Positions 1-64,000 of a stretch of DNA of 64,000 nucleotides are shown in pieces. Every line of letters starts with the position of its first letter. The stretch's first letter is position 1. A program made the position numbers and the translations under genes. Source of the stretch: Clostridia bacterium (lineage in GTDB: Bacteria; Bacillota; Clostridia; RGIG8785); NCBI GenBank assembly GCA_045655245.1, contig JAZOOX010000014.1, positions 5,056-69,055 on the forward strand, in the 5' to 3' direction. Below the pieces are notes generated by a model that was given only the letters and a program-made list of their open reading frames with translations, ran no database searches and was not told the origin of the DNA.

Positions 1-9
1 AATTGAGTT

Positions 10-408
10 ATGGCTAAAGCAATGGCAAAGAAAACCACCCGCAAACGTCGTGAACGGAAGAACATTGAACGCGGCGCGGCTCATATCCGTTCTTCCTTCA
101 ACAACACGATTGTTACCATTACTGACGTAGCAGGTAATGCAATTTCTTGGGCATCCGCCGGCGGCTTGGGCTTCCGCGGCTCGAGAAAGAGCACTCCTTT
201 CGCAGCTCAGACTGCTGCTGAAACGGCTGCAAATGCAGCGAAGGAACACGGCTTAAAGTCGGTTGAGGTCTATGTAAAGGGCCCCGGTGCCGGTCGTGAA
301 GCCGCTATTCGTGCGCTGCAGGCCGCAGGTCTGGAAGTTACCCTGATCAAGGACGTAACCCCCATTCCCCACAACGGCTGCCGCCCGCCCAAGAGAAGAA
401 GAGTTTGA
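10..408 (+). CDS. rpsK: 30S ribosomal protein S11
   Basis: Translation [22 protein letters not shown]... with conserved S11 core; lies in rpsK-rpsD-rpoA-rplQ order typical of the alpha operon. Confidence 0.95.
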
Positions 409-430
409 GTTATCAGGAGGTGCATAGATA

Positions 431-1063
431 ATGGCAAGATATACTGGTGCAGTTTGCAGACTCTGCCGCCGCGAAGGACAGAAGCTGTTCTTGAAAGGCG
501 AAAGATGCTATACTACCAAATGCCCCATGGGCGAAAAGAAACGTCCTTACGCTCCCGGTCAGCACGGTCAGGGTCGTAAGAAGATGTCCGAATATGCTCT
601 GCAGCTTCGTGAGAAGCAGAAGGCAAAGCGTTTCTACGGCATCTTAGAGAAGCAGTTTGAATCTTACTTTGAGAAGGCCAACAAAATGTCCGGCATTACC
701 GGTGAGAACTTACTGCAGATTTTAGAGAGCCGTCTGGACAACGTTGCTTACCGTTTGGGTTTTGCAACTTCCAGAGCAGAGGCACGTCAGCTGGTTCTGC
801 ACGGTCATTTTACCGTTAACGGCAAGCGCGTAAACATCCCCTCTTACCTGGTTAAGGCAGGCGATGTTATCGCTGTTTGCGAGAAGAGCAGAAGTTCCTC
901 TAAGATGAAGGCTGTTTTAGAGATTACTGCCGGTCGCGTTATTCCCAAGTGGCTGGATCTGAACCGCGATACCTTAACCGGTAAAGTTGTTACCCTGGCT
1001 GCTCGTGAAGATATCGACCTTGAGGTTGAGGAGCACTTGATCGTCGAGTTGTACTCCAAATAA
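431..1063 (+). CDS. rpsD: 30S ribosomal protein S4
   Basis: N-terminal Cys cluster (CRLCRREG...CPMGEKK) and S4 RNA-binding domain; RBS AGGAGGTG 11-18 nt upstream of ATG 431. Confidence 0.95.
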
Positions 1064-1106
1064 TTAGCGTTTCATTTTGAAACTGAACCGAAGGAGGGTT
1101 ATCTCT

Positions 1107-2057
1107 ATGATAGAAATCGAAAAGCCGAGAGTAGAGTGTGTCGAGATTTCAGAGGATCATCGTTACGGCAAGTTTGTTGTTGAGCCGCTGGAACGCGGTT
1201 ACGGCACGACTTTGGGCAACTCTTTGCGCAGAATTCTGCTGTCTTCGTTGCCCGGCGCTGCGGCGACCTCCGTTAAAATTGACGGTGTATTGCACGAGAT
1301 GTCCACCATCCCCGGTGTTAAGGAAGACGTTACCGAAATCATCTTGAATATCAAGAAGCTGGCAGTAAAACTGCATTGTGACGAGCCCAAGACCGTGCTG
1401 ATTGAAGCAGAGGGCGCAGGCGAAATCAAGGCTTCGGATATCAAGATTGACTCGGATGTGGAAATCATCAACGGTGACTTGCACATTGCAACCTTAAACG
1501 AGGATGCAAAACTGTACATGGAAATCACCTTGGATAAGGGTCGCGGATACGTTTCCTCCGACCGCAACAAGGAGAAGTGTCAGAACATCATCGGCCTGAT
1601 TCCCGTCGATTCCATTTACACGCCGGTACAGAAGTTCAACTATACCGTCGAGAACACCCGCGTCGGTCAGATTACCGACTATGATATGCTGACCATCGAG
1701 CTGTGGACCAACGGTACCATCGAGCCTGATGATGCAGTAAGTCTGGGTGCCAAGATTATGAGTGAGCACTTAAAACTCTTTATCGACCTGTCCGACAACG
1801 CTAAGACTGCCGAAATTATGGTTGAGAAGGAAGAAGTTAAGAAAGAAAAGGTTCTTGAGATGACCATTGAAGAACTCGACCTTTCTGTCCGCTCGTATAA
1901 CTGCTTAAAGCGTGCAGGCATCAACACTGTTGAAGACCTGACCCGCAAGACCGAGGACGATATGATGAAGGTCAGAAACCTTGGCCGTAAATCGTTGGAT
2001 GAGGTTATCAACAAACTCGACAGTTTAGGCCTCGCCCTGTCCGCAGAAGAAGAATAA
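1107..2057 (+). CDS. rpoA: DNA-directed RNA polymerase alpha subunit
   Basis: Alpha NTD and CTD (helix-hairpin-helix region ...[19 protein letters not shown]...). Listed ORF starts at TTG 1077, but RBS AAGGAGGG (1091-1098) lies inside it, so ATG 1107 (MIEIEKP) is taken as the start. Confidence 0.95.
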
Positions 2058-2070
2058 GGAGGGATATTAG

Positions 2071-2412
2071 ATGCCGCAAGAACGCAAACTGGGTCGTGCG
2101 ACCAGTCACAGAATCGCAATGTTAAGAACGCTGACGACCTTCCTCTTAGAAAAGGGTAGAATCGAAACCACCGTTACCCGCGCTAAGGAAACTCAGGCTA
2201 TGGCAGAGAAGATGATTACGTTGGCTAAAACCAATACTCTGCATACCAGACGTCAGGCTTTGGCATTTATTACCAAGGAGGATGTCGTTAAGAAGTTGTT
2301 TGACGAAATCGCTCCCAAGTATGCCGATCGTCAGGGCGGTTACACCCGTATTATTAAGGTTGGACCCCGCCGCGGTGACGCCGCTGAAGTGGCCATCATC
2401 GAACTGGTATAA
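2071..2412 (+). CDS. rplQ: 50S ribosomal protein L17
   Basis: 113-aa basic protein, conserved L17 pattern, directly downstream of rpoA with RBS AAGGAGGG. Confidence 0.95.
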
Positions 2413-2430
2413 GGAAAGGAGTTCTGAAAC

Positions 2431-2694
2431 ATGCCGAACATTAAATCCGCTAAAAAGCGTGTAAAGGTTATTAAGACCAAGACGATGCGCAACAAGATGG
2501 TTAAGACTAACGTCAAGACTACCATCAAGAATTTTGAAGCCGCTGTTACCGCCGGTGACAAAGCGAAGGCTGCTGAAGCTTTGGCTGCAGGCTACAAGCG
2601 CATCGACCAGGCTGCTGCTAAGGGTATTCTGAACAAGAACCTGGCTGCAAGAAAGAAATCTCAGCTGGCAAAAGCCTACGCTAAGATGGCGTAA
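2431..2694 (+). CDS. rpsT: 30S ribosomal protein S20
   Basis: 87-aa Lys/Ala-rich protein MPNIKSAKKRVKV..., classic S20 N-terminus; followed by tandem rho-independent terminators. Confidence 0.85.
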   Translation: MPNIKSAKKRVKVIKTKTMRNKMVKTNVKTTIKNFEAAVTAGDKAKAAEALAAGYKRIDQAAAKGILNKNLAARKKSQLAKAYAKMA

Positions 2695-2703
2695 AACAAA
2701 AAA

Positions 2704-2737
2704 GCAAACCACCCGAACAGGGTGGTTTCTTTTTTTA
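2704..2737 (+). terminator. rho-independent terminator after rpsT
   Basis: Hairpin AAACCACCCGAACAGGGTGGTTT followed by a T8 run. Confidence 0.85.
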
Positions 2738-2758
2738 GTGAGTAGTGGTTAGTGAAGG

Positions 2759-2787
2759 AAGAAACCTTGCCGGGGTTCTTTTTTTGT
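2759..2787 (+). terminator. second, weaker terminator hairpin
   Basis: GAAACCTTGCCGGGGTTC stem-loop followed by T8. Confidence 0.6.
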
Positions 2788-2871
2788 GGAGAGATTTCCC
2801 TTAAAGTGTGGAGAGGTGGCATTTTACGTTTGGTTCATAAAAATTAATCAAACGCAAAAAGGAGGGGGCGG

Positions 2872-2895
2872 TTTAGTTAACAAAAGTTAACCAAA
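2872..2895. repeat. 24-bp palindrome, copy 1 (TTTAGTTAAC-AAAA-GTTAACCAAA, one mismatch)
   Basis: Inverted repeat with 10-bp arms around an AAAA centre; three copies in the window. Confidence 0.8.
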
Positions 2896-2917
2896 CAGAA
2901 AAAGGCGTGAGACGCGA

Positions 2918-2941
2918 TTTGGTTAACAAAAGTTAACCAAA
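2918..2941. repeat. 24-bp perfect palindrome, copy 2 (TTTGGTTAAC-AAAA-GTTAACCAAA)
   Basis: Perfect 10-bp inverted arms; 46 bp from copy 1, about 60 bp upstream of the cysK -35. Confidence 0.85.
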
Positions 2942-2998
2942 TGAGCGGCGGCAAAAGGGGGTAATGAGCGGAGTTACAAACGGAATCCCTGCTTTCTA

Positions 2999-3027
2999 TT
3001 GACAAATGGTCAGGAAATACATATAAT
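2999..3027 (+). promoter_or_regulatory. sigma-A type promoter of cysK
   Basis: TTGACA (2999-3004), 17-bp spacer, TATAAT (3022-3027): perfect consensus. Confidence 0.8.
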
Positions 3028-3062
3028 TGAAAAAGGCTACAATTTATAAACGAGGTAATTAT

Positions 3063-3992
3063 ATGGTATTTGATAATATTCTGGAAGCCATTGGGAACAC
3101 CCCTATGGTACGCCTGCGTAAATTGTCCCCTGCAGACGGTGCGGACATTTTTGTTAAGGTGGAAGGTCTAAACGTAGGTGGTTCGATTAAAACGCGGACG
3201 GCTTACAATATGATTAAAACTGCTGAATTGGAAGGAAAGCTGACTTCCGACACCATTATTGTTGAGCCAACCAGCGGCAACCAAGGCATTGGTCTGGCAC
3301 TGGTCGGTGCAGTTTTGGGTTATCAGACCAAAATCATTATGCCCGACTCAGTTAGTGAGGAACGTCGCTTATTGGTCCGCCACTACGGGGCGGAGGTCAT
3401 TTTGGTCCACGATGCGGGAAATATCGGTGAGTGTATTGACGAGTGCTTGCGCATCGCTTTGCAGATGGCAAAAGACGACCCGCGGGTATTCGTTCCACAA
3501 CAATTTGAAAACCCCGCCAACCCCCAAATCCAGCGGGAACAGACTGCCGAAGAAATTTTGGCCCAGGTGGACGGTCCCATTCATGGATTTTGCTCGGGCA
3601 TCGGCACCGGCGGCACCATTACGGGCATTGGCGAACGATTAAAAGCCAAGAACGAAGGTATGGTCATCTGGGCGGTAGAGCCTGAAAATGCCGCTATTTT
3701 GTCGGGCGGGTCGATTGGCACCCACGTACAGATGGGCATTGGTGACGGCATCATCCCCTGTATCTTGAACCAGAGCATCATTGACGACATCTGCATCATC
3801 AAGGATGAAGAAGCCATTCAGATATCAAAAGACCTTGCCGCAAAAGAGGGGATCATGTGCGGCATTTCCAGCGGCACGAATGTTGCCGCCGCCATCAAGC
3901 TGGCGAAAAAACTGGGGAAGGGAAAGACGGTGGTCACCGTCCTGCCCGATACCGCCGAACGGTATTTCTCCACGCCCTTGTTTAACGACTAA
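3063..3992 (+). CDS. cysK: cysteine synthase A (O-acetylserine sulfhydrylase)
   Basis: PLP-dependent CysK family sequence; the TTG start of the listed ORF (3027) overlaps the -10 box, so ATG 3063 (MVFDNILEAIGNTPM) is used. Confidence 0.9.
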   Translation: MVFDNILEAIGNTPMVRLRKLSPADGADIFVKVEGLNVGGSIKTRTAYNMIKTAELEGKLTSDTIIVEPTSGNQGIGLALVGAVLGYQTKIIMPDSVSEERRLLVRHYGAEVILVHDAGNIGECIDECLRIALQMAKDDPRVFVPQQFENPANPQIQREQTAEEILAQVDGPIHGFCSGIGTGGTITGIGERLKAKNEGMVIWAVEPENAAILSGGSIGTHVQMGIGDGIIPCILNQSIIDDICIIKDEEAIQISKDLAAKEGIMCGISSGTNVAAAIKLAKKLGKGKTVVTVLPDTAERYFSTPLFND

Positions 3993-3998
3993 ATACAA

Positions 3999-4029
3999 AA
4001 GAAACTCGCTTTGCGGGTTTCTTTTTTTA
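3999..4029 (+). terminator. rho-independent terminator after cysK
   Basis: GAAACTCGCTTTGCGGGTTTC hairpin followed by T7. Confidence 0.8.
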
Positions 4030-4064
4030 TTGCAACGGAGGGGGTTTTGTGGTAAAATAATCAT

Positions 4065-4778
4065 ATGATTTATAAAAATATTCTACTTGGGCGGTTTATT
4101 GACCGCCCCAACCGATTTATTGCGCATATCGAGGTGGAAGGGCAGGTCGAGGTCTGCCACGTAAAGAACACGGGTCGTTGTCGGGAATTATTGACAGAAG
4201 GCGCGACCGTGTACGTTCAACGCGCTCAGAACCCCTTGCGCAAAACCAAGTTTGACCTGATTGCGGTAAAGAAGGGCAGTCGGCTAATCAATATGGACAG
4301 CCAGATTCCCAACCGTGTCTTTGCCGAGTGGGCGGAAGAAAGTGGCTACTTCGGCGAGGTGACATTGCGCCCCGAGACGACCTATCAGAATTCCCGTTTT
4401 GACTTTTATATCGAAGCAGGGAAACGGAAAATCTTTGTAGAGGTCAAGGGTGTGACCCTGGAAGAGGAGGGTGTGGTGCTCTTCCCCGATGCGCCTACCG
4501 AGCGTGGGGTCAAGCACCTGAACGAACTGGTTTCTGCCGTGTCCGAAGGGTACGAGGCGTACGTCTTTTTTATCATTCAAATGGAGGAATGCCGCTACTT
4601 CACCCCCAATCGCAAGACCCATCCCGCTTTTGCCGATGCACTTATAAAGGCACAGGCGGCAGGAGTCAAGGTCCTTGCGTTGAATTGTGCCGTCACCCCC
4701 GACAGCATCACGGCAAAAGATTTTGTGGAAATAAAAACAGGAGACGAATCGAATGGCACACATTTTTGCATCAATTAA
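4065..4778 (+). CDS. sfsA: sugar fermentation stimulation protein A family protein
   Basis: 237-aa protein with SfsA-like N-terminus (GRFIDRPNRF...) and conserved core. Confidence 0.8.
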   Translation: MIYKNILLGRFIDRPNRFIAHIEVEGQVEVCHVKNTGRCRELLTEGATVYVQRAQNPLRKTKFDLIAVKKGSRLINMDSQIPNRVFAEWAEESGYFGEVTLRPETTYQNSRFDFYIEAGKRKIFVEVKGVTLEEEGVVLFPDAPTERGVKHLNELVSAVSEGYEAYVFFIIQMEECRYFTPNRKTHPAFADALIKAQAAGVKVLALNCAVTPDSITAKDFVEIKTGDESNGTHFCIN

Positions 4779-6282
4779 AGAGTCGCTAACCTCGGTTTTG
4801 CCGATTGCGATTATCGTTTTAATTTTGTCGGTCACCTGCGTATCCTTGGATGCAGGTGTTTTGGTGCTGTTTTTATTCGGAACCATCTTATTGATTTTAG
4901 GGATGAGCTTTTTTACGGTAGGGTCGACCATTTCGATGGAGCCGTTGGGTGATGGTATCGGTAAATCACTGAACAAAAACGGGAAGATCCTGGTTCCGCT
5001 GTTGATTTGTTTTGTTCTTGGCTTTTTAATCACTGTGTCCGAGCCTGATCTGCAGGTGTTGGCAGAGCAGGTGCCCACTATTCCAAACGCCCTTTTGATT
5101 GTCTGTGTGGGCGTGGGGGTCGGCATTTTCTTAAGCATCACCCTGGTCCGAAACAAAAAGGAGGTTTCGCTGCGAACACTGCTTTTGGTGTTTTATATTT
5201 TGATTATCGGGTTGGCGTTTTTTGCTCCCGCTGAGTTTGTTCCCACTGCCTTTGACTCGGGCGGGGTGACCACCGGCCCGATCACTGTCCCCTTTATTAT
5301 GGCGCTGGGTGCAGGTCTTGCATCGGGGATGAAGAGGAAGCACACGGGTGAGCATAGTTTCGGTCTGGTTGCTTTGTGCAGTATCGGACCGATTTTGTCG
5401 GTACTGCTTTTAAGCATTTTCTTTCAGCCACACCCCAGTACCTCGTTGTACGAGCATATTGAGGTGTTGACCACCACCGACGCCTTCCGTCAGTTTTTGA
5501 TTGCTTTGCCCCATTATGCAGAAGAAATGCTGACGGCATTTTTACCCATCGTCGGGCTGTTTGTTTTGTTCCAGTTGATTACCCGACGGTTTCACACCCA
5601 CAATGTATTAAGAATGACGGTCGGTTTTGTTTATACCTATATCGGTTTGGTTTTGTTTTTAACGGGTGCCAATGTTGGGTTTATGCCTGCAGGACGGCTG
5701 ATTGGCGGGTCAATCGCAGGGAGTTCTTTCAGCGCGATGTTGATTCCAATTGGTATGGTGATGGGTTATTTCGTAGTTTCTGCCGAGCCTGCGGTCCACT
5801 CTTTAAAACGCCAGGTCAGCGAAATTACCAAGGGTGCAATTTCGCAAAAATCGGTTGCAGTTGCCCTTTCGGTTGGTGTATCGGTATCGGTGGGGATTTC
5901 GATGCTTCGGGTACTGACGGGGATTTCTGTGATGCCTTTTTTACTGTTTGGCTACGCCGTGTCTCTGATCATCAGTTTCTTTGTTCCCCATATTTATACG
6001 GGTATCGCGTTTGACTCGGGCGGTGTTGCCAGCGGTCCCATGAGCTCGCCCTTTATGCTGCCCTTTGCTATGGGCGCTTGTGAAGCCGTCGGCGGAAACG
6101 TAATGACCGACGCTTTCGGCATTGTGGCGATGATTGCTATGACGCCGTTGATTACCATTCAGGTCTTAGGGTTGTACGAACGGAAAAAGCATTTGGAACG
6201 CATCAAAAAACTCCATACTCAAATCGGTATGGTCAAAGACGATATTATTTTCTTTGACGGAGAGGGGGATTGGGATGAATAA
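4753..6282 (+). CDS. DUF1538-family polytopic membrane protein (two internal repeats)
   Basis: 509 aa, about 12 predicted TM helices, internal duplication (..FDSGGVTTGPITVPF.. and ..FDSGGVASGPMSSPF..); RBS AGGAGACG before ATG 4753. Confidence 0.7.
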   Translation: MAHIFASIKESLTSVLPIAIIVLILSVTCVSLDAGVLVLFLFGTILLILGMSFFTVGSTISMEPLGDGIGKSLNKNGKILVPLLICFVLGFLITVSEPDLQVLAEQVPTIPNALLIVCVGVGVGIFLSITLVRNKKEVSLRTLLLVFYILIIGLAFFAPAEFVPTAFDSGGVTTGPITVPFIMALGAGLASGMKRKHTGEHSFGLVALCSIGPILSVLLLSIFFQPHPSTSLYEHIEVLTTTDAFRQFLIALPHYAEEMLTAFLPIVGLFVLFQLITRRFHTHNVLRMTVGFVYTYIGLVLFLTGANVGFMPAGRLIGGSIAGSSFSAMLIPIGMVMGYFVVSAEPAVHSLKRQVSEITKGAISQKSVAVALSVGVSVSVGISMLRVLTGISVMPFLLFGYAVSLIISFFVPHIYTGIAFDSGGVASGPMSSPFMLPFAMGACEAVGGNVMTDAFGIVAMIAMTPLITIQVLGLYERKKHLERIKKLHTQIGMVKDDIIFFDGEGDWDE

Positions 6283-6943
6283 ACGGTTAATGGTGCTGTT
6301 GTCCATTGTCGAACGGGACAAAGGGCAGAACCTGATTAAAGTTTTGGAAACCAGAAACATCCCCATGAACTTCCAATGTGTCGGGATTGGCACTGCCCCC
6401 ACCGAGATGCTGGATATCTTCGGTTTGGGTACCAAGGATAAGGACATTGTTATCAGTCTTGCTACCGAGGTGGCGGTGAAGGATATGATGTCCGATTTCG
6501 GGGCAGTTTTTGAAAGCCATAAGAAGTTCGGCGGGTTGATGATTATTTTGTCCACCACCGCCGCAAGCCGCGTGCTGACAGAGTTGTTAACCCACCACAC
6601 CAACACCCCAGGGGAGAAAGGAACAGGCGCTATGAAAAACGAACATCATAACAATCTGATTATTGTTTCGATGAATGAAGGATACGCCGATAGTGTTATG
6701 CAGGTTGCGCGAAAGGCAGGTGCAACGGGGGGCACCGTTATTAAAGGTCGTCTTGCCGATGTAGAGCTGGTTGCGGAATTGGAGAATACGGTGATTGACG
6801 AGGAAAGGGAGATTTTGTTCATCCTTGCGCCTTTAAAGACAAGCAAGCAGATTATGGAGGACATCAACCGGGAGTTTGGGATTAACTCCAAAGCCAACGG
6901 CATCATCACGGCGGTGCCTACCGAAAAAGCGTATAAAATTTGA
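6275..6943 (+). CDS. tandem P-II-like (GlnB-like) domain protein
   Basis: Two P-II-like halves; ATG 6275 preceded by RBS GAGGGGGATTGGG; classic partner of DUF1538 membrane proteins. Confidence 0.7.
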   Translation: MNKRLMVLLSIVERDKGQNLIKVLETRNIPMNFQCVGIGTAPTEMLDIFGLGTKDKDIVISLATEVAVKDMMSDFGAVFESHKKFGGLMIILSTTAASRVLTELLTHHTNTPGEKGTGAMKNEHHNNLIIVSMNEGYADSVMQVARKAGATGGTVIKGRLADVELVAELENTVIDEEREILFILAPLKTSKQIMEDINREFGINSKANGIITAVPTEKAYKI

Positions 6944-6969
6944 AAAAGAGCCAGCCGGCTCTTTTTTTG
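6944..6969 (+). terminator. rho-independent terminator
   Basis: AAAAAGAGCCAGCCGGCTCTTTTTTT. Confidence 0.85.
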
Positions 6970-6998
6970 TTGACGACGGAAGAAGAATATGGTACAAT
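6970..6998 (+). promoter_or_regulatory. sigma-A type promoter for sRNA candidate 1
   Basis: TTGACG (6970-6975), 17-bp spacer, TACAAT (6993-6998). Confidence 0.65.
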
Positions 6999-7004
6999 AG
7001 TAAT

Positions 7005-7160
7005 TGCCAAACCAACTGAATAAAACGTAGTAAAAAGTAAGGAAAATAACAGTGAAAAAACGCTGGCTTGTTTCCTTAGTTTTGCTACGGTTAGGTTGGT
7101 TTGGCGATTGACCTGAGCCTGCGTTTTTCGGTGCGCGGCTTTGGTCGCGCACTTTTTTAT
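7005..7160 (+). ncRNA. candidate structured small RNA 1 (long imperfect hairpin plus intrinsic terminator)
   Basis: Nested helices GCCAAACCAAC/GTTGGTTTGGC, CGTAGTAAAA/TTTTGCTACG and TAAGGAAA/TTTCCTTA; ends in the terminator GTGCGCGGCTTTGGTCGCGCAC plus T6; no ORF. Confidence 0.45.
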
Positions 7161-7188
7161 TGACGAAAAAGTGCAACTGTGGTAAAAT
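7160..7188 (+). promoter_or_regulatory. sigma-A type promoter for sRNA candidate 2 / leader
   Basis: TTGACG (7160-7165), 17-bp spacer, TAAAAT (7183-7188). Confidence 0.65.
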
Positions 7189-7194
7189 ATTTTT

Positions 7195-7369
7195 GCGACA
7201 TGAATTTAATAGAGAGTTCGAGTTCAACCTATGGGAGACGTTTACCTTTTGGTAAAAACGTGTCCTCTACTTGAGCGTCCTCCTTAGGGTGAACTCTCTC
7301 TGAATTCGTGTCGCAACGATCAGAGTGACGCGTTTTTCGGTGCGTGGCTTTGGTCGCGCACTTTTTTAT
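7195..7369 (+). ncRNA. candidate structured small RNA 2 or cis-regulatory leader (multi-stem, same terminator as RNA 1)
   Basis: Closing helix GCGACATGAATT/AATTCGTGTCGC, inner helix AGAGAGTTC/GAACTCTCT, further hairpins; terminator GTGCGTGGCTTTGGTCGCGCAC plus T6 directly upstream of the RBS of a 45-aa ORF. Confidence 0.45.
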
Positions 7370-7385
7370 TGGGGGAGGGAGAAAA

Positions 7386-7523
7386 ATGGCAGACTACAAA
7401 AAGTTATACTATCAGTTATTCAACCGTATTACCGACCTGATTGAAGAATTGAAAAAATTTCAGATCGACGCAGAAGAGCAGTTTATGAGCGAAGAGGACG
7501 ACGAGGAAGAGGAAGCCGAATAG
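7386..7523 (+). CDS. hypothetical 45-aa acidic protein (below ORF-track cutoff)
   Basis: RBS GGGGGAGGGAG 5 nt before ATG 7386; MADYKKLYYQLFNRITDLIEELKKFQIDAEEQFMSEEDDEEEEAE; poly-acidic C-terminus. Confidence 0.35.
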   Translation: MADYKKLYYQLFNRITDLIEELKKFQIDAEEQFMSEEDDEEEEAE

Positions 7524-7606
7524 GGCCTCCTCTTTTAATTTGTGGTTGAATTGGGAAAAATGTTTTGGTAGAATAGAATCAAAAGACTTTATGGAGTTGA
7601 TGTAAC

Positions 7607-8596
7607 ATGTATCAAGCAGACGAAAAGCGCTATGAGAGAACCGCGTATCGCCGCTGCGGCAGAAGCGGGTTAAAACTTCCTGCAGTGTCCTTGGGGTTAT
7701 GGCATAATTTTGGCGACACAGGGGACGAGACGATGATGCGACAGATGCTGAAAAAGGCGTTTGATCACGGTATTACCCATTTTGATCTGGCAAACAATTA
7801 CGGTCCCGCGCCGGGCAGTGCCGAGCGGAACTTCGGCAGGATTTTGAAAGAGGAATTTTCGGTTTACCGTGACGAGCTGGTGATCAGCACCAAGGCGGGT
7901 TATTTGATGTGGGACGGCCCTTACGGGGACTTTGGCAGCCGCAAGTACCTGATTGCCAGTTTGGACCAGAGCTTGAAGCGGATGGGTCTGGAGTATGTGG
8001 ACATTTTTTACCACCATCGGATGGACCCCGACACGCCTTTGGAGGAGACGATGGGGGCGTTGGCACAGATTGTTCAGAGCGGCAAGGCTCTTTATGTGGG
8101 GCTGTCCAACTATGACGGGGAGACCATGAAAAAGGCGTCTGACATCTTAACGGAACTCCGTTGTCCTTTTGTGATCAACCAAAACCGTTACTCGATTTTA
8201 GACCGTAGTGCGGAGCAGAGCGGGATTTTATCTGCCGCCGTTCAGGAGGGCAAGGGGATGATCATTTTCAGTCCGCTGGCACAGGGGCTTTTAAGCGGTC
8301 GGTATTTAGACGGAATTCCTGCCGACAGCCGTGTTCGCACCGATGGGCGGTTTTTGAAAGAAGGGATTATCACTCCCGAAAAGGTGGCAATGCTCCGTCA
8401 GCTGTCCGATCTGGCGGCAGAGCGGGGGCAGACGTTGGCGCAGATGGCCCTTGCCTGGGTCTATGCCAAGGAGGGGGTCACCTCGGTTTTAATCGGAGCA
8501 TCGAGACCTGAGCAGATTTTGGAAAACCTAAAGATGCAGGAGAACATCGTCTTTACCGACGAAGAACTCCGCCGCATCGACGAGATTGTGAAATAA
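7607..8596 (+). CDS. aldo/keto reductase family oxidoreductase
   Basis: 329-aa AKR fold signature (..GITHFDLANNYGP..; ..LYVGLSNY..). Confidence 0.85.
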   Translation: MYQADEKRYERTAYRRCGRSGLKLPAVSLGLWHNFGDTGDETMMRQMLKKAFDHGITHFDLANNYGPAPGSAERNFGRILKEEFSVYRDELVISTKAGYLMWDGPYGDFGSRKYLIASLDQSLKRMGLEYVDIFYHHRMDPDTPLEETMGALAQIVQSGKALYVGLSNYDGETMKKASDILTELRCPFVINQNRYSILDRSAEQSGILSAAVQEGKGMIIFSPLAQGLLSGRYLDGIPADSRVRTDGRFLKEGIITPEKVAMLRQLSDLAAERGQTLAQMALAWVYAKEGVTSVLIGASRPEQILENLKMQENIVFTDEELRRIDEIVK

Positions 8597-8763
8597 AGAA
8601 AAGGCTTTCCGTTTCGTAAGTATTGCCATAATGATTTTCCTTTTGTATGATTTAGTATATCTCGTATTTTGACGAATGTTGTTGGTTTTTTGACGGTGCT
8701 CCTATTGATTTTTGGGAAAAAGTGTGTTAAAATGAGAGAAATTGTTTAAAGGAGATTTACTTA

Positions 8764-10296
8764 ATGGACTTTTTTGCGTTTGTTTTGTATTTTGTGGCCA
8801 TGGTTGCCATCGGTGTCTATTTCTTCGTCAAGTCCAAGTCGGTTGACGAAAAAGACTACTTCTTAGGTGGCAGACAGATGGGCCCTTGGGTTACTGCCAT
8901 GAGTGCCCAGGCATCGGATATGAGTGCCTGGCTTTTGATGGGTCTGCCCGGAAGCATTTTGGCTTTCGGCTTTGGTCAGGCGTGGATCGGTATCGGTCTT
9001 GCCATCGGTACTGCTGCAAACTGGATTTTGGTTGCTAAGAGACTGCGTAAGTTCTCGAAGGCGTCGGGGGATGCCATTACCCTGCCGCAATACCTGTCCA
9101 ACCGCTTTTTAGCCCAAAGCCATGTTTTGAGCATTATCTGCGCGATTGTTTTCCTGGTCTGCTTTACCATCTACGTTGCCTCTGCTTTCGTTGCAGGTGC
9201 AGACGTGTTCACCACTCTGGTTCCTTCTTTAGAACCCATGATGGCGATGCTGATTTTTGCCGCCATTGTGATTGTGTATACCTTCCTGGGCGGTTTTAAG
9301 GCAGTTTGCTGGACCGACTTTTTCCAGGGTCTTTTGATGATTGCCGCTTTGTTGATCGTGCCGATCGTTGTCGGTCTGACCCGCAACCTGGACGTTGCGG
9401 CGCTGTCCACCGTTTATACCGGTCCTAACGGCGAGGAGTTTGCTTTCGTTGCCAACTTCTTTAACGCCAGTTGGCAGGATATCCTGTCGGGCCTGGGCTG
9501 GGGATTGGGTTACTTCGGTATGCCCCACATCATCGTTCGTTTTATGGCCATTGAAAAGCCCTCGATGGTAAAAAAATCCGCTACTGTTGCCATCATCTGG
9601 GTTGTTCTTTCCCTGGGTGCGGCTATTATGATTGCTTATCTGGGCAGAATGTTCGTTTATTCCAACGGTGTTGACCTTTCCGCTAACCTGTTGGCAAACG
9701 GCAAACAGTCCTTGGTCTTTGTTGAACTGGCAAGAGACGTCTTCCCCAAGTTCATTGCAGGCTTATTGCTTGCCGCTATTATTGCGGCGTCCATGTCCAC
9801 CGCAGACTCCCAGTTGCTGGTTGCGGCTTCGTCCTTCTCCAGTGATCTGTATAAGCCACTGATTCGCAAAAACGCTTCCAGCAAAGAAATGCTGTGGGTC
9901 AGCCGTCTGGTGGTTATTGCCATTGCTGTCGTTGCGTTTTTCATTGCCAGCAGTAAGGGGAAAGCGGCTCAGGCCATTATGGATCTGGTATCTAACGCAT
10001 GGGGCATCTTCGGTGCCGCCTTCGGTCCTGCCGTGCTCCTCTCGTTGTTTTGGAAACGGTTTACCTATAAGGGCGCCGTTGCAGGTATCATCGTCGGCGC
10101 AGTGGTTGATATGCTGTGGCTGTGGCTCCCTGTCGGCGGTGCGACTCTGACCGCTTTGACCGGCATCTACGAAATCATCCCCGGGTTTGTTTTGGGTGGT
10201 ATTGCAGCATTCGTGGTTGCGCTTTGCGATAAGAAACCGTCGGCTGAAGTCGACGCCATTTATGTCCGTGCAACCGACAACAGTGTTGACGACTAA
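8764..10296 (+). CDS. putP: sodium:solute symporter (SSS family, PutP-like)
   Basis: 510 aa, 13 TM helices, SSS-family N-terminus (YFLGGRQMGPWVTAMSAQASDMSAWLLMGLPG). Confidence 0.75.
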   Translation: MDFFAFVLYFVAMVAIGVYFFVKSKSVDEKDYFLGGRQMGPWVTAMSAQASDMSAWLLMGLPGSILAFGFGQAWIGIGLAIGTAANWILVAKRLRKFSKASGDAITLPQYLSNRFLAQSHVLSIICAIVFLVCFTIYVASAFVAGADVFTTLVPSLEPMMAMLIFAAIVIVYTFLGGFKAVCWTDFFQGLLMIAALLIVPIVVGLTRNLDVAALSTVYTGPNGEEFAFVANFFNASWQDILSGLGWGLGYFGMPHIIVRFMAIEKPSMVKKSATVAIIWVVLSLGAAIMIAYLGRMFVYSNGVDLSANLLANGKQSLVFVELARDVFPKFIAGLLLAAIIAASMSTADSQLLVAASSFSSDLYKPLIRKNASSKEMLWVSRLVVIAIAVVAFFIASSKGKAAQAIMDLVSNAWGIFGAAFGPAVLLSLFWKRFTYKGAVAGIIVGAVVDMLWLWLPVGGATLTALTGIYEIIPGFVLGGIAAFVVALCDKKPSAEVDAIYVRATDNSVDD

Positions 10297-10323
10297 ACAG
10301 TGTATCAGATTGAAATTGAATTT

Positions 10324-10353
10324 AAAAAAAGCACCCTTGCGGGTGCTTTTTTT
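10324..10353 (+). terminator. rho-independent terminator after putP-like gene
   Basis: AAAAAAAGCACCCTTGCGGGTGCTTTTTTT, bidirectional-looking. Confidence 0.85.
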
Positions 10354-10879
10354 ATCGTCTCATGGGTGGGCGGTTGGACATTCCTGCCGCCATGCCTCCG
10401 GTGACGGTACGCGAAGCGGTGACCTCTTGGGGGAAGGTGTTGACGTTGAAATCGGGGCGTTGATTGGGTAGGTAGAAGTAGACAAACTTTACCGAGAATA
10501 CGTCGCAGACGATGAAGTTGTTGTTAAAGTCATCGTACAGGGTGATAAAACTGGTGCCTACATAAAAGAGGACGCCTTGTTTGCGGACGATTTCCTGAGT
10601 GCCGATTAAGAATTCCACCACCACGTATTCGCCAATGTTTTTCGAGAGGATGTACTGGATGGAACCGCGCATCTCCTCGGTATCAAAGTTGATGGGTGGC
10701 GGAGTGACGAAGCCGAAGACCCGATAGGTTCCGTCGGGGTTTTGGGTGACGTTCTGGCCCTGGTAGTTTTGAGGGTCTGTCATGGTCGGGGACCAGGTGC
10801 CGTCGCTGTTTGTTGAGTAGGATAGATTGTTGCTGCGGTTGGTGATTTCGTTCACGGTAGCCTCCTTAAGTATCGGCAT
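10352..10879 (-). CDS. gerQ: spore coat protein GerQ-like
   Basis: Q/N-rich N-terminus, C-terminal GerQ-like core (..IQYILSKNIGEYVVVEF..VLFYVGTSFITLYDDFNNNFIVCDVFSVKFVYF); overlaps and follows cwlJ as in Bacillus cwlJ-gerQ. Confidence 0.65.
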   Translation of the reverse strand: MPILKEATVNEITNRSNNLSYSTNSDGTWSPTMTDPQNYQGQNVTQNPDGTYRVFGFVTPPPINFDTEEMRGSIQYILSKNIGEYVVVEFLIGTQEIVRKQGVLFYVGTSFITLYDDFNNNFIVCDVFSVKFVYFYLPNQRPDFNVNTFPQEVTASRTVTGGMAAGMSNRPPMRR

Positions 10880-11303
10880 ATGCCGAAGTTGGATTGTAAA
10901 AACAATGCTTCCCGATGCGGATGACGAACTCTCCTACCTCGGACGGGAAGTTCTGGCGGCAGGAGGGGGCAAAGGGGTTGAAATACCACAGGGCGTAGCC
11001 CAGGTTGGTCAGTCGGTTCCCCGCGATGGCCCAGTCGGCGATGTTCAAGTGGACATCGGTGGGGCGCATATTATAGATGTTTTGCGGGTTGTATCGGCCG
11101 TTTAAGCTTTCCCGCACGCAATCGAACTGACCTTCCTGAAAGATGGTAGCGCGAATGGTGGGTTCTAACCGCCCGTATTCCCCGTAAGTGACGCGGACGC
11201 GGTTCATTACCACCGAGGCGACAGCTTTCATTCCGTCGTCCCCTTCGCCTCCAGCTTCGCACAGAATGATACGTGCTAACAGTTCCCGTTCGGACAATGC
11301 CAC
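10866..11303 (-). CDS. cwlJ: spore cortex-lytic cell-wall hydrolase CwlJ/SleB family
   Basis: Hydrolase_2 motif LARIILCEAGGEGDDGMKAVASVVMNRV; GTG start preceded by RBS AAGGAGGGGG; the TTG start of the listed ORF (11342) would bury that RBS. Confidence 0.8.
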   Translation of the reverse strand: MALSERELLARIILCEAGGEGDDGMKAVASVVMNRVRVTYGEYGRLEPTIRATIFQEGQFDCVRESLNGRYNPQNIYNMRPTDVHLNIADWAIAGNRLTNLGYALWYFNPFAPSCRQNFPSEVGEFVIRIGKHCFYNPTSAYADT

Positions 11304-11343
11304 ATTGACCCCCTCCTTGGTAGAAGGTATGAAAAAGAGCAAT

Positions 11344-11370
11344 AAAAAAGAACCCCGAAGGGTTCTTTTT
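11344..11370 (-). terminator. rho-independent terminator ending the oadB operon
   Basis: AAAAAAGAACCCCGAAGGGTTCTTTTT (symmetric). Confidence 0.8.
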
Positions 11371-11500
11371 AGGATTTAGACTTGGTGAATCGTGCCAGCA
11401 GGTACATCACGATGACCATAACGGCGGTAGCGATGAAGATGCCCAGCATGCCTTTGCCCATAATGGGGAGGGTTTGTAAAAATGCATTGACGTTTATCAT
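11369..11500 (-). CDS. 43-aa single-TM protein, possible decarboxylase gamma-subunit-like (below ORF cutoff)
   Basis: ATGA overlap with the oadB stop; MINVNAFLQTLPIMGKGMLGIFIATAVMVIVMYLLARFTKSKS; hydrophobic core then basic tail. Confidence 0.4.
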   Translation of the reverse strand: MINVNAFLQTLPIMGKGMLGIFIATAVMVIVMYLLARFTKSKS

Positions 11501-12612
11501 AACAGACCTCCTACAATATTCAGAATCAGACCCCCTGCGATAACAGAAGCAATCTGACCCGAGACGTTAACACCGACAGTATGCATCAGCAAGAAGTTCT
11601 GGGGGTCTTCGGCAAGGCCCATCTTATGCACCACGCGGGAGGACATGGGGAATGCCGAGATGCCTGCCGCACCAATCATGGGGTTTAATTTCTTGCCTTC
11701 GGGCAGGAAAATATTGATGAGTTTGGCAAACATTACGCCGCCAACGGTATCGAAGATAAAGGCGACCAGTCCCAGTCCCATAATCAGCAGGGTTTCGGGG
11801 GTTAAGAACATCTCTGCCTGCATTTTGAAGGCGATGGTGATTCCCAAGAAGAGGGTGACCAGGTTGGCGAGGACTTTTTGTGCGGTTTCGGACAAGCTAC
11901 CCAGTACACCACATTCGCGAATGAGGTTACCGAACATCAGGAAGCCGATTAAGGCAACCGATTCGGGAGAGACCAGACCGGTGATGACCGTGATAATAAT
12001 GGGGAAGAGGATGCGGGTCAGGCGGGAGACCTCTTTGGGTTGATAGGGCATCCGAATCAACCGTTCTTTGCGGGTGGTGCAAAGGCGGATGACGGGCGGC
12101 TGAATGATGGGGACCAGTGCCATGTACGAGTATGCCGCGACGGTGATGGCACCCATATAGTTTGAGCCGAAGTGGTTGGCAACGAAGATGGAGGTGGGGC
12201 CGTCTGCCGCGCCGATGATGGCGATGGAAGCGGCATCCTTCAGCTCAAAGCCAAAGAGCGACGCCAGGGACAGGGTTAAGAAGATACCGAACTGTGCGGC
12301 GGCGCCGAAGAGCATCAGTTTGGGGTTGGACAGCAAGGGCCCGAAATCGATCATAGCACCGATGCCGATGAAGAGTAACAGGGGGAAAAGTTCATTGGCG
12401 ATACCGGCATTAAAGAGTACGGTTAACGGTCCTGTTTCAGAGACGGCACCCGATAAGGGCAGGTTTGCCAGGATAGCGCCGAAGCCGATGGGCAGGAGCA
12501 GGGTGGGTTCCATATCCCGTGCGATGGCAAGGTAAATCAAGACACCGCCGATGGCCCACATTACCACCATCTGCCAGGTCAGTTCGGAAACTGCAGTTAA
12601 CAAGAATTCCAT
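11497..12612 (-). CDS. oadB: Na+-translocating decarboxylase beta subunit (OadB/GcdB/MmdB family)
   Basis: 371-aa polytopic membrane protein with conserved OadB-family blocks (..NPKLMLFGAAAQFGIF..; ..IIGAADGPTSIF..; ..GAAGISAFPMSSRVV..). Confidence 0.85.
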   Translation of the reverse strand: MEFLLTAVSELTWQMVVMWAIGGVLIYLAIARDMEPTLLLPIGFGAILANLPLSGAVSETGPLTVLFNAGIANELFPLLLFIGIGAMIDFGPLLSNPKLMLFGAAAQFGIFLTLSLASLFGFELKDAASIAIIGAADGPTSIFVANHFGSNYMGAITVAAYSYMALVPIIQPPVIRLCTTRKERLIRMPYQPKEVSRLTRILFPIIITVITGLVSPESVALIGFLMFGNLIRECGVLGSLSETAQKVLANLVTLFLGITIAFKMQAEMFLTPETLLIMGLGLVAFIFDTVGGVMFAKLINIFLPEGKKLNPMIGAAGISAFPMSSRVVHKMGLAEDPQNFLLMHTVGVNVSGQIASVIAGGLILNIVGGLL

Positions 12613-12642
12613 AGAAACATCCTTTCTTTTAAAACAGGGAAT

Positions 12643-12760
12643 AAAAAAGACCCCTACCGTCCCGTGACGGTAAAAGTCTTGTCACTTGGTGCAGAGGCGG
12701 GCAAACGCCGACTTGACGCCGTCTGCAACGGAAGGTCCGTTGACTACTCCCTTTTACTGG
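12643..12760 (-). promoter_or_regulatory. oadB 5' leader with intrinsic terminator/attenuator (minus strand)
   Basis: Minus-strand promoter (TTGATT, 17 bp, TGgTATAAT; plus coordinates 12765-12793) then a leader of about 120 nt ending in a 13-bp stem (GACUUUUACCGUC/GACGGUAGGGGUC) plus U6, 30 nt before the oadB RBS; an alternative pairing (GACGGCG) is available upstream. Confidence 0.5.
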
Positions 12761-12808
12761 GGACATTATACCACGGTTGTTTGGCAAAATCAAGCATTTT
12801 TTGTCGAA

Positions 12809-12837
12809 TTGACAAACGACGGCAGTAATGGTAAAAT
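12809..12837 (+). promoter_or_regulatory. sigma-A type promoter of folC (divergent from the oadB promoter)
   Basis: TTGACA (12809-12814), 17-bp spacer, TAAAAT (12832-12837). Confidence 0.65.
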
Positions 12838-12862
12838 AAAAAGAAGAAAAAGGAGCGGTTTT

Positions 12863-14056
12863 ATGACAGGCGAAAGTGCAGTTTTAGAATTAACCAACCT
12901 GCCGAAAACGGTGGGAGCACCTACATTAGAACGGATGGTACGCATCCTGGACGCTTTGGGAAATCCCCAGGAAGGTCCCGGGGTTATCCATATTGCGGGG
13001 ACCAACGGGAAAGGCTCGGTTGCCGCTATGATTGCCGAGATGCTTCGTGCCGACGGGTACAAGGTGGGGATGTTTATTTCGCCTTACATTCACTCTTTTT
13101 ACGAACGGATACAGGTGGACGGGAAACCCATTCCTGCCGAGGTTTTGGCGCGGCTGTGGGAACGGGTACGTCCTTTGGCACCGGATGCAGTAGCCTTTGA
13201 AGCGGTGACTGCAATAGGGTTTTTGTACTTTGCCGAGGAAGCCTGCGACTATGTGGTTTTGGAAACAGGGTTGGGGGGGCGGTTTGACGCCACCAACACG
13301 GTCAAAAAGCCGCTGCTGTCGGTACTGACTCATATTGATTTGGATCACACCGAAATTTTGGGGGAAAGGATCGAACAGATCGCCGCTGAAAAGTGCGGTA
13401 TCTTAAGAAAAAACGGTGTGGCGGTTACTACGCCCTGTCAGAACCCCGATGCCTTAAAAGTGATTCAAGAACATTGTGACGCATTGGATGTGGCGTTGCA
13501 GATTGCGCCTTCTGCCGTTGTTTTGCGGGAAGAACGGGGCGTCCTTGAGCTGGAATGGGAAGGATCGGTATATTCCTTGGGGATGACCGCTTATTATCAG
13601 GCGGAAAACGCCGCCACCGCTCTTTGCGCAGGGTCCCTTTTAGGGATTTCTCCCGATGCGAAGGAACAAGGGTTGCGCCTTGCCCGTCAGCCGGGGCGGT
13701 TTGAATGGGTGACACCCGGGTTGGTGTTGGACGGTGCTCACAACCCCAACGGCATTAAAGGTTTGTGTGAGAGTCTGCGCCGTGTGACCCGCCCCCGAGA
13801 GGTCTGCGTGGTGCTGGGGATGCTTCCCGATAAGGAGCGGTTGTCCGCGCTGCCGTTATTGGCGGAAGTGGCGGAGGAGCTGATCGTTGTGCCTGTGCAT
13901 ACTCCGCGAGGGGATGACGGAAGACCGCTTTTTGAAGAGGCGCAACAATATTTTCCAAAGGTTTCTTACTGTGACTACGCCAAAAAGGCGATTTCGATGA
14001 CCGACAAGCCCGTGGTTTGTGTCTGCGGTTCGTTGTATTTATTAGGAGAAGTTTAA
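12863..14056 (+). CDS. folC: folylpolyglutamate synthase / dihydrofolate synthase
   Basis: Mur-ligase fold P-loop IHIAGTNGKGSV; RBS AAAGGAGCGG before ATG 12863; the listed ORF (12686) starts upstream of the promoter. Confidence 0.85.
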   Translation: MTGESAVLELTNLPKTVGAPTLERMVRILDALGNPQEGPGVIHIAGTNGKGSVAAMIAEMLRADGYKVGMFISPYIHSFYERIQVDGKPIPAEVLARLWERVRPLAPDAVAFEAVTAIGFLYFAEEACDYVVLETGLGGRFDATNTVKKPLLSVLTHIDLDHTEILGERIEQIAAEKCGILRKNGVAVTTPCQNPDALKVIQEHCDALDVALQIAPSAVVLREERGVLELEWEGSVYSLGMTAYYQAENAATALCAGSLLGISPDAKEQGLRLARQPGRFEWVTPGLVLDGAHNPNGIKGLCESLRRVTRPREVCVVLGMLPDKERLSALPLLAEVAEELIVVPVHTPRGDDGRPLFEEAQQYFPKVSYCDYAKKAISMTDKPVVCVCGSLYLLGEV

Positions 14057-14124
14057 GCATCGACAACTTTCGATGGATTGTACGGCGGGAAGTTTAGTAC
14101 AATGGTCGAAAGGAGGCGAAGCGG

Positions 14125-14472
14125 ATGCGCGTCAGAATTGAAGTAAAAAAACGTGCGTTACTGGCGACCCTGATGGGGGAGCTGGACCATCACGCGGCGA
14201 CCAAGCTCAGGGAACGGTTTGACCGCGAACTGGCCGACCGCAAAATTAAGACGTTGGTTGTGGATCTGAATCAGGTCGGGTTTATGGACAGTTCGGGAAT
14301 CGGACTTTTGATCGGCCGCTACCGACAGATGAAGTTGTTGGGCGGGGAGATGCGGATTGTGTCTTCCGACAAAGCGGTTTCACGGATGCTTACCGTTTCG
14401 GGGATCAAGAAGCTGGTCAAGGTCTACCGCAATGTAAACGATGCCTTAAAGGAGGGTGCGGCCTGTGAATGA
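14125..14472 (+). CDS. spoIIAA: anti-sigma-F factor antagonist (STAS domain)
   Basis: STAS motif ..DLNQVGFMDSSGIGLLIGRY..; first gene of the spoIIAA-spoIIAB-sigF operon. Confidence 0.9.
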   Translation: MRVRIEVKKRALLATLMGELDHHAATKLRERFDRELADRKIKTLVVDLNQVGFMDSSGIGLLIGRYRQMKLLGGEMRIVSSDKAVSRMLTVSGIKKLVKVYRNVNDALKEGAACE

Positions 14473-14875
14473 AATGAAAGTTTCTTTTTTATCCCGTTCG
14501 GAAAATGAGGCCTTTGCCCGTACGGCTGTTGCTGCCTTTGCGGCGACTGTTGACCCGACGGTAGAACAGTTAAACGAGGTCAAGACTGCGGTTTCCGAGG
14601 CAGTGACCAACGCCATCGTCCACGGCTACGGCAACGACCGCGGCTGGGTGACGGTTGAAACCAAGCTGGACGGACGGAGGTTGATTTTAACGGTAACCGA
14701 CGAGGGGTGTGGCATTGCTGATGTTCCCCGTGCCATGGAACCTCTATATACCAGCAAACCCGAAGAAGAACGCTCGGGCATTGGGTTTACGGTGATGCAA
14801 ACCTTCACCGACCGTCTTGAGGTACAGTCGGCGGTGGGCAAGGGTACCATCGTGACCATGGAAAAGCAGTTATAA
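14465..14875 (+). CDS. spoIIAB: anti-sigma-F factor (serine kinase)
   Basis: HATPase_c motifs (..EAVTNAIVHGY..; ..DEGCGI..); GTG 14465 follows RBS AAGGAGGG and gives the N-terminus MNEMKVSFL, as in Bacillus SpoIIAB. Confidence 0.9.
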   Translation: MNEMKVSFLSRSENEAFARTAVAAFAATVDPTVEQLNEVKTAVSEAVTNAIVHGYGNDRGWVTVETKLDGRRLILTVTDEGCGIADVPRAMEPLYTSKPEEERSGIGFTVMQTFTDRLEVQSAVGKGTIVTMEKQL

Positions 14876-15556
14876 ATGGGGGCGCAGGAGTTGCGCCTGG
14901 CGCTTTTACAAGCGGCACGGTCGGGTGACCGTGAGGCGGAGGAAGCGTTTGTTTCACAAAATCTGGGTCTGGTTCACGGGTTGGTGTCCCGTTTTGCGGG
15001 GGTGCACGACCGCGAGGAACTGTTCCAAGTCGGGTGTATGGGGTTGCTCCGTGCAGTCCGACGGTTTGACTTTACATACGAAGTGGCTTTTTCCACCTAT
15101 GCCGTCCCCGTGATTTTAGGGGAGATTCGGCAGTTTCTGCGAGGCGACGGGACCGTGCATGTCAGTCGTAGTGCGCGGGAACGCGGGGCGCAGGTCGCCC
15201 GCGGGACAGAGCGGCTGACCCGTGAGTTAGGGCGTCCGCCTACCGTCTCTGAACTGGCAGAGGAGTTGGGAATGACCCCTTTTGAGGTGGCGGAAGCCGA
15301 GGCGGGGCGGCAGGTGCTCCCCTTAAGCGATTGGGAGCAAAGCCTGTCAGTGCGGGATGCCGACCCTGCGGAGCGGGTGGATCTTCGTCGTGCCCTTGCA
15401 GCTTTGCCTGAAAAGGAGCGGCAGGTGTTGGTCCTGCGGTTTTGGCGGGATTGTACGCAAGGAGATGTAGGTCAACGACTGGGTGTTTCACAGACACAGG
15501 TTTCCCGCTGGGAGCGGAGCGCAATTAAACGAATGCAAAGGATGTTGGAAGAATGA
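14876..15556 (+). CDS. sigF: sporulation sigma factor SigF
   Basis: Sigma-70 regions 2-4; directly after spoIIAB. Confidence 0.9.
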   Translation: MGAQELRLALLQAARSGDREAEEAFVSQNLGLVHGLVSRFAGVHDREELFQVGCMGLLRAVRRFDFTYEVAFSTYAVPVILGEIRQFLRGDGTVHVSRSARERGAQVARGTERLTRELGRPPTVSELAEELGMTPFEVAEAEAGRQVLPLSDWEQSLSVRDADPAERVDLRRALAALPEKERQVLVLRFWRDCTQGDVGQRLGVSQTQVSRWERSAIKRMQRMLEE

Positions 15557-16518
15557 ACTGGAAAGAAGTTAGCATTGCCACAACTACCGAAGGAATCGAG
15601 GTTGTGACAGGAAATTTACTGATGATTGGCATTAATGGTGCGTCGGTCACCGACAGTCGGGACTTTGAGGCGTTTTTGAACCATACCGAAACTTACTGGG
15701 ATGCGGTAGAGGACGAGCTGATGGTCTTGCGGGACTGCGAGACCCAGGTGACGGTCTACCTTCCCGAGGACGAGCAAGGAGAGGCACAACTCCGTGACTT
15801 GGACGAGATGCTTGCCCATTTAAAGAATGAAGATACCACGGGGGTATACGGACGCTTGGAGCGGACGGTAACTGTCGTGCGGGAAGAGGACTGGGCAAAC
15901 GAGTGGCGAAAGTATTTTAAACCCTTTACCGTAGGAGAACGGTTGCTGGTCAAACCGTCTTGGGAAGAGTTGGACGTTCCCACCGATCGCATTGTATTAG
16001 AAATAGATCCCGCTTCCAGCTTCGGTACGGGGCAGCATCATACCACCCAGTTGTGCATGGAACTGATGGAAGGTTTAGACTGGTCGGATGCCCGTTTGTT
16101 GGATGTGGGTACGGGCAGTGGCATCCTTGCCATTACGGGATTGCTCCTGGGTGCGAAGTCCGCCAGGGGCATTGATATTGACCTTCATGCAGTGGAGACG
16201 TCGATTGAAAATGTCCGTAAGAATGTGGGTGTGAATGCGGCTTATGAAGGGTTTTGCGGCGACATTGTTGCCGACCGTGCTTTGCAGGAACAGGTCTGTG
16301 GACAGTACGAGGTCATCACGGCAAATATTATTGCCGATGTGATCATCGGTCTGACCGACACCTTTATCACAAACTTGAAAAAAGACGGAATTTTGATTGT
16401 GTCAGGCATCATTGACGACCGCGCTGACGAGGTGGAGGACACCTTGAAAACTGCAGGGTTCCGATTGATTGAAAGAACGGCTCAGGGCGGCTGGGTCGCA
16501 ATGGAATTTACCCGATAA
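15553..16518 (+). CDS. prmA: ribosomal protein L11 methyltransferase
   Basis: PrmA fold; SAM motif LDVGTGSGILAI. Confidence 0.9.
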   Translation: MNWKEVSIATTTEGIEVVTGNLLMIGINGASVTDSRDFEAFLNHTETYWDAVEDELMVLRDCETQVTVYLPEDEQGEAQLRDLDEMLAHLKNEDTTGVYGRLERTVTVVREEDWANEWRKYFKPFTVGERLLVKPSWEELDVPTDRIVLEIDPASSFGTGQHHTTQLCMELMEGLDWSDARLLDVGTGSGILAITGLLLGAKSARGIDIDLHAVETSIENVRKNVGVNAAYEGFCGDIVADRALQEQVCGQYEVITANIIADVIIGLTDTFITNLKKDGILIVSGIIDDRADEVEDTLKTAGFRLIERTAQGGWVAMEFTR

Positions 16519-16530
16519 GGGGGACAAAAG

Positions 16531-18270
16531 ATGAAAGAATGGTTAAAGACCCTCCGCGACGGATGGCGGCGGGCAAAACAGTTTTCTTGCAGTCGGCGGA
16601 ACAAGTCGGTAAAGGAGTTGTTGGGAATTTTCCGCGATCCCATCCGTGCATCGGCATTGCCTCTTTTGGGTGGGTTGGTGCTTTTGTTACTGGCGGCGGG
16701 AGCGGATGTTATTGCTCCGAAACTGCAGGAAGCGGTTATCGACAGTGTAGTGGAAAAGAGCGGACTGAACCAAACCCTTTTGTTTGGCGCAGGGGTAGCA
16801 TTGCTCGCCCTGGGGGCGTTGCTTTTTCGAACCCTATCCGATTTCCAACTGCACCGCTCGGAAAACAAACTGATTTTAAAAATACAGACCCAGGTCTTTT
16901 CATATTTATTGGGTTTGCCCAAGACCTACTTTGACGGCAAGGAAAAGGATGGCATCATCAACCGCGTGTCGGCTGACATTTACGGGATGCGGAGCGTTCT
17001 GGCGGTGGTGCTTCACTTCTGCGGACAGATTCCCACCTTGCTGGTCAGCGCAGGGTTCCTGATTGCCAAGCATCCTGTGGTGGCGCTGTGGTCGTTGTTA
17101 CCGCTACCCGTCTTTTTTGGGCTTTCCTATATCATCGGGCGCCGTACCCGTGCCCTTGCCTATTTGGCAGCAGACGAGCGTGCGGGAGTCTACGGCGTTA
17201 TCGCCGAGTCGGTTAAGGGTTCGACCCTGATCAAGACTGACGGAGAGCAGGCGGGACAGGTTAAAAAGTTGGAACGCCGCGGCGAGCAGAATCGTCGGAT
17301 CATGCTGGAGCAACGGGCTTTCGGCAGTCTGATGCGATTTTTGGGCGGGCTTTTCCAAAACGGCAGCAAATTGCTGGTGTTCGGCTTCGGTTTTTATATG
17401 ATGTATCGGGGTGAGCTGACCCTGGGCGGCGTGGTAGCAATGTCCACCTATATCGGGATGGTTTACAGTCCTGCCCAAGCCATTGCCCGTGGTATCCTCA
17501 CCTTGCAGGACGGCTTGACCGCATTAGAACGGGTAGCGGAGTTCTATGAGGTTCAGCCTGAGGATGTACAAAGCGGCCAGACCGCCGAAACGTTACGGGG
17601 GGAACTGACCTTTGACAAGGTTTCCTTTTCTTATGGGCAGGAACCTGTGCTGAAAGAGGTTTCCTTTGCTCTTGCCCCCGGAAAGATGCATTATCTGGTC
17701 GGTGAAAGCGGCGTGGGCAAGAGTACCCTGCTCAGCTTGATTTTATGTCTGTACCGCCCTCATACGGGAAAGATTTTCTTTGACGGTGTTGACCAAAAAG
17801 ATTATGCCATCGAGAGTTTAAGACGGCGGATCGCCTATGTTTCTCAGGAATCCGTTTTCTTTTCGGGGACGGTCGCTGATAATTTGGCGGCACAAACAGG
17901 AGCTGACCGTAAAAGGATTATTACGGCGGCGGAGACAGCAAAGATCCATCAGCGGATTTGCGGGTTGCCCGACGGGTATGATACGGTGCTGGAAAGCGGC
18001 GCACCCCTTTTTTCCCAGGGAGAACGCCAACGATTGAGTCTGGCAAGGGCGCTTTTGCGGGATGCGGATATCTATGTAGTGGACGAACCAACGGCGGCAT
18101 TAGACCCTGTAAATCGTGACGAGATACTGGCGGTATTGGATCGCCTTGCCGAGAACAAGACGGTGCTGGTGGTCACTCACCAGTTAAATATGATCCCTGG
18201 AGGGACGCAGGTTCTTCGCCTAAAAGACGGTGCGCTTTTGGAGGTGTCGGCAGATGAGACGATCCTTTGA
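16531..18270 (+). CDS. ABC exporter, fused permease/ATP-binding protein
   Basis: Six-TM domain plus NBD with Walker A GESGVGKST, signature FSQGERQRL, Walker B IYVVDE; no C39 peptidase domain. Confidence 0.8.
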   Translation: MKEWLKTLRDGWRRAKQFSCSRRNKSVKELLGIFRDPIRASALPLLGGLVLLLLAAGADVIAPKLQEAVIDSVVEKSGLNQTLLFGAGVALLALGALLFRTLSDFQLHRSENKLILKIQTQVFSYLLGLPKTYFDGKEKDGIINRVSADIYGMRSVLAVVLHFCGQIPTLLVSAGFLIAKHPVVALWSLLPLPVFFGLSYIIGRRTRALAYLAADERAGVYGVIAESVKGSTLIKTDGEQAGQVKKLERRGEQNRRIMLEQRAFGSLMRFLGGLFQNGSKLLVFGFGFYMMYRGELTLGGVVAMSTYIGMVYSPAQAIARGILTLQDGLTALERVAEFYEVQPEDVQSGQTAETLRGELTFDKVSFSYGQEPVLKEVSFALAPGKMHYLVGESGVGKSTLLSLILCLYRPHTGKIFFDGVDQKDYAIESLRRRIAYVSQESVFFSGTVADNLAAQTGADRKRIITAAETAKIHQRICGLPDGYDTVLESGAPLFSQGERQRLSLARALLRDADIYVVDEPTAALDPVNRDEILAVLDRLAENKTVLVVTHQLNMIPGGTQVLRLKDGALLEVSADETIL

Positions 18271-18697
18271 CAGCCTTTCGATTTCTGCCGCAAAAGAGAT
18301 CCTGACAGCGGTGTTGGCGACAGGGAACCGGTTTCGGTTCACCGCCCACGGGGTCAGTATGAGTCCGTTCATCCGTGACGGAGACACTGTGGAGTTGGCG
18401 CCCGTTCAAAAGATTCGGCTGGGGGATATCCTTCTGGCAGAAAAGAATGGGCGGTTGTTGCTCCACCGCGCCGTGGCAATCAAAAAGGATACGGTGCTTT
18501 TAAAAGGGGATAATTTGAGTACTCCCGACGGGTGGTTTCGAAAAAAAGAAATTTTTGCAGTTGCCGTTAAGGTGAGTCATCACCAAGTGCACCAAAAATG
18601 GGGACTGGAGCGATTTTCGAAAACAGCGGCAGTGCTTTCTCGGTACAATTTTTTGCGAAAAGCTGCTGTTTTTGGCGCAAAGTTTTTAAAAAAGTAA
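18254..18697 (+). CDS. S24/S26-family serine peptidase-like protein (signal-peptidase/LexA fold)
   Basis: Catalytic-Ser motif GVSMSPFIRDGD and downstream Lys (..KGDNL..); overlaps the ABC gene end by 17 nt (translational coupling); no obvious TM helix. Confidence 0.5.
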   Translation: MRRSFDSLSISAAKEILTAVLATGNRFRFTAHGVSMSPFIRDGDTVELAPVQKIRLGDILLAEKNGRLLLHRAVAIKKDTVLLKGDNLSTPDGWFRKKEIFAVAVKVSHHQVHQKWGLERFSKTAAVLSRYNFLRKAAVFGAKFLKK

Positions 18698-18706
18698 AAA
18701 GAACTA

Positions 18707-18735
18707 TTGACAATCAGAAAAAATGAATGTATAAT
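18707..18735 (+). promoter_or_regulatory. consensus sigma-A promoter for the secreted-protein gene
   Basis: TTGACA (18707-18712), 17-bp spacer, TATAAT (18730-18735): perfect consensus. Confidence 0.8.
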
Positions 18736-18801
18736 GTGATTATCAAAATCCATCGTTGGATGTATTATGTTGTTTGATACAATTCTGGGAGGTAATGTAA
18801 A

Positions 18802-19395
18802 ATGAAAAAGTATCTCGTAATTGCAACTGTATTGGTTGCTCTGGTAGCGTTGTTCAGCATCTCTGCTTCTGCTGCAGATATCGCTTTAGCTGATGTTCAG
18901 TATACTTCCAGTGCTACTGGTGTTACCATTAACCGTGTTGCTATCGGGCTGTCTGGAGCTCCGGTTCCTTCCGGCGACGGTTATTACACTGTTTTGGCAT
19001 ACACCGGTGCAGAAGATCCTTCTGCTGCAACGATTCTGTTTGTAGGTCAGGAAATTACTCCTATTACCAGCTTTAGTGTAAACCCCGCTTCGCTGAATAA
19101 CAGACAGTTGTATGTAAAGTGTGGCGGTAGTGGTGTGGATCAAGCTGGAAACACAAATGCTACTTATGCTTTTTCCCTGGTTGCTTTTGACGAAAATGGA
19201 ATGGCTTTGGATGTAAATAAGTATACCACAGCTGGTACCAAGAAACTGGAAGTTACCGGTGCAGACTCCATCCTTCTGTATGGCGCAGAGATTAGAAATG
19301 AAGCTGACCCGGCATACGTTGGCTTTGAAGTTCCTGGTGGAGATTCCGACGGTACCTATGCTCACCGTGTATACAGACAGTTTGTTGAACTGTAA
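18802..19395 (+). CDS. secreted protein of unknown function (signal peptide, ASA|AD cleavage site)
   Basis: N-terminal MKKYLVIATVLVALVALFSISASA signal peptide; Ser/Thr/Gly-rich beta-type composition; RBS GGGAGG. Confidence 0.6.
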   Translation: MKKYLVIATVLVALVALFSISASAADIALADVQYTSSATGVTINRVAIGLSGAPVPSGDGYYTVLAYTGAEDPSAATILFVGQEITPITSFSVNPASLNNRQLYVKCGGSGVDQAGNTNATYAFSLVAFDENGMALDVNKYTTAGTKKLEVTGADSILLYGAEIRNEADPAYVGFEVPGGDSDGTYAHRVYRQFVEL

Positions 19396-19442
19396 TTTGT
19401 AGGAACTTTTTCAAAAAATATACCATAGAGGAGTGTGTTACC

Positions 19443-20873
19443 GTGTACAATCGATTGGTACGGGTAGTCGCACTGGCTCTCACAATTGTTTTGACGATGT
19501 CCGTTTCGGTTTTTGCTGAGACGGACATTTCTGACAATTACGCCAGTTCTTCTGCCGTTTATGCTGCTGCAAAAGATGTAATTGCCAACGCCAAGGATAA
19601 GGCTGCAACCATTGATATTTACTTAGACCGCGCGTCTACCTACCTTGCATCTAACCGTACCGCTTTGATCAAAGACGGTTTTGTACTGCCTGCCGATGCA
19701 CCTGCTGCTTTGGCTGCTAACCGGAAGGCGGTAGTAGATCTGCTGGCTGCTGACGGAACAGATTACGAGGATTTAATTAAGACCTTGACCGTCCGTGTTC
19801 CTGCAAATTACTCGCTGGATTACGGCACCTTGGTTGTAGATCGTTCTACCATGGAATCCATTCGCGCTGAAGGGTTTTCCCACCTGGTTTTTGAAAATGA
19901 TCTGTTTGCTGTTCGTCTGTCTATGGTAGACTATTTGTCCACCATTCCCGAATCGGTTAAAACAGTTAAGATTTTTGCAGGCGAAACACGCACCGATGTA
20001 CCTCAGTCTGTTTTAGACAAGGCGGGTTCTATGCCTATTTTGGTTTTCCGTGAATACCATGACGGTGTTCAGGTCAACAACAACTATTCCAAAAACGCTG
20101 TTGCCTTCATTGTAAAGAGTTCCATGTACAATGTCGCAGGGCGTTCTCCTTCGGAAAATATGTTCTTTAGGTATGACCTGAAGACGAACAGTGTTCATTT
20201 TGTTGTCAATTACGGTTATTCTGTTGCAACCGACACTGCTTCCTTTGGCGTCGAGGACGGCAACTACTTTATCTTCTTGCCCAAGGAAGCCGAAATGCTG
20301 AAGCCTGTCATCCCTGGCGGTAGCAGTAACAAGTCCGGATACGAAGATGTTTTGGACGAGCATTGGGCTTGTGAGTCCATTCGTAAACTTTCCGGCCGTG
20401 ACGTTATCAGCGGCGTAGGCAATGGGATGTTTGAACCCGAGTCTTTTGTCACTCGGGAACAGTTTGCCAAGCTGTTGGCCGTCGGCTTTGATATGCCCGA
20501 CGCAAGTGATGCGCCTTTCACCGATGTTCCTGCCGATGATTGGGCACATCCCTTCATTTCCCGTGTTTATGCCAAGGGTGTAACCAAGGGAATTGGTGGA
20601 AACCTCTTTGGTTACGGTCAGCGAATCACCCGTCAGGATATGGCGGTTATGATTTACAAGGTCCTGTCTGAAAACGGTGGTCTGGACGATATTAATCGCG
20701 ACAACTTCACCTTTGTTGACGATTCGTCGATTGCCGATTATGCCCGCGATGCCGTTTACGCAATGCGCGCAAAGGGGATTATCAACGGTAACCCTGACGG
20801 TACCTTCTGTCCCAACGATTTTGCCACCCGTGCACAGGCCGCAACAATGCTTTGCTCGGCATTGGGGATTTGA
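19443..20873 (+). CDS. cell-surface protein with C-terminal S-layer-homology (SLH) repeats
   Basis: GTG start after RBS AGAGGAG; signal peptide; three C-terminal SLH-like repeats (..FVTREQFAKLL..; ..ITRQDMAVMIYKVL..; ..FATRAQAATMLCSAL..). Confidence 0.7.
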   Translation: MYNRLVRVVALALTIVLTMSVSVFAETDISDNYASSSAVYAAAKDVIANAKDKAATIDIYLDRASTYLASNRTALIKDGFVLPADAPAALAANRKAVVDLLAADGTDYEDLIKTLTVRVPANYSLDYGTLVVDRSTMESIRAEGFSHLVFENDLFAVRLSMVDYLSTIPESVKTVKIFAGETRTDVPQSVLDKAGSMPILVFREYHDGVQVNNNYSKNAVAFIVKSSMYNVAGRSPSENMFFRYDLKTNSVHFVVNYGYSVATDTASFGVEDGNYFIFLPKEAEMLKPVIPGGSSNKSGYEDVLDEHWACESIRKLSGRDVISGVGNGMFEPESFVTREQFAKLLAVGFDMPDASDAPFTDVPADDWAHPFISRVYAKGVTKGIGGNLFGYGQRITRQDMAVMIYKVLSENGGLDDINRDNFTFVDDSSIADYARDAVYAMRAKGIINGNPDGTFCPNDFATRAQAATMLCSALGI

Positions 20874-20875
20874 GT

Positions 20876-21169
20876 ATGGCTTTAGCAGAATCGGTTGTCT
20901 TCAAAAAACACTCCGAACTGGTCGAGCGTGAGATTGAAGGAGAAATCCTGGTTATCCCGATTATGGCCGGTGTCGGTGATGCGGATGCCAATATGTATTC
21001 TTTTAATAACCAGGGCGCGGCAATATGGGGTCTTATCGATGGCGAGACCTCGTTGGGTGAAATTGCAGACCGTCTTTGTGAAGAGTACGAGGTAACCCGC
21101 GACCGTGCGTTACAGGAAACAGTTGTGTTTCTGGAGGAACTTGCGGAACGGAACTTGATTTTACAGTAG
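20876..21169 (+). CDS. PqqD-family protein (RiPP recognition element-like)
   Basis: 97 aa; ..EGEILVIPIMAGVGDADANMYSFNNQGAAIWGLIDGETSLGEIADRLCEEYEV..ETVVFLEELAERNLI matches the PqqD/RRE fold pattern; ATG 20876 three nt after the SLH gene stop. Confidence 0.75.
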   Translation: MALAESVVFKKHSELVEREIEGEILVIPIMAGVGDADANMYSFNNQGAAIWGLIDGETSLGEIADRLCEEYEVTRDRALQETVVFLEELAERNLILQ

Positions 21170-21209
21170 CGCAGTCCGAAAAGACGGAGATTTGAAATGA
21201 GGGATTTGA

Positions 21210-22322
21210 ATGGAGCAACGTCGTACACCGACTTCATTTGAATTTTTAAAAAAGAAAGCGGCGGATAAAACGCCGCTTTCTTTAAGTGTAGAGTTAACGG
21301 CGCGTTGCAACAACGATTGCCGACATTGTTATATCAATGTCCCCGCAGGGGATATCGCTGCCAAGGAAAAGGAACTCCCCCTTACCGAATGGGAAAGGAT
21401 TGCCGATATGGCACGAGATGCAGGAGTGCTCTGGTGCCTGATTTCAGGCGGGGAACCCATGCTTCGCAGTGATTTTTTTGACCTTTACATGATGTTTAAA
21501 CGTAAGGGGTTTTTGATCACTCTCTTTACCAATGCAACCTTAATGACCGAAGAGGCAGTGGCGTTTTTCAAGCGGTATCCGCCCTATAAAATTGAGGTTT
21601 CGGTCTACGGCGTTACCGACGATACTTATTTTGCGGTCACAGGAAAACGTGGGTACTGTCAGCGGATGAAAGAGGGCATTGAACGGTTGCGTGCTGCGGG
21701 GCTATACACCTGCTTGAAAACCCCTTTGATTCGTTCGAATCAGCAGGAGGCAGAAGCAATTTACCAATACTGTCGGGAACGGTCTTCTGAACCATTTCGT
21801 TTTGATACCATTCTACACAACCGGGTGGACTTTGACGCCGACCGCAATCGCTCGATTGCTGAAGAACGGTTAACACATCAACAGGTACTGGACTTGGAAG
21901 GCTTACGTCCTGAACGGTTGGAAATTTTAAAAAATGCGTGTCTGAACTCGCAACGTCAACTGCGTATCGACCCGGTCACGGGAGAACAACCGTTGTTTCG
22001 TTGTCGTGCGGGGGCGGAAAGCATCACGGTTGATCCTTATGGCAGAATGCGCCTTTGTGCTATGTTATCGGGTCCTGAATTCTTATATGATTTGAAGAAG
22101 GGCACCATTGATGAGGCCATGGGACCATTTCGGGATAGGATTTTGACAATGCCCAACAAAAACCCCGCCTTTGAACGGTGCCGCGGCTGTCGGGCGTTGC
22201 CCCTTTGCAACTGGTGTCCCGGCCGTGCCCTTTTGGAGATGGGAACAGTGGATGCCTTTATGCCAGAACTTTGCCGATTGGCAGAGAAACGCTTTGATGC
22301 TTTGACCAAGGAGGATGTGTAA
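21210..22322 (+). CDS. radical SAM/SPASM-domain peptide-modifying enzyme
   Basis: CNNDCRHC (C-x3-C-x2-C) rSAM cluster motif; C-terminal SPASM motif CRGCRALPLCNWC (C-x2-C-x5-C-x2-C). Confidence 0.85.
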   Translation: MEQRRTPTSFEFLKKKAADKTPLSLSVELTARCNNDCRHCYINVPAGDIAAKEKELPLTEWERIADMARDAGVLWCLISGGEPMLRSDFFDLYMMFKRKGFLITLFTNATLMTEEAVAFFKRYPPYKIEVSVYGVTDDTYFAVTGKRGYCQRMKEGIERLRAAGLYTCLKTPLIRSNQQEAEAIYQYCRERSSEPFRFDTILHNRVDFDADRNRSIAEERLTHQQVLDLEGLRPERLEILKNACLNSQRQLRIDPVTGEQPLFRCRAGAESITVDPYGRMRLCAMLSGPEFLYDLKKGTIDEAMGPFRDRILTMPNKNPAFERCRGCRALPLCNWCPGRALLEMGTVDAFMPELCRLAEKRFDALTKEDV

Positions 22323-23197
22323 TGCGGGACGAAAAATGTTACGGGATGTATGCCGCGGCGGGAATTACCTTTCGGCTGTTTTCCGAACGCCCTGTTACAA
22401 CTTCCACTTTTGCACCCAAAATGGACAAGTTTGCCGTTGCCGAGACGGGCGCCGAGGTGGTGGACGTCCATCACCATTTTACCATGCCCCAACGGCGGTT
22501 CGATACATCACCTGTGTACAACACCTCCCCCTGGACCATTTACCAGGAAGGGGAGACCTGGCACTATGTTTGGACCAATAAGCTGACCCGGACGGTGGAA
22601 TACTACGCCGTTTTTACCGAGGAATACCATCAGGTACACATCTACCACTACAACACCGATCTTTGGGATCGGGGGAATCACGTGGGACTGTTGATGCGCA
22701 CCAATGATCAGGTGCTGTTTTTGCCCCTGCTTTGGCAGCGGGGTGGATTTGTGCTTCATTCCTCGGCGGTGGTTCAGGGGGATCGTGCCATTGTTTTGGT
22801 GGGGCATTCGGGCGCGGGGAAGAGTACTGCTACCAATCACTTTGGAAAAGATGCAGTGGTCATCAGCGAAGACCGCAATATTATTCTACCCGAGAATGAC
22901 GCGTTTTACGTTTACGGTTCCTGGATTCATTATAACAACGATCGTATCACCAATGACCGTAAGCGAGTAGATGCGTTGTACTTCATCAAAAAGGCCAACG
23001 AAACCCGTTTAGAACCTTTAAAACCCTTGACCGCAATACACGAAACGCTGTCCCATGTCGCTCGTGGATACGCCAATGCCAAGGGCTGGAATGCCACCGT
23101 TGATGCAGTGGAAAAATTTATTCAAAAAAATTTATGTTTTTACTTGCATTTTGAAAAAGATGGTGGTATAATGAATTTACTAAATCGTCAAAATTGA
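22322..23197 (+). CDS. HPr-kinase C-terminal-domain-like P-loop protein (putative peptide kinase)
   Basis: Walker A GHSGAGKST as in HprK; ATGA start/stop overlap with the rSAM gene. Confidence 0.65.
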   Translation: MRDEKCYGMYAAAGITFRLFSERPVTTSTFAPKMDKFAVAETGAEVVDVHHHFTMPQRRFDTSPVYNTSPWTIYQEGETWHYVWTNKLTRTVEYYAVFTEEYHQVHIYHYNTDLWDRGNHVGLLMRTNDQVLFLPLLWQRGGFVLHSSAVVQGDRAIVLVGHSGAGKSTATNHFGKDAVVISEDRNIILPENDAFYVYGSWIHYNNDRITNDRKRVDALYFIKKANETRLEPLKPLTAIHETLSHVARGYANAKGWNATVDAVEKFIQKNLCFYLHFEKDGGIMNLLNRQN

Positions 23198-23233
23198 TTT
23201 AATAATGTAAAGTTTCATTGGGAGGTATATGAG

Positions 23234-23395
23234 AATGAAAAAGGTATGGGAAACTCCTGAAGTTGTAGCAGTAGTACATGGTAGCCCTGAAGAAGCTGTT
23301 TTGATGACTTGCTATGATGATTTGACTTGCGAATTCGATGCAGCCGAAAGCACTGGGGCTGAATTTCTGACTGTTGATCTGGCTGCTATCAGCTG
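23234..23395 (+). CDS. putative RiPP precursor peptide (53 aa; below ORF-track cutoff)
   Basis: RBS GGGAGG (23219-23224) 9 nt before ATG 23234; MKKVWETPEVVAVVHGSPEEAVLMTCYDDLTCEFDAAESTGAEFLTVDLAAIS; W-x-x-P leader motif, acidic two-Cys core, C-terminal Ser; terminator follows. Confidence 0.5.
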
Positions 23396-23430
23396 ATTTT
23401 TACATTTTTCACAACCAAAAATGACAATTA

Positions 23431-23470
23431 CCAAGTTGTTGGGATACCGACAGCTTGGTTTGTTGTGTCT
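23431..23470 (+). terminator. terminator after the precursor-peptide gene
   Basis: CCAAGTTG..(loop)..CAGCTTGG hairpin followed by a T-rich tract. Confidence 0.6.
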
Positions 23471-23535
23471 TTGAACAAACGAGCTGTATCGGAAATACGA
23501 AAGGCGGGGAAAGGGGACTTTCTCTGCTTTTTTTC

Positions 23536-23564
23536 TTTACATTAATAGGAGACTGTGGTACAAT
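23536..23564 (+). promoter_or_regulatory. sigma-A type promoter of metY
   Basis: TTTACA (23536-23541), 17-bp spacer, TACAAT (23559-23564). Confidence 0.6.
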
Positions 23565-23619
23565 AAAGCCAATACCAAAAGGGGGTTGCCCCTGCTTATA
23601 CCAAACGGAGGTGTCTCGA

Positions 23620-24885
23620 ATGAGAATTGAAACCAAGTGTATTCAAGAAGGATATGAGCCGAAAAACGGAGAACCGAGAATGCTCCCCATTTTTCAGAGC
23701 ACGACCTATAAATACGACAGCGCCGAGCATTTAGGGAAACTTTTTGACTTAGAGGCTCCGGGGCATATGTATACCCGCATCTCCAATCCTACGGTGGATG
23801 CGGTTGAAAAGAAGATTGCCGCTTTGGAAGGCGGTATCGGTGCTCTTTGTACCTCGGGCGGTCAGGCAGCCAGCCTGATTTCGGTCATGAACATCTGTCG
23901 TGCAGGAGACCATATCATCAGTTCCTCTGCCATTTACGGCGGTACCTTGAATCTTTTTGACGTGACCTTGCGGAAGTTTGGCATCGAGACTACTTTTATT
24001 CCCCCGGATGCAGACGAGGAGACTTTAGAAGCTGCCTTCCGTGAAAACACCAAGCTGGTCTTTGCTGAGAGTCTGTCCAACCCTTCTCTGGCGGTAGTGG
24101 ACCTGGAACTCTTTTCCCGCATTGCCCATGCTCACGGGGTTCCGCTGATTATTGACAACACCTTCCCCACGGCGGTGAACTGCCGTCCCTTCGAGCACGG
24201 TGCTGACATTGTGATTCATTCTACTTCTAAGTACATGGATGGCCATGGCGTTTCGTTGGGCGGTGTCATTATTGATTCGGGTAAATTCCAGTGGTCTCCC
24301 GAAAAGTTCCCTGACCTGGTTGAGCCGGACGAGTCCTACCACGGCGTTAGCTACGTTCGTGATTTTGGTGCGGCGGCGTACATTACCAAGGCCCGTGTCC
24401 AGCTAATGCGTGACCTGGCATCGTCCCCCTCGCCCTTTAACGCTTTTTTGCTGAATTTGGGGCTTGAGACCCTACCTTTACGGATGAAGCAGCATTGTGA
24501 AAATGCGATGAAGGTTGCCGCATTTTTGGATGCCGAGGACAAGGTGGCATGGGTTTGCCATCCCTCTTTAAAATCCCATCCCCAGTATGATTTGGCGCAA
24601 AAATACTTGAAGGACAGTGGTTGCGGCGTCATCTCCTTTGGTGTGAAAGGCGGACGGGAAGCTGCAATGAAACTGATGAACAGCCTACAACTTGCCAAGA
24701 TTGTAGTCCACGTTGCAGATGCCCGTACTTGTGTACTCCATCCCGCATCTACCACCCATCGTCAGCTGACCGACCAACAGTTAGTCGAGTGTGGTGTGAA
24801 ACCCGAAATGATCCGTCTGTCGGTGGGTATTGAGCATGCTGACGACATCATTGATGACCTGAAGCAGGCGTTGGCAAGATTATGA
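23620..24885 (+). CDS. metY: O-acetylhomoserine sulfhydrylase (PLP-dependent Cys/Met metabolism family)
   Basis: Family signature (..PIFQSTTYKYD..; ..YTRISNPT..; ..HSTSKYMDGHG..); RBS GGAGGTG before ATG 23620; the listed ORF start (23455) lies in the upstream terminator/promoter region. Confidence 0.85.
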   Translation: MRIETKCIQEGYEPKNGEPRMLPIFQSTTYKYDSAEHLGKLFDLEAPGHMYTRISNPTVDAVEKKIAALEGGIGALCTSGGQAASLISVMNICRAGDHIISSSAIYGGTLNLFDVTLRKFGIETTFIPPDADEETLEAAFRENTKLVFAESLSNPSLAVVDLELFSRIAHAHGVPLIIDNTFPTAVNCRPFEHGADIVIHSTSKYMDGHGVSLGGVIIDSGKFQWSPEKFPDLVEPDESYHGVSYVRDFGAAAYITKARVQLMRDLASSPSPFNAFLLNLGLETLPLRMKQHCENAMKVAAFLDAEDKVAWVCHPSLKSHPQYDLAQKYLKDSGCGVISFGVKGGREAAMKLMNSLQLAKIVVHVADARTCVLHPASTTHRQLTDQQLVECGVKPEMIRLSVGIEHADDIIDDLKQALARL

Positions 24886-26012
24886 GCCGTTACGAGTTAG
24901 TGATTCCCACCCTTTTCGGTATTGAGGCGGTTGTCGCCCGTGAAGTGCGGGAATTGGGTTACGAGACCACCGAAGTTTCGGACGGTCGGGTCTGTTTTTT
25001 AGGGGACGACGAGGCGGTGGTGCGCGCCAACCTGGGCATTCGTGCAGGTGAGCGGGTTTTGATCAAGGTGGGGGAGTTTGAAGCCCGTACTTTTACAGAA
25101 CTGTTTGACGGCTGCCGTGCATTGGACTGGCCACGGTTTATCCCCAAGCACGGGGCGTTCCCCGTGAAGGGGCACTCGGTGCGCTCGACTCTGTTCAGCG
25201 TTCCTGACTGCCAAAAGATTATTAAAAAGAGTGTTGCCGATTGTCTGGGTAGCCGGTACTCCCTGGGGCGGATGCCCGAGGATGGAGAGCTGTACCAGAT
25301 TCAGTTTTCTATTTTAAAGGACAAGGTAACCTTGATGATTGATACCAGCGGTGAGGGTTTGCATAAGCGGGGTTACCGCAGGGATTCGTCCAACCGCGCC
25401 CCCATCCGTGAGACCCTGGCGAGTGCCATGGTGCAGTTGTCCTTTTGGAATGAGCATCGGATCTTGCTGGACCCCTTTTGCGGGTCGGGGACCATCCCCA
25501 TTGAGGCGGCAATGATCGCCAAGAACATGGCGCCCGGGTTGCGGCGCAACTTTGCGGCAGAGTCTTTTAGCTGGCTGGACCCCACCCTTTGGAAAGAAAT
25601 CCGTGAAGAGTTTACAGATGCGGTGGTGGAAGCCAAAGATACCATGATTTTTGCTTCGGACATCAACCCTGACTGTGTTCGTCTGACCATGAAAAATGCA
25701 TCGGCGGCGCGGGTAGACCCCCTGGTTCGTGCAGGGGTGCGGGACGTTCGTGATCTAAAGTTCCGCGACCCGCGGGGCATCATCATTACCAACCCGCCTT
25801 ATGGTGAGCGGATGGGGGATGCCAAGGAGGCGAAAGAACTTTCTCGGGTGATGGGGCGTGTGTTCCCCACATTCCCCGATTGGTCTTATTACATTATTAC
25901 GCCTGACGAGGACTTTGAAAAAGACTTTGGAAAAAAAGCGTCCAAAAAACGGAAACTTTACAATGGTATGATTCGGTGTCAGTACTACCAGTACTTTGCT
26001 CCGAAAAAATGA
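24882..26012 (+). CDS. THUMP-domain class I SAM-dependent RNA methyltransferase
   Basis: N-terminal THUMP-like region plus methyltransferase motifs (..LLDPFCGSGTIPIEAA..; ..IITNPPYGERMG..). Confidence 0.8.
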   Translation: MSRYELVIPTLFGIEAVVAREVRELGYETTEVSDGRVCFLGDDEAVVRANLGIRAGERVLIKVGEFEARTFTELFDGCRALDWPRFIPKHGAFPVKGHSVRSTLFSVPDCQKIIKKSVADCLGSRYSLGRMPEDGELYQIQFSILKDKVTLMIDTSGEGLHKRGYRRDSSNRAPIRETLASAMVQLSFWNEHRILLDPFCGSGTIPIEAAMIAKNMAPGLRRNFAAESFSWLDPTLWKEIREEFTDAVVEAKDTMIFASDINPDCVRLTMKNASAARVDPLVRAGVRDVRDLKFRDPRGIIITNPPYGERMGDAKEAKELSRVMGRVFPTFPDWSYYIITPDEDFEKDFGKKASKKRKLYNGMIRCQYYQYFAPKK

Positions 26013-26065
26013 GAAAACGCGAGAGAAACTTCGAAATCACGAGGTTTCTCTTATTTTTTTGAAAA

Positions 26066-26130
26066 TTTGACTTTGTTTGACTTTTGCGATTTTGTGACAG
26101 AATGGTATACTAAAGTCAAAGAAAGTCAAA
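26066..26130 (+). promoter_or_regulatory. ctsR promoter with two CtsR operator repeats
   Basis: TTTGACTTTGTTTGACT (26066-26082, inverted orientation) and AGTCAAAGAAAGTCAAA (26114-26130) match the CtsR heptad direct-repeat consensus; extended -10 TGgTATACT at 26103-26111. Confidence 0.8.
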
Positions 26131-26149
26131 AACAAAAAGAGGTGGTCTG

Positions 26150-26599
26150 ATGAAAGTCAGCGATATCATTGAAAGGTTTTTAAAGGAACTGTTAGAGGAG
26201 AATGGCGGGACGGTAGAGATTTGCCGTAATGATCTGGCGACGCGATTTCACTGTGTGCCCTCCCAGATCAACTATGTGATTGCCACGCGGTTTAAGAATG
26301 AGAACGGCTATGCTGTGGACAGCCGTCGGGGCGGCGGCGGGTCGGTACGGATTCGGCGGGTACAGCCTGCAGGCGGGAATGTGGTGATGCATCTGGTCAA
26401 CCATATGGGGGATCGGGTGAGTTATCAAGAGATGGCTTATTTTCTGCAGGATCTGCTGTCTGCAGGAATTTTAAGTGAACGGGAGTGCAAACTGTTATTG
26501 GGAGCACTGTCCGACCGCGTACTCGGGGCCAACATCGAGCATCGGGAGCGTGTTCGTGCCGTTGCGTTAAAGAACGCCCTGGTGCATTTAATCAGTTGA
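26150..26599 (+). CDS. ctsR: class III stress-gene transcriptional repressor CtsR
   Basis: N-terminal winged-HTH and conserved Gly-rich loop (..RRGGGGSVRIRR..). Confidence 0.9.
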   Translation: MKVSDIIERFLKELLEENGGTVEICRNDLATRFHCVPSQINYVIATRFKNENGYAVDSRRGGGGSVRIRRVQPAGGNVVMHLVNHMGDRVSYQEMAYFLQDLLSAGILSERECKLLLGALSDRVLGANIEHRERVRAVALKNALVHLIS

Positions 26600-26609
26600 G
26601 GTGATAAAA

Positions 26610-27101
26610 ATGATTTGTCAACATTGTAAGCAACAGCCTGCCACCACTTATTTCAGCGAGACGGTGAACGGGCATCAGAAGGAATTGTATCTTTGCGCTG
26701 AGTGCGCCGCCAAGCATCAGTCCTCCTTTTTGAATGTGGGGGATTTCATGCAGGGGTTTTTGGGACAGGGGTATGTGCCCCGGAAAGAAAAAGCTTGTCC
26801 CGTCTGCAAGATGACCGAAAGGGCGTTTTATAAGCACAGCAAGTTTGGTTGCGCCGCCTGTGCCCGTACCTTTGAAGCCCAGACCCGCAGGGTCTTGCAA
26901 CAGGTGCAGGGGAGCGGTCGGCATGTGGGAAAGGTTCCTGCCCACGGGCAGGAAACCGTCCGCAAACAGCGGGAGTTGGAACACTTAGAGAAAGAACTCC
27001 GTCAGGCGATTGCAGCCGAGGAGTATGAAGAAGCGGCACGGCTACGGGATACCATCCGTGACCTGAAAGGAGGGAATGACGGATGTGGTACAACGAAATA
27101 G
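26610..27101 (+). CDS. mcsA: McsA-like protein (zinc-finger plus UVR domain; McsB activator)
   Basis: CxxC pairs (CQHCK..CAEC; CPVCK..CAAC) and C-terminal UVR motif (..EEYEEAARLRDTIRDLK). Confidence 0.8.
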   Translation: MICQHCKQQPATTYFSETVNGHQKELYLCAECAAKHQSSFLNVGDFMQGFLGQGYVPRKEKACPVCKMTERAFYKHSKFGCAACARTFEAQTRRVLQQVQGSGRHVGKVPAHGQETVRKQRELEHLEKELRQAIAAEEYEEAARLRDTIRDLKGGNDGCGTTK

Positions 27102-28090
27102 GACCCGAGCAGGATGTGGTGTTAAGCACCCGCATCCGTCTGGCACGAAACCTTGCGGACCTGCCTTTTTCGGTGTTTATGGGGGCGGAGGAAGCCGCCG
27201 AACTTTTAAAACGGGTGGAGGGGGTATTGCCCCGACTGGGTGGATACCTAACGATGTATCGGTTGGATGGGATGGACGGAATTACCCGTCAGAAACTGGT
27301 GGAAGAGCATTTAATCAGCAAAGAACTGCAGGGAGGCGGCGGAGTGTTGCTCTCTGACGATCGCAAGGTGAGCGTGTTGGTCAACGAGGAGGACCATTTG
27401 CGGATTCAGGCGGTGGTGGCAGGGTTTGACCCCGCCGGCGCGCTGGATTTGGCGAACCGTGTGGACGATGCTTTGGAAGAAGAGTTTGCTTATGCATTTG
27501 ACCCCGAGTGGGGGTATCTGACCTCCTGCCCGACCAACATGGGAACGGGGATGCGGCTGAGCGTGATGGTACATCTTCCCGCTCTGCAACAGTTAAAGCA
27601 AATTGGGAATCTGCGGGAGTCGTTGTCTAAAATCGGACTGACTGTTCGCGGGTTGTACGGTGAAGGTTCGGAAGCGGACGGTGCGGTGTATCAAATCTCC
27701 AATCAGATTACCATGGGCGTGACCGAAGCCGAGTTGGTGGAAAAGGTCACTGCTGCCATGAACCAGGTGATTAAGATGGAACGCTCTGCTGTTCGGGAGT
27801 TGAAGGATCGGTTTTTAGAGCGGTTTTCCGACCCTGTTTGGCGGGCTTACGGTGTACTTTGTTACGCTCGAAAGCTCAGCGGTCGGGAGTTTATGAACTT
27901 ATACTCTCAGGTGCGGTTGGGGATTGCTTTAGGGATCATCCCCCTGGAAGAGTCTCCGTCTTTTCGGGAATTATTTGTTGCCGCCCAGGCTGGGATGCTG
28001 ATGGCGGAAGCAGGGGAAGAGCTGTCCCCCGAAGAACGGGATTTGGCACGGGCGGACAAGGTTCGTGCCGTTTTGAAAGGAGCGATATAA
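27083..28090 (+). CDS. mcsB: protein-arginine kinase McsB
   Basis: Guanidino-kinase signature CPTNMGTGMR. Confidence 0.9.
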   Translation: MWYNEIGPEQDVVLSTRIRLARNLADLPFSVFMGAEEAAELLKRVEGVLPRLGGYLTMYRLDGMDGITRQKLVEEHLISKELQGGGGVLLSDDRKVSVLVNEEDHLRIQAVVAGFDPAGALDLANRVDDALEEEFAYAFDPEWGYLTSCPTNMGTGMRLSVMVHLPALQQLKQIGNLRESLSKIGLTVRGLYGEGSEADGAVYQISNQITMGVTEAELVEKVTAAMNQVIKMERSAVRELKDRFLERFSDPVWRAYGVLCYARKLSGREFMNLYSQVRLGIALGIIPLEESPSFRELFVAAQAGMLMAEAGEELSPEERDLARADKVRAVLKGAI

Positions 28091-30553
28091 ATGAAAAACG
28101 AACTGCGATTTACCCGACTTGCCGAGCGGGTTTTGCGCCATGCACAGGAAATCGGTGAGAGTTCGGGCTACGGATATGTGGGCAGTGAAATGATTTTGGC
28201 AGGGATGTTGCGAGAAGCCGAGGGTGTTGCCTGTCAGGTGCTTTCCGACCATGGCGTGACCGAAGAAAAGGTCACCGAAAAGGCGTTGGAGATTTTGGGT
28301 GAACCCAGCGGTTCGGGGACCCCTGCCGCACTGACTCCCCGCACCAAGCGGGTGATTGAGCTGTCCGCCGTGGAAGCGGCACGGCAGGGACACGGATACA
28401 TCGGTACCGAGCATCTGCTGATGGCGATTTTGCGGGAAGGTGCCAACATCGCTGTCCGTGTATTGGGCGAGTTGGGGGTTTCTGCCCGTGATTTGTACCA
28501 AGAGGTATTAAAGCGCATCAACGGCGAGGACTCTGTGACCGAAGAAACCGTCCCGCCTAAGGCGAAGGCGGGGTCTGCCAAGGGGAGAAAGACGCCCACC
28601 CTGGACCAGTTTGGTCGGGACCTGACTGAACTGGCGCGGGCGGGGAAGTTTGACCCGATTATTGGTCGGGGCGAAGAAATCGAACGGGTGACTCAGATTC
28701 TAAGCCGCCGCACCAAGAACAACCCCTGTCTGATCGGGGAGCCGGGGGTGGGCAAGACTGCTGTGGCAGAAGGTTTGGCGCAGGAGATTGCCGCGGGAAA
28801 CGTACCCGAGCTGCTTCGCAACAAGCGGGTGATTGCCATTGACCTGTCTTCTATGGTGGCAGGCGCCAAGTACCGCGGGGAGTTTGAAGAACGTTTAAAG
28901 AAAGCATTAGAAGAAATTGTTACTGCGGGGGATGTGATCCTCTTTATCGACGAGGTGCATACCATTGTGGGTGCAGGTGCCGCTGAGGGTGCCATCGACG
29001 CTGCCAACATCCTAAAACCGTTGTTGGCGCGGGGGGAACTCCAGCTGATTGGTGCCACTACTCTGAATGAATATCGGAAGTATATTGAAAAGGATGCGGC
29101 GCTGGAGCGGCGGTTCCAGCCGATTACAGTAGGTGAGCCGACAGTGGAAGAAACGGTTGCCATCCTAAAGGGGATCCGTGATAAGTACGAAGCCCATCAC
29201 GCCGTAGCCATTACCGATGGCGCGTTAGAAGCGGCGGCAAAGCTTTCGGCACGGTATATCACCGATCGATTCCTCCCTGATAAGGCAATTGATCTGGTGG
29301 ATGAGGCGGCATCGCGAATGAAACTGCAGACGGTGACCGCTCCTGCAGAGCTACGGGAGATGGAAGAGCGTTTGTCCCAAATCGGTCGTGAGAAAGAGGA
29401 GGCTGTCCGCGGACAAGATTTTGAGAAAGCGGCTACCCTTCGTGACGAGGAGAATCGGGTTGCCGAGGAACTGAAGTCGTTGAAGTCGGTTTGGGAACAG
29501 GAGACCCAAAACGCCGCCCGAAAGGTTACCGAGGAGGAGATTGCCGAAGTGGTTGCCAAGTGGACGGGGATTCCCACCCGCCGTTTGCAGGAGGAAGAAG
29601 GGGAGCGGTTGCTTCGCTTAGAGGAGACTTTGCACAACCGTGTCATCGGTCAGGATGATGCCGTTTCGGCGGTTGCCCGTGCCATTCGCCGTGGCAGAGT
29701 CGGGTTAAAAGACCCCAAGCGACCCATTGGTTCCTTTATCTTTTTGGGGCCTACGGGTGTGGGTAAGACCGAGCTTTGCAAAGCCCTTGCCGAAGCGCTG
29801 TTCGGGGACGAGGACGCCATGATTCGGGTGGATATGTCTGAGTATATGGAAAAGCACTCGGTCTCCCGTTTGGTCGGTTCGCCTCCCGGATATGTAGGTT
29901 ATGATGACGGCGGCCAGCTCACTGAAAAGGTCCGCCGCAAGCGCTATTCCGTTGTTTTGTTTGACGAGATTGAAAAGGCGCATCCTGACGTGTTCAATAT
30001 CCTGCTTCAGGTACTGGAGGACGGGATACTGACCGACAGTCAGGGACGAAAGGTGGACTTTCGTGACACGGTGGTGATTATGACTTCCAACGTAGGTGCA
30101 CGACGGATTACCGAGACTCAGCGCCGTCTGGGTTTTGCTGCCGAAGAACAGACTGCGGGCAGTGAGGAAATCCGTGAGCAGGTAATGGGCGAACTGAAAC
30201 AGGCCTTCCGTCCCGAGTTTTTAAACCGTATTGATGACGTCATTGTTTTTGCCCAGTTGCAAAAGCCCCAGATACGCATCATTGCCGAGAAGATGCTGGA
30301 GCGGGTGACTGCACGGATGGTGGACCATGGCATTGCCCTTCGCGTTACCGACGAAGCGTTGGACCATTTGGCGGAAGCGGGCTTTGACCCCGTTTACGGA
30401 GCAAGACCCTTGCGCCGTGCCATCCAGTCCCAGGTGGAGGATTTACTGGCGGAAGGAATGCTGTCGGGGAAGGTTTTGACCGATGCGGATGCGGTAATCG
30501 GCGTACAGGACGGGAAGATTGCCCTGGTTTCGGAAGAAAATTTGGGAAAATGA
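28091..30553 (+). CDS. clpC: ATP-dependent Clp protease ATP-binding subunit ClpC
   Basis: Clp N-repeats, two AAA+ modules (GEPGVGKT and GPTGVGKT Walker A), UVR linker; fourth gene of the ctsR operon. Confidence 0.95.
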
Positions 30554-30617
30554 TTGACAAACCCAAGAAGTTTAGTTATAATAAATACGCATGTTTATAG
30601 GAAGAGGTACGTTGCGC

Positions 30618-31094
30618 ATGAATCTGTCCGCATTGTTGAAAAATGAAGGTGCCGTTCGGGAACTGAACGAAGTTCTGGAAATTGACGGCGTTTCTTTGGC
30701 GGAGGGGTTTGTCCCGATTGAAGGTGGAGCCACGGTAGTCGGCTCGGTCAAGAATATCGGGCAAGAACTGTTACTTGATGCAACCGTGTCGATGACTGTC
30801 GTCCGCGGGTGTGACCGTTGCTTAAACGAGACGCGGACACAGACCGTTTTCTCGGTTTCGGAGCATCTACTCCCCGAAACCCGCATCAGCGAGGCTGATG
30901 AGAAAGACGGCATTGTGCTCGTTGAGGGCGAGTTGGATTTGGTTGAGCTGGTCAAAAGCCGACTGATTCTTCACCTGCCGATCAAGCACCTGTGTTCCGA
31001 AGACTGCAAGGGCTTGTGCGCACAATGTGGGGCCGACTTAAACGTTGCTCCCTGCATCCACTGCTCCGCGCAGGAGTCTGAACACGAAGAATAA
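30618..31094 (+). CDS. yceD: YceD/DUF177-family protein
   Basis: C-terminal Cys cluster (..CDRC..; ..CSEDCKGLCAQCGADLNVAPCIHC); immediately upstream of rpmF, as is usual. Confidence 0.75.
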   Translation: MNLSALLKNEGAVRELNEVLEIDGVSLAEGFVPIEGGATVVGSVKNIGQELLLDATVSMTVVRGCDRCLNETRTQTVFSVSEHLLPETRISEADEKDGIVLVEGELDLVELVKSRLILHLPIKHLCSEDCKGLCAQCGADLNVAPCIHCSAQESEHEE

Positions 31095-31124
31095 ACAAAC
31101 AATTCCGTAGGAGGTGTTTTTTCA

Positions 31125-31307
31125 ATGGCAGTACCGAAGAGAAAAGTATCCAAATCCAGACGCGATAAGAGACGCGCTAATTGGAAACTGTTGATTCCTG
31201 GTATGGTTGAGTGTCCTCAGTGCCACGCCGCCAAACTTCCCCACCGTGTGTGCAAGGAGTGCGGCTATTACAAGGGCAAGGAAGTCATCTCGGTTTCCAA
31301 CGACTAA
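31125..31307 (+). CDS. rpmF: 50S ribosomal protein L32
   Basis: [17 protein letters not shown].. with CxxC..CxxC zinc ribbon. Confidence 0.9.
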
Positions 31308-31316
31308 TCACAACAC

Positions 31317-31346
31317 AAAAGGCGATCCGTCAGGGTCGCTTTTTTG
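31317..31346 (+). terminator. terminator after rpmF
   Basis: GCGATCCGTCAGGGTCGC hairpin followed by T6. Confidence 0.7.
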
Positions 31347-31452
31347 TTTGTCCGAAAAGAAAAATACGCCAGGCTATATAAGCCCGTTTTCTTGTGCGTT
31401 CTAAGAGAGAAGACGTCCCGTTTCGGGGGCTTACCAAGGGCTTTTATAACCA

Positions 31453-31485
31453 AAAAAGACCCTCCCGAAACGGGAAGGTCTTTTG
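31453..31485 (-). terminator. bidirectional terminator after the abrB-like gene
   Basis: AAAAAAGACCCTCCCGAAACGGGAAGGTCTTTT. Confidence 0.8.
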
Positions 31486-31496
31486 TTTGTTTGGGG

Positions 31497-31739
31497 TTAG
31501 TTGTTTTGGAGTTCTTCTAAACAATCGGCACAGATTAGTTTGCCCTTAAAGGTGTTCAGGTCTTTGCTCGAACCGCAGAAGAGGCAGTTGATTTCGTGCT
31601 TCTTTAACACGATGCGGTCTTCCTCGACGGTAATTTCCAGAAAGTCACGCTCCGCAATGTTCAAAGTGCGGCGCATTTCGATGGGTAATACGATTCTGCC
31701 CAAGTCGTCCAGCGCACGAATCATTCCGGTAGATTTCAT
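31497..31739 (-). CDS. AbrB/SpoVT-family transcriptional regulator with C-terminal zinc ribbon
   Basis: N-terminus MKSTGMIRALDDLGRIVLPIEMRRTLNI closely resembles AbrB; C-terminal CLFCG..CADC; RBS GGAGGAAACGG before ATG 31739; the listed ORF start is 54 nt further upstream. Confidence 0.8.
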   Translation of the reverse strand: MKSTGMIRALDDLGRIVLPIEMRRTLNIAERDFLEITVEEDRIVLKKHEINCLFCGSSKDLNTFKGKLICADCLEELQNN

Positions 31740-31849
31740 TCCGTTTCCTCCTTTGTTTTTTCCTAGTATAGCATAATTTCCAAAGATTGTCAATTATTTT
31801 ACATGAAAGATTTTGCGGGGGAATAGAATGAATCAAAGGAGGGGAAGGG

Positions 31850-32425
31850 ATGCTGAACGGATTGTGGTCGGGGATGTTGATCATTTCGTTGTTCTTCGGC
31901 GGGATCAACGGACGGCTGGACGAGGTGGTTGGAGCGGGGCTCAACGCTGCAGGGGAAGCGGCAAAGCTGACTCTGGGGTTGTTGGGCGTTCTTTGTCTTT
32001 GGTGCGGGGTAATGGAGGTGTTGCGCCAGGCGGGAGGTGTGGGCTTGGTGGGGCGAATTTTCCGACCTGTGTTAAAGCGACTGTTCCCCAAACTACCCGA
32101 AGAATCCCCTGCCATGGAAGCGATTGTTCTGAATTTGTCCGCCAATATGCTGGGGATTTCCAACGCCGCTACGCCTTTGGGGTTAAGGGCGATGCGGGAA
32201 CTACAAAAACGAAACCAAAACCCCGATGAAGCCAGCAACGAAATGTGTACCTTTGCGGTAATGAACACCGCTTCGGTGCAGCTGATCCCCACCACCTTGG
32301 TTGCCCTGCGTCAGGGAGCCGGATCGACGGCGCCCTTTGAGATTGTTCTCCCCGTGGTGGCGGTTAGTCTGATCGTGCTGATGATTGCTCTGACCTGTGA
32401 AAAACTGGGGGAATGGCGATGGTAA
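31850..32425 (+). CDS. spmA: spore maturation protein A
   Basis: Nucleoside-transporter-like membrane protein of the SpmA family, followed by spmB. Confidence 0.8.
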   Translation: MLNGLWSGMLIISLFFGGINGRLDEVVGAGLNAAGEAAKLTLGLLGVLCLWCGVMEVLRQAGGVGLVGRIFRPVLKRLFPKLPEESPAMEAIVLNLSANMLGISNAATPLGLRAMRELQKRNQNPDEASNEMCTFAVMNTASVQLIPTTLVALRQGAGSTAPFEIVLPVVAVSLIVLMIALTCEKLGEWRW

Positions 32426-32922
32426 TCGGGTTGGTGCTGTTTGGGACCATTCTGCTGGCGTGGTACAAAAGAGTTTCGGTTTTTGACGGGTTTGTGGCGG
32501 GGGCGAAGGAGGGAATCGCTACCGCCTTCGGGATCCTGCCGTCCCTGGTAGGGTTGCTGGTTGCGGTGGGGATGTTCCGCGCTTCAGGGGCGATGGATCT
32601 GCTGTTGACCTTTCTTGCCCCCGTCGGCAGTGCCTTGGGGATTCCTGCCGAGGTCATGCCCCTGGCAATGCTTCGGCCTGTATCGGGAAGCGGGTCACTG
32701 GCATTGGTGGCAGAGCTTTTTGACCGCTATGGACCCGACTCCTTCATTGGGCGGGCGGCATCGGTATTGATGGGGTCTACCGAGACGACCTTTTATACCC
32801 TGGCGGTCTATTTCGGGAGCGTAGGCATCCGCCGCACCCGACATACACTTCCTGCCGCGCTGATTGCCGACGGATGCGCCGCAATCCTTGCCGTAGCGGC
32901 GGTGCGGGTCTTTTTTGAATAA
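32413..32922 (+). CDS. spmB: spore maturation protein B
   Basis: SpmB-family membrane protein; overlaps the spmA end. Confidence 0.8.
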   Translation: MAMVIGLVLFGTILLAWYKRVSVFDGFVAGAKEGIATAFGILPSLVGLLVAVGMFRASGAMDLLLTFLAPVGSALGIPAEVMPLAMLRPVSGSGSLALVAELFDRYGPDSFIGRAASVLMGSTETTFYTLAVYFGSVGIRRTRHTLPAALIADGCAAILAVAAVRVFFE

Positions 32923-32983
32923 GACTTGATTTTGCGGGGAAAAACTGGTATAATAAAATAAATTCCACAAGGAGGGATTCGAT

Positions 32984-33307
32984 ATGGAAAACGGAAAAGT
33001 AATTTTCTCTGAAGATGTGATTATTGCGTTAATGAAAAAGGCGATTGCCGAGACCGAGGGTGTTTCTACTGTCAGCGGCGGTTTGTTTAACAAAAAACCT
33101 GCCATCCGTGCAGTGGTGGAAGAAGCAGGCGTATCGGTTGCCGCCAGCGTTTGTGTGGACTACGGCAAGCACATTCCCGATGTGGTACTGGCATTACAGC
33201 AGTGTGCCGCAGGGATGATTACCGATATGACCGGTTTGGCTGTTTTGGAACTGAACATCACGGTTGCGGATGTTGCCATTCCCAAGACCGAAGAGGTTTC
33301 GGAATGA
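32984..33307 (+). CDS. Asp23/Gls24-family (alkaline shock) protein
   Basis: 107 aa; MENGKVIFSEDVIIALMKKAIAETEGV.. typical Asp23 N-terminus. Confidence 0.8.
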   Translation: MENGKVIFSEDVIIALMKKAIAETEGVSTVSGGLFNKKPAIRAVVEEAGVSVAASVCVDYGKHIPDVVLALQQCAAGMITDMTGLAVLELNITVADVAIPKTEEVSE

Positions 33308-34158
33308 GTTGGAGCGTTTCGCTCCTGAAGGCAGTAAACCGCCTTTTCCCCTTGCCGCAACATCCTTTTAATCTGCAAAACGACGGGGTCAAGACCTATG
33401 CCGAATGGCAGTTTGAAAAGGGTCGCGACACCGTCGCTTTTTATTTGGAATATGCGACGTTGGCAGAACTGTTTTCAGGTAAGCAGGTGTTGGACATCGG
33501 TTGCGGTGCGGCGGGCAAGACCCTTTTTTATGCCAGCTGCGGCGTAGACCACATCACGGGAATGGACATTGTTCCTTACTATGAGGACGAGGCCAATGCT
33601 CTGGCTGAAAAGCTGGGCTACGCCGACCGGTTTACTTTTGTGTTGGGAGATGCCGCCCAGACCCCTTTTACCGATAACTCCTTTGACACGATTATCATGA
33701 ACGATGCCATGGAGCACGTGGACAAGCCTGAAGAAGTCTTAAAAGAGTGTCTGCGCATTCTTCGTCCCAAGGGCCGTATCTATATCAATTTTCCGCCTTA
33801 CGACCACCCTTACGGAGCCCACCTGAGCGATGCCATCGGGATGCCCTGGGTCCATCGGTTTTTTACCGAAAAAACCTTAATCGCAGGGTACAAAGACCTG
33901 GTTCGCCATCTGCCCGACGGCGAGAGCCGCATCGACTTCCGCATTTCCAAACGGGAGAACGGAGAGGAATATTTTTCTTATATTAATCATATGAGTATCC
34001 GCCGATTTCGGGGCATACTAAACCGACTGGACCTGACTCCCGCTTATTTGCGGGAAGTACCGTTGCGGGGGTTTTTAACGCCCTTGGCAAAACTCCCCTT
34101 ACTCAAGGAGTGCTTCGTCAAAATGGTAGTCTGTGTGATTGAAAAGGAGGACATATGA
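33304..34158 (+). CDS. class I SAM-dependent methyltransferase
   Basis: Motif I VLDIGCGAAGKT; ATGA overlap with the Asp23 stop; the listed ORF (33151) starts inside the previous gene. Confidence 0.7.
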   Translation: MSWSVSLLKAVNRLFPLPQHPFNLQNDGVKTYAEWQFEKGRDTVAFYLEYATLAELFSGKQVLDIGCGAAGKTLFYASCGVDHITGMDIVPYYEDEANALAEKLGYADRFTFVLGDAAQTPFTDNSFDTIIMNDAMEHVDKPEEVLKECLRILRPKGRIYINFPPYDHPYGAHLSDAIGMPWVHRFFTEKTLIAGYKDLVRHLPDGESRIDFRISKRENGEEYFSYINHMSIRRFRGILNRLDLTPAYLREVPLRGFLTPLAKLPLLKECFVKMVVCVIEKEDI

Positions 34159-35948
34159 ATATCAGCCAAAACATTCGCTACATCGGCGTAAACGACTATA
34201 AAACCGACCTGTTCGAAGGTCAGTACAAGGTTCCTGACGGAATCTCGTACAATTCTTATCTGATTTTGGACGACAAGATTGCGGTCATGGACACGGTAGA
34301 CACCCGCTTTTCCCACGAGTGGCTGGACGCTCTCCAGCGGGAATTGGGCGGTCGTACCCCCGATTATCTGGTTATTCAGCATATGGAGCCTGACCATTCG
34401 GGGAGCATTGGCAAGTTCTTGGACACCTACCCTAATGCCACTGTGGTTTCCTCGGACAAATCTTTTGGGATGATGCAAAAGTTCTTTGGTCGACCCAAGG
34501 GCGAGGAGCAGCGTCTGACCGTTGCCGAGGGGGACACCCTTTCTTTGGGCGCACACACCCTGCATTTTGTTGCTGCACCCATGGTCCACTGGCCCGAGGT
34601 TATGGTCACTTACGAATCCTCTGAAAAGGTGCTCTTTTCCGCTGACGGGTTCGGCAAGTTTGGTACCCCCGAGCGGGGCGGTGAATGGGCAGACGAGGCG
34701 CGACGCTATTACATCGGTATCGTAGGAAAGTATGGTCCGCAGGTTCAGGCGTTGTTGAAAAAAGCCGCAGGATTGGATATTGAAACAATTTGCCCTCTGC
34801 ATGGGCCTGTGCTGAAAGCACCTCTGGCCGAGTATCTGCGGTTGTATCAGGCTTGGTCGTCCTACACTCCCGAAGAAGAGGGGATTATGATTGCCTATAC
34901 CTCGGTCTATGGGAACACCCGCAACGCCGTACAAAAACTGGCGGAAAAACTCAAAGCACTGAACTGCCCCCGTGTAGAGGTCTGTGACCTGGCACGTACC
35001 GACATCGACCAGGCGGTGGCAAACGCCTTCCGATTCAGTAAACTGGTTTTGGCGACCACCACTTATAATGCGGGACTATTCCCCTATATGCGCCGCTTTG
35101 TGGAATATCTCACCGAGCGAAACTTCCAAAACCGCACTGTGGGTCTGATTGAAAACGGAAGCTGGGCACCCCGTGCTAACAAACTGCTGCACGAGGCGCT
35201 GGATAGCTGCAAAAACATCACCTGGCTGGCGGACGAGCTTACCATCCACGCGGCAATGACCGACGCCGACGGCGAGACCTTGCAAAGAATGGCGGAAGAA
35301 CTTTGTCAGGACTATCTGGCACAAAACGGCGAGACCGCTGATAAGCAGGACAAGACCGCCCTCTTTAAACTGGGCTACGGGTTGTACGTGGTTACCTGCC
35401 GGGACGGCGAGAAGGACAACGGGCTTATCGTCAACACTGTGACCCAGGTCACCGACACCCCTCAACGGGTAGCGGTCACCATCAATAAAGAAAACTACTC
35501 CCACCATATTATCCAAAAGACGGGGAAGATGAACATTAACTGTCTCACCGAGGAAGCACCTTTCTCGGTCTTCGAAAACTTTGGATTTAAGAGCGGTCGT
35601 TCGACAGATAAGTTTGCCGACATCGACGCCCTACGCTCGGACAATGAGCTTACCTTCTTGTCCCGTTATATCAATGCCATGCTCTCGTTAGAAGTAGAGG
35701 AGTATGTGGATTTGGGCACCCACGGCATGTTCGTTTGCGCCGTCACCGAATCCCGCGTAATGAGTGACAAACCCAGTATGACCTACGCTTATTATCACGA
35801 AAACGTTAAGCCGAAGCCTCAAACCGACGGCAAAAAAGGATACGTCTGCCGCATCTGCGGATACGTCTACGAGGGTGATCCGTTGCCCGAGGACTTCATC
35901 TGTCCTCTTTGCAAACACGGCGTAGCGGATTTTGAGCCGATTGAATAG
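34155..35948 (+). CDS. flavodiiron protein (metallo-beta-lactamase + flavodoxin + flavin-reductase-like + C-terminal rubredoxin fusion)
   Basis: HxExDH diiron motif (..HMEPDHSG..), flavodoxin-like region, C-terminal rubredoxin CRICGYVYEGD..CPLC. Confidence 0.8.
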   Translation: MNISQNIRYIGVNDYKTDLFEGQYKVPDGISYNSYLILDDKIAVMDTVDTRFSHEWLDALQRELGGRTPDYLVIQHMEPDHSGSIGKFLDTYPNATVVSSDKSFGMMQKFFGRPKGEEQRLTVAEGDTLSLGAHTLHFVAAPMVHWPEVMVTYESSEKVLFSADGFGKFGTPERGGEWADEARRYYIGIVGKYGPQVQALLKKAAGLDIETICPLHGPVLKAPLAEYLRLYQAWSSYTPEEEGIMIAYTSVYGNTRNAVQKLAEKLKALNCPRVEVCDLARTDIDQAVANAFRFSKLVLATTTYNAGLFPYMRRFVEYLTERNFQNRTVGLIENGSWAPRANKLLHEALDSCKNITWLADELTIHAAMTDADGETLQRMAEELCQDYLAQNGETADKQDKTALFKLGYGLYVVTCRDGEKDNGLIVNTVTQVTDTPQRVAVTINKENYSHHIIQKTGKMNINCLTEEAPFSVFENFGFKSGRSTDKFADIDALRSDNELTFLSRYINAMLSLEVEEYVDLGTHGMFVCAVTESRVMSDKPSMTYAYYHENVKPKPQTDGKKGYVCRICGYVYEGDPLPEDFICPLCKHGVADFEPIE

Positions 35949-35966
35949 AATAGTGATTAGTTAAGG

Positions 35967-35996
35967 AAAGGACTTGGATTTCTCCAAGTCCTTTTT
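35967..35996. repeat. hairpin repeat copy A (AAAGGACTTGG-N-CCAAGTCCTTTTT), inverted orientation
   Basis: 11-bp stem; four copies in the window (also 38011, 40846, 55563); copy A has its loop flipped relative to the others. Confidence 0.85.
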
Positions 35997-36002
35997 GTTA
36001 TA

Positions 36003-36040
36003 AAAAAGAAGACCAATAATGACCAAAAGGATTGTGGTAT
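36003..36040 (+). promoter_or_regulatory. conserved 38-bp box (AAAAAGAnGACCAATAATGACCAAAAGnAnTGTGGTA), copy 1, promoter-like
   Basis: Nearly identical to 55603-55637 upstream of the phage small terminase; contains -35/-10-like hexamers. Confidence 0.5.
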
Positions 36041-36106
36041 GCTTTCTTTGTAAAAGGTTGTTGCTTTACAAACGACCGAGTTTATGATAGTATTAGGAGG
36101 AAATGA

Positions 36107-36763
36107 ATGAACGAAGAAAGAACCGCAGACGTTTTTCGCTCGTACTTGGTTGAAAATGCGGAATATGCAGGACAGGCAGAACTTCCGATCATCAAAACCA
36201 GCGATGAACTTCCGCAAAAACTTGTCCCGTTTTCCAAAGCGGTGACCAGAGGTCGCAAAGACTTCGACAGTTGGATTTGCTTTTATGAGCATGATGACCG
36301 ATTTGAACGGTTGTGGAAAGACCCCAAGCGCTACTTGCCGATTATCAAAAAATTTAAAGGGGTTATTTCACCCGACTTCAGTCTCTACCGCAATATGCCG
36401 ATTTGTATGCAATTGTGGAATACTTACCGTGGTAGAGCACTCGCCAATTGGCTTCAAAAAAACGGCGTAGAGGTTATCCCTAACGTCCGTTTTGGGGACG
36501 AACGCTCTTATTCTTTTTGCTTTGACGGGATTGAATCACAAAAAACGATTGCCGTTGGTACCCACGGATGCATTAAACACAAAACAGACCGCCTCTTTTT
36601 CCAAGTGGGCTTGGATGTTGCTGTCCGTAGACTGAACCCCAAAAACATAATCGTTTACGGACGGGCCCCTGACCGCGTATTTAAGCCCTACCGTGACCGA
36701 GGTATCCACGTTATCGCCTTCGAAAGCGAGTTCGCAGCATCTCGAAAGAAGGTGCGGGAATAA
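36107..36763 (+). CDS. hypothetical protein (phage-associated; possibly DUF4417-like, from memory)
   Basis: 218 aa; ..WICFYEHDDRFERLWKDPKRYLPIIKKFKGVISPDFSLYRNMP..; RBS AGGAGGAAATGA; preceded by the same box as the phage terminase gene. Confidence 0.5.
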   Translation: MNEERTADVFRSYLVENAEYAGQAELPIIKTSDELPQKLVPFSKAVTRGRKDFDSWICFYEHDDRFERLWKDPKRYLPIIKKFKGVISPDFSLYRNMPICMQLWNTYRGRALANWLQKNGVEVIPNVRFGDERSYSFCFDGIESQKTIAVGTHGCIKHKTDRLFFQVGLDVAVRRLNPKNIIVYGRAPDRVFKPYRDRGIHVIAFESEFAASRKKVRE

Positions 36764-37359
36764 TGGGTGGCGGAGCAGGCGGAAATTTTGGAAAAACCCA
36801 GGGGAGCGCATTGGATGCAATCAGTAACCTATTAGTAGCGGCATCTTTGATTCCGGGAGTGGATAGTGTTACCAACGTCATCTCGATTCCCGTTGACATC
36901 CTTCGGGGAGATTGGCTTTCGGTAGGACTGGATGTGCTGGGAGTCTTGCCCGTTGTCGGCGAAGCAGGAGATGCTATGAAACTGGCAAAACTTTCCGACA
37001 AGGCTTCGGATGCTACGAAGGTAGTAAAAAGAGCTACAAAAAGTGTGTCCGATAATGCGAGAAACGTTGCCAAACGATATTCTCTTAGTAAAAATGGTTA
37101 TTTCGGAACGAAAGGAAAAAACACACGAGTTTTCAAAAGCAGTGATCCTTTGAAAGAGTCTGCTGACTTTTATAAAAAGATCAGTAGGGGTGGCGTAGAA
37201 CGGGTTTTGCCTAATGGAAAAGGTGTTCAAACGGTTTTTCCTGATAATTCAAGCGTTGTTTATCGAGTGATTACCAAGACGCTTGATAGTCCTGCGGTTG
37301 AAATAATAGTAAAAACTGCAGGGCAAATAAAGTCACAAAAGATTCATTTTATAAAATAA
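36763..37359 (+). CDS. hypothetical Gly-rich N-terminus protein, possible truncated polymorphic-toxin C-terminal module
   Basis: ATGG overlap with the upstream stop; segment ..GLDVLGVLPVVGEAGDAMKL.. recalls a pre-toxin TG-type linker, then a basic about 90-aa C-terminal domain; no N-terminal secretion domain. Confidence 0.35.
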   Translation: MGGGAGGNFGKTQGSALDAISNLLVAASLIPGVDSVTNVISIPVDILRGDWLSVGLDVLGVLPVVGEAGDAMKLAKLSDKASDATKVVKRATKSVSDNARNVAKRYSLSKNGYFGTKGKNTRVFKSSDPLKESADFYKKISRGGVERVLPNGKGVQTVFPDNSSVVYRVITKTLDSPAVEIIVKTAGQIKSQKIHFIK

Positions 37360-37373
37360 GGAAGTGAGAACAA

Positions 37374-37916
37374 GTGATATTTGTTACTTTAAACGATCAA
37401 ATGGAAAAATTGCTCAGAAGCATTAAAGGAGCCGAAACGGTTTCGTATGAATGCGAGAAAACTTTTAATAATGTTTATGGCAAACTGAGAATCCATACCG
37501 AAAAAGGGTCTGTCGAAGTGACCAATTTTCATCAAACGAGAGACGTTTTAGGGGCTCAGGAAGATGTGTCCGGATTTCAATGCAAAAAGGTGAAAAAAGG
37601 GGATTGTTTTAAATCCTTGTGCGGGGACGTTGCTGAAACGTTTCGGATGAAGGGGCTTGTTACGGAAATCAAAATTATAAATGATGCCATTTCAGTGAAC
37701 GACGGAACATATGAAATCTCTTTCGATCAAGCGATTGTTATAAAAACAGAGGACGAAACAGTAATGTTTTCGCGCGATGCGTGGTTTTCGGAGGATATAA
37801 CAGTTTCCGAGCACGATGATTATGATTTGCTTGTTCCAGTGTCTCGGGTTGCTGAACTGTGGTCATTTGATGGGGATAATAAAGTAAAGATCACCAGAAC
37901 AAGCCGACAGTTATAG
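37374..37916 (+). CDS. hypothetical protein, candidate immunity partner
   Basis: GTG start after RBS AGGAAGTGAG; acidic 180-aa cytoplasmic protein immediately downstream of the toxin-like ORF. Confidence 0.3.
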   Translation: MIFVTLNDQMEKLLRSIKGAETVSYECEKTFNNVYGKLRIHTEKGSVEVTNFHQTRDVLGAQEDVSGFQCKKVKKGDCFKSLCGDVAETFRMKGLVTEIKIINDAISVNDGTYEISFDQAIVIKTEDETVMFSRDAWFSEDITVSEHDDYDLLVPVSRVAELWSFDGDNKVKITRTSRQL

Positions 37917-38010
37917 AAATGAGCGATGGTTTTTTGGGTATTATCATTTGGACAAAGCAATTGATGAAAAACATATCGCCGTATTTGACGAGATCATTAA
38001 ACTTTAAACG

Positions 38011-38038
38011 AAAAGGACTTGGAGAAATCCAAGTCCTT
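38011..38038. repeat. hairpin repeat copy C
   Basis: AAAAGGACTTGGAGAAATCCAAGTCCTT; inverted relative to copy A, so the 36.0-38.0 kb cassette is bracketed by inverted copies. Confidence 0.85.
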
Positions 38039-38123
38039 CTTTGTTTTGGTTTAAAAATCATGGCGATCATCTACCGAGAGTCTGTTCTCGGAAAACAAGC
38101 GAAGCAACTCCTTATTGCAATAT

Positions 38124-38138
38124 GGGGATTATATCCCC
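38124..38138. promoter_or_regulatory. perfect palindrome GGGGAT-TAT-ATCCCC upstream of the XRE gene (candidate operator)
   Basis: 6-bp arms, 3-bp spacer, about 65 bp upstream of the XRE RBS. Confidence 0.45.
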
Positions 38139-38228
38139 TTAATAATTGAGATTATAACCCCCCATAATAGTACTTGCCAAGATGAAGGGGGAAATAGAAC
38201 GATTCGGTTTGACAAGTTGTGGGAGACA

Positions 38229-38399
38229 ATGGAGCAAAAGGGTGTCAGTACCTATCAGTTGAGGGAAAAGTGTGGCATCGACAGCAAGACCATTCGGCGG
38301 TTAAAAGCCAACGAGAATGTTGAGACAAAGACTTTGGACAAGCTTTGCGCCGCACTGGACTGTGTGCTGAGCGACATTGCTGAATATATTGCAGAATAA
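38229..38399 (+). CDS. XRE-family helix-turn-helix transcriptional regulator (start uncertain)
   Basis: HTH_3-like ..GVSTYQLREKCGIDSKTIRRLKANENV..; strong RBS GAAGGGGGAAA at 38184-38194 points to initiation near 38202 (in-frame ATT) rather than ATG 38229. Confidence 0.6.
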   Translation: MEQKGVSTYQLREKCGIDSKTIRRLKANENVETKTLDKLCAALDCVLSDIAEYIAE

Positions 38400-38419
38400 G
38401 GTATCATGGTTCGTTAATG

Positions 38420-38450
38420 AAAAAAGTCAGCCGAGGGGCTGACTTTTTTA
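38420..38450. terminator. bidirectional terminator between the XRE gene and rsmE
   Basis: AAAAAAGTCAGCCGAGGGGCTGACTTTTTT. Confidence 0.85.
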
Positions 38451-38494
38451 TAGGGGATTCAGGGTTTATTGGTTACGGATAACGGATCGCCGTT

Positions 38495-39196
38495 TTATGA
38501 CCACTCGCCCAGTGCAAACGATAATGCAGCAAGGACGGCAGGACCTGCAGTTTCGGTGCGGAGGATGCGAGGTCCTAAGGTGACCACGGTAGCACCTTGG
38601 GCAGTCGCTACTTCGGCGGGGTCAAACCCGCCTTCGGGACCGATCCAGATGCCCACTCGTTTGGGAGTGCTTTTTAAGGCTTCTTTTAAAGATTGACCGC
38701 CGCACTCATAGGGGAGCAAAAAGAGGTCGAAGTCGCCGATGCGGGCGGGGACGTCTTTGCTTTTGATTAACGGAGAGACGGCGGGGACTTTTCCACGGCC
38801 GCTCTGCTTGGCGGCGGAGAGTGCGATTTTTTGCCAGCGCTCGGTCTTGTCGCCTTTGGCAACGGAGCGGGACATTTCCACTGGGACGATTTCGCTGACT
38901 CCCAATTCCACGGCTTTTTGGATGACCGTTTCCATGCGGTCGCCCTTGGAAAGGCCTTGGAAAAGGACAAACTCGGTTTTCGGCTCGGCAGTGGAGGGGC
39001 GTTTTTCCCTTAAGGTGGCGGTGACGCAATCTTTTTGGATATGGGTGATGGTGCCTACGTAGTCAAAGCCTTGACCATCGCACAGCTCTAAGGTTTCCCC
39101 CGCTGTCATCCGCAGGACGCGGACGATATGACCTGCATCCTCGCCGCGGATATTGGCGGTGGTATCATTTTCGAATTCAAAGAAAAACCGGGGCAT
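38495..39196 (-). CDS. rsmE: 16S rRNA (uracil1498-N3)-methyltransferase
   Basis: PUA-like N-terminus and SPOUT C-terminus (..IWIGPEGGFDPAE..); RBS AAAGGAGG before ATG 39196; the listed ORF start is 144 nt upstream. Confidence 0.85.
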   Translation of the reverse strand: MPRFFFEFENDTTANIRGEDAGHIVRVLRMTAGETLELCDGQGFDYVGTITHIQKDCVTATLREKRPSTAEPKTEFVLFQGLSKGDRMETVIQKAVELGVSEIVPVEMSRSVAKGDKTERWQKIALSAAKQSGRGKVPAVSPLIKSKDVPARIGDFDLFLLPYECGGQSLKEALKSTPKRVGIWIGPEGGFDPAEVATAQGATVVTLGPRILRTETAGPAVLAALSFALGEWS

Positions 39197-39398
39197 GGAA
39201 CTACCTCCTTTTGCTTCATTATAACATATATAGGAACGTTTGCAAGAAAATTTTAAAAAAACCTTGCATTTACCAAAAAACTGTGGTAAACTATTTAGGC
39301 AAAATACGCACATTCGCGGATATTCTCGGCGGTGCCGCAAGGTTCCGAGGGTAGTTGATGCGGGTGGAGGTATTAAAAAAACCGGAGGTGTTTTAAAA

Positions 39399-40118
39399 AT
39401 GGCAGTAATTTCTATGAAGCAGTTGTTGGAGGCCGGCGTACATTTCGGTCACCAAACCAGAAGATGGAACCCTAAAATGGCAGAGTACATCTTCACCGAG
39501 AGAAACGGTATCTACATCATTGACCTGTTAAAGACGGTTAAGAAGGTAGACGAAGCTTATCGTTTCTTACAAGAGGTCAGCGCTGAGGGCGGCGACATTC
39601 TGTTCGTCGGCACCAAGAAGCAGGCGCAGGAAGCCATCCGTGACGAGGCTGTTCGCGTTGGTATGTACTACGTAAACGTAAGATGGCCCGGCGGTATGCT
39701 GACCAACTTCAAGACCATCCGCAAGAGCATTGATCGCTTAAAGCAGTTGGAAACCATGGAAGCAGACGGCACTTTTGAGCTGCTCCCCAAGAAAGAAGTT
39801 ATCAAGCTGAAGAACGAAGCCGCTCGTCTGGAAAAGATCTTAGGCGGTATCAAGGAAATGAAGCAGTTGCCTAAGGCACTGTTCGTTGTTGACCCCCGCA
39901 AGGAGCACATCGCCATTTCCGAAGCGCGCAAGCTGAACATTCCGATTGTTGCTATCGTTGATACCAACTGTGATCCGGAAGAAGTAGACTACGTTATCCC
40001 CGGCAACGATGACGCTATCCGCGCCGTTAAGCTGATCACCGCCGCTATGGCCAACGCCGTTATCGAAGGCCGTCAGGGTGAGCAGAACGTTGCTGAAGAA
40101 AGCGAAGACGCTGAATAA
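39399..40118 (+). CDS. rpsB: 30S ribosomal protein S2
   Basis: [27 protein letters not shown].. canonical S2; RBS GGAGGTG. Confidence 0.95.
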
Positions 40119-40142
40119 TTCAAAATAAGGAGTGTTTGAGAG

Positions 40143-40790
40143 ATGTTTACTGCTCAAGACGTTAAAGAATTACGCGAAAGAACCGGCTGCGGTATGATGG
40201 ACTGCAAAAAGGCTCTGACCGAGACCAATGGCGACATGGACAAGGCTATTGAGTTCCTGCGCGAAAAGGGCTTGGCTACTGCCGCTAAGAAGGCAAGTCG
40301 TATCGCAAGCGAAGGTTTGGTTGATTGCTACATCCACGATGGCGGTCGTATCGGTGTTATGATTGAAGTAAACTCCGAGACCGACTTCGTTGCCAAGAAC
40401 GCTGAGTTCAAGCAGCTGGTACACGACCTGGCAATGCAGGTTTGCGTTAACAGCCCTGCTTACGTTCGTCGCGAAGAGGTTCCTGCTGAAGTAATCGAAC
40501 ACGAACGTGAAATCATCCGCGCTCAGGCGTTAAACGAAGGCAAGCCTGAAAAGATCGTCGACAAGATGGTTGACGGCCGCATTGAGAAATACTTCAAGGA
40601 AGTTTGCTTGATGGAACAGCCTTTCATCAAGGATCCTGATATCAGCGTCAGTGACCTGGTTACTTCCAAGATCGCTACCATTGGTGAGAACATCACCGTT
40701 CGTCGTTTCGTTCGTTTCGAACGCGGCGAAGGTTTGGAAAAGCGCAGTGACGACTTTGCAAACGAAGTTGCACAGATGATCAATGGCTAA
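40143..40790 (+). CDS. tsf: elongation factor Ts (short form)
   Basis: N-terminal UBA-like ..[19 protein letters not shown]..; directly after rpsB. Confidence 0.95.
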
Positions 40791-40794
40791 TTTC

Positions 40795-40825
40795 AAAAAG
40801 CACCCGAAAGGGTGCTTTTTTTGAA
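40795..40825 (+). terminator. rho-independent terminator after tsf
   Basis: AAAAAGCACCCGAAAGGGTGCTTTTTTT. Confidence 0.9.
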
Positions 40826-40845
40826 GTAATAATGAAGAGGTAAGA

Positions 40846-40875
40846 AAAGGACTTGGGAAACCAAGTCCTTTTTCA
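40846..40875. repeat. hairpin repeat copy D
   Basis: AAAAGGACTTGGGAAACCAAGTCCTTTTTC. Confidence 0.8.
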
Positions 40876-40876
40876 T

Positions 40877-40900
40877 TTGGTTAACAAAAGTTAACCAAAA
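40877..40900. repeat. 24-bp perfect palindrome, copy 3 (TTTGGTTAAC-AAAA-GTTAACCAAA)
   Basis: Identical to copy 2 at 2918-2941. Confidence 0.85.
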
Positions 40901-41165
40901 CGGGGCAGGAGAGCGGAGGGGTGGTTGGAAATTCTTAACTGATTGATAATTGTTGGGCGATTTTTCTTAGCCAAAAGAGACGTCGTTTTTAGGGATTTTC
41001 TCCCACCGTGGAAAAAGGCTGAAGGAGCTGTCGCGACAAGCGGGATTTTTAAAAATTTTTGTAGAACATTTTGTGTTTATTTCTGTTCTGTTACAAACAT
41101 ACCACAAAATGTTGTATATGTTTCATTTATGTTTCAATCAGGTTAAAATTTTTTTAAAAAAAGGG

Positions 41166-41240
41166 TTGAAATCTCAAAAAAAATACTTTATAATATAGTC
41201 AAGTGGGGTGAAGTGTCACCAAATGTCATGAAGTGGCAAA
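41166..41240 (+). promoter_or_regulatory. mraZ/dcw promoter followed by four 10-bp-phased MraZ-type direct repeats
   Basis: TTGAAA (41166-41171), 17-bp spacer, TATAAT (41189-41194); then AGTGGGGTGA / AGTGTCACCA / AATGTCATGA / AGTGGCAAAA (41202-41240). Confidence 0.75.
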
Positions 41241-41280
41241 AATCGGTCCCCGATTCCCAATGAAAAGGTGGTGAAACAAA

Positions 41281-41724
41281 ATGCTCATCGGTAAGTTCGA
41301 ACACAGTTTGGATGCAAAGGGACGTGTTACGGTTCCGGGGCGGTTCCGCGACGACCTTGGCGAGCATTTTGTCATTACTCAGGGAATGGATCAAAACCTT
41401 TACATTTACCCCTTGGAGCAATGGGAAAGCTTTGCTGCAAAATTAAGCAGACTTCCGTTGGGCAACAAGGATGCCCGTGAGATTCTTCGTTTCTTTACCG
41501 GTGCTGCATGTGAGTGCGAACTGGACAAGCAGGGAAGAGTCTTGATTCAAAGCGAACTTCGCAGCTTTGCCAATATGGTCAAGGATGTTGTTTTCGTTGG
41601 CGCCATCAACCGTATCGAGGTTTGGGGTCGTGAAGAGTACCTTGCCAAGATGGCGCAGGTCGATACCGATCCTGAGACCATGAACGCGCGGCTGGAAGCC
41701 AAGATGGAAGAATTTGAACTGTGA
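41281..41724 (+). CDS. mraZ: transcriptional regulator MraZ
   Basis: Duplicated MraZ domains with DxxxR motifs (..LDAKGRVTVP.. and ..LDKQGRVLIQ..). Confidence 0.95.
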   Translation: MLIGKFEHSLDAKGRVTVPGRFRDDLGEHFVITQGMDQNLYIYPLEQWESFAAKLSRLPLGNKDAREILRFFTGAACECELDKQGRVLIQSELRSFANMVKDVVFVGAINRIEVWGREEYLAKMAQVDTDPETMNARLEAKMEEFEL

Positions 41725-42662
41725 TGACGAGTTTTTCCCATATCTCGGTACTAAAAGAAGAAACTATTAATCAACTTGACATTAAGCCGAACGGCGTCTA
41801 TTTAGACGGTACCCTGGGCGGGGGCGGACATGCTTTTGAGATTGCCCGCCAGTTGGGGAATGGTCGGCTGATAGGAATTGACCGTGACGATGCTGCGATT
41901 GCTGCTGCAACCGAACGGCTTTCTCCTTTTTCGGACAAGGTTACCCTTGTTCGGGACAACTTTAAAAACGCTCGTTTTATATTAGAAGAACTGGGCGTTG
42001 ACGGTCTGGACGGCGCCATGCTGGACTTGGGCGTTTCCTCCCATCAACTGGACGAGGGAGAGCGAGGGTTTAGTTATCGGTTTTCCGCACCCTTGGATAT
42101 GCGGATGGACAGACGTCAGGAACTGACTGCCGATACGGTGGTCAACACTTACTCGGAACAGGACTTAGCCCGTGTCATCAACGACTACGGAGAAGAACGG
42201 TTTGCTCGTGCCATTGCGCGGCGGATTGTTCAAGCCCGCGCAACGGCGCCTATCGAAACGACCGATGCGTTGGCGGAGCTGGTTTTATCAGCATTCCCTG
42301 CGGCGGCTCGAAGAAACGCCACGGGACATCCTGCGAAACGCACTTTTCAGGCTTTGCGAATTGAGGTCAACGGGGAATTGACCATCTTAAAAGACGCCGT
42401 TTATGACCTTTTCTCCTGTTTGAAATCGGGAGGGAGGTTAGCGATTATCACCTTCCATTCCTTAGAGGATCGGGCGGTGAAACAAGTCTTTGCAGACCTG
42501 TCCACCGGTTGCACCTGTTCGAAAAAATTGCCCGTTTGTGTTTGCGGACGGGTGGCGGCAGGAAGGCTGATTACCAAAAAGCCGTTTGTTGCGACGGCAG
42601 AAGAACAAGAGCAAAATCACCGTGCCCACAGTGCAAAACTGCGGGTCATTGAAAAAAATTAA
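41721..42662 (+). CDS. rsmH: 16S rRNA (cytosine1402-N4)-methyltransferase
   Basis: ..YLDGTLGGGGHA.. SAM motif; follows mraZ. Confidence 0.95.
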   Translation: MMTSFSHISVLKEETINQLDIKPNGVYLDGTLGGGGHAFEIARQLGNGRLIGIDRDDAAIAAATERLSPFSDKVTLVRDNFKNARFILEELGVDGLDGAMLDLGVSSHQLDEGERGFSYRFSAPLDMRMDRRQELTADTVVNTYSEQDLARVINDYGEERFARAIARRIVQARATAPIETTDALAELVLSAFPAAARRNATGHPAKRTFQALRIEVNGELTILKDAVYDLFSCLKSGGRLAIITFHSLEDRAVKQVFADLSTGCTCSKKLPVCVCGRVAAGRLITKKPFVATAEEQEQNHRAHSAKLRVIEKN

Positions 42663-42675
42663 GGGGGAACGCGAC

Positions 42676-43140
42676 ATGTCAGTTGCTACACGGGGGAGTA
42701 GCGCCTATCGTTTAGAAATGATAGACTCGGCCGAACGGGTCGAACACACCAAATCTAAAAATCGCCGCAACCTGCAGACCAAAGCCGCTTCGAAGATGAA
42801 GGCGTTCGTTGCGTTACTGACTGTTTGTGCGGTTGCCTTTGGGATGGCATATCGGTTTGCCGTCTGGACCGGTTTAAACGCCGAGGTGAATGCTTTGGAA
42901 AAGGAGCTGACTTTAATTCAGGGTCAGAACAAACAGAGCGAACTGGCCATTGAGCAGAGTTACGACTTAAAAACGGTAGAAGAAATCGCCGTTACCAAGT
43001 TGGGAATGAGCCGCCCGTCCAAAGCACAGATTACTTATATTTCGATGAATTCCGCAGATTTCGCCGAGGTTGTCGGCGCTGAAGAACCTTCAGCGTGGCT
43101 GAGCCGTTTGGCAAGTGGCGTTCTGGCATATTTGCGATAA
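42676..43140 (+). CDS. ftsL: cell division protein FtsL-like (single TM + coiled coil)
   Basis: ATG 42676 after RBS GGGGGAACG; bitopic topology; sits between rsmH and the PBP gene. Confidence 0.6.
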   Translation: MSVATRGSSAYRLEMIDSAERVEHTKSKNRRNLQTKAASKMKAFVALLTVCAVAFGMAYRFAVWTGLNAEVNALEKELTLIQGQNKQSELAIEQSYDLKTVEEIAVTKLGMSRPSKAQITYISMNSADFAEVVGAEEPSAWLSRLASGVLAYLR

Positions 43141-43243
43141 GGAAAACATACACTCAAGATAGTGGCGAGGCGTTTTAGTGGCCTCGCCATTTTGCCCACT
43201 TTTAGGAAAAGAAGGGCAATGAAATGCAGAAGGGAGAAAAAAC

Positions 43244-45412
43244 ATGGGACACCATACCAGAGCGAGAACGGTCATATTGATTCCCGTTGCTATCATCCTG
43301 GCGCTGGCGCTGTTGATTCGCGTTGGGTATTGGCAGTTTGTCCGCGGGGACCAGCTGCGCACCGAAGCGGCGCAACAGCAAACCCGTGACCGTTTGGTAC
43401 AGTCGCCCCGTGGTTCGATTTTAGACCGAAACGGCAAGGAACTGGCAGTTTCTACCACTGTGGAAACAGTTTCGGTCACCCCAAAGACGGTGCGGGATAA
43501 TAACAAGGATGTTGCGCTGGTTGCCTCTCGCCTGGCAGGGATTTTGGAAATGGATCCTCAGGATGTACTGGATATTTTTAACCGTCAGACCAGCTACGAA
43601 ATCGTCAAACGGCGGGTGGATAAAGACACCGCCGCGGCTGTTCGCGCCTATGTGGCAGAAGCGGATGTCAAGGGGATCAGTCTGGACGAGGATACCAAAC
43701 GAATGTATCCTTTGGGTTCGTTTGCTGCCCATGTTATCGGCTTTACGGGTACGGACAATGTTGGCCTTTCGGGGATTGAAATGGTCTTAAACTCCCGTTT
43801 GGTAGGTGAGCCCGGTCGCGTGGTTTCTGCTAAAAATGCCGCGGGGGACGAAATGCCCTTCCATTACGAGCGTCGCATCGACCCCAAAGAAGGGGAGGAT
43901 GTGGTACTGACCATTGACGAGGTTATTCAGCTCTTTGCCGAAAAGCATTTGAACGAAGCTTATACCGAATGTGAAGCTGCCGAGGGGGCTTCCTGTATTG
44001 TGATGGACCCCAAAACGGGCGAGATTCTTGCCATGGCAGTAGAAGGAACCTTTGATTTAAATGACCCCTTTTATCTCACTGACGAGGAAAAAGAGGTCTT
44101 AAAGCCGTTAGAAGGGGTTGCGTACAACGAGACTTGGAACAGCATCATGCAGCCCAAATGGCGGAATAAGGCGGTTCAGGACAGCTACGAGCCGGGTTCT
44201 ACCTTTAAGATTATCACCGCCTCTGCCGCATTGGAAGAAGGTTTGGTTTCGGAAAATGACCATTTCTATTGCGGCGGCGTCAAAAAGGTTGGTTCCTGGG
44301 ACATTCATTGTCACAACCGTGCCGGACACGGGGCACAGACCTTCCGCGAGGGCATTCAGAATTCCTGCAATATTGTAGTGATGGAACTTGCCGAGCGGTT
44401 AGGCTCTGAGCTCTTTAAAAAGTACATCAAGTCCTTTGGCTTTTTCGAGACCACGGGCATTGAACTAAACGGCGAACAAAGCGGCATTTTCTACAGTAAT
44501 TTTGGGGAAGTGGATATGGCGACCTCCTCCTTCGGGCAGGGGTTTCAGGTCACCCCTTTGCAGATGATGCGTGCCGTTTCGGCGGTTGCTAACGGTGGCA
44601 ATCTGGTTCGTCCCCATTTGGTCAAGGAGTACCGCGACCGTGACGGCAACGTCACCGAAACGGTAGAGCCTACGATTTTGCGTCAGGTTATTTCGAAGAA
44701 GACGTCCGAGACGATGGCCTCGATTTTGGAATCGGTTGTTTCGGAGGGGACAGGTAAAAATGCTTTTGTTAAAGGGTACCACGTTGCGGGTAAGACGGGT
44801 ACTTCCGAGAAAAACCCCCGCGGTACTGAAAAACGTATTGCTTCCTTTATCGGATTTGCCCCCGCTGACGACCCCAAACTTTGCTGTCTGGTTATGCTGG
44901 ATGAACCGCAGACCGAAGTTAAGTCGGGTGGATATCTTGCCGCCCCCGTTGTGGCACGGATTTTGGACGATTCTTTGAACTATCTGGGCGTCGAACCTGA
45001 TTATAACGAAACCAACGAGGTGCAGGAATTTTCTGTTCCCGATGTGAAGGGGCTTCCTTTGGATGCTGCCCGCAATACGCTGAACGAAAGCGGCTTCTCT
45101 TACACAGTTCACGGTGAGGGGGATACGGTTGTGGCACAGAGCCCTCCGTCCATGGCGTTGATTCGTCAGGGTGGAACCGTCCATTTGTACACCGAGGCGC
45201 AGGATGCGGAAATGACCGTAGTGCCTGACCTTTCTAAAAAATCGGCGTTGGATTGCAACGTCCTACTGACCGGAGCGCGGCTGAACATGCGTATGACGGG
45301 CAACACGGGCGAGGGGGCTTACTATGCCATGTCCCAAAGCCCCGAAGCAGGGACCGAAGTTCCTGTGGGCAGCATCGTAACCGTTGAGTTCCGCAGTTTA
45401 GAACAGGAGTAA
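43244..45412 (+). CDS. penicillin-binding protein 2B / SpoVD-like transpeptidase with C-terminal PASTA domain
   Basis: STFK, SCN and KTGT motifs; C-terminal PASTA. Confidence 0.9.
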   Translation: MGHHTRARTVILIPVAIILALALLIRVGYWQFVRGDQLRTEAAQQQTRDRLVQSPRGSILDRNGKELAVSTTVETVSVTPKTVRDNNKDVALVASRLAGILEMDPQDVLDIFNRQTSYEIVKRRVDKDTAAAVRAYVAEADVKGISLDEDTKRMYPLGSFAAHVIGFTGTDNVGLSGIEMVLNSRLVGEPGRVVSAKNAAGDEMPFHYERRIDPKEGEDVVLTIDEVIQLFAEKHLNEAYTECEAAEGASCIVMDPKTGEILAMAVEGTFDLNDPFYLTDEEKEVLKPLEGVAYNETWNSIMQPKWRNKAVQDSYEPGSTFKIITASAALEEGLVSENDHFYCGGVKKVGSWDIHCHNRAGHGAQTFREGIQNSCNIVVMELAERLGSELFKKYIKSFGFFETTGIELNGEQSGIFYSNFGEVDMATSSFGQGFQVTPLQMMRAVSAVANGGNLVRPHLVKEYRDRDGNVTETVEPTILRQVISKKTSETMASILESVVSEGTGKNAFVKGYHVAGKTGTSEKNPRGTEKRIASFIGFAPADDPKLCCLVMLDEPQTEVKSGGYLAAPVVARILDDSLNYLGVEPDYNETNEVQEFSVPDVKGLPLDAARNTLNESGFSYTVHGEGDTVVAQSPPSMALIRQGGTVHLYTEAQDAEMTVVPDLSKKSALDCNVLLTGARLNMRMTGNTGEGAYYAMSQSPEAGTEVPVGSIVTVEFRSLEQE

Positions 45413-45416
45413 AAAC

Positions 45417-46808
45417 ATGAAACTTTCCAGTCTGATTCCTTGCGCATTTGATACCGAAATCACCGATATTGCTGTGGACACCCGCTTGGTGCAAAAAGGT
45501 TCCCTTTTTGTCTGCATTACGGGGGTCAAGGTAGACGCGCATCAGTTTGCCGCTCGGGCGGAGGAACTGGGTGCCGTGGCAATCTTAGCAGAAAAAGACG
45601 TGGAAGTAAAAAACATCCCCGTGGTTCAGGTGGAAAACACCCGTGCCGCACTGCCCCGCATCATGTCCGCCTTTCTGGGACATCCCGAGTCAAAATTCCG
45701 ACTGATCGGAGTTACGGGTACCAACGGCAAGACCAGCAGTACCCATTTCCTAAAATCGATTTTAGAAGCCGAGGGTCGCACCGTCGGCTTAATCGGCACC
45801 AACCACAACTTGATCGGCAATACTGAACTGCCGTCTACCCATACCACTCCTGACAGTGTTTCCCTCTTTCGTCTGTTTGCCAAGATGGCAGAACTGGGCG
45901 CAACCGATGTGGTTATGGAGATTTCGTCCCACGCATTAGACCAACACCGTGCCGATGCTGCCTTTACTGCGGCGGGGATCACCAATCTGACCCAGGACCA
46001 CCTGGACTATCACGGCACTATGGAAGCCTATGCGGCGGCAAAGAAACGTCTTTTTACCATGACGGATGCGGCGGTTTACAATGCTGATGATCCTGCGGTC
46101 TGTGCTCTTTTGGGAGACTGCGCCGACGCTTTGACCTTTGGCATCCAAAGGGGAGATGTCCGTGCTGAAAACATTGTTAACAAGCCTACGGGCGTTTCTT
46201 TTACCGTGGATGGAAAACCGTATTCTCTTGCCATCCCCGGGAGATTTAGCGTATACAATGCCTTGATGGCGTTTGCCCTTGCCCGTACCCTGGGATGCAG
46301 TGATGAAACCATCCGGCGTGGGCTTGCGGCGGTAGAAGGGGTCAGTGGCCGTGCGGAAGTCGTTCCCGTCAACCTGCCTTTTACCGTAATGATTGACTAT
46401 GCACATACTCCTGACGGCATCGAGAAAATCTTAAATGCCGCACGGGAATTTACCGAAGGGGAGCTGTGGATTCTGTTCGGTTGCGGCGGTGACCGTGACA
46501 ACACCAAACGGCCCAAAATGGGTGCTGTGGCAGAAAAACTTGCCGACCGTTTGGTAGTCACCTCGGATAACCCCCGATCGGAGGACCCCGAAGCCATTAT
46601 TACTGACATTTTAGCAGGCATCACCGACCGAAGCCGTACGGTGGTATTCCCTGACCGTACCGAAGCCATCGCTTATGCTTTATCCCACGCCAAGGAGGGG
46701 GATGTGGTGGTTTTGGCAGGAAAAGGTCACGAGACCTATCAGGTCTTAAAAGAAGGAAAAATCCACTACGACGAACGGGAAGTTATCAGACAAATACTGG
46801 AGGGATAA
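45417..46808 (+). CDS. murE: UDP-N-acetylmuramoyl-tripeptide ligase
   Basis: Mur ligase P-loop GVTGTNGKTS; dcw position. Confidence 0.9.
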   Translation: MKLSSLIPCAFDTEITDIAVDTRLVQKGSLFVCITGVKVDAHQFAARAEELGAVAILAEKDVEVKNIPVVQVENTRAALPRIMSAFLGHPESKFRLIGVTGTNGKTSSTHFLKSILEAEGRTVGLIGTNHNLIGNTELPSTHTTPDSVSLFRLFAKMAELGATDVVMEISSHALDQHRADAAFTAAGITNLTQDHLDYHGTMEAYAAAKKRLFTMTDAAVYNADDPAVCALLGDCADALTFGIQRGDVRAENIVNKPTGVSFTVDGKPYSLAIPGRFSVYNALMAFALARTLGCSDETIRRGLAAVEGVSGRAEVVPVNLPFTVMIDYAHTPDGIEKILNAAREFTEGELWILFGCGGDRDNTKRPKMGAVAEKLADRLVVTSDNPRSEDPEAIITDILAGITDRSRTVVFPDRTEAIAYALSHAKEGDVVVLAGKGHETYQVLKEGKIHYDEREVIRQILEG

Positions 46809-46809
46809 T

Positions 46810-48156
46810 ATGAAATTGACCATCCGCCAACTTGCAGAAGCCATCTCCGCCCTTTCTGTTACAGGGGAGGAAACGGCAACTTTTGATGGTGTTACCACCG
46901 ATACCCGTGAGGATTGCGCGGGCAAACTCTTTGTTCCCTTGGTAGGTGACCGTTTTGATGGTCACGACTATATTAAAACCGCTTTTGAAAAAGGAGCAGT
47001 AGCCGCTCTTTCCGATCGTGAGGCGGAGGGTAGATGCATCCTGCGGGTGGAAAACACCCTAACCGCGTTACAGGCGTTATCCGCCTATGTTCGACAAATG
47101 TGCAAGATTCCCGTTGTGGGCATCACGGGCAGTGTCGGCAAAACCACCACCAAAGAAATGCTCACCCTGACGGTGGGTAGTCAATATTGCACTCATAAGA
47201 CCGAGAAAAACTTTAACAACCACATCGGCGTTCCGCTGACCCTTTTAAAACTGGAGGAAGAGCATCAGGCCGCCGTGGTGGAAATGGGGATGAACAACTC
47301 GGGTGAAATTTCTGTTTTGACCCGCCTCGCTCGTCCTGATGTTGCGGTTTTTACCAATATCGGGATGTCCCATATCGGAAACCTGGGCTCCCAAGAAAAC
47401 ATCTTAAAAGCCAAGCTGGAAATGTTAGAAGGTCTGCCCGATGACGGCATCGTGGTTTTGAACGCCGATGATCGTTTGCTTTGGAACGTACGGAATGACC
47501 TGCCCTTTCGGGTCATTTCCTATGGCATCCGCAACCCCGAAGCCGATTTGCGTGCCACCGACATCCGTACGGCAGAAGAATCGGTTACCTTTACGGTTAA
47601 CGGGGAAACCGTTTGCCTGCCGTCTCCCGGTGAACACTCGGTCTATAACGCTTTGGCTGCTATTGGCGGTGGTCTTGCCGTAGGGGCAGAACTACCCAAA
47701 ATGGTTCGCGCGTTAGAGACCTTTGGTGGTACCAAAATGCGGTTGAACATCCAGACGGTACGGGACTTCCGTGTTATCGAGGATTGCTATAATGCCAGTC
47801 CCGCTTCGGTTGCGGTGGCTTTGAAAGTCCTTACGGATTTGAAATGCGGCGGTAAGCGCATCGCCGTCTTAGGGAATATGAACGAGCTGGGTGACTATGC
47901 GGTTAGTGAGCATCAGCGCATCGGCCGTTTGGTTTTTGAATCGGGTGTGGATTTTCTGATTACCGTAGGTGATCTGGCGCGGGAAATCGCTCAGGGGGCG
48001 GCTTCCGCAGGCTTCCCTCAGACCCGACTCCGTTCTTTTGAAAATAACAATGCGGCAGGCGCGTTTTTGCGCACTGTTGTCGGTGGCGAGGATGTGGTCC
48101 TGGTCAAGGGCTCCCGTTCGACCCATTTGGAAGAAGTCATTGAAATACTGGAGTGA
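46810..48156 (+). CDS. murF: UDP-MurNAc-pentapeptide synthetase
   Basis: Mur ligase P-loop GITGSVGKTT. Confidence 0.9.
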   Translation: MKLTIRQLAEAISALSVTGEETATFDGVTTDTREDCAGKLFVPLVGDRFDGHDYIKTAFEKGAVAALSDREAEGRCILRVENTLTALQALSAYVRQMCKIPVVGITGSVGKTTTKEMLTLTVGSQYCTHKTEKNFNNHIGVPLTLLKLEEEHQAAVVEMGMNNSGEISVLTRLARPDVAVFTNIGMSHIGNLGSQENILKAKLEMLEGLPDDGIVVLNADDRLLWNVRNDLPFRVISYGIRNPEADLRATDIRTAEESVTFTVNGETVCLPSPGEHSVYNALAAIGGGLAVGAELPKMVRALETFGGTKMRLNIQTVRDFRVIEDCYNASPASVAVALKVLTDLKCGGKRIAVLGNMNELGDYAVSEHQRIGRLVFESGVDFLITVGDLAREIAQGAASAGFPQTRLRSFENNNAAGAFLRTVVGGEDVVLVKGSRSTHLEEVIEILE

Positions 48157-48161
48157 GTACC

Positions 48162-49106
48162 ATGAAAATCTTGTTTGCAGGGATCTTGTCCTTTATCCTG
48201 ACCGTGTTACTGGGTCAGGCGATTTTGCCCTTGCTTCGCCGTTGGAAGTTTGGTCAATCCATCCGTGAAGAAGGACCTAAAAGCCATCAGAAAAAAGCAG
48301 GCACCCCTACGGTCGGCGGACTCTTTTTCATCCCCGCCGTTTTGGTGACCGCTTTGTTGCTCTTCCCCGATTCCAGGACGCTGGCGGTCTGTGTGGTCTC
48401 TTTGCTCTTTGGGCTGATTGGTCTGGCGGATGATGCCTTAATCATTGCCCGGGGGAAAAATCAGGGATTGACTGCAAAACAAAAACTGTTCTTGCAGATT
48501 TTAGCTTCGGCAGTGCTGGTAGTTTGGGCGCTGTATGGTTTGGGGATTGATACGGTAATTCGGATGCCCTTTGGCTTTTCTTTTACCATGCCCCTTTGGC
48601 TTTTTATCCCCTTGGTCTTGTTTATGACGGTGGGGATGACCAACGCCTCCAATCTGACTGATGGCATTGACGGTCTGGCATCGTCGGTAGTGCTGGTCGT
48701 TGCGATTTTTATGGGTGTGCTCTGTTTCCGACTCGGTATCGGGGAGGGGGCAGGCTTTGCTGCAGCGGTCGCAGGTGGTTGCGCAGGGTTTTTGGTGTAC
48801 AATGCGCATCCCGCAAAAGTCTTTATGGGCGATACCGGATCCATCTTTTTGGGTGGCGCGCTGACCGCCCTTTCGGTGGTTTACGGCTTGGAGGTTTTTT
48901 GGCTGATTGCCGCCGCCATTATGCTTTTTGAAACCTTATCGGTGATGATTCAGGTCGCTTCTTTCCAACTGACGGGGAAACGGGTCTTTAAAATGAGTCC
49001 CTTCCACCACCATTTGGAACTCTGCGGTTGGAGCGAATGGAAGATCGTCGGGTTCTTTGCCGCAGTGACTCTGGTACTCTGTGCACTGCTATTACTGATC
49101 ATTTAA
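48162..49106 (+). CDS. mraY: phospho-MurNAc-pentapeptide translocase
   Basis: MraY motifs (..NLTDGIDGLA..; ..GDTGS..); ATG 48162 after RBS GGAGTG. Confidence 0.95.
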   Translation: MKILFAGILSFILTVLLGQAILPLLRRWKFGQSIREEGPKSHQKKAGTPTVGGLFFIPAVLVTALLLFPDSRTLAVCVVSLLFGLIGLADDALIIARGKNQGLTAKQKLFLQILASAVLVVWALYGLGIDTVIRMPFGFSFTMPLWLFIPLVLFMTVGMTNASNLTDGIDGLASSVVLVVAIFMGVLCFRLGIGEGAGFAAAVAGGCAGFLVYNAHPAKVFMGDTGSIFLGGALTALSVVYGLEVFWLIAAAIMLFETLSVMIQVASFQLTGKRVFKMSPFHHHLELCGWSEWKIVGFFAAVTLVLCALLLLII

Positions 49107-49116
49107 GGAGGATACC

Positions 49117-50253
49117 ATGCCGAAACGCTCAGCACTCGGAAAAAAACTAAAGAAACAAGGCGCCTTTGACTTCACCTTCTTTTTGCTGTTAATGGCCCTG
49201 CTGGCGTTTGGGCTGATCATGCTCTTTTCCGCCAGTGCTCCTACCGCGGCGCAGGCGCCCTTTAACAACCCCTTCCACTTTGTATTCCGTCAGGGGGCGT
49301 GGGCACTGATTGGTCTGGGCGGGATGTTTGCCTGCTCGTATATTGATTATCGGTTTTGGAAACGGTTTGCGCGTTTGTTTGTGCTCTTGTCTATTGTGTT
49401 GTTGGTGCTGGTCTTGTTAGTGGGCACCGAAATCAACGGCGCCAAGCGCTGGTTGGGCGTTGGTGCCGCCAGTTTCCAGCCTTCCGAGCTGGTTAAGATT
49501 ATGGTGATTTTAGCTCTTGCCGCCTTCCTTTCCCGCGGGGGAGATAAGATTAAAAAATTCTGGAAAGGGCTTTTTCCCTATCTTGCGTTGTTGGGTGTGA
49601 TTGCCATACTGTTGTTGGGGCAACCCCACCTAAGTTGTACCGTTGTTATTTTGGGTACCGCCTGCATTATGTTTTTATTGGCAGGGGCGCGGATTCGCCA
49701 CTACGGGATTTTGGCGGCGATCGTTGCACCCATCGGCTACTGGCTGATTACCAGCGATGCAGAGCGCATGGAGCGTGTTCTTAGTTTCGTGGACCCCTGG
49801 AAGTACAAGCAGGAGGGTGGCTGGCAGGTCATCCAGTCGTTGTATGCTATTGGCTCGGGGGGGCTGTTCGGACTGGGGTTTACCCAAAGCCGCCAGAAGT
49901 TCCTGTACATTCCCGAACCTTATAACGACTTTATCTTTGCCATCGTTTGCGAAGAATTGGGGTTTATCGGCGCCGCGCTGTTTGTTGCCCTTTTTGCTCT
50001 TTTGATTATTCGCGGCGTTAAAATTGCCGTGAATGCCCCCGATACTTTTGGAACTCTTGCGGTAGCGGGTTTGACTACCCTGATTGCCGTTCAGTTTTTC
50101 CTGAACATTGCCGTTGTTACCTCCAGCGTTCCCGTTACGGGGATGCCGTTGCCCTTCTTTAGTTACGGTGGCTCGGCGTTGTGCTTTTTACTCTGGTCGA
50201 TGGGCATTATTTTAAATGTCAGCCGTCAGTCTAAGGAGGTGCCCAAACAATGA
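49117..50253 (+). CDS. ftsW: FtsW/SpoVE/RodA-family peptidoglycan glycosyltransferase
   Basis: SEDS-family 10-TM protein in dcw position. Confidence 0.85.
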   Translation: MPKRSALGKKLKKQGAFDFTFFLLLMALLAFGLIMLFSASAPTAAQAPFNNPFHFVFRQGAWALIGLGGMFACSYIDYRFWKRFARLFVLLSIVLLVLVLLVGTEINGAKRWLGVGAASFQPSELVKIMVILALAAFLSRGGDKIKKFWKGLFPYLALLGVIAILLLGQPHLSCTVVILGTACIMFLLAGARIRHYGILAAIVAPIGYWLITSDAERMERVLSFVDPWKYKQEGGWQVIQSLYAIGSGGLFGLGFTQSRQKFLYIPEPYNDFIFAIVCEELGFIGAALFVALFALLIIRGVKIAVNAPDTFGTLAVAGLTTLIAVQFFLNIAVVTSSVPVTGMPLPFFSYGGSALCFLLWSMGIILNVSRQSKEVPKQ

Positions 50254-51326
50254 GAGTGATTTTTGCAGGAGGCGGTACTGCGGGGCATATCAATCCCGCA
50301 ATTTCCGCAGCCCAGGAACTTTGCCGTCGCGACCCCCAAACAAAGGTGCTTTTCATCGGTGTGCGGGGGCATATGGAAGAAACCCTTTGCCAAAAAGCGG
50401 GGTTTGATATTTCGTTTATCCGTGTGGCGGGGTTTGACCGCCGCCATCTTTTGAAGAATGTAAAGATTGCAGGGGAGGCGCTAGCCGCCGTCCGTGACGC
50501 TAAAAAAATCATCCGTGCATTTGCCCCCGATGTGGTGGTGGGTACGGGCGGGTATGTCAGCGGTCCTGTGGTTTTTGCCGCCTCCCGTTTGAAAATTCCT
50601 ACTGTCATTCAGGAACAAAATGTTTTGGCGGGAGTTACTACTAAACTTCTTTGCCGTGTGGCGACTGCCGTGGGTACCGCCTTTGAAGAATGTAAACTTC
50701 CCAACTGTAAAAAACGGGTCTGTGTCGGGAACCCCTTACGCGCCGAACTCTTTGGTCTGTCGAAATTGGAAGCCCGTCAGCGCCTGGGTATCCCCCAAAA
50801 CGTTCCCTTTGTGGTCGGTGTGGGCGGGAGCTTAGGCGCCCGTGCCATTACCGAGAATATGATTGCCCTGATGCACCACGCCCCCGAAAAGGTGCAGGTG
50901 TGGTTGTCGACGGGGAAGGGGGCTTATGAAAAGTATTATCCCAAGGCGCCTACCACCCCCAATTGCAAGGTGCTCCCTTATATCTATAATGCAGGGGAGG
51001 TCTATGCCGCCGCCGATTTACTGGTCTGCCGTGCAGGTGCCATTACCCTGTCCGAAATGAACGCTATGGGCAAACCGGCTGTTTTGATCCCGTCCCCCTA
51101 TGTGGCGGAAAACCATCAGGAACATAACGCAAGGATGCAGCAGGAAAAAGGTGCTGCCGTGATGATTACTGAAGGGGAATTAAACGAACAGGTTTTTATG
51201 GATACCGTATTTGGTTTGTTAAACGACCCTGCCCGGCTGGCGCAGATGTCAGAAGCTTCGCTCAAACTGGCGGTTGCCGATTCGTCGGCACGGTTTGCCG
51301 ATTTGATTTTGGAGTGTGCAAAATGA
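50250..51326 (+). CDS. murG: undecaprenyl-PP-MurNAc-pentapeptide-UDP-GlcNAc transferase
   Basis: GGTAGH N-terminal motif; GT28. Confidence 0.9.
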   Translation: MRVIFAGGGTAGHINPAISAAQELCRRDPQTKVLFIGVRGHMEETLCQKAGFDISFIRVAGFDRRHLLKNVKIAGEALAAVRDAKKIIRAFAPDVVVGTGGYVSGPVVFAASRLKIPTVIQEQNVLAGVTTKLLCRVATAVGTAFEECKLPNCKKRVCVGNPLRAELFGLSKLEARQRLGIPQNVPFVVGVGGSLGARAITENMIALMHHAPEKVQVWLSTGKGAYEKYYPKAPTTPNCKVLPYIYNAGEVYAAADLLVCRAGAITLSEMNAMGKPAVLIPSPYVAENHQEHNARMQQEKGAAVMITEGELNEQVFMDTVFGLLNDPARLAQMSEASLKLAVADSSARFADLILECAK

Positions 51327-51772
51327 CAGTTGCATTTACGGGACATCGACAATTAAAACACGCCACCTTTTGGGTCTATCTTAAATTGCTGCGCACCGTC
51401 AAAAAACTCATTGACGAGGGAGCGGATACCTTCCTGTGCGGCGGCGCGTTGGGCTTTGACACGTTGGCTGCCCGTGCTGTGCTCCATTATCGGAAACGTT
51501 GTCCCGTCAAACTTTGTATGGTGATTCCCTGCCAAAGGCAGGACCGCTACTACACCCCTGAACAAAAGGCGGAGTATGCGCAGATTCTGGCTGCAGCAGA
51601 CGAGGTTAAGGTCTTGTCCGAAACCTATTACCGCGGTTGTATGCATGCCCGCAACCGCTTTATGGTCGAACAATGCACCCTGCTGGTCTCCTACTGTTAC
51701 GACAGTACGGGCGGCACGGCGTACACCACCGACCTTGCACTGAAAAAGCAAAAACCCGTCATCTCCTTGTAA
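51323..51772 (+). CDS. YpsA/DUF1273 (SLOG superfamily) protein
   Basis: ..VAFTGHRQL..; ..[14 protein letters not shown]..; occupies the slot where ftsQ/ftsA/ftsZ usually follow murG. Confidence 0.7.
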
Positions 51773-51844
51773 AATGACGGGTTTTTCTCTTGTGTTTGGG
51801 AAAAACTTGTGATATAATACACAGGTTGAAAGGAAGTATGAACT

Positions 51845-53668
51845 ATGATTGCAAAAGAACAGATTCGGAATATTGCCATTATTGCCCACGTTGACCACGG
51901 AAAAACTACTCTGGTGGATGCCATGCTCCGCCAAAGCGGTACCTTTCGTGACAACGAAAAGGTGGAAGAACGGGTGATGGACTCCAACGACTTAGAGCGG
52001 GAGCGCGGCATTACCATTCTGGCTAAAAATACCTCGTTGATGTACGGCGATATCAAAATCAACATCATTGACACTCCCGGTCACGCTGACTTTGGCGGCG
52101 AGGTGGAGCGGGGGCTTAAAATGGCTGACGGCGTACTGTTGTTGGTCGATGCTTTTGAGGGGTGTATGCCCCAGACCCGTTTTGTCTTGCAAAAAGCATT
52201 GGCTTTGGACTTAAAGCCCATTGTGGTGGTCAACAAGGTCGACCGTCCCAACGCTCGTCCTTACGATGTGGCGGACGAAGTGCTGGAACTCTTTTTGGAT
52301 TTGGATGCCACCGAGGAGCAGATCAACTCCCCCGTGGTCTATTGTTCGGGCCGTGACGGCTGGGCGACTCTGGACCCCGGCACGCCCGGCACCGACCTGA
52401 AGGTGTTGCTTGAAATGATTACCCGGGAGATCCCTTCCCCCAAAGGCGAGGCGGAGGGTCCTTTCAGAATGTTGGTCTCCAACATCGACTATGATGGCTA
52501 CACAGGCCGCATCGCCGTGGGGAAGATCGACCGCGGATCGATCTCGGTCAACGAGACGGTAACCGTTGCTGTTACTGACGGCAAAGAGTACTCTGCTCGT
52601 GTGTCCAAGCTCTTTCAGTTTGAGGAGCTGGAGCGCAAGGCGGTTGAACGTGCAGGGGTTGGCGATGTGGTCGCCATCTCGGGCTTAGGCGATATCAATA
52701 TCGGAGACACCGTATGCAACCCTGCGGCGGTAGAAGCCCTGCCTTTTGTCCAGATCGACGAGCCTGTTTTGTCTATGAATTTCAGCGTTAACGACAGTCC
52801 TTTTGCAGGGCGGGAAGGGGAGTATGTTACATCCCGTCATTTGCGGGACCGTCTTTTCCGTGAATTGGACTCCAACATTAGTTTAAAGGTGGAAGAGACC
52901 GATTCTCCCGACGCCTTTATCGTATCGGGACGGGGGGAGCTTCATCTGTCGGTGTTAATTGAAAATATGCGTCGTCAGGGTTATGAGTTCCAGGTCTCCC
53001 GTCCGAAAGTTATTTTAAAAGAAATCGACGGTGTGGTTTGCGAACCGACCGAGTTGGCAACCATTGACGTGCCCGACGAATTCGTAGGTACCGTTATCGA
53101 GAGTATGGGCGAGCGTCAGGGGGAAATGCAGGACATGAGCCCCGCTTCCCAAGGGTATACCCGCCTGCTCTTTAAGGTTCCTGCCCGCGGGCTGATCGGT
53201 TACCGCAGTGACCTGTTGACCAAGACCAAAGGAACGGGTATTATCAACCATATTTTTGACGGGTACGAGCCTGTCCGCGGCGAATCTATCCGCCGCTCCC
53301 GTGGTGCATTGGTGGCTTACGAGGCAGGGGAGGCAATGGCTTACGGACTCTTTAATGCACAGGATCGCGGCGACCTGTTTATCGGCGCAGGGGTCAGCGT
53401 TTATGAAGGGATGATTGTGGGAGAAAACGCCCGTGCCGAGGACGTTTCGGTGAACGTCTGCAAGAAAAAGCACGTCACCAATATGCGTGCTGCCGGCTCG
53501 GACGAGGCACTTCGTCTGTCACCACCCCGCATTTTGAGCTTGGAACAGTGCATCGAGTTTATTGGCGAGGACGAGTTACTGGAAGTAACTCCTGCCTCTC
53601 TGCGGTTAAGAAAGCGCATCTTAAACGCCGAGCTTCGTGCCAAGGCAATGAACCGTGCAAAAAAATAA
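51845..53668 (+). CDS. typA: translational GTPase TypA/BipA
   Basis: ..[19 protein letters not shown].. G1 motif, EF-G-like domains, 607 aa. Confidence 0.95.
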
Positions 53669-53675
53669 GAATGGA

Positions 53676-53706
53676 AGGAAACCCCGAAAGAGGTTTCCTT
53701 TTTCTT
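53676..53706 (+). terminator. rho-independent terminator after typA
   Basis: GGAAACCCCGAAAGAGGTTTCC followed by T-rich tract. Confidence 0.85.
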
Positions 53707-53766
53707 TTAAAACTGTTGACATTACAGGGCATTTTCGTTACAATGAAGGAGAATGAAAGAGGAGTG

Positions 53767-55548
53767 ATGAAGATGCTGACGATTCAAGGAAAACAATTCT
53801 TATTAGACGGCGAGCCTATCCATATCTATTCGGGTGTTGTTCACTATTTCCGTCATCCGCGGGAGTACTGGCGGGACCGTCTGTTAAAACTGAAAGCAGC
53901 AGGGTTTAACTGTGTTGAGACCTATACCTGCTGGAGTATGCACGAGCCGAAAAAAGGAGAGTTCCATTTTGACGGCGATTTGGACATCGGAGCCTTTTTG
54001 GATTTGGTGCAGGAACTGGGGTTGTGGGCGATTGTCCGCCCCGGTCCGTACATCTGTGCCGAAATCGATATGGGCGGTCTGCCCTCCTGGTTGCTTCAGG
54101 ACCATGAAATGCAGCTCCGTTGCATGTATCAACCTTATCTGGATGCGGTTACCGATTATTATCGCGAACTGTTTAAGTACTTAAAGCCCCGTCAGGACAC
54201 CTATGGCGGTCCCATTATCGCCATGCAGGTGGAAAACGAGTACGGTTCTTATGGAAACGACAAGGTTTATCTTGCCTGGATTCGGGATCTGATGTTGGAT
54301 TGCGGAATGACCGTTCTGCCCTTTACCTCCGACGGTCCTTATGATGTTTGTCTGTCGGGCGGTGCTGTTGACGGCATCTATGCTTGTGGTAACTTCGGCG
54401 GTCACGCCGATATGGCTTATGAGAGTATGGAAGAATTCCGACCCGATCAACCCTTTATGTGTATGGAGTTTTGGGGCGGCTGGTACCATCATATGCTCTA
54501 TCCCCATGAAAAGCGTCCCCCTGCAGAAGTAGTGGATGAACTGTCCCGCATTATTGCCCACAACGGCAATTTTAATTACTGGGTCTTTGCAGGCGGCACC
54601 ACCTTTGGTTTCTATGCAGGGGCTACCACCACCGACGGACGGATTTACGACGCCATCTGCACCACTTATGACGATGATGCGCTGTTGACCGAGTGGGGGG
54701 AATACACCGAAAAGTTCCACGCCGTACGGAAACTGCTCCACGACGCGCAGGGGAAGGAATTGGGCGAACTGCCCCCGTCTCCCCGTGTCACCGACTACGG
54801 CCGTATTCCGGTTACCAAAAAGGGCGGGGTACTGACCTCTCCCAAGGCGGTTAAGGGTACCTTTAAATCCCCTTGGCCGTTGACTTTTGAGGACTGTGGC
54901 CAGGACTACGGTCTGATGAACTACCGCACGGTTTTGACCGGCAACTACAGCCCCATCAAGGCTTGGAACTCGATTCCCAGTCTGGTGGCAAACGGCATCA
55001 ACGACCGTGCTCATATCTTTGTGAACGGCAAGTATCTGGTTACTTTCTACCGCAACGACGAACTGACCCACAGCGTTGAACTTCCCGAAGGATTGAAGAA
55101 CGGGGATGTCATCGACGTTTTGGTGGAGGCGATGGGTCGTATCAACTACGGTCCCAACATGCGTGACCGCAAGGGTTTGGTCGGTCAGGTGATGATCGGT
55201 CAGCAGATTTTGCACCATTGGGAAATGACGTCTATTCCCCTGGACAACGTAGCGGACCTGGAATACAACGGGTTACCCGAGTACGGTCCCACCGTACTGT
55301 CGGCAACCTTGACCACCGATGACCCCACCGACACCTTTATCGATGTTACCAACTTGAAAAAGGGCGTGGTCTTTGTCAATGGGCATAACATCGGTCGATA
55401 CTGGAGCATTTCTACCCAGCAGACCTTATACATTCCCGGTTGCTGGTTGAAGAAGGGCGACAACGAGATTGTTGCCGTAGACTTCGATGGTGCCGATGCG
55501 GATGAACTGATTTTAACTGCCGAACACCGTCTTGAATGTTTGAAATAA
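53767..55548 (+). CDS. glycoside hydrolase family 35 beta-galactosidase
   Basis: GH35 catalytic region (..NCVETYTCWSMHEP..; ..GPIIAMQVENEYGSY..); RBS AAGAGGAG before ATG 53767; the listed ORF (53548) starts inside typA. Confidence 0.85.
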   Translation: MKMLTIQGKQFLLDGEPIHIYSGVVHYFRHPREYWRDRLLKLKAAGFNCVETYTCWSMHEPKKGEFHFDGDLDIGAFLDLVQELGLWAIVRPGPYICAEIDMGGLPSWLLQDHEMQLRCMYQPYLDAVTDYYRELFKYLKPRQDTYGGPIIAMQVENEYGSYGNDKVYLAWIRDLMLDCGMTVLPFTSDGPYDVCLSGGAVDGIYACGNFGGHADMAYESMEEFRPDQPFMCMEFWGGWYHHMLYPHEKRPPAEVVDELSRIIAHNGNFNYWVFAGGTTFGFYAGATTTDGRIYDAICTTYDDDALLTEWGEYTEKFHAVRKLLHDAQGKELGELPPSPRVTDYGRIPVTKKGGVLTSPKAVKGTFKSPWPLTFEDCGQDYGLMNYRTVLTGNYSPIKAWNSIPSLVANGINDRAHIFVNGKYLVTFYRNDELTHSVELPEGLKNGDVIDVLVEAMGRINYGPNMRDRKGLVGQVMIGQQILHHWEMTSIPLDNVADLEYNGLPEYGPTVLSATLTTDDPTDTFIDVTNLKKGVVFVNGHNIGRYWSISTQQTLYIPGCWLKKGDNEIVAVDFDGADADELILTAEHRLECLK

Positions 55549-55562
55549 GAAAGTAGTTCCGA

Positions 55563-55592
55563 AAAGGACTTGGAGAAATCCAAGTCCTTTTT
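55563..55592. repeat. hairpin repeat copy B
   Basis: AAAAGGACTTGGAGAAATCCAAGTCCTTTTTT at the host/phage-module junction. Confidence 0.85.
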
Positions 55593-55602
55593 TATTTTTC
55601 CA

Positions 55603-55637
55603 AAAAGATGACCAATAATGACCAAAAGAAGTGTGGT
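55603..55637 (+). promoter_or_regulatory. conserved box, copy 2 (promoter-like; -10 TATAAT at 55632-55637)
   Basis: GATGACCAATAATGACCAAAAGAAGTGTGGTAGTATAAT; near-identical to 36003-36040. Confidence 0.5.
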
Positions 55638-55664
55638 AGTATAATTTCGAAAGGAGGAATACGG

Positions 55665-55847
55665 ATGGCAAAACGAAAACAGGCAAGTAGTGCCGTTGCC
55701 TTTTGGGAGCGATTGTTAAACGACCCGGAGGCAGATATCAAGGACCGCTTAAAGGCGTCGGAGTTCCTGGCAAAAGCCCACAAGACTTTTGCCGAAGAGC
55801 CGCTGACCGACCGTGAGCTGAACGTGACGATCCGTGTGGTTGAATAA
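55665..55847 (+). CDS. phage terminase small-subunit-like protein
   Basis: 60 aa; RBS AAGGAGG before ATG 55665; TAATG overlap with the large-terminase start; position and size fit a small terminase, sequence alone is weak. Confidence 0.4.
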   Translation: MAKRKQASSAVAFWERLLNDPEADIKDRLKASEFLAKAHKTFAEEPLTDRELNVTIRVVE

Positions 55848-57214
55848 TGGATTTAAACCTTACCGTCACCCAAAAGCAAAAGTCCTTTCTGGATGCCACT
55901 GCTGACGAAGTGTTATACGGCGGGGCGGCAGGGGGCGGGAAGAGTTACGGACAGGTAGTGGATGCCTTGGTTTATGCCCTGCGCTACAAGGGCATCCGTC
56001 AGCTGGTGCTTCGCCGCACCTTTCCCGAACTGAAGCGGAGTTTGATTTTAACCTCTCTTGCCCTTTTTCCAAAAGGAGTCTGTCAGTACCAAAGCGCAAA
56101 CCATCGGTTTGTCTTTCAAAACGGCTCGGTCATCGAGTTTGGTTATTGTGACACGGAAGGGGATGTGACCCAGTACCAATCGGCGGAGTACGATGTTTTA
56201 CGATTTGACGAGCTGACCCACTTCACCGAGTTTCAGTACCGTTACTTAATCTCCCGTATTCGTGGCGTCAACGGCCATCCCAAACAGGTCAAGGCCACTA
56301 CCAATCCGGGGGGCATCGGGCACAGTTGGGTGAAAGAACGGTTTATCGGTCACGACGGGGAGTGGACGGCAGAGGATGGACGCACGCGAGTATTTATCCC
56401 TGCCACCGTGCGGGACAACTGTTTTTTAATGTCGTCAGACAGTGGCTACCTCGCCCGTCTGGAACAGTTGCCCGAGCAGGAAAAACGTGCCTTGCTTTAC
56501 GGGGACTGGGACTTGTACGAGGGACAAGCCTTTGGGGAGTTTCGCAACAACCCCGACGGGTATCTCTCCCGCCGCGGCAGTCACGTCATCACCCCTTTCG
56601 AGATTCCGGAACACTGGCGGCGATTCCGCAGTTTTGACTTCGGCTATGCCAAGCCTTTTGCGGTTCAATGGTGGGCGGTAGATGAGGACGGACGTGCTTA
56701 TCTTTACCGACAACTGTACGGGTCCACGGGGAAACCCAACGAGGGGAGGCGGTGGACGGTCAGTCAAATCGGTCAGGCCATTGCCCGTATCGAAGCGGAA
56801 GAAGAACGGGGACGAAATATCACGGGGATTGCCGATCCCAGTATCTGGGACACCTCCCGTGGGGAGTCGGTTGCCGAGATGCTGGAGCGGGAGGGGGTTT
56901 ACTTCGACCCCGGGGACAACGCCCGTCTGGCAGGGAAGATGCAGCTGCACTACCGACTTCAGTTTGATGAAGGGGGCTTGCCGATGCTTTATGTCTTTTC
57001 TACCTGTCGGGACTTTATCCGCACATTGCCCGGGCTGATTTATGACCGACACCGCTCCGAGGACATCGACACCAACGGCGAAGACCACGACTATGATGCC
57101 TGCCGCTACTTTTTAATGGCAAATCCCATTGGAGCAAAACGTCCACAGCCCCGCGGGCATTTCGAGACCGACCCCCTCGACCGAAAAGTATGGGTCATTG
57201 ATTTACCAAAGTAA
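55847..57214 (+). CDS. phage terminase large subunit (PBSX/XtmB-like)
   Basis: Walker A ..YGGAAGGGKSY.., about 450-aa compact terminase with C-terminal nuclease region. Confidence 0.9.
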   Translation: MDLNLTVTQKQKSFLDATADEVLYGGAAGGGKSYGQVVDALVYALRYKGIRQLVLRRTFPELKRSLILTSLALFPKGVCQYQSANHRFVFQNGSVIEFGYCDTEGDVTQYQSAEYDVLRFDELTHFTEFQYRYLISRIRGVNGHPKQVKATTNPGGIGHSWVKERFIGHDGEWTAEDGRTRVFIPATVRDNCFLMSSDSGYLARLEQLPEQEKRALLYGDWDLYEGQAFGEFRNNPDGYLSRRGSHVITPFEIPEHWRRFRSFDFGYAKPFAVQWWAVDEDGRAYLYRQLYGSTGKPNEGRRWTVSQIGQAIARIEAEEERGRNITGIADPSIWDTSRGESVAEMLEREGVYFDPGDNARLAGKMQLHYRLQFDEGGLPMLYVFSTCRDFIRTLPGLIYDRHRSEDIDTNGEDHDYDACRYFLMANPIGAKRPQPRGHFETDPLDRKVWVIDLPK

Positions 57215-57233
57215 TGAAGATAGGAGAAGAAAA

Positions 57234-58757
57234 ATGGAAGAATTTTTCAGAGAAGTGCAACGGGCGTTTAATACTTACGTTGCCGAAAAAGCCGCCATTG
57301 ACAGTGAACTGGTAGATGGTGAGGAATGGTTTAATGATCGTTGTTTTGACGGCGGTCGGGAAGCGGATGGGAGTGTTCGCGGTGCAGGCGGATATGTGTA
57401 TAACATTGTTGCCAACAAGCATGCCGATGCCATGGACCAGATGCCCGCGCCCCTCTTTTTGCCCCGTGAGCAAGAGGACACGATTGCGGCTGAGGAAGCC
57501 TCGCAGGTGTTACCGGTAGTACTGGCACGATGCGGGTTTGAACGCACTTATTCCGACGGCTGGTGGAACAAGCTAAAGCATGGCACTGCCGCCTATGGAG
57601 TTTTTTGGGACAATGCTAAATCGGATATCTGCATTCGTGAGGTGGACCTGCTTAACATCTTTTGGGAACCTGCAGTAGAGGACATCCAGGACAGCCGATT
57701 TTTGTTTATCACTCGTGTGCTGAGCCGTCAGCAGATGGGGGAACTGTACCCCCAACTGTCGCCTGCCGACTATGCCGCTCCCATCAACCTGCGGAGCTAC
57801 GAGCATCGCTTTGACCCCGAACGGGTTTTGGTGGTGGATTGCTACTACAAAGACCGCGGAGTACATCTTTTAAAGTTCTGCGGGGACAAAATCCTGTACC
57901 ACTCTAAAGAGGACAAGCGGTTAAATCGCCGCGGCCTCTATCATCACGGACAGTATCCCATCGTCTTTGACCGCCTGATTGCCAAGCGGGGGACACCTCA
58001 GGGTGCAGGGTTTATCTCTCTTTCCCGCGGGGCGCAGGAGTACATTGATCGCCTGGACAGTTTGCTGCTTCAGAACGCCTTGGTGTCGGGACGGCAACGC
58101 TGGTTTATCAAAGACAACGGCGGCGTGAACGAACAGGAGTTTTTAAACTTTGAAAATGATTTGATTCATGTTGCGGGAAGTCTGGAAGAAACGCACATCC
58201 GTCCCTTCCAGGCAACGGCACTGCCCTCCTATGTGCAGTATTTGCGGGAACACAAGATTTCCGAATTGAAGGAGATTTGCGGCAACCGCGACTTCCAGCA
58301 GGGCGCTACCGCCCAGGGGGTTACTGCTTATTCTGCCATTGCCGCCTTACAGGAAGCGGGGAACAAGCTCAGTCGGGATATGATTGCCGAGAGCTATGAT
58401 GCGTTCCGACAGATCATGCGGCTCTGCCTTTCTTTGGTGGTCCAGTTTTATGACGAGGCGCGGGTTTTCCGTGTAACGGGGGACCAATTCCTAAGCTTTT
58501 CTGCCAAGTCACTGGTACGGGACGGAAAGGAAGTGGAACTGGACATTGAAGTACAGGCACAGAAGCAGAACCCCGTTACCCGCGAAGGACAAAACCAATT
58601 GCTGATGGAACTCTATCGGCTGGGGGTATTCCGCCCCGAGAATGCAACGGCCGCTAAAGTACTGGTCTCCCAGATGGACTTTAACGGGCGTGAGGGTCTG
58701 CTTTCGGCGCTGATTCGTGCCGAGCAGGGCTACCGCAACGAGGAGGCACAGGCATGA
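57234..58757 (+). CDS. phage portal protein
   Basis: About 507 aa directly after the terminase; RBS AGGAGAAG before ATG 57234; size and position fit a portal. Confidence 0.75.
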   Translation: MEEFFREVQRAFNTYVAEKAAIDSELVDGEEWFNDRCFDGGREADGSVRGAGGYVYNIVANKHADAMDQMPAPLFLPREQEDTIAAEEASQVLPVVLARCGFERTYSDGWWNKLKHGTAAYGVFWDNAKSDICIREVDLLNIFWEPAVEDIQDSRFLFITRVLSRQQMGELYPQLSPADYAAPINLRSYEHRFDPERVLVVDCYYKDRGVHLLKFCGDKILYHSKEDKRLNRRGLYHHGQYPIVFDRLIAKRGTPQGAGFISLSRGAQEYIDRLDSLLLQNALVSGRQRWFIKDNGGVNEQEFLNFENDLIHVAGSLEETHIRPFQATALPSYVQYLREHKISELKEICGNRDFQQGATAQGVTAYSAIAALQEAGNKLSRDMIAESYDAFRQIMRLCLSLVVQFYDEARVFRVTGDQFLSFSAKSLVRDGKEVELDIEVQAQKQNPVTREGQNQLLMELYRLGVFRPENATAAKVLVSQMDFNGREGLLSALIRAEQGYRNEEAQA

Positions 58758-59335
58758 GTGAACTTTCTTTGGGCGCAAGAACTGCGGAACCCGCCCACCC
58801 GCAAGACGGTGCAAATACCGAAAGTCCGTCCGCCGTCCGGACCCCGATTCTGGCGTTTTATTCCCAGGACGAAGTCGACCGTTTTATGGGAAAACGTTTG
58901 GGAGAGAGTCGGAAAATCAAAGAGGCGTACGAGCAACTTCAGCCGATGCTGGTACACCTGCGCAAAGAGTATGGCTGTGATAACGACCGGGATTTGGTCG
59001 GGCAGGTGTTAGGTCAGGCGGAAGCAGGCGGCTTACGCTATGGAATCGGCGCCACCACCCCTGCCGACTGGGCGGCGTTGTTACAGGAGCACCCCGATAT
59101 TGACCCTGTTGAGGTCACCGACGACCCGAAAGTCCGTCGGGCAATGCGAGCGGGGTTTAGCCTGTCCGAAGCTGTACGGATTGCCAAACTGTTAAACGAC
59201 GGCGCTGCCCGCCCTGACGAAAACGGGGCGGCACGGCATCGCAGCAGGATTCGGCTGGATATTGAGCGGATGACCGACGCCCAGTTAAACGAAGTGGCAC
59301 GTCGGGTCAGACGCGGAGAACTTGTTCAATTTTAG
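58754..59335 (+). CDS. hypothetical phage protein (scaffold/head-morphogenesis position)
   Basis: ATGA overlap with the portal stop; lies between portal and capsid. Confidence 0.35.
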   Translation: MSELSLGARTAEPAHPQDGANTESPSAVRTPILAFYSQDEVDRFMGKRLGESRKIKEAYEQLQPMLVHLRKEYGCDNDRDLVGQVLGQAEAGGLRYGIGATTPADWAALLQEHPDIDPVEVTDDPKVRRAMRAGFSLSEAVRIAKLLNDGAARPDENGAARHRSRIRLDIERMTDAQLNEVARRVRRGELVQF

Positions 59336-59348
59336 GAGGAATTAAGTT

Positions 59349-60506
59349 ATGAGTAATGTAAACGAAAACATTCAAAGCACCGCCACCTTAAGTGCGGAAA
59401 ACAAAACCTATTACGACAAACGATTGATTCAGTTTGCCAAGCCCAATCTGGTCCACGACCAGTTCGGTCAAAAGCGACCTATCCCTAAAAATGGCGGCAA
59501 AACCATTGAGTTCCGCAGTTTCTCGTCCCTGCCCAAGGCGTTGGTACCCCTGACCGAGGGCGTTACCCCCGATGGCGAAAGTCTGACCGTGGAGCAGATT
59601 TCTGCATCGGTCAACCAGTACGGCTCGTACGTTACCACCACCGATATGCTGAATATGACCGCCATTGACAACATTGTGGTTGAGACTTCCGAGGTCTTAG
59701 GTGACCAGGCGGGAAGAACCTTGGATACTGTTGTTCGCGAATACTTAAACGCCGGTTCTTCGGTTCAGTATGCCGACGGCGAAAAGGATTCCCGTTCCCA
59801 GCTGACTGCCGCTGATACCCTGTCGGTGAAGGCGGTCCAGCGTGCCGTTGCAACCTTAAAAAAGAACAATGCCAAACCTTTTGCCGACGGGTCTTTTGTT
59901 GCCATTGTCCATCCCGCCGTTGCTCATGACCTGATGCGCGACCCCGAATGGAAGGACGTTGCCAATTACAACCCTGCGGAATGGTATGCGGGTGAAATTG
60001 GCCGCATCGCAGGTGTTCGCTTTGTTGAAACCACCGAAGCCAAAATTTTCGAAGCGGAGGATCTGGCAGGATTTGATGACTTGACGATTACGGCAGTAGA
60101 TGCCCAAAATCGCAAGGTTACCATCGCTGAAGAAGTGGATGCATCGGTCATCGGCCGTGAAATCGTCATTAACGGTCTGGACTACACGATCGCAGCTGTT
60201 GACGGTTTTACCCTGACCTTGTCCGAGGTCCTGCCCGCATCGGTTGCCGCTAACGATAAGGTTTACCCCGCCGGCGGCACCTCGGACGGCAGTCCTGTTT
60301 ATTCTACTTTGATTTTGGGTCGTGATGCTTATGGTGTTACCGAGATTACCGGCGGCGGTCTGGAAATGATTGTAAAGCCTTTGGGCTCCGGCGGTACGGG
60401 CGACCCCTTAAACCAACGTTCCACCATGGGCTGGAAAGCAACCAAGGTGGCTAAAATTCTGACCGAAGAGTATATGATTCGCGTGGAGACTACTGCAGCA
60501 TTATAA
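59349..60506 (+). CDS. phage major capsid protein
   Basis: 385 aa, RBS AGGAGG; capsid-like composition and position after the scaffold. Confidence 0.65.
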   Translation: MSNVNENIQSTATLSAENKTYYDKRLIQFAKPNLVHDQFGQKRPIPKNGGKTIEFRSFSSLPKALVPLTEGVTPDGESLTVEQISASVNQYGSYVTTTDMLNMTAIDNIVVETSEVLGDQAGRTLDTVVREYLNAGSSVQYADGEKDSRSQLTAADTLSVKAVQRAVATLKKNNAKPFADGSFVAIVHPAVAHDLMRDPEWKDVANYNPAEWYAGEIGRIAGVRFVETTEAKIFEAEDLAGFDDLTITAVDAQNRKVTIAEEVDASVIGREIVINGLDYTIAAVDGFTLTLSEVLPASVAANDKVYPAGGTSDGSPVYSTLILGRDAYGVTEITGGGLEMIVKPLGSGGTGDPLNQRSTMGWKATKVAKILTEEYMIRVETTAAL

Positions 60507-60554
60507 GAAAGTGGGGGCGGGATACCGCCCCCTGGCACAAAAGGAGGAATTACA

Positions 60555-60884
60555 ATGGCAGAAAAGAAAATTACTGTCAGTTTGACCGCCGAGGAACTGA
60601 TGGCGTTAAAGCAACTGGTCCATAACCCTGAAACTCGCGCGGTTTCGCCCGTTAAGGAACCGGCTGATGCGGTTCGTGCTTACTATGACGAGCCGGTGGA
60701 GATCTATCTGCATCCTTACGGCACCCGCGAATACCTGACCGTAGTGGTCAACGGCGTGACCTATCAGGTGCGCCGCGGGGTCAGTGTCACTGTTCCCCGT
60801 CGTGTAGCACGGGTTATTCGTCAGGCAGAGGAAAATTATCGTCGTGCGCTGGTCTTTGATCGCCGCATGATCGCGCAAGGGTAG
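60555..60884 (+). CDS. hypothetical phage protein (109 aa)
   Basis: RBS AAAGGAGG; head-completion position. Confidence 0.4.
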   Translation: MAEKKITVSLTAEELMALKQLVHNPETRAVSPVKEPADAVRAYYDEPVEIYLHPYGTREYLTVVVNGVTYQVRRGVSVTVPRRVARVIRQAEENYRRALVFDRRMIAQG

Positions 60885-60893
60885 GTGATAAAA

Positions 60894-61934
60894 ATGCAAA
60901 ATTTTTGGTGGAATCGCAAGTTCTATCATGGAAGACCCGAGCCGGACAGTTACAGACTGTCTCGCTTGGAAGAAACCAGCTCGACAACCGCCGAAACCCT
61001 GTCTGCTCTGTCAAAGGCGCAGACTGCGACAGACGCTTTAAACGATGCCCAGGGCAAACTTCTGGGGGAACACACTGCCCTGCTATCCCATCTGACTGAC
61101 ATCGCCGCCTCCACGCAAGAGGATGTGGAGCAGGTTGTGGCAGAATGTGACAGCATCAGTAACGAACTTACTGCCCTGGAGCAGAACGACAATGTGCTGT
61201 CTGCTCGTATCGATGGCATCGAAGAAGCCTGCGCTGATACTTCGGCAGAGCAAGCCACACGGTTGAACCAACTGGAGTCTGCTACTGCTGAATTCCCGAA
61301 AAAACTTACTGTACTGGAAAACAAACTCACGTCTACAAGAGGTGAGGGGATGGGGTACCTCCCCTTTCAAGGTTACGGTTGCACCTGCAATCTATTGGGT
61401 TCGTATCCCGCCGGAGGAGTTACGTTGTTCAGCGAATCATACGATGCAGCCAACCTATATCTGTCACCAATAAATGAGACACAGCTGATAATCCCCCCAG
61501 GGAGTGGGGTCCTTTTCGGATCGATGGATGGTATCAAATTTTCTGATGGAGAATTTGAAGTGATTAACCTTTCCCAGATGCCGATGCTGAAGAAAATAGG
61601 TTTTTGTGACTTTGTGTTTCACGGTCTTGTCATGCCCTCAAAACCTATCTTGTACGAGGTGGTGTTAGAGAGAACTAACGGCGTTACAGTAGATTTACAA
61701 AATCAAACCCAGCTGTTCAACCTGACCATGGTAAATTGTCATGCAAATGTGCGCTTACCCGATACTCTTCCGAACCTGGAATATGTGGTATTGGATAGTA
61801 ATAAAGCGCAGGATGAAGATTTTTTGAAAAAATATCTCTTCGACCGTAGTCAAACTAGCCCCGGACGGGTGTCACTGTCGGGCGCAACGCCTCCCGACTG
61901 GCTGGCAGAACGGAACTGGACGGTGATAGGGTGA
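60894..61934 (+). CDS. hypothetical phage protein: N-terminal coiled coil + C-terminal Leu-rich repeat-like region
   Basis: Heptad-rich N-terminal half (..ALSKAQTATDALNDAQGKLLGEHTALLSHL..), C-terminal LRR-like segment; ATG 60894 after RBS AGGGTAGGTG. Confidence 0.45.
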   Translation: MQNFWWNRKFYHGRPEPDSYRLSRLEETSSTTAETLSALSKAQTATDALNDAQGKLLGEHTALLSHLTDIAASTQEDVEQVVAECDSISNELTALEQNDNVLSARIDGIEEACADTSAEQATRLNQLESATAEFPKKLTVLENKLTSTRGEGMGYLPFQGYGCTCNLLGSYPAGGVTLFSESYDAANLYLSPINETQLIIPPGSGVLFGSMDGIKFSDGEFEVINLSQMPMLKKIGFCDFVFHGLVMPSKPILYEVVLERTNGVTVDLQNQTQLFNLTMVNCHANVRLPDTLPNLEYVVLDSNKAQDEDFLKKYLFDRSQTSPGRVSLSGATPPDWLAERNWTVIG

Positions 61935-62662
61935 ACGTTTTTGCTTTAAAGATTATCCATGATGCCGATGCCCGCATTCCTAACGCCCTCCCTACGGCAA
62001 AGAAACTGGACTGGCTCAACCGCCTGGAAGCCCGTATTCGTTTGGAAATCAAGCGCATCTATGACGAGTACACCCTTACGGTTACCGAGGATAAACCCTA
62101 CCTGCTCCCCGTGTCGGAAGAGCAAATAGAATGGGTGTTTTATAACGGCAACCCCATCCCGAAAATCGACCTTCGTTCTGCCGAAGGGTTGCGGGCGGGG
62201 GAGTACCGATTCGTTTGCCGTAGCCTGCCCGAGCCTCTGACCGATCGAGTGGTGACCGATGAAAACGCCACTTTTTCGGCGGACAGCATCACCTTCTCCG
62301 AGTACCATCCTTTTGTGAAAGGCGATTTTATTGGCATTTCGGAAACGCCAGACAACAATGTTACCGCCACGGTAACCGAAATTGATGGTGTGACCGTCAA
62401 AACGGATTACACCGCCTTTGTTGCAGGGGAAATGCCCGCTACCGTATGCAGTATCAACGACCGTCCCATGGAGATCCCCACTCAGCACCCTTGCTTTGGG
62501 ATATACGAGGAGTATCTGTGTATGGAACTCGCCCGTCACCTGGCGGATACCGAGCGTTTCCGTCTGGCAGAGAGCGCCTTTGCTGCCTTATGGGAGGAGT
62601 ACGCCCGACTCTACCGCCAGACTGCCCCCCAAACCCCCGGGGCAAAAGTAAGGGGGATCTGA
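61931..62662 (+). CDS. hypothetical phage protein (243 aa)
   Basis: GTG start overlapping the upstream stop (GTGA). Confidence 0.4.
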   Translation: MNVFALKIIHDADARIPNALPTAKKLDWLNRLEARIRLEIKRIYDEYTLTVTEDKPYLLPVSEEQIEWVFYNGNPIPKIDLRSAEGLRAGEYRFVCRSLPEPLTDRVVTDENATFSADSITFSEYHPFVKGDFIGISETPDNNVTATVTEIDGVTVKTDYTAFVAGEMPATVCSINDRPMEIPTQHPCFGIYEEYLCMELARHLADTERFRLAESAFAALWEEYARLYRQTAPQTPGAKVRGI

Positions 62663-64000
62663 TATGGCAGAAACCTTACTGGACATCAAAACCTTCGGCG
62701 GGCTGAACTTTAGTCCCAATGCCGAAGCGGGGGAGTGTGCCATTGCCCTCAACCTGGACGATGCCAATGCCCCCGCCTTGCGTACCGCATACGGATTTAC
62801 CGATGAGACGGTAACCGAAACGGGTACTTTTCAGGGTCATCTCATCGAACAGGGCAAAACGGTGATGTCGGTCTTTGACGATACGTTGTATATGGGTCAA
62901 ATGCAATTTCCGTTAGAGCCTTTGGGTGTGCCTCGCAGATTTCTGCGTATCACGCCCAAGGACGTTTTAATCTTCCCCGATTGCTACCGCTACTCCTATT
63001 CCCACGTCGAGTGCGCCCCCTTGGACGAACGCTTTACCTCCGAAGGGACGGCTACTCACGATGACGGCAAAGTGCGGGTGAAATTGACCACCCGCCCGCT
63101 CAGCTCCATCCGTGGTCGGGTCTACCTGGATGATGCGGGGTATACCTATTACGACCCCGAAACCGCCCCGGGTGAATCTCTTTTGTACTTCGAGGTGGAG
63201 AGTTACGACCACGACGGAAGCGGTTGTGCGTTAGTGTTAAAACCTGTCACCAACGGAACCGGCATGTATTCTTATTCGTCGGATAAAGTCAAAGACCGAC
63301 TCACCCTCCGTCAGGTCTATCCCCGCATGGACCATGTAATGATCTTCCGCAACCGGCTCTGGTGCGTGGGCGGAATGGTCCTTACCGCATCAAAACTGGG
63401 TGACTACTTAAACTTCACCGATTTTTCGGGTCTTTCCACCGATAGCTTTTCGATGGAAGTGGAAGAACCCCTAAACGCAATCTCCCACTTTGGAGAACGG
63501 GTGGTCTTTATGAGCAAAACCCACCTCTACGAACTCTACGGCGACCGTCCTTCCAACTATCAGGTCTCAGCTCCGAAATCGGGCGGTTGTACCTACCCCG
63601 ACTCTGTATGTACTGCAGGGGGTTACCTCATCTATGCCGACGATCGCAACCTCTATCGTTATGGTGGCGGGGACCCCCAGGTTACCACCGAACGGCTGGA
63701 TTTCCCCCAATGGACTTCGGTGTTCGGCGTTTCGGACGGCGAATCCTGTTATCTTGGCATCGACGGCCACCTCTATCGCTACCGTCCCAAACGCAATACC
63801 TTTTATGCCCTCGACCGCACCGCCACCCTGGGCATCACCCAACAAAGCACCTGTTTCTTCTATAATAATAAGGGATACTTCTGTCCCAACCGCGAACGGA
63901 CGGGTGAGGTGCACTTCCGTTCGGGTTGGCTCTGCCTGGACAAGCGGGGTCGCGTCGCACCGAAAGAGATTCTGCTCCGTATTGACGGTGCGGTAGACGA
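62663..64000 (+). CDS. hypothetical phage structural protein (partial, 3' end outside window)
   Basis: Open frame from ATG 62663 (MAETLLDIKTFGGLNFSPN..) to the window end (over 445 codons) with no stop; absent from the ORF track, presumably because it is incomplete. Confidence 0.5.

Follow-up and report, generated by a model that had tools for sequence, protein, structure and literature searches.

A DUF4417-linked candidate toxin-immunity cassette with a conserved glycine leader in a gut Clostridia chromosome

The window considered here, the whole 64,000-nucleotide stretch of DNA that was analysed, comes from a gut Clostridia chromosome and carries a low-GC island of ~2.4 kb. At 37-45% GC against 50-57% in its flanks, the segment at ~35.9-38.4 kb fits an acquired island. 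It is bordered on the left by a flavodiiron/rubredoxin gene and on the right by a minus-strand gene (38495-39340) that we take to be rsmE-like, from our own reading of it and not from a library scan. Three close-packed genes, for a DUF4417 protein, a 198-aa Gly-rich protein and a 180-aa protein, are enclosed by a 26-nt hairpin present in two perfect copies (Table 1). The ATG of the second gene has one base in common with the TAA stop of the first (TAATG), and the GTG start of the third is supported by homologues that share its start residue. The open reading frames, the overlap, the hairpin copies and a palindrome described in an initial annotation of this DNA all lie where it had placed them.

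Table 1. Positions in the window of the cassette, its flanking elements and the block shared with the phage head module
Feature	Coordinates	Strand	Remarks
Hairpin copy A	35968-35993	-	-19.2 kcal/mol, z -4.7, T-run; left island edge; loop inverted relative to B and C
Block of ~38 nt, AAAAAAGAAGACCAATAATGACCAAAAGGATTGTGGTA	36002-36039	+	Aligns with a stretch directly 3' of hairpin B and 5' of the phage terS/terL operon
Candidate sigma-70-type operon promoter	36065-36093	+	TTTACA-17-TAGTAT with TG extension; from a consensus scan alone, no functional evidence
AGGAGG ribosome-binding site	36095-36100	+	Just 3' of the candidate promoter
DUF4417 gene	36107-36763	+	218 aa; constant partner of leader-bearing toxins
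Candidate toxin gene	36763-37359	+	198 aa
Glycine leader, MGGGAGGNFGKTQGSA	36763-36810	+	Constant element of DUF4417-linked proteins
Optional helical N-module (...LDAISNLLVAASLIPGVD...GLDVLGVLPVVGEAGDAMKL...)	36811-37047	+	Residues 17 to ~95; AF2 pLDDT <50
C-terminal tip of candidate toxin	37048-37359	+	Residues ~96-198; alpha+beta domain, family without annotation
Candidate cognate immunity gene	37374-37916	+	180 aa; GTG start behind AAGGAAG ribosome-binding site
Hairpin copy C	38013-38038	+	-23.1 kcal/mol, z -6.0; terminator-scan match
Palindrome GGGGAT-TAT-ATCCCC	38124-38138		Operator-like; degenerate second copy at 38147-38161
Small XRE/HTH_26 gene	38231-38399	+	Likely ATG at 38231; longest ORF from TTG at 38115
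Second hairpin, flanked by A- and T-runs	38420-38449		-19.5 kcal/mol, z -4.9; right island edge
Hairpin copy B and shared 37-nt block	55564-55638	+	Directly upstream of the phage head module, outside the cassette

The 26-mer AAGGACTTGGAGAAATCCAAGTCCTT occurs in three mismatch-free copies in the window, the third (copy B) at 55564-55589 on the plus strand, and gave 0 matches in shuffled sequence. Copies A and C form a 32-nt inverted repeat (97%), and folding yields for all three strong stem-loops followed by T-runs, with z from -4.7 to -6.2. Copy A serves the upstream flavodiiron/rubredoxin gene as intrinsic terminator, and copy C the three-gene operon, while the second hairpin is a bidirectional terminator common to the XRE gene and the gene converging on it from the right. 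Of the initial picture of a hairpin-bracketed cassette, the inverted copies are real, but they are ordinary terminators, and the 26-mer is not specific to the cassette, since it also terminates a GH35 gene at 55.5 kb and stands 3' of a gene in a Faecousia MAG that we read, from its translation and with no scan, as pnp.

The block that copies A and B share contains a direct repeat, GACCAA-N4-GACCAA, found in the window only at 36011 and 55610; it gives ATGACC-16-TATAAT at copy B and a degenerate -10 element at copy A, and looks like a promoter, an operator or a recombination scar. The head module that follows copy B comprises a small terS-like ORF, named from its position only and with no Pfam match, terL, a P22-like portal gene and a capsid gene. 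Downstream of the operon, the palindrome and its degenerate copy (38124-38161) overlap promoter-like hexamers, weak on the plus strand and strong on the minus strand; no copy of the palindrome lies upstream of the DUF4417 gene. The small regulator behind it is indeed of the XRE type, its product matching PF13443 (HTH_26, Cro/C1-type HTH) with an E-value of 1.5e-16. Its inclusion in the cassette holds only in that the gene lies inside the low-GC island, as seen in the GC profile; the XRE protein next to another cassette of the family (locus L009) is unrelated to it, and on such comparisons its partnership with the cassette is not conserved. Cassettes often have regulators of the XRE or ImmA type nearby.

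The 218-aa protein had been tentatively likened to a phage DUF of the DUF4417 kind, and it is one: it matches PF14386 over profile positions 2-182 of 183 with an E-value of 9.2e-66 (221 bits against a cut-off of 28.9 bits). A role for DUF4417 as an invariant component was absent from that earlier reading. Its predicted model (pLDDT 80.5) is a compact alpha/beta barrel whose strand ends bear invariant polar residues, and the closest fold to this model appears to be that of tRNA-guanine transglycosylases (TGT/DpdA-like). TIM-like barrels frequently look alike, so the match may not mean common chemistry. No TGT similarity appears in Pfam (PF01702) or PDB profile searches, hhalign against E. coli Tgt returns a probability of 0.1%, and no CxCxxC...H zinc motif is visible by eye in the sequence. 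DUF4417 is frequently fused to ParB_N and carries the PHROG label 'nuclease'.

Coverage mapping and alignments show the 198-aa protein to be built in three parts: first the 15-residue leader, then a helical module that relatives may lack, and last a C-terminal tip that varies among them. The leader of the window protein, MGGGAGGNFGKT, where AF2 pLDDT falls below 50, is predicted to be an exposed, flexible N-terminal M-G-G glycine tail, as in the type IV CBASS substrate. Among 74 proteins, M1 and G2 are present in 74/74, F9 in 68, G7, T12 and G14 in 67 each and G4 in 66, with the consensus MG[AGT]GxxG[NG]FGxTxG. The leader is conserved over hundreds of clusters and retained in the 125-aa forms that do without the helical module, and, 36763 apart, no genuine ORF in the window starts with such a sequence. 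From 80 metagenome loci recovered by DUF4417 alone, 77 downstream ORFs were assessed, and 68-70 of these carry the leader; at nearly all such leader-bearing loci, the last base of the DUF4417 stop is the first base of the start codon. The helical module also occurs in proteins with other tips, and in two paralogues (P0093 and P0242) the same module or tip is fused to a C-terminal MuF fragment. Conserved residues of the tip include N98, K153, D161, R168, S176-P-A-V and Q192-K-I-H-F.

The candidate toxin of the window has no signal peptide or known secretion domain and no match to MuF (PF04233). The pre-toxin linker proposed for it does not stand: PT-TG (PF14449), LXG and WXG100 are without a match in the window protein at E<=1 and in 56 relatives and ten longer homologues at E<=0.01, and the likeness of its ...PVVGEAGDA... 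stretch to PT-TG linkers is superficial. The proposal that the protein ends in a polymorphic-toxin-type tip fares well. Residues 1 to ~95 are conserved among relatives whose C-terminal tips are many and unrelated, with Pfam recognising Ntox50 in 11 and ParB_N in 4. Across 74 loci, at least 21 tip clusters pair near one-to-one with 25 clusters of the next ORF, which is a 104-aa protein after Ntox50, DUF2247 after another tip and a 183-aa protein after a third.

The 180-aa protein invariably accompanies the tip type of the window, and next to a 42%-identical tip its counterpart is only 23% identical. Its 31 homologues, all of ~180 aa, lie on contigs that also hold toxin homologues; neither it nor they match any Pfam family. 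By this pattern, it behaves as a candidate tip-specific immunity partner, the role first proposed for it. The same tip type goes with DUF4417 proteins just 35% identical to each other. As far as sequence comparison goes, tips and immunity genes are shown to be reshuffled among loci, with DUF4417 and the leader constant and translationally coupled, and DUF4417 is an invariant component of the system. Two traits of polymorphic toxins in the sense of Zhang/Aravind 2012, a conserved N-terminus with many tips and a tip-linked immunity gene, are present in the family. No known route of trafficking or secretion (T2/5/6/7SS, PVC, PrsW, MuF) shows in the domains of the window protein or its homologues, bar the MuF fragments of the two paralogues.

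DUF4417 is present in 506 phage records. In sequenced phages, it precedes the terminase genes, where the packaging/structural operon begins, and is followed by proteins with MGGRG or MGGGG leaders, including ADP-ribosyltransferase toxins. The order in S. pyogenes phage A1 is gp26 (DUF4417), gp27 (starting MGGRGASSG) and terS, and S. suis phage phiST1 has the same order; on an IMG/VR contig, a ParB-DUF4417 fusion leads into three ORFs starting with MGGRG and then terS/terL. In Mycobacteriophage Trixie and Gordonia phage Nedarya, gp1 (DUF4417) is followed by gp2, an ADP-ribosyltransferase toxin that starts with MGGGGGG or MGGRGSGGGG, and Finemlucis and DirkDirk have this pattern too. These phage leaders (MGGRG...) agree with the Clostridia leader in the first four or five residues only, and their late-operon arrangement comes without any immunity gene. 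Lactococcus phage proPhi6 has DUF4417 and no leader protein.

Two viral contigs (L016 and L017), whose terL and portal are 57% and 37% identical to those of the window, carry an array of cassettes directly after the portal gene, with a fragment of the N-module, Ntox50 and immunity genes and a lone Barstar gene. In L017, a direct repeat of at least 127 bp flanks the array on both sides, a sign of insertion. Adjacency to a portal gene is seen only in these two contigs: the window cassette has housekeeping genes on either side and is separated from the head module by 19.6 kb, most chromosomal cassettes are likewise among housekeeping genes and outside prophages, and a related terL or portal lies within 3 kb of the cassette at 0/80 metagenome loci. 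Particle-mediated delivery is conjecture for this reason.

We favour, with a probability of roughly 55%, the reading of the cassette as a complete polymorphic toxin-immunity module, phage-derived and of an undescribed type, in which DUF4417 and the 15-residue glycine leader of the toxin are the constant part, DUF4417 docking or modifying the leader for what is probably phage-linked delivery. Toxicity, immunity and the contact between DUF4417 and the leader are all inferred. In such a scheme, the transglycosylase-like barrel of DUF4417 would bind the glycine tail that the toxin exposes at its N-terminus, and possibly modify it chemically, much as the TGT-like Cap10 of type IV CBASS grips the MGGS... 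tail of CdnD. Such handling would license the effector to be packed into phage or phage-like particles or to be released along with them, and the effector, probably a nuclease, would act on non-immune neighbour cells, with the 180-aa protein protecting the producer. The obvious candidate vehicle would be the head-gene operon of this genome, which shares the terminator and the promoter-like 5' block.

The comparison with CBASS draws on the finding that Cap10, a TGT family member, binds the MGGS... N-terminus of its type IV partner CdnD (tail GGSGGSFGSG), that QatB requires its MGTS N-terminus and that a QueC-like enzyme (Cap9/QatC) installs the CBASS modification, an N-terminal deazaguanylation (bioRxiv 10.1101/2025.04.06.647259; PMC13279940). 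Like type IV CBASS and QatBC, the cassette places a gene for a protein of a predicted, possibly TGT-like fold beside an effector-type enzyme with a flexible MGG..., F-G tail (GGGAGGNFGKT in the cassette toxin, to be set against that of CdnD). It differs in having no QueC-like enzyme, CD-NTase or Cap11, in that any modification here is putative, and in its context of a toxin-immunity pair or phage late operon instead of a signalling defence operon. A QueC-like gene (PF06508-type; Cap9/QatC) is absent from the window cassette and from the annotated neighbourhoods of loci L002-L011.

These precedents are both defence systems and so lend themselves to a different and, in our estimate, unlikely explanation, in which the cassette is an intracellular toxin-antitoxin or abortive-infection module that stabilises the island or kills infected cells, DUF4417 sensing or regulating, for example by holding the toxin tail in the manner of Cap10. 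A toxin devoid of secretion signals, encoded in small chromosomal islands amid housekeeping genes with regulators frequently near, would suit such a role. Against it, however, the three operon proteins match no PADLOC-DB defence model (the XRE protein has weak generic HTH matches only); extreme tip polymorphism, matched immunity genes and multi-cassette arrays typify competition toxins and not TA pairs; and the phage arrangement that dispenses with immunity genes, like the paralogues fused to MuF, is hard to place.

We give less credence still to the idea that DUF4417 is a phage nucleic-acid enzyme, of a DpdA-like base-exchange or glycosylase type, functionally unconnected with the toxin and merely followed by a moron hot spot. 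The predicted fold, the ParB_N fusions, the 'nuclease' label, the conserved position beside terS, which is a known moron site, and the repeat-bracketed array of L017 would all agree with it, but it leaves unexplained why unrelated inserted proteins have one leader, why their start codons overlap the DUF4417 stop and why DUF4417 and leader protein stay together in chromosomal islands remote from phage genes.

The initial annotation had regarded the tip as stripped of its secretion and delivery domains, a view at odds with the size of its relatives. Searched by profile, 1.84 billion representative proteins yielded 1,198 related protein clusters, and the best 150 of these matches are nearly all 90-230 aa long. 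Six exceed 250 aa: five measure 252-400 aa, two of them bearing a C-terminal MuF fragment or an Ntox tip, and the sixth is a 3,828-aa protein with 22 short repeated matched stretches. The members scanned among these best 150 of the 1,198 showed neither an LXG nor an Rhs domain, and no T7SS genes were seen in any neighbourhood examined. A silent orphan tip and immunity cassette, spare for or from a complete secreted toxin of the LXG/T7SS, Rhs or MuF kind and with DUF4417 as an unrelated neighbour, is accordingly improbable: truncated fragments and arrays do exist (L016/L017; L002, which is two tandem cassettes; L011, which ends in a DUF4417 fragment), P0093 and P0242 resemble MuF toxin remnants and the tip of an 86-aa protein of L016 resembles the C-terminal end of a phage 'toxin' profile of 676 residues, but the window gene has its own DUF4417-coupled ATG and a leader under strong conservation, loci as a rule carry cassettes that are intact and of full length, the search gave no LXG/Rhs protein with the module or tip among the best matches scanned, and Pfam shows no PT-TG or LXG domain in the members scanned.

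Among the known systems closest to the complete module of the preferred reading are the MuF polymorphic toxins of temperate phages (PMC3482391, PMC5576092), for which phage-head delivery is the proposed route. MuF toxins and the cassette family both occur in Firmicutes and phages and combine short tips, including Ntox50, with immunity genes that follow, and the MuF-fragment paralogues connect the two. The window protein differs in that it lacks MuF, its constant partner being a separate DUF4417 gene together with the glycine leader, and in that most cassettes lie outside prophages. In the passages reached by term search of Zhang et al. 2012 (PMC3482391) and Jamet et al. 2017 (PMC5576092), there is no mention of DUF4417 or the glycine leader, and neither paper is one of the four in which the term DUF4417 appeared.

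A second parallel is provided by the phage ARTs encoded beside terminase and portal genes, which Iyer et al. 2022 (PMC9503650) predict from gene context to be packaged in the head and injected; a term search of that paper likewise brought up no mention of a glycine-rich leader or DUF4417. The actinobacteriophage DUF4417 partner is a VIP2/Alt-type ART, located before a terS-like gene where annotated (Nedarya). The head-packaged T4 Alt differs in relying on a cleaved capsid-targeting sequence, and the window effector in having a non-ART tip and an immunity gene. With LXG/WXG100 (T7SS) toxins, the cassette shares the features of Gram-positive polymorphic toxins, small tips (nucleases in those toxins and putatively so here) and downstream immunity genes, and it is set apart by the lack of an LXG, WXG100 or PT-TG match in the family members scanned. 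The pairing of DUF4417 with the leader would point to an undescribed mode by which toxins and phage effectors are loaded or processed. Some toxins of the family stand behind ParB_N and Metallophos genes, not DUF4417.

The three ORFs of the cassette are closely packed on one strand at the positions that the initial annotation had given them, and the first product is, as had been suggested there, a DUF4417 protein (PF14386, E 9e-66; 1,443 close homologues). Together they form a real, intact and widely conserved module composed of a polymorphic toxin (protein 2), a partner protein specific to the toxin's variable C-terminal tip (protein 3), and an invariant pairing of DUF4417 (protein 1) with the leader, the ~15-residue glycine-rich N-terminus of the toxin; relatives of this module sit in phage packaging regions. 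For proteins 2 and 3, nothing passed the thresholds of Pfam, NCBIfam or PADLOC, nor was any PHROG or PDB-sequence match significant; the start of protein 3 is supported by homologues that begin at the same residue. Named relatives of the cassette come from Ruminococcaceae, Oscillospiraceae or Clostridia MAGs.

Features of the cassette, its surroundings and the phage head module, in window coordinates
Feature	Position	Strand	Remarks
Hairpin copy A	35968-35993	-	left edge of low-GC island
Shared block, cassette copy	36002-36039		~38 nt, with GACCAATAATGACCAA; same orientation after hairpin A as after B, though the hairpin A loop is inverted
Protein 1 ORF (DUF4417)	36107-36763	same as other two ORFs	218 aa
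Protein 2 ORF (toxin)	36763-37359	same	198 aa; ATG has one base in common with preceding TAA
Protein 3 ORF (candidate immunity)	37374-37916	same	180 aa; GTG start, 14 nt past previous stop
Hairpin copy C	38013-38038	+	after the operon
Palindrome GGGGAT-TAT-ATCCCC	38124-38138		in front of HTH_26 regulator gene; degenerate second copy at 38147
Promoter-like TTGGCA-18-TATAAT	38151-38180	-	11/12 matches to consensus
Hairpin copy B	55564-55589	+
Phage head module	55564-64000		starts immediately past hairpin B and the GH35 gene; window ends inside it
Shared block, phage copy	55602-55638
terS-like ORF	55665-55847		60 aa; named from position, no Pfam match
terL	55847-57214
P22-like portal gene	57129-58757		followed by a 193-aa ORF
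Capsid gene	59349-60506

The constancy of the DUF4417-leader pair is best seen when DUF4417 serves as the sole query. Among the 80 metagenome loci recovered in this way, 77 contain a downstream ORF, which opens with M-G-[AGT]-G-x-x-G-[NG]-F-G-[NS]-T-x-G in 68 cases by a fixed pattern and in 70 by eye; in almost every leader case, the DUF4417 stop codon and this start codon overlap by one base, the last of the former and the first of the latter. Beyond the leader, these proteins are mutually unrelated. Overlapping reading frames cannot account for the leader's conservation, since its coding DNA falls outside the DUF4417 gene. Within the 64-kb window, the toxin gene is the only genuine ORF with a leader-type start. 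Conversely, DUF4417 lies directly upstream of the toxin in the neighbourhoods examined, whatever the tip, variants with ParB_N and Metallophos apart, and the same tip occurs beside DUF4417 proteins only 35% identical to each other; DUF4417 and leader are therefore the constant module and the tips are cargo. DUF4417 presumably recognises the leader. A programmed frameshift joining DUF4417 to the toxin was rejected, as no slippery site was seen and the genes are separate everywhere.

Two kinds of variant were observed. At three loci (L002 6786-8603, L003, and L007 11650-13375), a ParB_N gene and a Metallophos (calcineurin-like phosphoesterase) gene precede the leader toxin in place of DUF4417, ParB_N being also the domain that is fused to DUF4417 in phages. 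Four distant tip relatives (P0250, P0263, P0281 and P0287) open with MSKxSSGLFxGTxG in place of MGxG, and thus keep the leader core G-F-x-G-T-x-G while the first residues change.

In a homology search with protein 2, ~40 proteins match end to end at 53-90% identity, ~45 have residues 1 to ~95 in common with it and then diverge, and ~30 of ~125 aa have just residues ~93 to 198. Aligned, the relatives show a near-invariant N-terminal part followed by unrelated C-termini, in which Pfam recognises Ntox50 (11 proteins), ParB_N (4) and a MuF fragment (1). The tip-only short forms still open with a glycine-rich MGxGxxG... stretch; the architecture is therefore a leader (~15 aa), an optional helical module (~80 aa) and an exchangeable tip (~105 aa). 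The AlphaFold model is confident over the tip (pLDDT ~85; alpha-beta-alpha-beta4 topology) and poor over the first 90 residues. No convincing structural relative of the tip emerged, a Foldseek search of the toxin model against the PDB returning nothing, and hhalign showed no relation to Ntox50 tips (probability 0.4%). PDB sequence searches with all three proteins and two profiles likewise gave nothing meaningful, weak LINE-1 and HinP1I matches being at chance level. Judged by residue conservation, the polar positions N98, K153, D161, R168, S176 and Q192-K-I-H195 of the tip would suit a metal-independent nuclease.

The middle protein had at first been read as having a stretch like a pre-toxin linker and a tip that had lost its delivery domains. 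Neither half of this idea is supported: no PT-TG, LXG or WXG100 domain was found in the proteins scanned, which also excludes these assignments for the helical module, and a profile search over 1.84 billion representative proteins yielded 1,198 related clusters, the best 150 of which are nearly all 90-230 aa long. Five of the six exceptions among these 150 (252-400 aa) include carriers of C-terminal MuF fragments, of Ntox50 and of a weak Ntox37 match, one MuF-fragment protein having the very same tip as protein 2; the sixth, of 3,828 aa, matches over 22 short stretches. LXG, Rhs and PT-TG were not seen in the relatives scanned from the best 150 clusters, and the toxin gene therefore did not arise through decay of a long secreted toxin.

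The toxin-immunity part of the initial annotation stands, because tips and next ORFs pair almost one-to-one: among 74 leader proteins (68 complete), 21 tip clusters face 25 next-ORF clusters, a pattern of sequence clusters characteristic of polymorphic toxin-immunity systems. In the loci examined, the tip of protein 2 always has a 180-186-aa protein next downstream, and even beside a tip of ~42% identity this neighbour resembles protein 3 (23% identity, E 5e-4). The 180-aa family has 31 members, all ~180 aa and on the same contigs as toxin homologues. Other tips have other next ORFs, namely one of 104 aa after Ntox50, DUF2247 after another tip and one of 183 aa after a third. From this pairing, we infer that protein 2 is toxic and protein 3 confers immunity.

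DUF4417 occurs in 506 phage records, often as gene 1 or just before terS, and is frequently fused to ParB_N. It lies between RusA-type genes and terS in Streptococcus phages A1 and phiST1, follows the late-transcription activator and precedes terS in Lactococcus proPhi6, and in cluster A mycobacteriophages and Gordonia phages occupies the left end as gene 1 or 2, with an annotated terS a few genes downstream in Nedarya. The leader accompanies it: A1 gp27 opens MGGRGASSG, an identical sequence lies in frame upstream of the annotated start in phiST1, in an IMG/VR contig, three ORFs in a row opening MGGRG... separate a ParB-DUF4417 fusion from terS/terL, and gp2 begins MGGGGGGAGSGG in Trixie and MGGRGSGGGG in Nedarya. 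Finemlucis gp116 and DirkDirk gp109 bear the leader too; proPhi6 is the exception, its next gene having none. PF03496 (E 6e-19) and phrog_3895 identify Trixie gp2 as an ADP-ribosyltransferase toxin; its Nedarya counterpart carries the annotation of a VIP2-like ADP-ribosyltransferase. Iyer et al. 2022 (PMC9503650) argued from gene context that phage ARTs beside terminase and portal genes are packaged in the head and injected.

Several of these phage loci merit separate description. In Mycobacterium phage Trixie (507-2427) and Gordonia phage Nedarya (399-2250), actinobacteriophages of the cluster A type, DUF4417 is gene 1 and the VIP2-like ADP-ribosyltransferase with its long poly-glycine N-terminus is gene 2; gene 3 (~100 aa), common to both, could be an antidote to gene 2. 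In the mycobacteriophages Finemlucis (2399-3449) and DirkDirk (2384-3422), DUF4417 and a leader protein (MGGRGGGGGG...TLYHRTS..., phrog_6170) lie within a tRNA gene cluster, not by terminase genes. In Streptococcus phage IPP66 (3617-4363), GGGRGANFEKG is found ~65 residues inside the annotated ORF that follows ParB-DUF4417, right after a CTA codon, which is no initiation codon; this points either to a wrongly annotated start or to trimming of the N-terminus that exposes the glycines.

Two viral contigs from IMG/VR (L016/L017) combine the cassette with phage head genes. Here the DUF4417 gene is broken into two ORFs and stands at the front of an array that continues with a leader toxin, a Barstar gene, and Ntox50 with its immunity gene; a P22-like portal gene and then a 332-aa gene come immediately before it. 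On both sides of the array (locus coordinates 3709-3835 and 6519-6645) lies one and the same sequence of at least 127 bp, without a mismatch and in direct orientation, which reaches the contig end and corresponds to the 3' end of the 332-aa gene; this suggests insertion by recombination that duplicated the end of that gene. The terL of these contigs is 57% identical and their portal 37% identical to those encoded in the window at 55.8-58.8 kb. The window's own head module has no integrase or replication genes upstream and could be a prophage left end or a domesticated particle-gene cluster.

What DUF4417 might do with the leader is suggested by its predicted fold, a compact alpha/beta barrel (AlphaFold pLDDT 80.5). 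Active sites of barrel enzymes are located just after beta-strands, and the invariant polar residues of DUF4417 directly follow successive strands (E61/D63, D90/S92, N126/R128, H153/C155 and E206/E208). In a fold comparison, archaeosine tRNA-guanine transglycosylase ranked first (11.0), with QTRT2 at 8.3, DNA preQ0 insertase DpdA at 8.2, bacterial TGT at 7.4, Cap10 at 6.9 and unrelated TIM barrels at 7-8. Sequence and profile searches, including the PDB and hhalign, found no DUF4417-TGT link, and the hhalign probability against E. coli Tgt was a non-significant 0.1%; its alignment of D90 with Tgt D89 carries no weight. The relation therefore rests on the predicted fold.

Type IV CBASS offers a recent precedent: there Cap10, a TGT-like protein, holds its partner CdnD by the flexible N-terminus (residues 2-15, GGSGGSFGSGFDPR), whose Gly2 bears a 7-deazaguanine installed by the QueC-like Cap9, and QatB similarly needs its MGTS N-terminus (bioRxiv 10.1101/2025.04.06.647259; PMC13279940). 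DUF4417, too, has a predicted TGT-like fold, and it is translationally coupled to proteins with a glycine-rich start, here MGGGAGGNFG... Unlike Cap9/QatC systems, no cassette examined has a QueC-like gene, and any chemistry must therefore differ or use host enzymes. The simplest reading of the modelled fold and this analogy is that DUF4417 docks, and perhaps modifies, the leader tail.

We infer further that toxin delivery is linked to phage or phage-like particles. A bolder reading, to which we give about one chance in four, is that DUF4417 is a minimal transglycosylase-fold enzyme that acts on the free N-terminal Gly of the next-encoded protein for loading into capsids with DNA. It might hold a modified N-terminal tail, as Cap10 does, or it might use transglycosylase-type chemistry to attach the effector, through its N-terminus, to a nucleobase or to nucleic acid itself. 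In phages, the timing would be that of DNA packaging, which would explain the gene's fixed site before terS and the ParB fusions; toxins and host-takeover enzymes would travel with the DNA into the capsid and then into the next cell, and the Clostridia cassettes would be a phage loading device recast as an inter-bacterial weapon, with immunity genes added. Less likely readings are a purely intracellular toxin-antitoxin or abortive-infection role, a silent orphan cassette and a coincidental moron hot spot, all three of which are harder to square with the conserved leader, the coupling of stop and start codons and the paralogues fused to MuF. That new protein-handling chemistry is concealed in the cassette is, all the same, a minority chance.

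Polymorphic toxins are classed by their N-terminal delivery device, and the cassette would define one that is absent from the toxin catalogues searched, a separate DUF4417 gene with a 15-residue glycine leader. The closest described system is the MuF polymorphic toxin family (Zhang et al. 2012, PMC3482391; Jamet et al. 2017, PMC5576092); the cassette suggests a possible recruitment route for effectors without MuF or capsid-targeting sequences. With it, a widespread domain of unknown function acquires a concrete role that can be tested. The term DUF4417 occurs in only four papers of the library searched, three of which have it in no more than a survey of domain fusions, a gene list or an annotation table. 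The cassette also ties chromosomal toxin islands of gut Clostridia to ADP-ribosyltransferase toxins of actinobacteriophages. The parallel with Cap10-CdnD and QatBC would take the theme of an N-terminal glycine tail met by queuosine-pathway folds past defence systems. If true, the enzyme reading would amount to a new protein-loading and post-translational mechanism and provide a function for gene 1 of cluster A mycobacteriophages and for more than 500 sequenced phages.

In the window, the cassette belongs to a segment of 37-45% GC (~35.9-38.4 kb; 50-57% outside), an acquired island between housekeeping genes, of which those to the right, read from their translations, are presumably a minus-strand rsmE-like gene followed by rpsB-like and tsf-like genes. 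The XRE regulator behind a perfect palindrome, another feature noticed at the outset, was confirmed as an HTH_26 protein (Pfam, E 1.5e-16); no XRE operator was found in front of the DUF4417 operon, and the protein is unrelated to the XRE beside the L009 cassette, a homologous locus. Rfam gave nothing above gathering scores over the region. The promoter-like site on the minus strand points leftward, out of the XRE control region and in the direction of hairpin C, with no convincing ORF downstream, and could drive a divergent or antisense transcript or be a chance match.

The hairpins thought to bracket the cassette are not specific to it. The 26-mer AAGGACTTGGAGAAATCCAAGTCCTT occurs three times with zero mismatches (chance expectation, none), and all copies have 11-14-bp stems followed by T-runs (z -4.7 to -6.2), with loop orientation as the sole difference; they are intrinsic terminators of a flavodiiron/rubredoxin gene (A), the three-gene operon (C) and a GH35 beta-galactosidase gene (B). 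A scan of the genome collection gave four matches only, each single-copy. The exact hairpin also stands in a Faecousia sp. MAG (L012 727-752) after a gene that we take from its translation to be pnp; the supposed bracket is therefore a clade-common terminator type, and its role as transposon ends was rejected. The Faecousia copy suggests a terminator sequence copied or conserved across Oscillospiraceae genomes. Past hairpin B, 37 nt nearly repeat the 38 nt past hairpin A (AAAAAGAwGACCAATAATGACCAAAAGrAkTGTGGTA); the block was sought elsewhere in the window and in the other loci and is absent, and since the latter lack its GACCAA-N4-GACCAA motif, it is local to this genome. At copy B, the block supplies ATGACC-16-TATAAT, and copy A has a degenerate -10 element, so that regulation may or may not be shared; the block may be a common promoter or operator, or have been left behind when the cassette recombined with the left end of the phage.

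Follow-up and report, generated by a model that had tools for sequence, protein, structure and literature searches.

The packaging and head genes at the right end of the window (the whole 64,000-nt stretch of Clostridia DNA analysed) are probably not the edge of a prophage but the start of a phage-derived cluster of about 11 kb. Our preferred reading, which we put at a probability of roughly 0.6, is that the locus is a compact, domesticated, non-autonomous particle operon (a viriform) of the FpGTA type that derives from a Page/P22-like short-tailed phage, and that uncultured gut Clostridia of one small clade inherit it vertically and keep it under purifying selection. By analogy, it most resembles the podovirus-like gene transfer agent of Faecalibacterium. 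The original prediction held that phage-like packaging and head genes abut host DNA here, and this is borne out by a gene series on the plus strand with strong family support and host genes directly upstream. It had also listed four explanations and chosen none; our analysis favors the gene transfer agent or domesticated particle and disfavors a PBSX-like element, a remnant and a prophage with an unusual map.

Extent and borders of the cluster

From 55,665 to its end, the plus strand of the window encodes a 60-aa probable TerS remnant, TerL, a P22/SU10-type portal, a scaffold, a capsid protein of the N4-gp56 family, p109, a coiled-coil protein, p243 and a tail nozzle (Table 1). The window breaks off within the nozzle gene and covers the left 8.4 kb of a cluster of about 11.2 kb and 13 genes, an extent read from orthologous loci; the rest of the cluster was taken from five orthologous lineages found in metagenomes and MAGs. 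Downstream of the nozzle, these lineages carry p54, p489, a holin, an amidase and a terminator, followed by host genes for secreted proteins. The order in lineage L003 is BipA, GH35, the small ORF, TerL, portal, scaffold, major capsid protein (MCP), p109, p361, p243, p500, p54, p489, holin, amidase and terminator, after which come two giant proteins with a signal peptide. The same right end is present in L018 and L019/L020, and the cluster ends after the amidase, with host genes next, in L003, L001, L018 and L019/L020. In the source genome, the cluster is observed as far as p54, as the source contig carries the full 502-aa nozzle and a p54 orthologue, and the remaining right part is drawn from the orthologues.

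Only host genes flank the cluster, on the left in the window and on both sides in L003, L018 and L019; the 14 kb upstream consist of the dcw cluster, YpsA, BipA and GH35. Neither the cluster nor the flanks covered (on the left in the window, and in the orthologous loci) yielded an integrase, repressor, replication gene or lysogeny gene, and the 10–14 kb on either side are free of integrase, excisionase, primase/replicase and repressor genes. A tRNA search at the locus found none, and the longest exact repeat common to both ends of the L003 locus is 10 nt, with shuffled controls reaching up to 13 nt. Sheath, tube and contractile-tail families had no match among the cluster proteins. The original prediction had proposed a downstream search for tail, lysis and integrase genes and att repeats; on the orthologous loci, the tail and lysis genes are present, and integrase and att repeats are absent.

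Table 1. Features of the cluster and of the second motif copy, in window coordinates.
Feature	Coordinates	Strand	Basis or context
Second copy of hairpin and GACCAA motif	35967..36036	+	Upstream of low-GC DUF4417/toxin-like/immunity-like island (36107–37916)
Terminator-type hairpin AAAGGACTTGGAgaaaTCCAAGTCCTTTTTT	55561..55592	+	Left border of cluster
Conserved non-coding control region	55593..55664	+	Near-invariance across lineages
60-aa protein, probable TerS remnant	55665..55847	+	Position; weak match to Page TerS
TerL, ATPase and nuclease	55847..57214	+	Pfam Terminase_3 2e-13, Terminase_6N 1e-9; phrog_979 6e-52
Portal, P22/SU10 type	57234..58757	+	P22_portal 1e-25, SU10_portal 3e-11; phrog_156 8e-70
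Scaffolding-position protein, 193 aa	58754..59335	+	C-terminus matches phrog_13908
MCP, N4-gp56 family, HK97 fold	59349..60506	+	TIGR04387 285 bits (cutoff 60); phrog_1357 4e-83
GC-rich hairpin GGGGGCGGgataCCGCCCCC, without U-tract	60513..60532	+	Between MCP and p109
p109, conserved small virion-module protein	60555..60884	+	phrog_15239 7e-8
Coiled-coil protein (p349)	60885..61934 (or from 60894)	+	AF2 helix; weak coiled-coil matches
p243	61931..62662	+	phrog_12105; just upstream of nozzle gene
Tail nozzle protein, 502 aa in full	62664..64000 (open to window end at residue 445)	+	phrog_511; AF2 and Foldseek

Packaging and virion genes

The first gene, whose stop overlaps the TerL start (ATAATG), encodes a 60-aa protein with no match in protein-family searches and a dN/dS of 0.03–0.2. 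Its residues 22–44 match residues 148–170 of the Terminase_2 TerS of phage Page at a pairwise E of 4e-4, and hhalign of the two proteins gives an E of 0.006 with a probability of only 6%. From its position and this weak similarity to the C-terminal helix of the Page protein, it is probably a TerS remnant lacking the DNA-binding domain; the earlier label of "terminase small-like" has the same two grounds. In L003, the ATG of the small ORF is replaced by AGG.

TerL contains the Walker A motif YGGAAGGGKSY and shares 94% amino acid identity with L003 and 84–85% with L005/L007 (dN/dS 0.04–0.11). Calling it "PBSX-type" is only loosely right, since its TIGR01547 score is 49.9 bits, with the cutoff at 105. 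The portal has a dN/dS of 0.06–0.09. The 193-aa protein at the scaffold position matches no Pfam or NCBIfam entry and no protease family, with no Peptidase_Prp match even at E = 1, in agreement with the earlier observation that no prohead protease lies between portal and capsid. The corresponding loci L011 and L012 do match, with Peptidase_Prp and a scaffold of about 300 aa at this position, and the absence of the protease here is, judging from these sequences, a derived loss relative to the Prp-carrying phage relatives. The MCP is 39% identical to that of the Bacillus podophage Page and is predicted to carry an insertion of about 70 aa, around residues 236–303, relative to phage relatives.

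Homologues of p109 come after the MCP in relatives, with syntenic matches in L011, L012, L021 and L024. The next protein, p349, was originally described as coiled-coil and LRR-like; the coiled coil is supported by an AF2 helix at residues 21–149 and weak SMC-type matches, and the LRR part has no family match. The conserved N-terminus MQNFWWNRKFYHG begins at 60894, and the protein consists of a rod of variable length and a fast-diverging C-terminal domain. It is only 55–58% identical to its L003 counterpart, where its neighbors reach about 90%, and may be a fibre or a protein that binds the receptor. The p243 gene keeps its place in all lineages and in L024; judged by its position, p243 is a candidate head-to-tail adaptor. 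The protein first noted as exceeding 445 aa is a 502-aa podovirus tail nozzle: the full-length sequence P0001 is 100% identical to the part in the window, the AF2 model has a pLDDT of 88, and its best Foldseek matches in the PDB are the podovirus nozzles of Pa223 (2.6e-14), P22 gp10 (8eap_D, 3.6e-12) and T7 gp12.

Relatives were sought in a database of 5.8 billion proteins. Among the best 120 matches listed per search, a gap separates the cluster's own clade from the rest, for TerL between at least 79% and about 65% identity and for the MCP between at least 82% and about 57%. The loci at about 55% capsid identity appear, from their gene content, to be ordinary and prophage-like. In L011–L013 and L015, which belong to this group, the TerS-position proteins are 164–232 aa long, and HTH matches in the two scanned were weak and below threshold; L012 has SSB and VRR-NUC upstream of TerL. 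L006 is a scrambled remnant of a related phage, with a LexA-like repressor between portal and TerL.

A conserved control region with a second copy

The original prediction placed the start of the module 17 nt past a hairpin terminating GH35. The hairpin AAAGGACTTGGAgaaaTCCAAGTCCTTTTTT is real, and 55665 is a likelier start of the small ORF than 55608: an RBS (AGGAGG) lies at 55652–57 and the preceding stretch behaves as conserved non-coding DNA. This stretch is nearly invariant in the window, L003, L005 and L007 despite near-saturated synonymous sites, and its substitutions do not follow the pattern of coding DNA. It contains tandem GACCAA repeats 10 bp apart (55610–15 and 55620–25), a possible extended -10 element (TGnTAnnnT, 55634–42) and TATAAT at 55640–45. 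In other lineages too, the hairpin accompanies the cluster; in L007, it comes after an inserted SLH gene, not GH35.

Near-identical copies of the hairpin occur at 35967–35994 and 38012–38039, and this hairpin type also brackets the island at 36 kb. A second copy of the control-region motif lies at 36008–36036, with a chance expectation of 0, and the GACCAA-repeat block is common to the cluster and a second operon. To judge from this shared motif, the 36-kb island may be co-regulated with the particle cluster. Its 198-aa toxin-like protein had no match in family searches.

Conservation and inheritance

Wherever a lineage has a visible flank, the cluster occupies the same place between the same host genes. 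Between the window and L003, dS is 0.91 for BipA and 0.95 for GH35 among host genes, and 0.93 for TerL, 1.06 for the portal, 0.92 for the MCP, 1.1 for p243 and 1.0 for p502; this equality is a soft argument, because synonymous sites are close to saturation (pS 0.5–0.7). Host and cluster genes give the same three-lineage topology, ((window, L003), L007/L027). Between the window and L007/L027, TerL (85% amino acid identity) and the MCP (82%) are conserved to the degree of host core proteins, with MurG at 79%, FtsW at 72% and MraY at 68%. The five lineages have each of the 13 genes intact, without a pseudogene, and dN/dS is 0.03–0.4 for each gene in each pair compared; the nozzle and the fibre-like p349 evolve fastest. 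GC3 and codon usage of the cluster are host-like (r = 0.91, compared with 0.94 between two halves of the host gene set). Some recombination or rate change is suggested by cluster dN about 2.5–3 times higher, relative to host genes, on the L007 branch than window–L003 values predict, and by a mosaic MCP between L005 and L007 (85% identity where TerL has 95%).

A proposed working of the locus

We suggest that a phage-derived operon lost all functions for an independent viral life cycle. The operon would be switched on in a subpopulation through a host-controlled promoter/operator, the GACCAA-repeat block. A procapsid of scaffold and N4-type capsid protein would then form on the P22-type portal, with no dedicated protease encoded. 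TerL and the probable 60-aa TerS remnant, which lacks a DNA-binding domain, might load heads with any available DNA rather than a pac-defined genome; the lack of an HTH in the remnant is an indirect hint of this. A short tail would be built from the putative adaptor p243, the nozzle p502, the coiled-coil fibre p349 and p489, and holin and amidase would lyse the producer and free the particles. That particles are made, that they package DNA unspecifically and pass it to recipient cells, and how large the capsid is, are presumed, and the genome may contain additional loci, outside the cluster, that particle formation or its regulation requires.

Alternative readings

An unlikely alternative is that the operon serves killing or delivery: its particle, a PBSX-like "headed bacteriocin" or a toxin carrier, would be released by lysis and harm non-immune relatives, with packaged DNA incidental. 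The anatomy of the cluster fits gene transfer and PBSX-type function alike, a caveat that the authors of the FpGTA study also make, as anatomy does not separate the two (PMC12946183). Fast evolution of the fibre-like p349 and the nozzle is expected for strain-specific targeting, L018 has a barnase-type toxin with a MuF remnant and a barstar directly after the amidase, and the cluster's upstream motif also precedes the DUF4417/toxin-like/immunity-like island. However, the cluster contains no toxin gene in the window, L003 or L019, the supposed toxin of the island has no family match, and known tailocins lack heads, terminase and portal, all of which are kept here at dN/dS of 0.04–0.1. More speculative still, the cluster could belong, as one arm, to a host regulon marked by the hairpin and tandem-GACCAA operator that it shares with the 36-kb island, in a lineage separate from FpGTA. 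Its particles would be capsid-based weapons delivering toxin and DNA ("headed tailocins"), or a gene transfer agent whose release is coupled to kin discrimination by toxin and immunity; if so, the single-operon design may be the ancestral form.

We consider it very unlikely that the locus is a helper-dependent satellite, for instance a capsid-forming island, or a cassette of late genes that can be mobilised and still spreads horizontally to the same site in related hosts. Its small size of about 11 kb, its own terminase, portal and capsid (as in capsid-forming PICIs), the mosaic MCP, cluster divergence exceeding host divergence on one branch, and a border hairpin repeated around another island would suit such an element. 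Against it stand the missing integrase, excisionase, primase/replicase and repressor within 10–14 kb on either side, the lack of att repeats and tRNA, the cluster's own tail and lysis genes, host-like codon usage and a topology congruent with that of the host. Equally unlikely is a non-functional prophage remnant, its early region deleted and the rest retained through chance or because its lysis genes are selected for. The cluster does lack early, lysogeny and replication modules, and scrambled remnants of related phages such as L006 exist, but a decaying remnant is at odds with 13 intact ORFs in five lineages at near-saturated synonymous divergence, with dN/dS well below 1 for each gene, and with a conserved upstream control region.

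A complete temperate prophage of unusual map, with tail, lysis, integrase and regulators beyond the window, is highly improbable: the window does end within the nozzle gene, leaving the right side of the source genome not directly observed, and terminase does open Page-type phage genomes, but orthologous clusters end about 11.2 kb from their start, after holin and amidase, with host genes next in L003, L001, L018 and L019/L020 and no integrase, att, tRNA, replication or lysogeny genes, the source contig is only 71.9 kb, TerS is cut down to 60 aa, and no close phage relatives appear among the best 120 matches listed per search.

Comparison with known systems

The domesticated particle operon that we favor shares features with several known elements. 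Like PBSX of Bacillus subtilis, it is a Gram-positive, defective phage-like element with putative release by lysis and a TerL of the broad Pfam family Terminase_3. PBSX, however, is a myovirus-like element of about 28 kb with a contractile tail, Xre/Xpf regulators and a killing particle, whereas the genes of the present cluster specify a podovirus-type particle (portal and nozzle of the P22 type, and neither sheath nor tube nor baseplate genes), and its TerL falls below the PBSX equivalog cutoff; a defective PBSX-like element, as first suggested, is thus the wrong kind of element. Capsid-forming satellites (cf-PICIs) differ in having integrase, regulatory and primase/replication genes and helper-supplied tails, where the present cluster brings a nozzle gene, a fibre-like gene and lysis genes of its own.

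In Page (Bacillus megaterium, Pagevirus) and P22-like podoviruses, the structural module likewise opens with the two terminase genes, TerS and TerL, and continues through portal and scaffold to the MCP; these phages also have a portal and a nozzle of the P22 type and assemble protease-free. Page, however, is autonomous, and its 40-kb genome encodes a sigma factor, a Terminase_2 TerS of 200 aa, and functions in replication, recombination and regulation; the present cluster has none of these gene classes and a TerS remnant of 60 aa. The alphaproteobacterial RcGTA is also a head-tail cluster of about 11–15 kb without replication or integration genes, inherited vertically under purifying selection, with a truncated TerS thought to relax packaging specificity. 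RcGTA differs in being siphovirus-like, with an HK97-type protease/capsid module, a long tail, lysis genes elsewhere in the genome and hosts of an unrelated phylum, whereas the present cluster is podovirus-like, with a P22-type portal/nozzle and an N4-type capsid.

The closest likeness is to FpGTA of Faecalibacterium prausnitzii, a podovirus-like gene transfer agent whose 40-nm particles contain about 8.5 kb of random host DNA (Borodovich et al., Nat Commun 2026, PMC12946183). The same study reports packaging of this type in other Ruminococcaceae, Oscillospiraceae and Christensenellaceae, with the loci there unknown (PMC12946183). FpGTA carries a small TerS without a DNA-binding domain, TerL, portal, a scaffold-position gene, an N4-gp56 MCP and then a P22-gp10-like nozzle (PMC12946183), and the present cluster has the same order up to the MCP, its TerS assignment being weak, with a nozzle past the MCP; both nozzles match PDB 8EAP. 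Both are chromosomal, non-autonomous, podovirus-type clusters of gut Clostridia, each with holin and endolysin genes for release, FpGTA being known from its particles and the present cluster from genes alone. The likeness to the FpGTA proteins (RCH50844-50853) was set by the published description and the NCBIfam family common to both MCPs, and none of the matches listed in our searches could be assigned to Faecalibacterium. FpGTA differs in its Prp-annotated gene between portal and MCP, in its set of fibre genes and in being split, with operon I (10.5 kb) about 125 kb away from operon II (5.5 kb; fibres, receptor-binding protein and lysis), whereas the present cluster is one operon of about 11.2 kb, whose holin and amidase genes directly adjoin the structural genes in L003, L018 and L019.

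Gene content of the cluster

The open reading frames from 55.6 kb to the end of the window form an unbroken series on the forward strand, overlapping or closely spaced (see table). The DNA 5' of 55.5 kb carries the dcw cell-wall cluster and the genes for YpsA, BipA/TypA and a GH35 galactosidase. Family searches identified a large terminase (TerL), a portal and a major capsid protein (MCP), bearing out the original prediction of packaging and head genes with host genes directly upstream. The prediction had also remarked on a missing prohead protease, and this too holds, with no protease domain in the scaffold-position protein and no Prp cysteine protease in the cluster. The suggestion of a PBSX-like element fares worse, as TerL falls below the PBSX equivalog cutoff and the cluster has no contractile-tail genes. 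The closest cultured relatives of the MCP are the Page-group podophages of Bacillus megaterium, at 39% identity, whose genomes likewise start with the small terminase (TerS), TerL, portal, scaffold and MCP. The 502-aa database protein matching the window's last ORF lies on a 71,858-bp NCBI contig, and in a fold search its AlphaFold model (pLDDT 88) matched the podovirus nozzles of Pa223, P22 (gp10, 8EAP), T7 (gp12) and Sf6. Sequence searches against the PDB with the nozzle, portal and MCP gave no match, and the nozzle fold search alone was informative. A single-sequence AF2 model of the coiled-coil protein (pLDDT 52) was too poor for a fold search.

Features of the cluster and of the island at 36 kb in the window; proteins marked p are named by their length in amino acids
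Feature	Position	Strand	Evidence or remark
Second hairpin and motif copy	35967-36036		0 expected by chance
DUF4417 protein	36107-36763		Pfam 9e-66
198-aa protein	36763-37359		Gly-rich N-terminus; low-GC island
180-aa protein	37374-37916		low-GC island
Third hairpin copy	38012-38039		3' of island
HTH_26 Cro/C1-type gene	38115-38399		followed by terminator
Large terminase (TerL)	55847-57214	+	Terminase_3, Terminase_6N, phrog_979 6e-52
Portal, P22/SU10 type	57234-58757	+	phrog_156 8e-70
Scaffold-position protein, 193 aa	58754-59335	+	no protease domain
Major capsid protein, N4-gp56 family	59349-60506	+	TIGR04387 285 bits, cutoff 60
p109	60555-60884	+	phrog_15239
Coiled-coil protein p349	60885-61934	+	AF2 helix, weak SMC-type matches
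p243	61931-62662	+	phrog_12105
Tail nozzle ORF (p502)	62664 to window end, runs off	+	100% identical to 502-aa protein; fold match

In the TerS position the cluster encodes a 60-aa protein, while the corresponding proteins of four prophage-like relatives (L011-L013 and L015) have 164-232 aa. The 60-aa protein is detectably similar only to the C-terminal helix of the Page Terminase_2 TerS, at residues 148-170 (pairwise E 4e-4; hhalign E 0.006, at low probability), and BLASTP gave no significant match to the proteins in the TerS position of L011, L012 or L006, a phage remnant. In L003, a contig with an orthologous locus, this ORF is under strong constraint (dN/dS 0.03 vs the window) and starts with AGG, not ATG (L003 2970-2980, equal to window 55665-55667), its in-frame ATGs lying only within or upstream of a conserved block. 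The AGG could stem from a misassembly, from use of another start or from a transcript that begins further upstream.

About 70 aa of the MCP, at about residues 236-303, form a variable insertion (gene at window 59349-60506). The insertion is also present in the host-flanked clusters L021, L024 and L028 (MCP 375-412 aa) and is missing from the prophage-like L011 and L012 (334-336 aa) and from Page (320 aa); the MCPs of L008-L010 and L013-L017 align in two pieces that skip this region. It may be related to capsid size or stability.

Extent and right-hand flank

Close orthologous loci on metagenome and MAG contigs carry the cluster beyond the window. On L003 (ENA, 35 kb) the gene order is that of the window, namely BipA, GH35, the small ORF, TerL, portal, scaffold, MCP, p109, p361 (for p349), p243 and p500 (for p502), and then extends rightward past the nozzle with p54, p489, a holin (Phage_holin_4_1) and an amidase (Amidase_2). 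The amidase is followed by a terminator hairpin and 380 nt of AT-rich spacer, beyond which two giant proteins are encoded (1235 and 1598 aa); each has a typical signal peptide, and neither matches a phage family. Parts of this layout recur in L001/L002, L005, L007, L018 and L019/L020, and in L018 and L019 a giant secreted protein again follows the amidase region. Because the orthologous loci show the remaining genes and the right end, we put the cluster at about 11.2 kb and 13 genes; its right end past the window is taken from the orthologues, with p54 alone tied to the source contig, which carries its orthologue.

A complete tail, lysis and integrase set with att repeats, which the original prediction had allowed for downstream, is present in part: the orthologous loci have tail and lysis genes, and no integrase or att repeats. 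Neither an integrase nor a repressor, replication gene or tRNA was found in the cluster, orthologous loci included, and the longest exact repeat common to the ends of L003 measures 10 nt (maximum in shuffled controls, 13). A capsid-forming satellite and a temperate prophage are both disfavoured, since the defining features of neither were found in the cluster and its visible flanks.

The giant right-hand neighbours (L003 14505-21503; L018 6717-11291) are secreted proteins of 1235-1598 aa built of repeated modules of about 380 aa. They match no Pfam or PHROG family, are 32-38% identical between lineages, and contigs often break inside them. A conserved element lies between the amidase terminator and the giant gene (L003 14165-14345, L018 ~6335-6560, L019 ~10685-10880), with a near-consensus promoter (TTGACA, 17 nt, TATAAT) and then about 130 nt comprising a 5' hairpin that differs in sequence by lineage, a U-run, and an invariant core of about 40 nt (CCAATTTCTTCATTCTCAT...CTCGTTTCTCCAAACG) that a GC stem encloses. 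The ~130-nt element looks like a candidate small RNA or leader, and an Rfam search of the window, L018 and L019 returned no family. In a single lineage, L018, genes for a 182-aa barnase-type ribonuclease with a remnant phage MuF head domain and for a barstar-domain protein (5017-6151) are inserted directly 3' of the amidase and 5' of the giant gene, a predicted polymorphic-toxin and immunity pair attached to the particle cluster.

Putative upstream control region

From the border hairpin to the small ORF, about 75 nt are almost invariant in four lineages, while 50-70% of coding synonymous sites differ in the same comparisons. The few substitutions in this block do not follow a coding-like pattern. 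It contains two GACCAA repeats 10 bp apart, then TGnTAnnnT (a candidate extended -10), and we infer that it may act as a shared promoter or operator. The second copy of the hairpin and motif is located just upstream of a low-GC (40-47%) island. The island may share its regulation with the cluster; alternatively, the hairpin may be an intergenic element that recurs.

Relatives of the cluster

Members of the cluster clade share at least 79% identity in TerL and at least 82% in MCP, and the next sequences, among the 120 best matches listed per search of a 5.8-billion-protein database, stand at about 65% and 57%. A megablast of the cluster region against phage genomes and a search of genome contigs with the nozzle fragment gave no match; the same contig search with the MCP alignment gave one same-clade MAG (L007) and ten relatives at 47-58% MCP identity. 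Loci at about 55% MCP identity, in MAGs of Lachnospiraceae, Acutalibacteraceae, Avispirillum and Oscillospiraceae, look like ordinary prophages. Both L011 and L012 have small forward-strand ORFs 5' of TerL (in L012 including an SSB and a VRR-NUC nuclease), TerS-position proteins with weak HTH matches below threshold, and, between the portal and scaffold genes, a Prp cysteine protease. One candidate counterpart of the cluster, P0175 on L006, was rejected as a scrambled remnant. This remnant of a related phage (L006 5848-11350; GCA_017546205.1, JAFYXJ010000006.1) lies amid host genes. It retains genes for a portal, a LexA/S24-type repressor and a DUF722 protein, as well as a TerL with 64% identity to that of the window; capsid and tail genes are absent from it.

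Compact, host-flanked clusters were also observed elsewhere. MCP homologues at 52-57% identity from abundant gut bacteria (L021-L026; 55-83 contigs) occur in smaller clusters of six genes (e.g., L021 9378-15347; L024 9201-15751), which encode a scaffold-like protein (195-200 aa), the MCP (409-412 aa), p109-like (81-86 aa) and p243-like (261-278 aa) proteins, a nozzle-like protein (555-559 aa) and a p489-like protein (421-430 aa). TerL and portal were not found within 10 kb on either side, and such clusters may represent an element of this kind divided among several loci. GenBank MT835662.1 (L028; 22,568 bp, human faeces), deposited as 'UNVERIFIED: Bacteriophage sp.', has an 11.3-kb cluster on the minus strand, from 22452 down to 11172, with TerL, portal, scaffold, MCP, nozzle, a p489-like protein and holin. 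Beyond the holin are genes for a CAP-domain protein, an M23/LysM peptidase, SpoIIM, PduL, a C1 peptidase and a ZIP transporter; since these are ordinary bacterial genes, the record is a chromosomal fragment and not a phage genome. Some GenBank 'Bacteriophage sp.' records, MT835662.1 among them, are therefore chromosomal clusters of this kind, and from this record and L021-L026 compact clusters of this phage lineage seem to be widespread in gut Clostridia.

Position, divergence and selection

In each lineage with a visible flank, the cluster is bordered by the same genes: GH35 to its left (window, L003 and L007/L027) and a giant secreted protein to its right (L003, L001, L018 and L019). In L007 (884-2023) and L027 (14326-15465), an inserted lower-GC gene for a 379-aa SLH-domain secreted protein separates GH35 from the cluster; the border hairpin stays with the cluster, and GH35 has a separate terminator of its own.

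Divergence between the window and L003 for host and cluster genes; synonymous sites are near saturation
Gene	dS	dN/dS
BipA (host)	0.91	0.027
GH35 (host)	0.95	0.043
TerL	0.93	0.041
Portal	1.06	0.057
MCP	0.92	0.056
p243	1.1	0.12
Nozzle (p502)	1.0	0.24

Host and cluster genes give one topology for three lineages, ((window, L003), L007), with L007/L027 as the third. Between the window and L007/L027, TerL (85% amino acid identity) and MCP (82%) are conserved on a par with host core genes (MurG 79%, FtsW 72%, MraY 68%). The genes are intact, and dN/dS is 0.03-0.4 for each cluster gene in all pairs. Codon usage of the cluster correlates with that of the host at r = 0.91; the value is 0.94 when one half of the host genes is compared with the other, and 0.59 for the nearby low-GC island. 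GC3 is also host-like. On the L007 branch, cluster dN is about 2.5-3 times that predicted from host genes, and L005 and L007 show mosaicism in the MCP, so there has been some recombination or change of rate. The scaffold gene (window 58754-59335 vs L003 6056-6637) has a dS of 0.38, with 0.9-1.1 in its neighbours, and p109 is also low, at 0.61, which could reflect recent recombination between lineages or overlapping constraint.

The cluster keeps to one site, shows divergence like that of the host, is under purifying selection, has a truncated TerS and has lost Prp; domestication would be expected to leave these marks, and this comparative evidence is unusually clean. We consider it probable, at roughly 60%, that the cluster is a domesticated, non-autonomous, podovirus-type particle locus, a viriform resembling a gene transfer agent (GTA) of the kind seen in Faecalibacterium prausnitzii (FpGTA). 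Its host is an uncultured lineage of gut Clostridia. The predicted particles may move host DNA, kill competitors, or both. The putative shared operator and the toxin associations merit attention. More such loci could be sought by a 60-aa TerS remnant adjoining TerL, an N4-type MCP with an insertion domain, and flanking host genes no more than about 11 kb apart.

Comparison with known gene transfer agents

To our knowledge, GTAs were essentially confined to alphaproteobacteria before 2026. The present cluster, self-contained in one operon, adds a concrete candidate locus from a further, uncultured lineage of Clostridia. FpGTA, described by Borodovich et al. (Nat Commun 2026; PMC12946183), established the activity of podovirus-like GTAs in the human gut. 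Its operon I (10.5 kb) encodes a small TerS that lacks a DNA-binding domain, TerL, a portal, a Prp-annotated protein in the scaffold position and an MCP of the N4-gp56 family, together with hypothetical proteins that include a nozzle matched to PDB 8EAP; a separate second operon (5.5 kb) encodes fibres, a receptor-binding protein, a holin and an endolysin (PMC12946183). The particles measure 40 nm and carry 8.4-8.9 kb of random host DNA, and GTA-type packaging was also detected in other Ruminococcaceae, Oscillospiraceae and Christensenellaceae, with loci not found (PMC12946183).

By its published description, FpGTA is like the present cluster in layout, in MCP family and in type of nozzle. Unlike the two operons of FpGTA, the present cluster is a single operon that includes the lysis genes, its scaffold-position protein is not accompanied by Prp where that of FpGTA is annotated as Prp, and the fibre genes are not alike. 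Rather than being a new kind of element, the cluster joins one that has recently been established.
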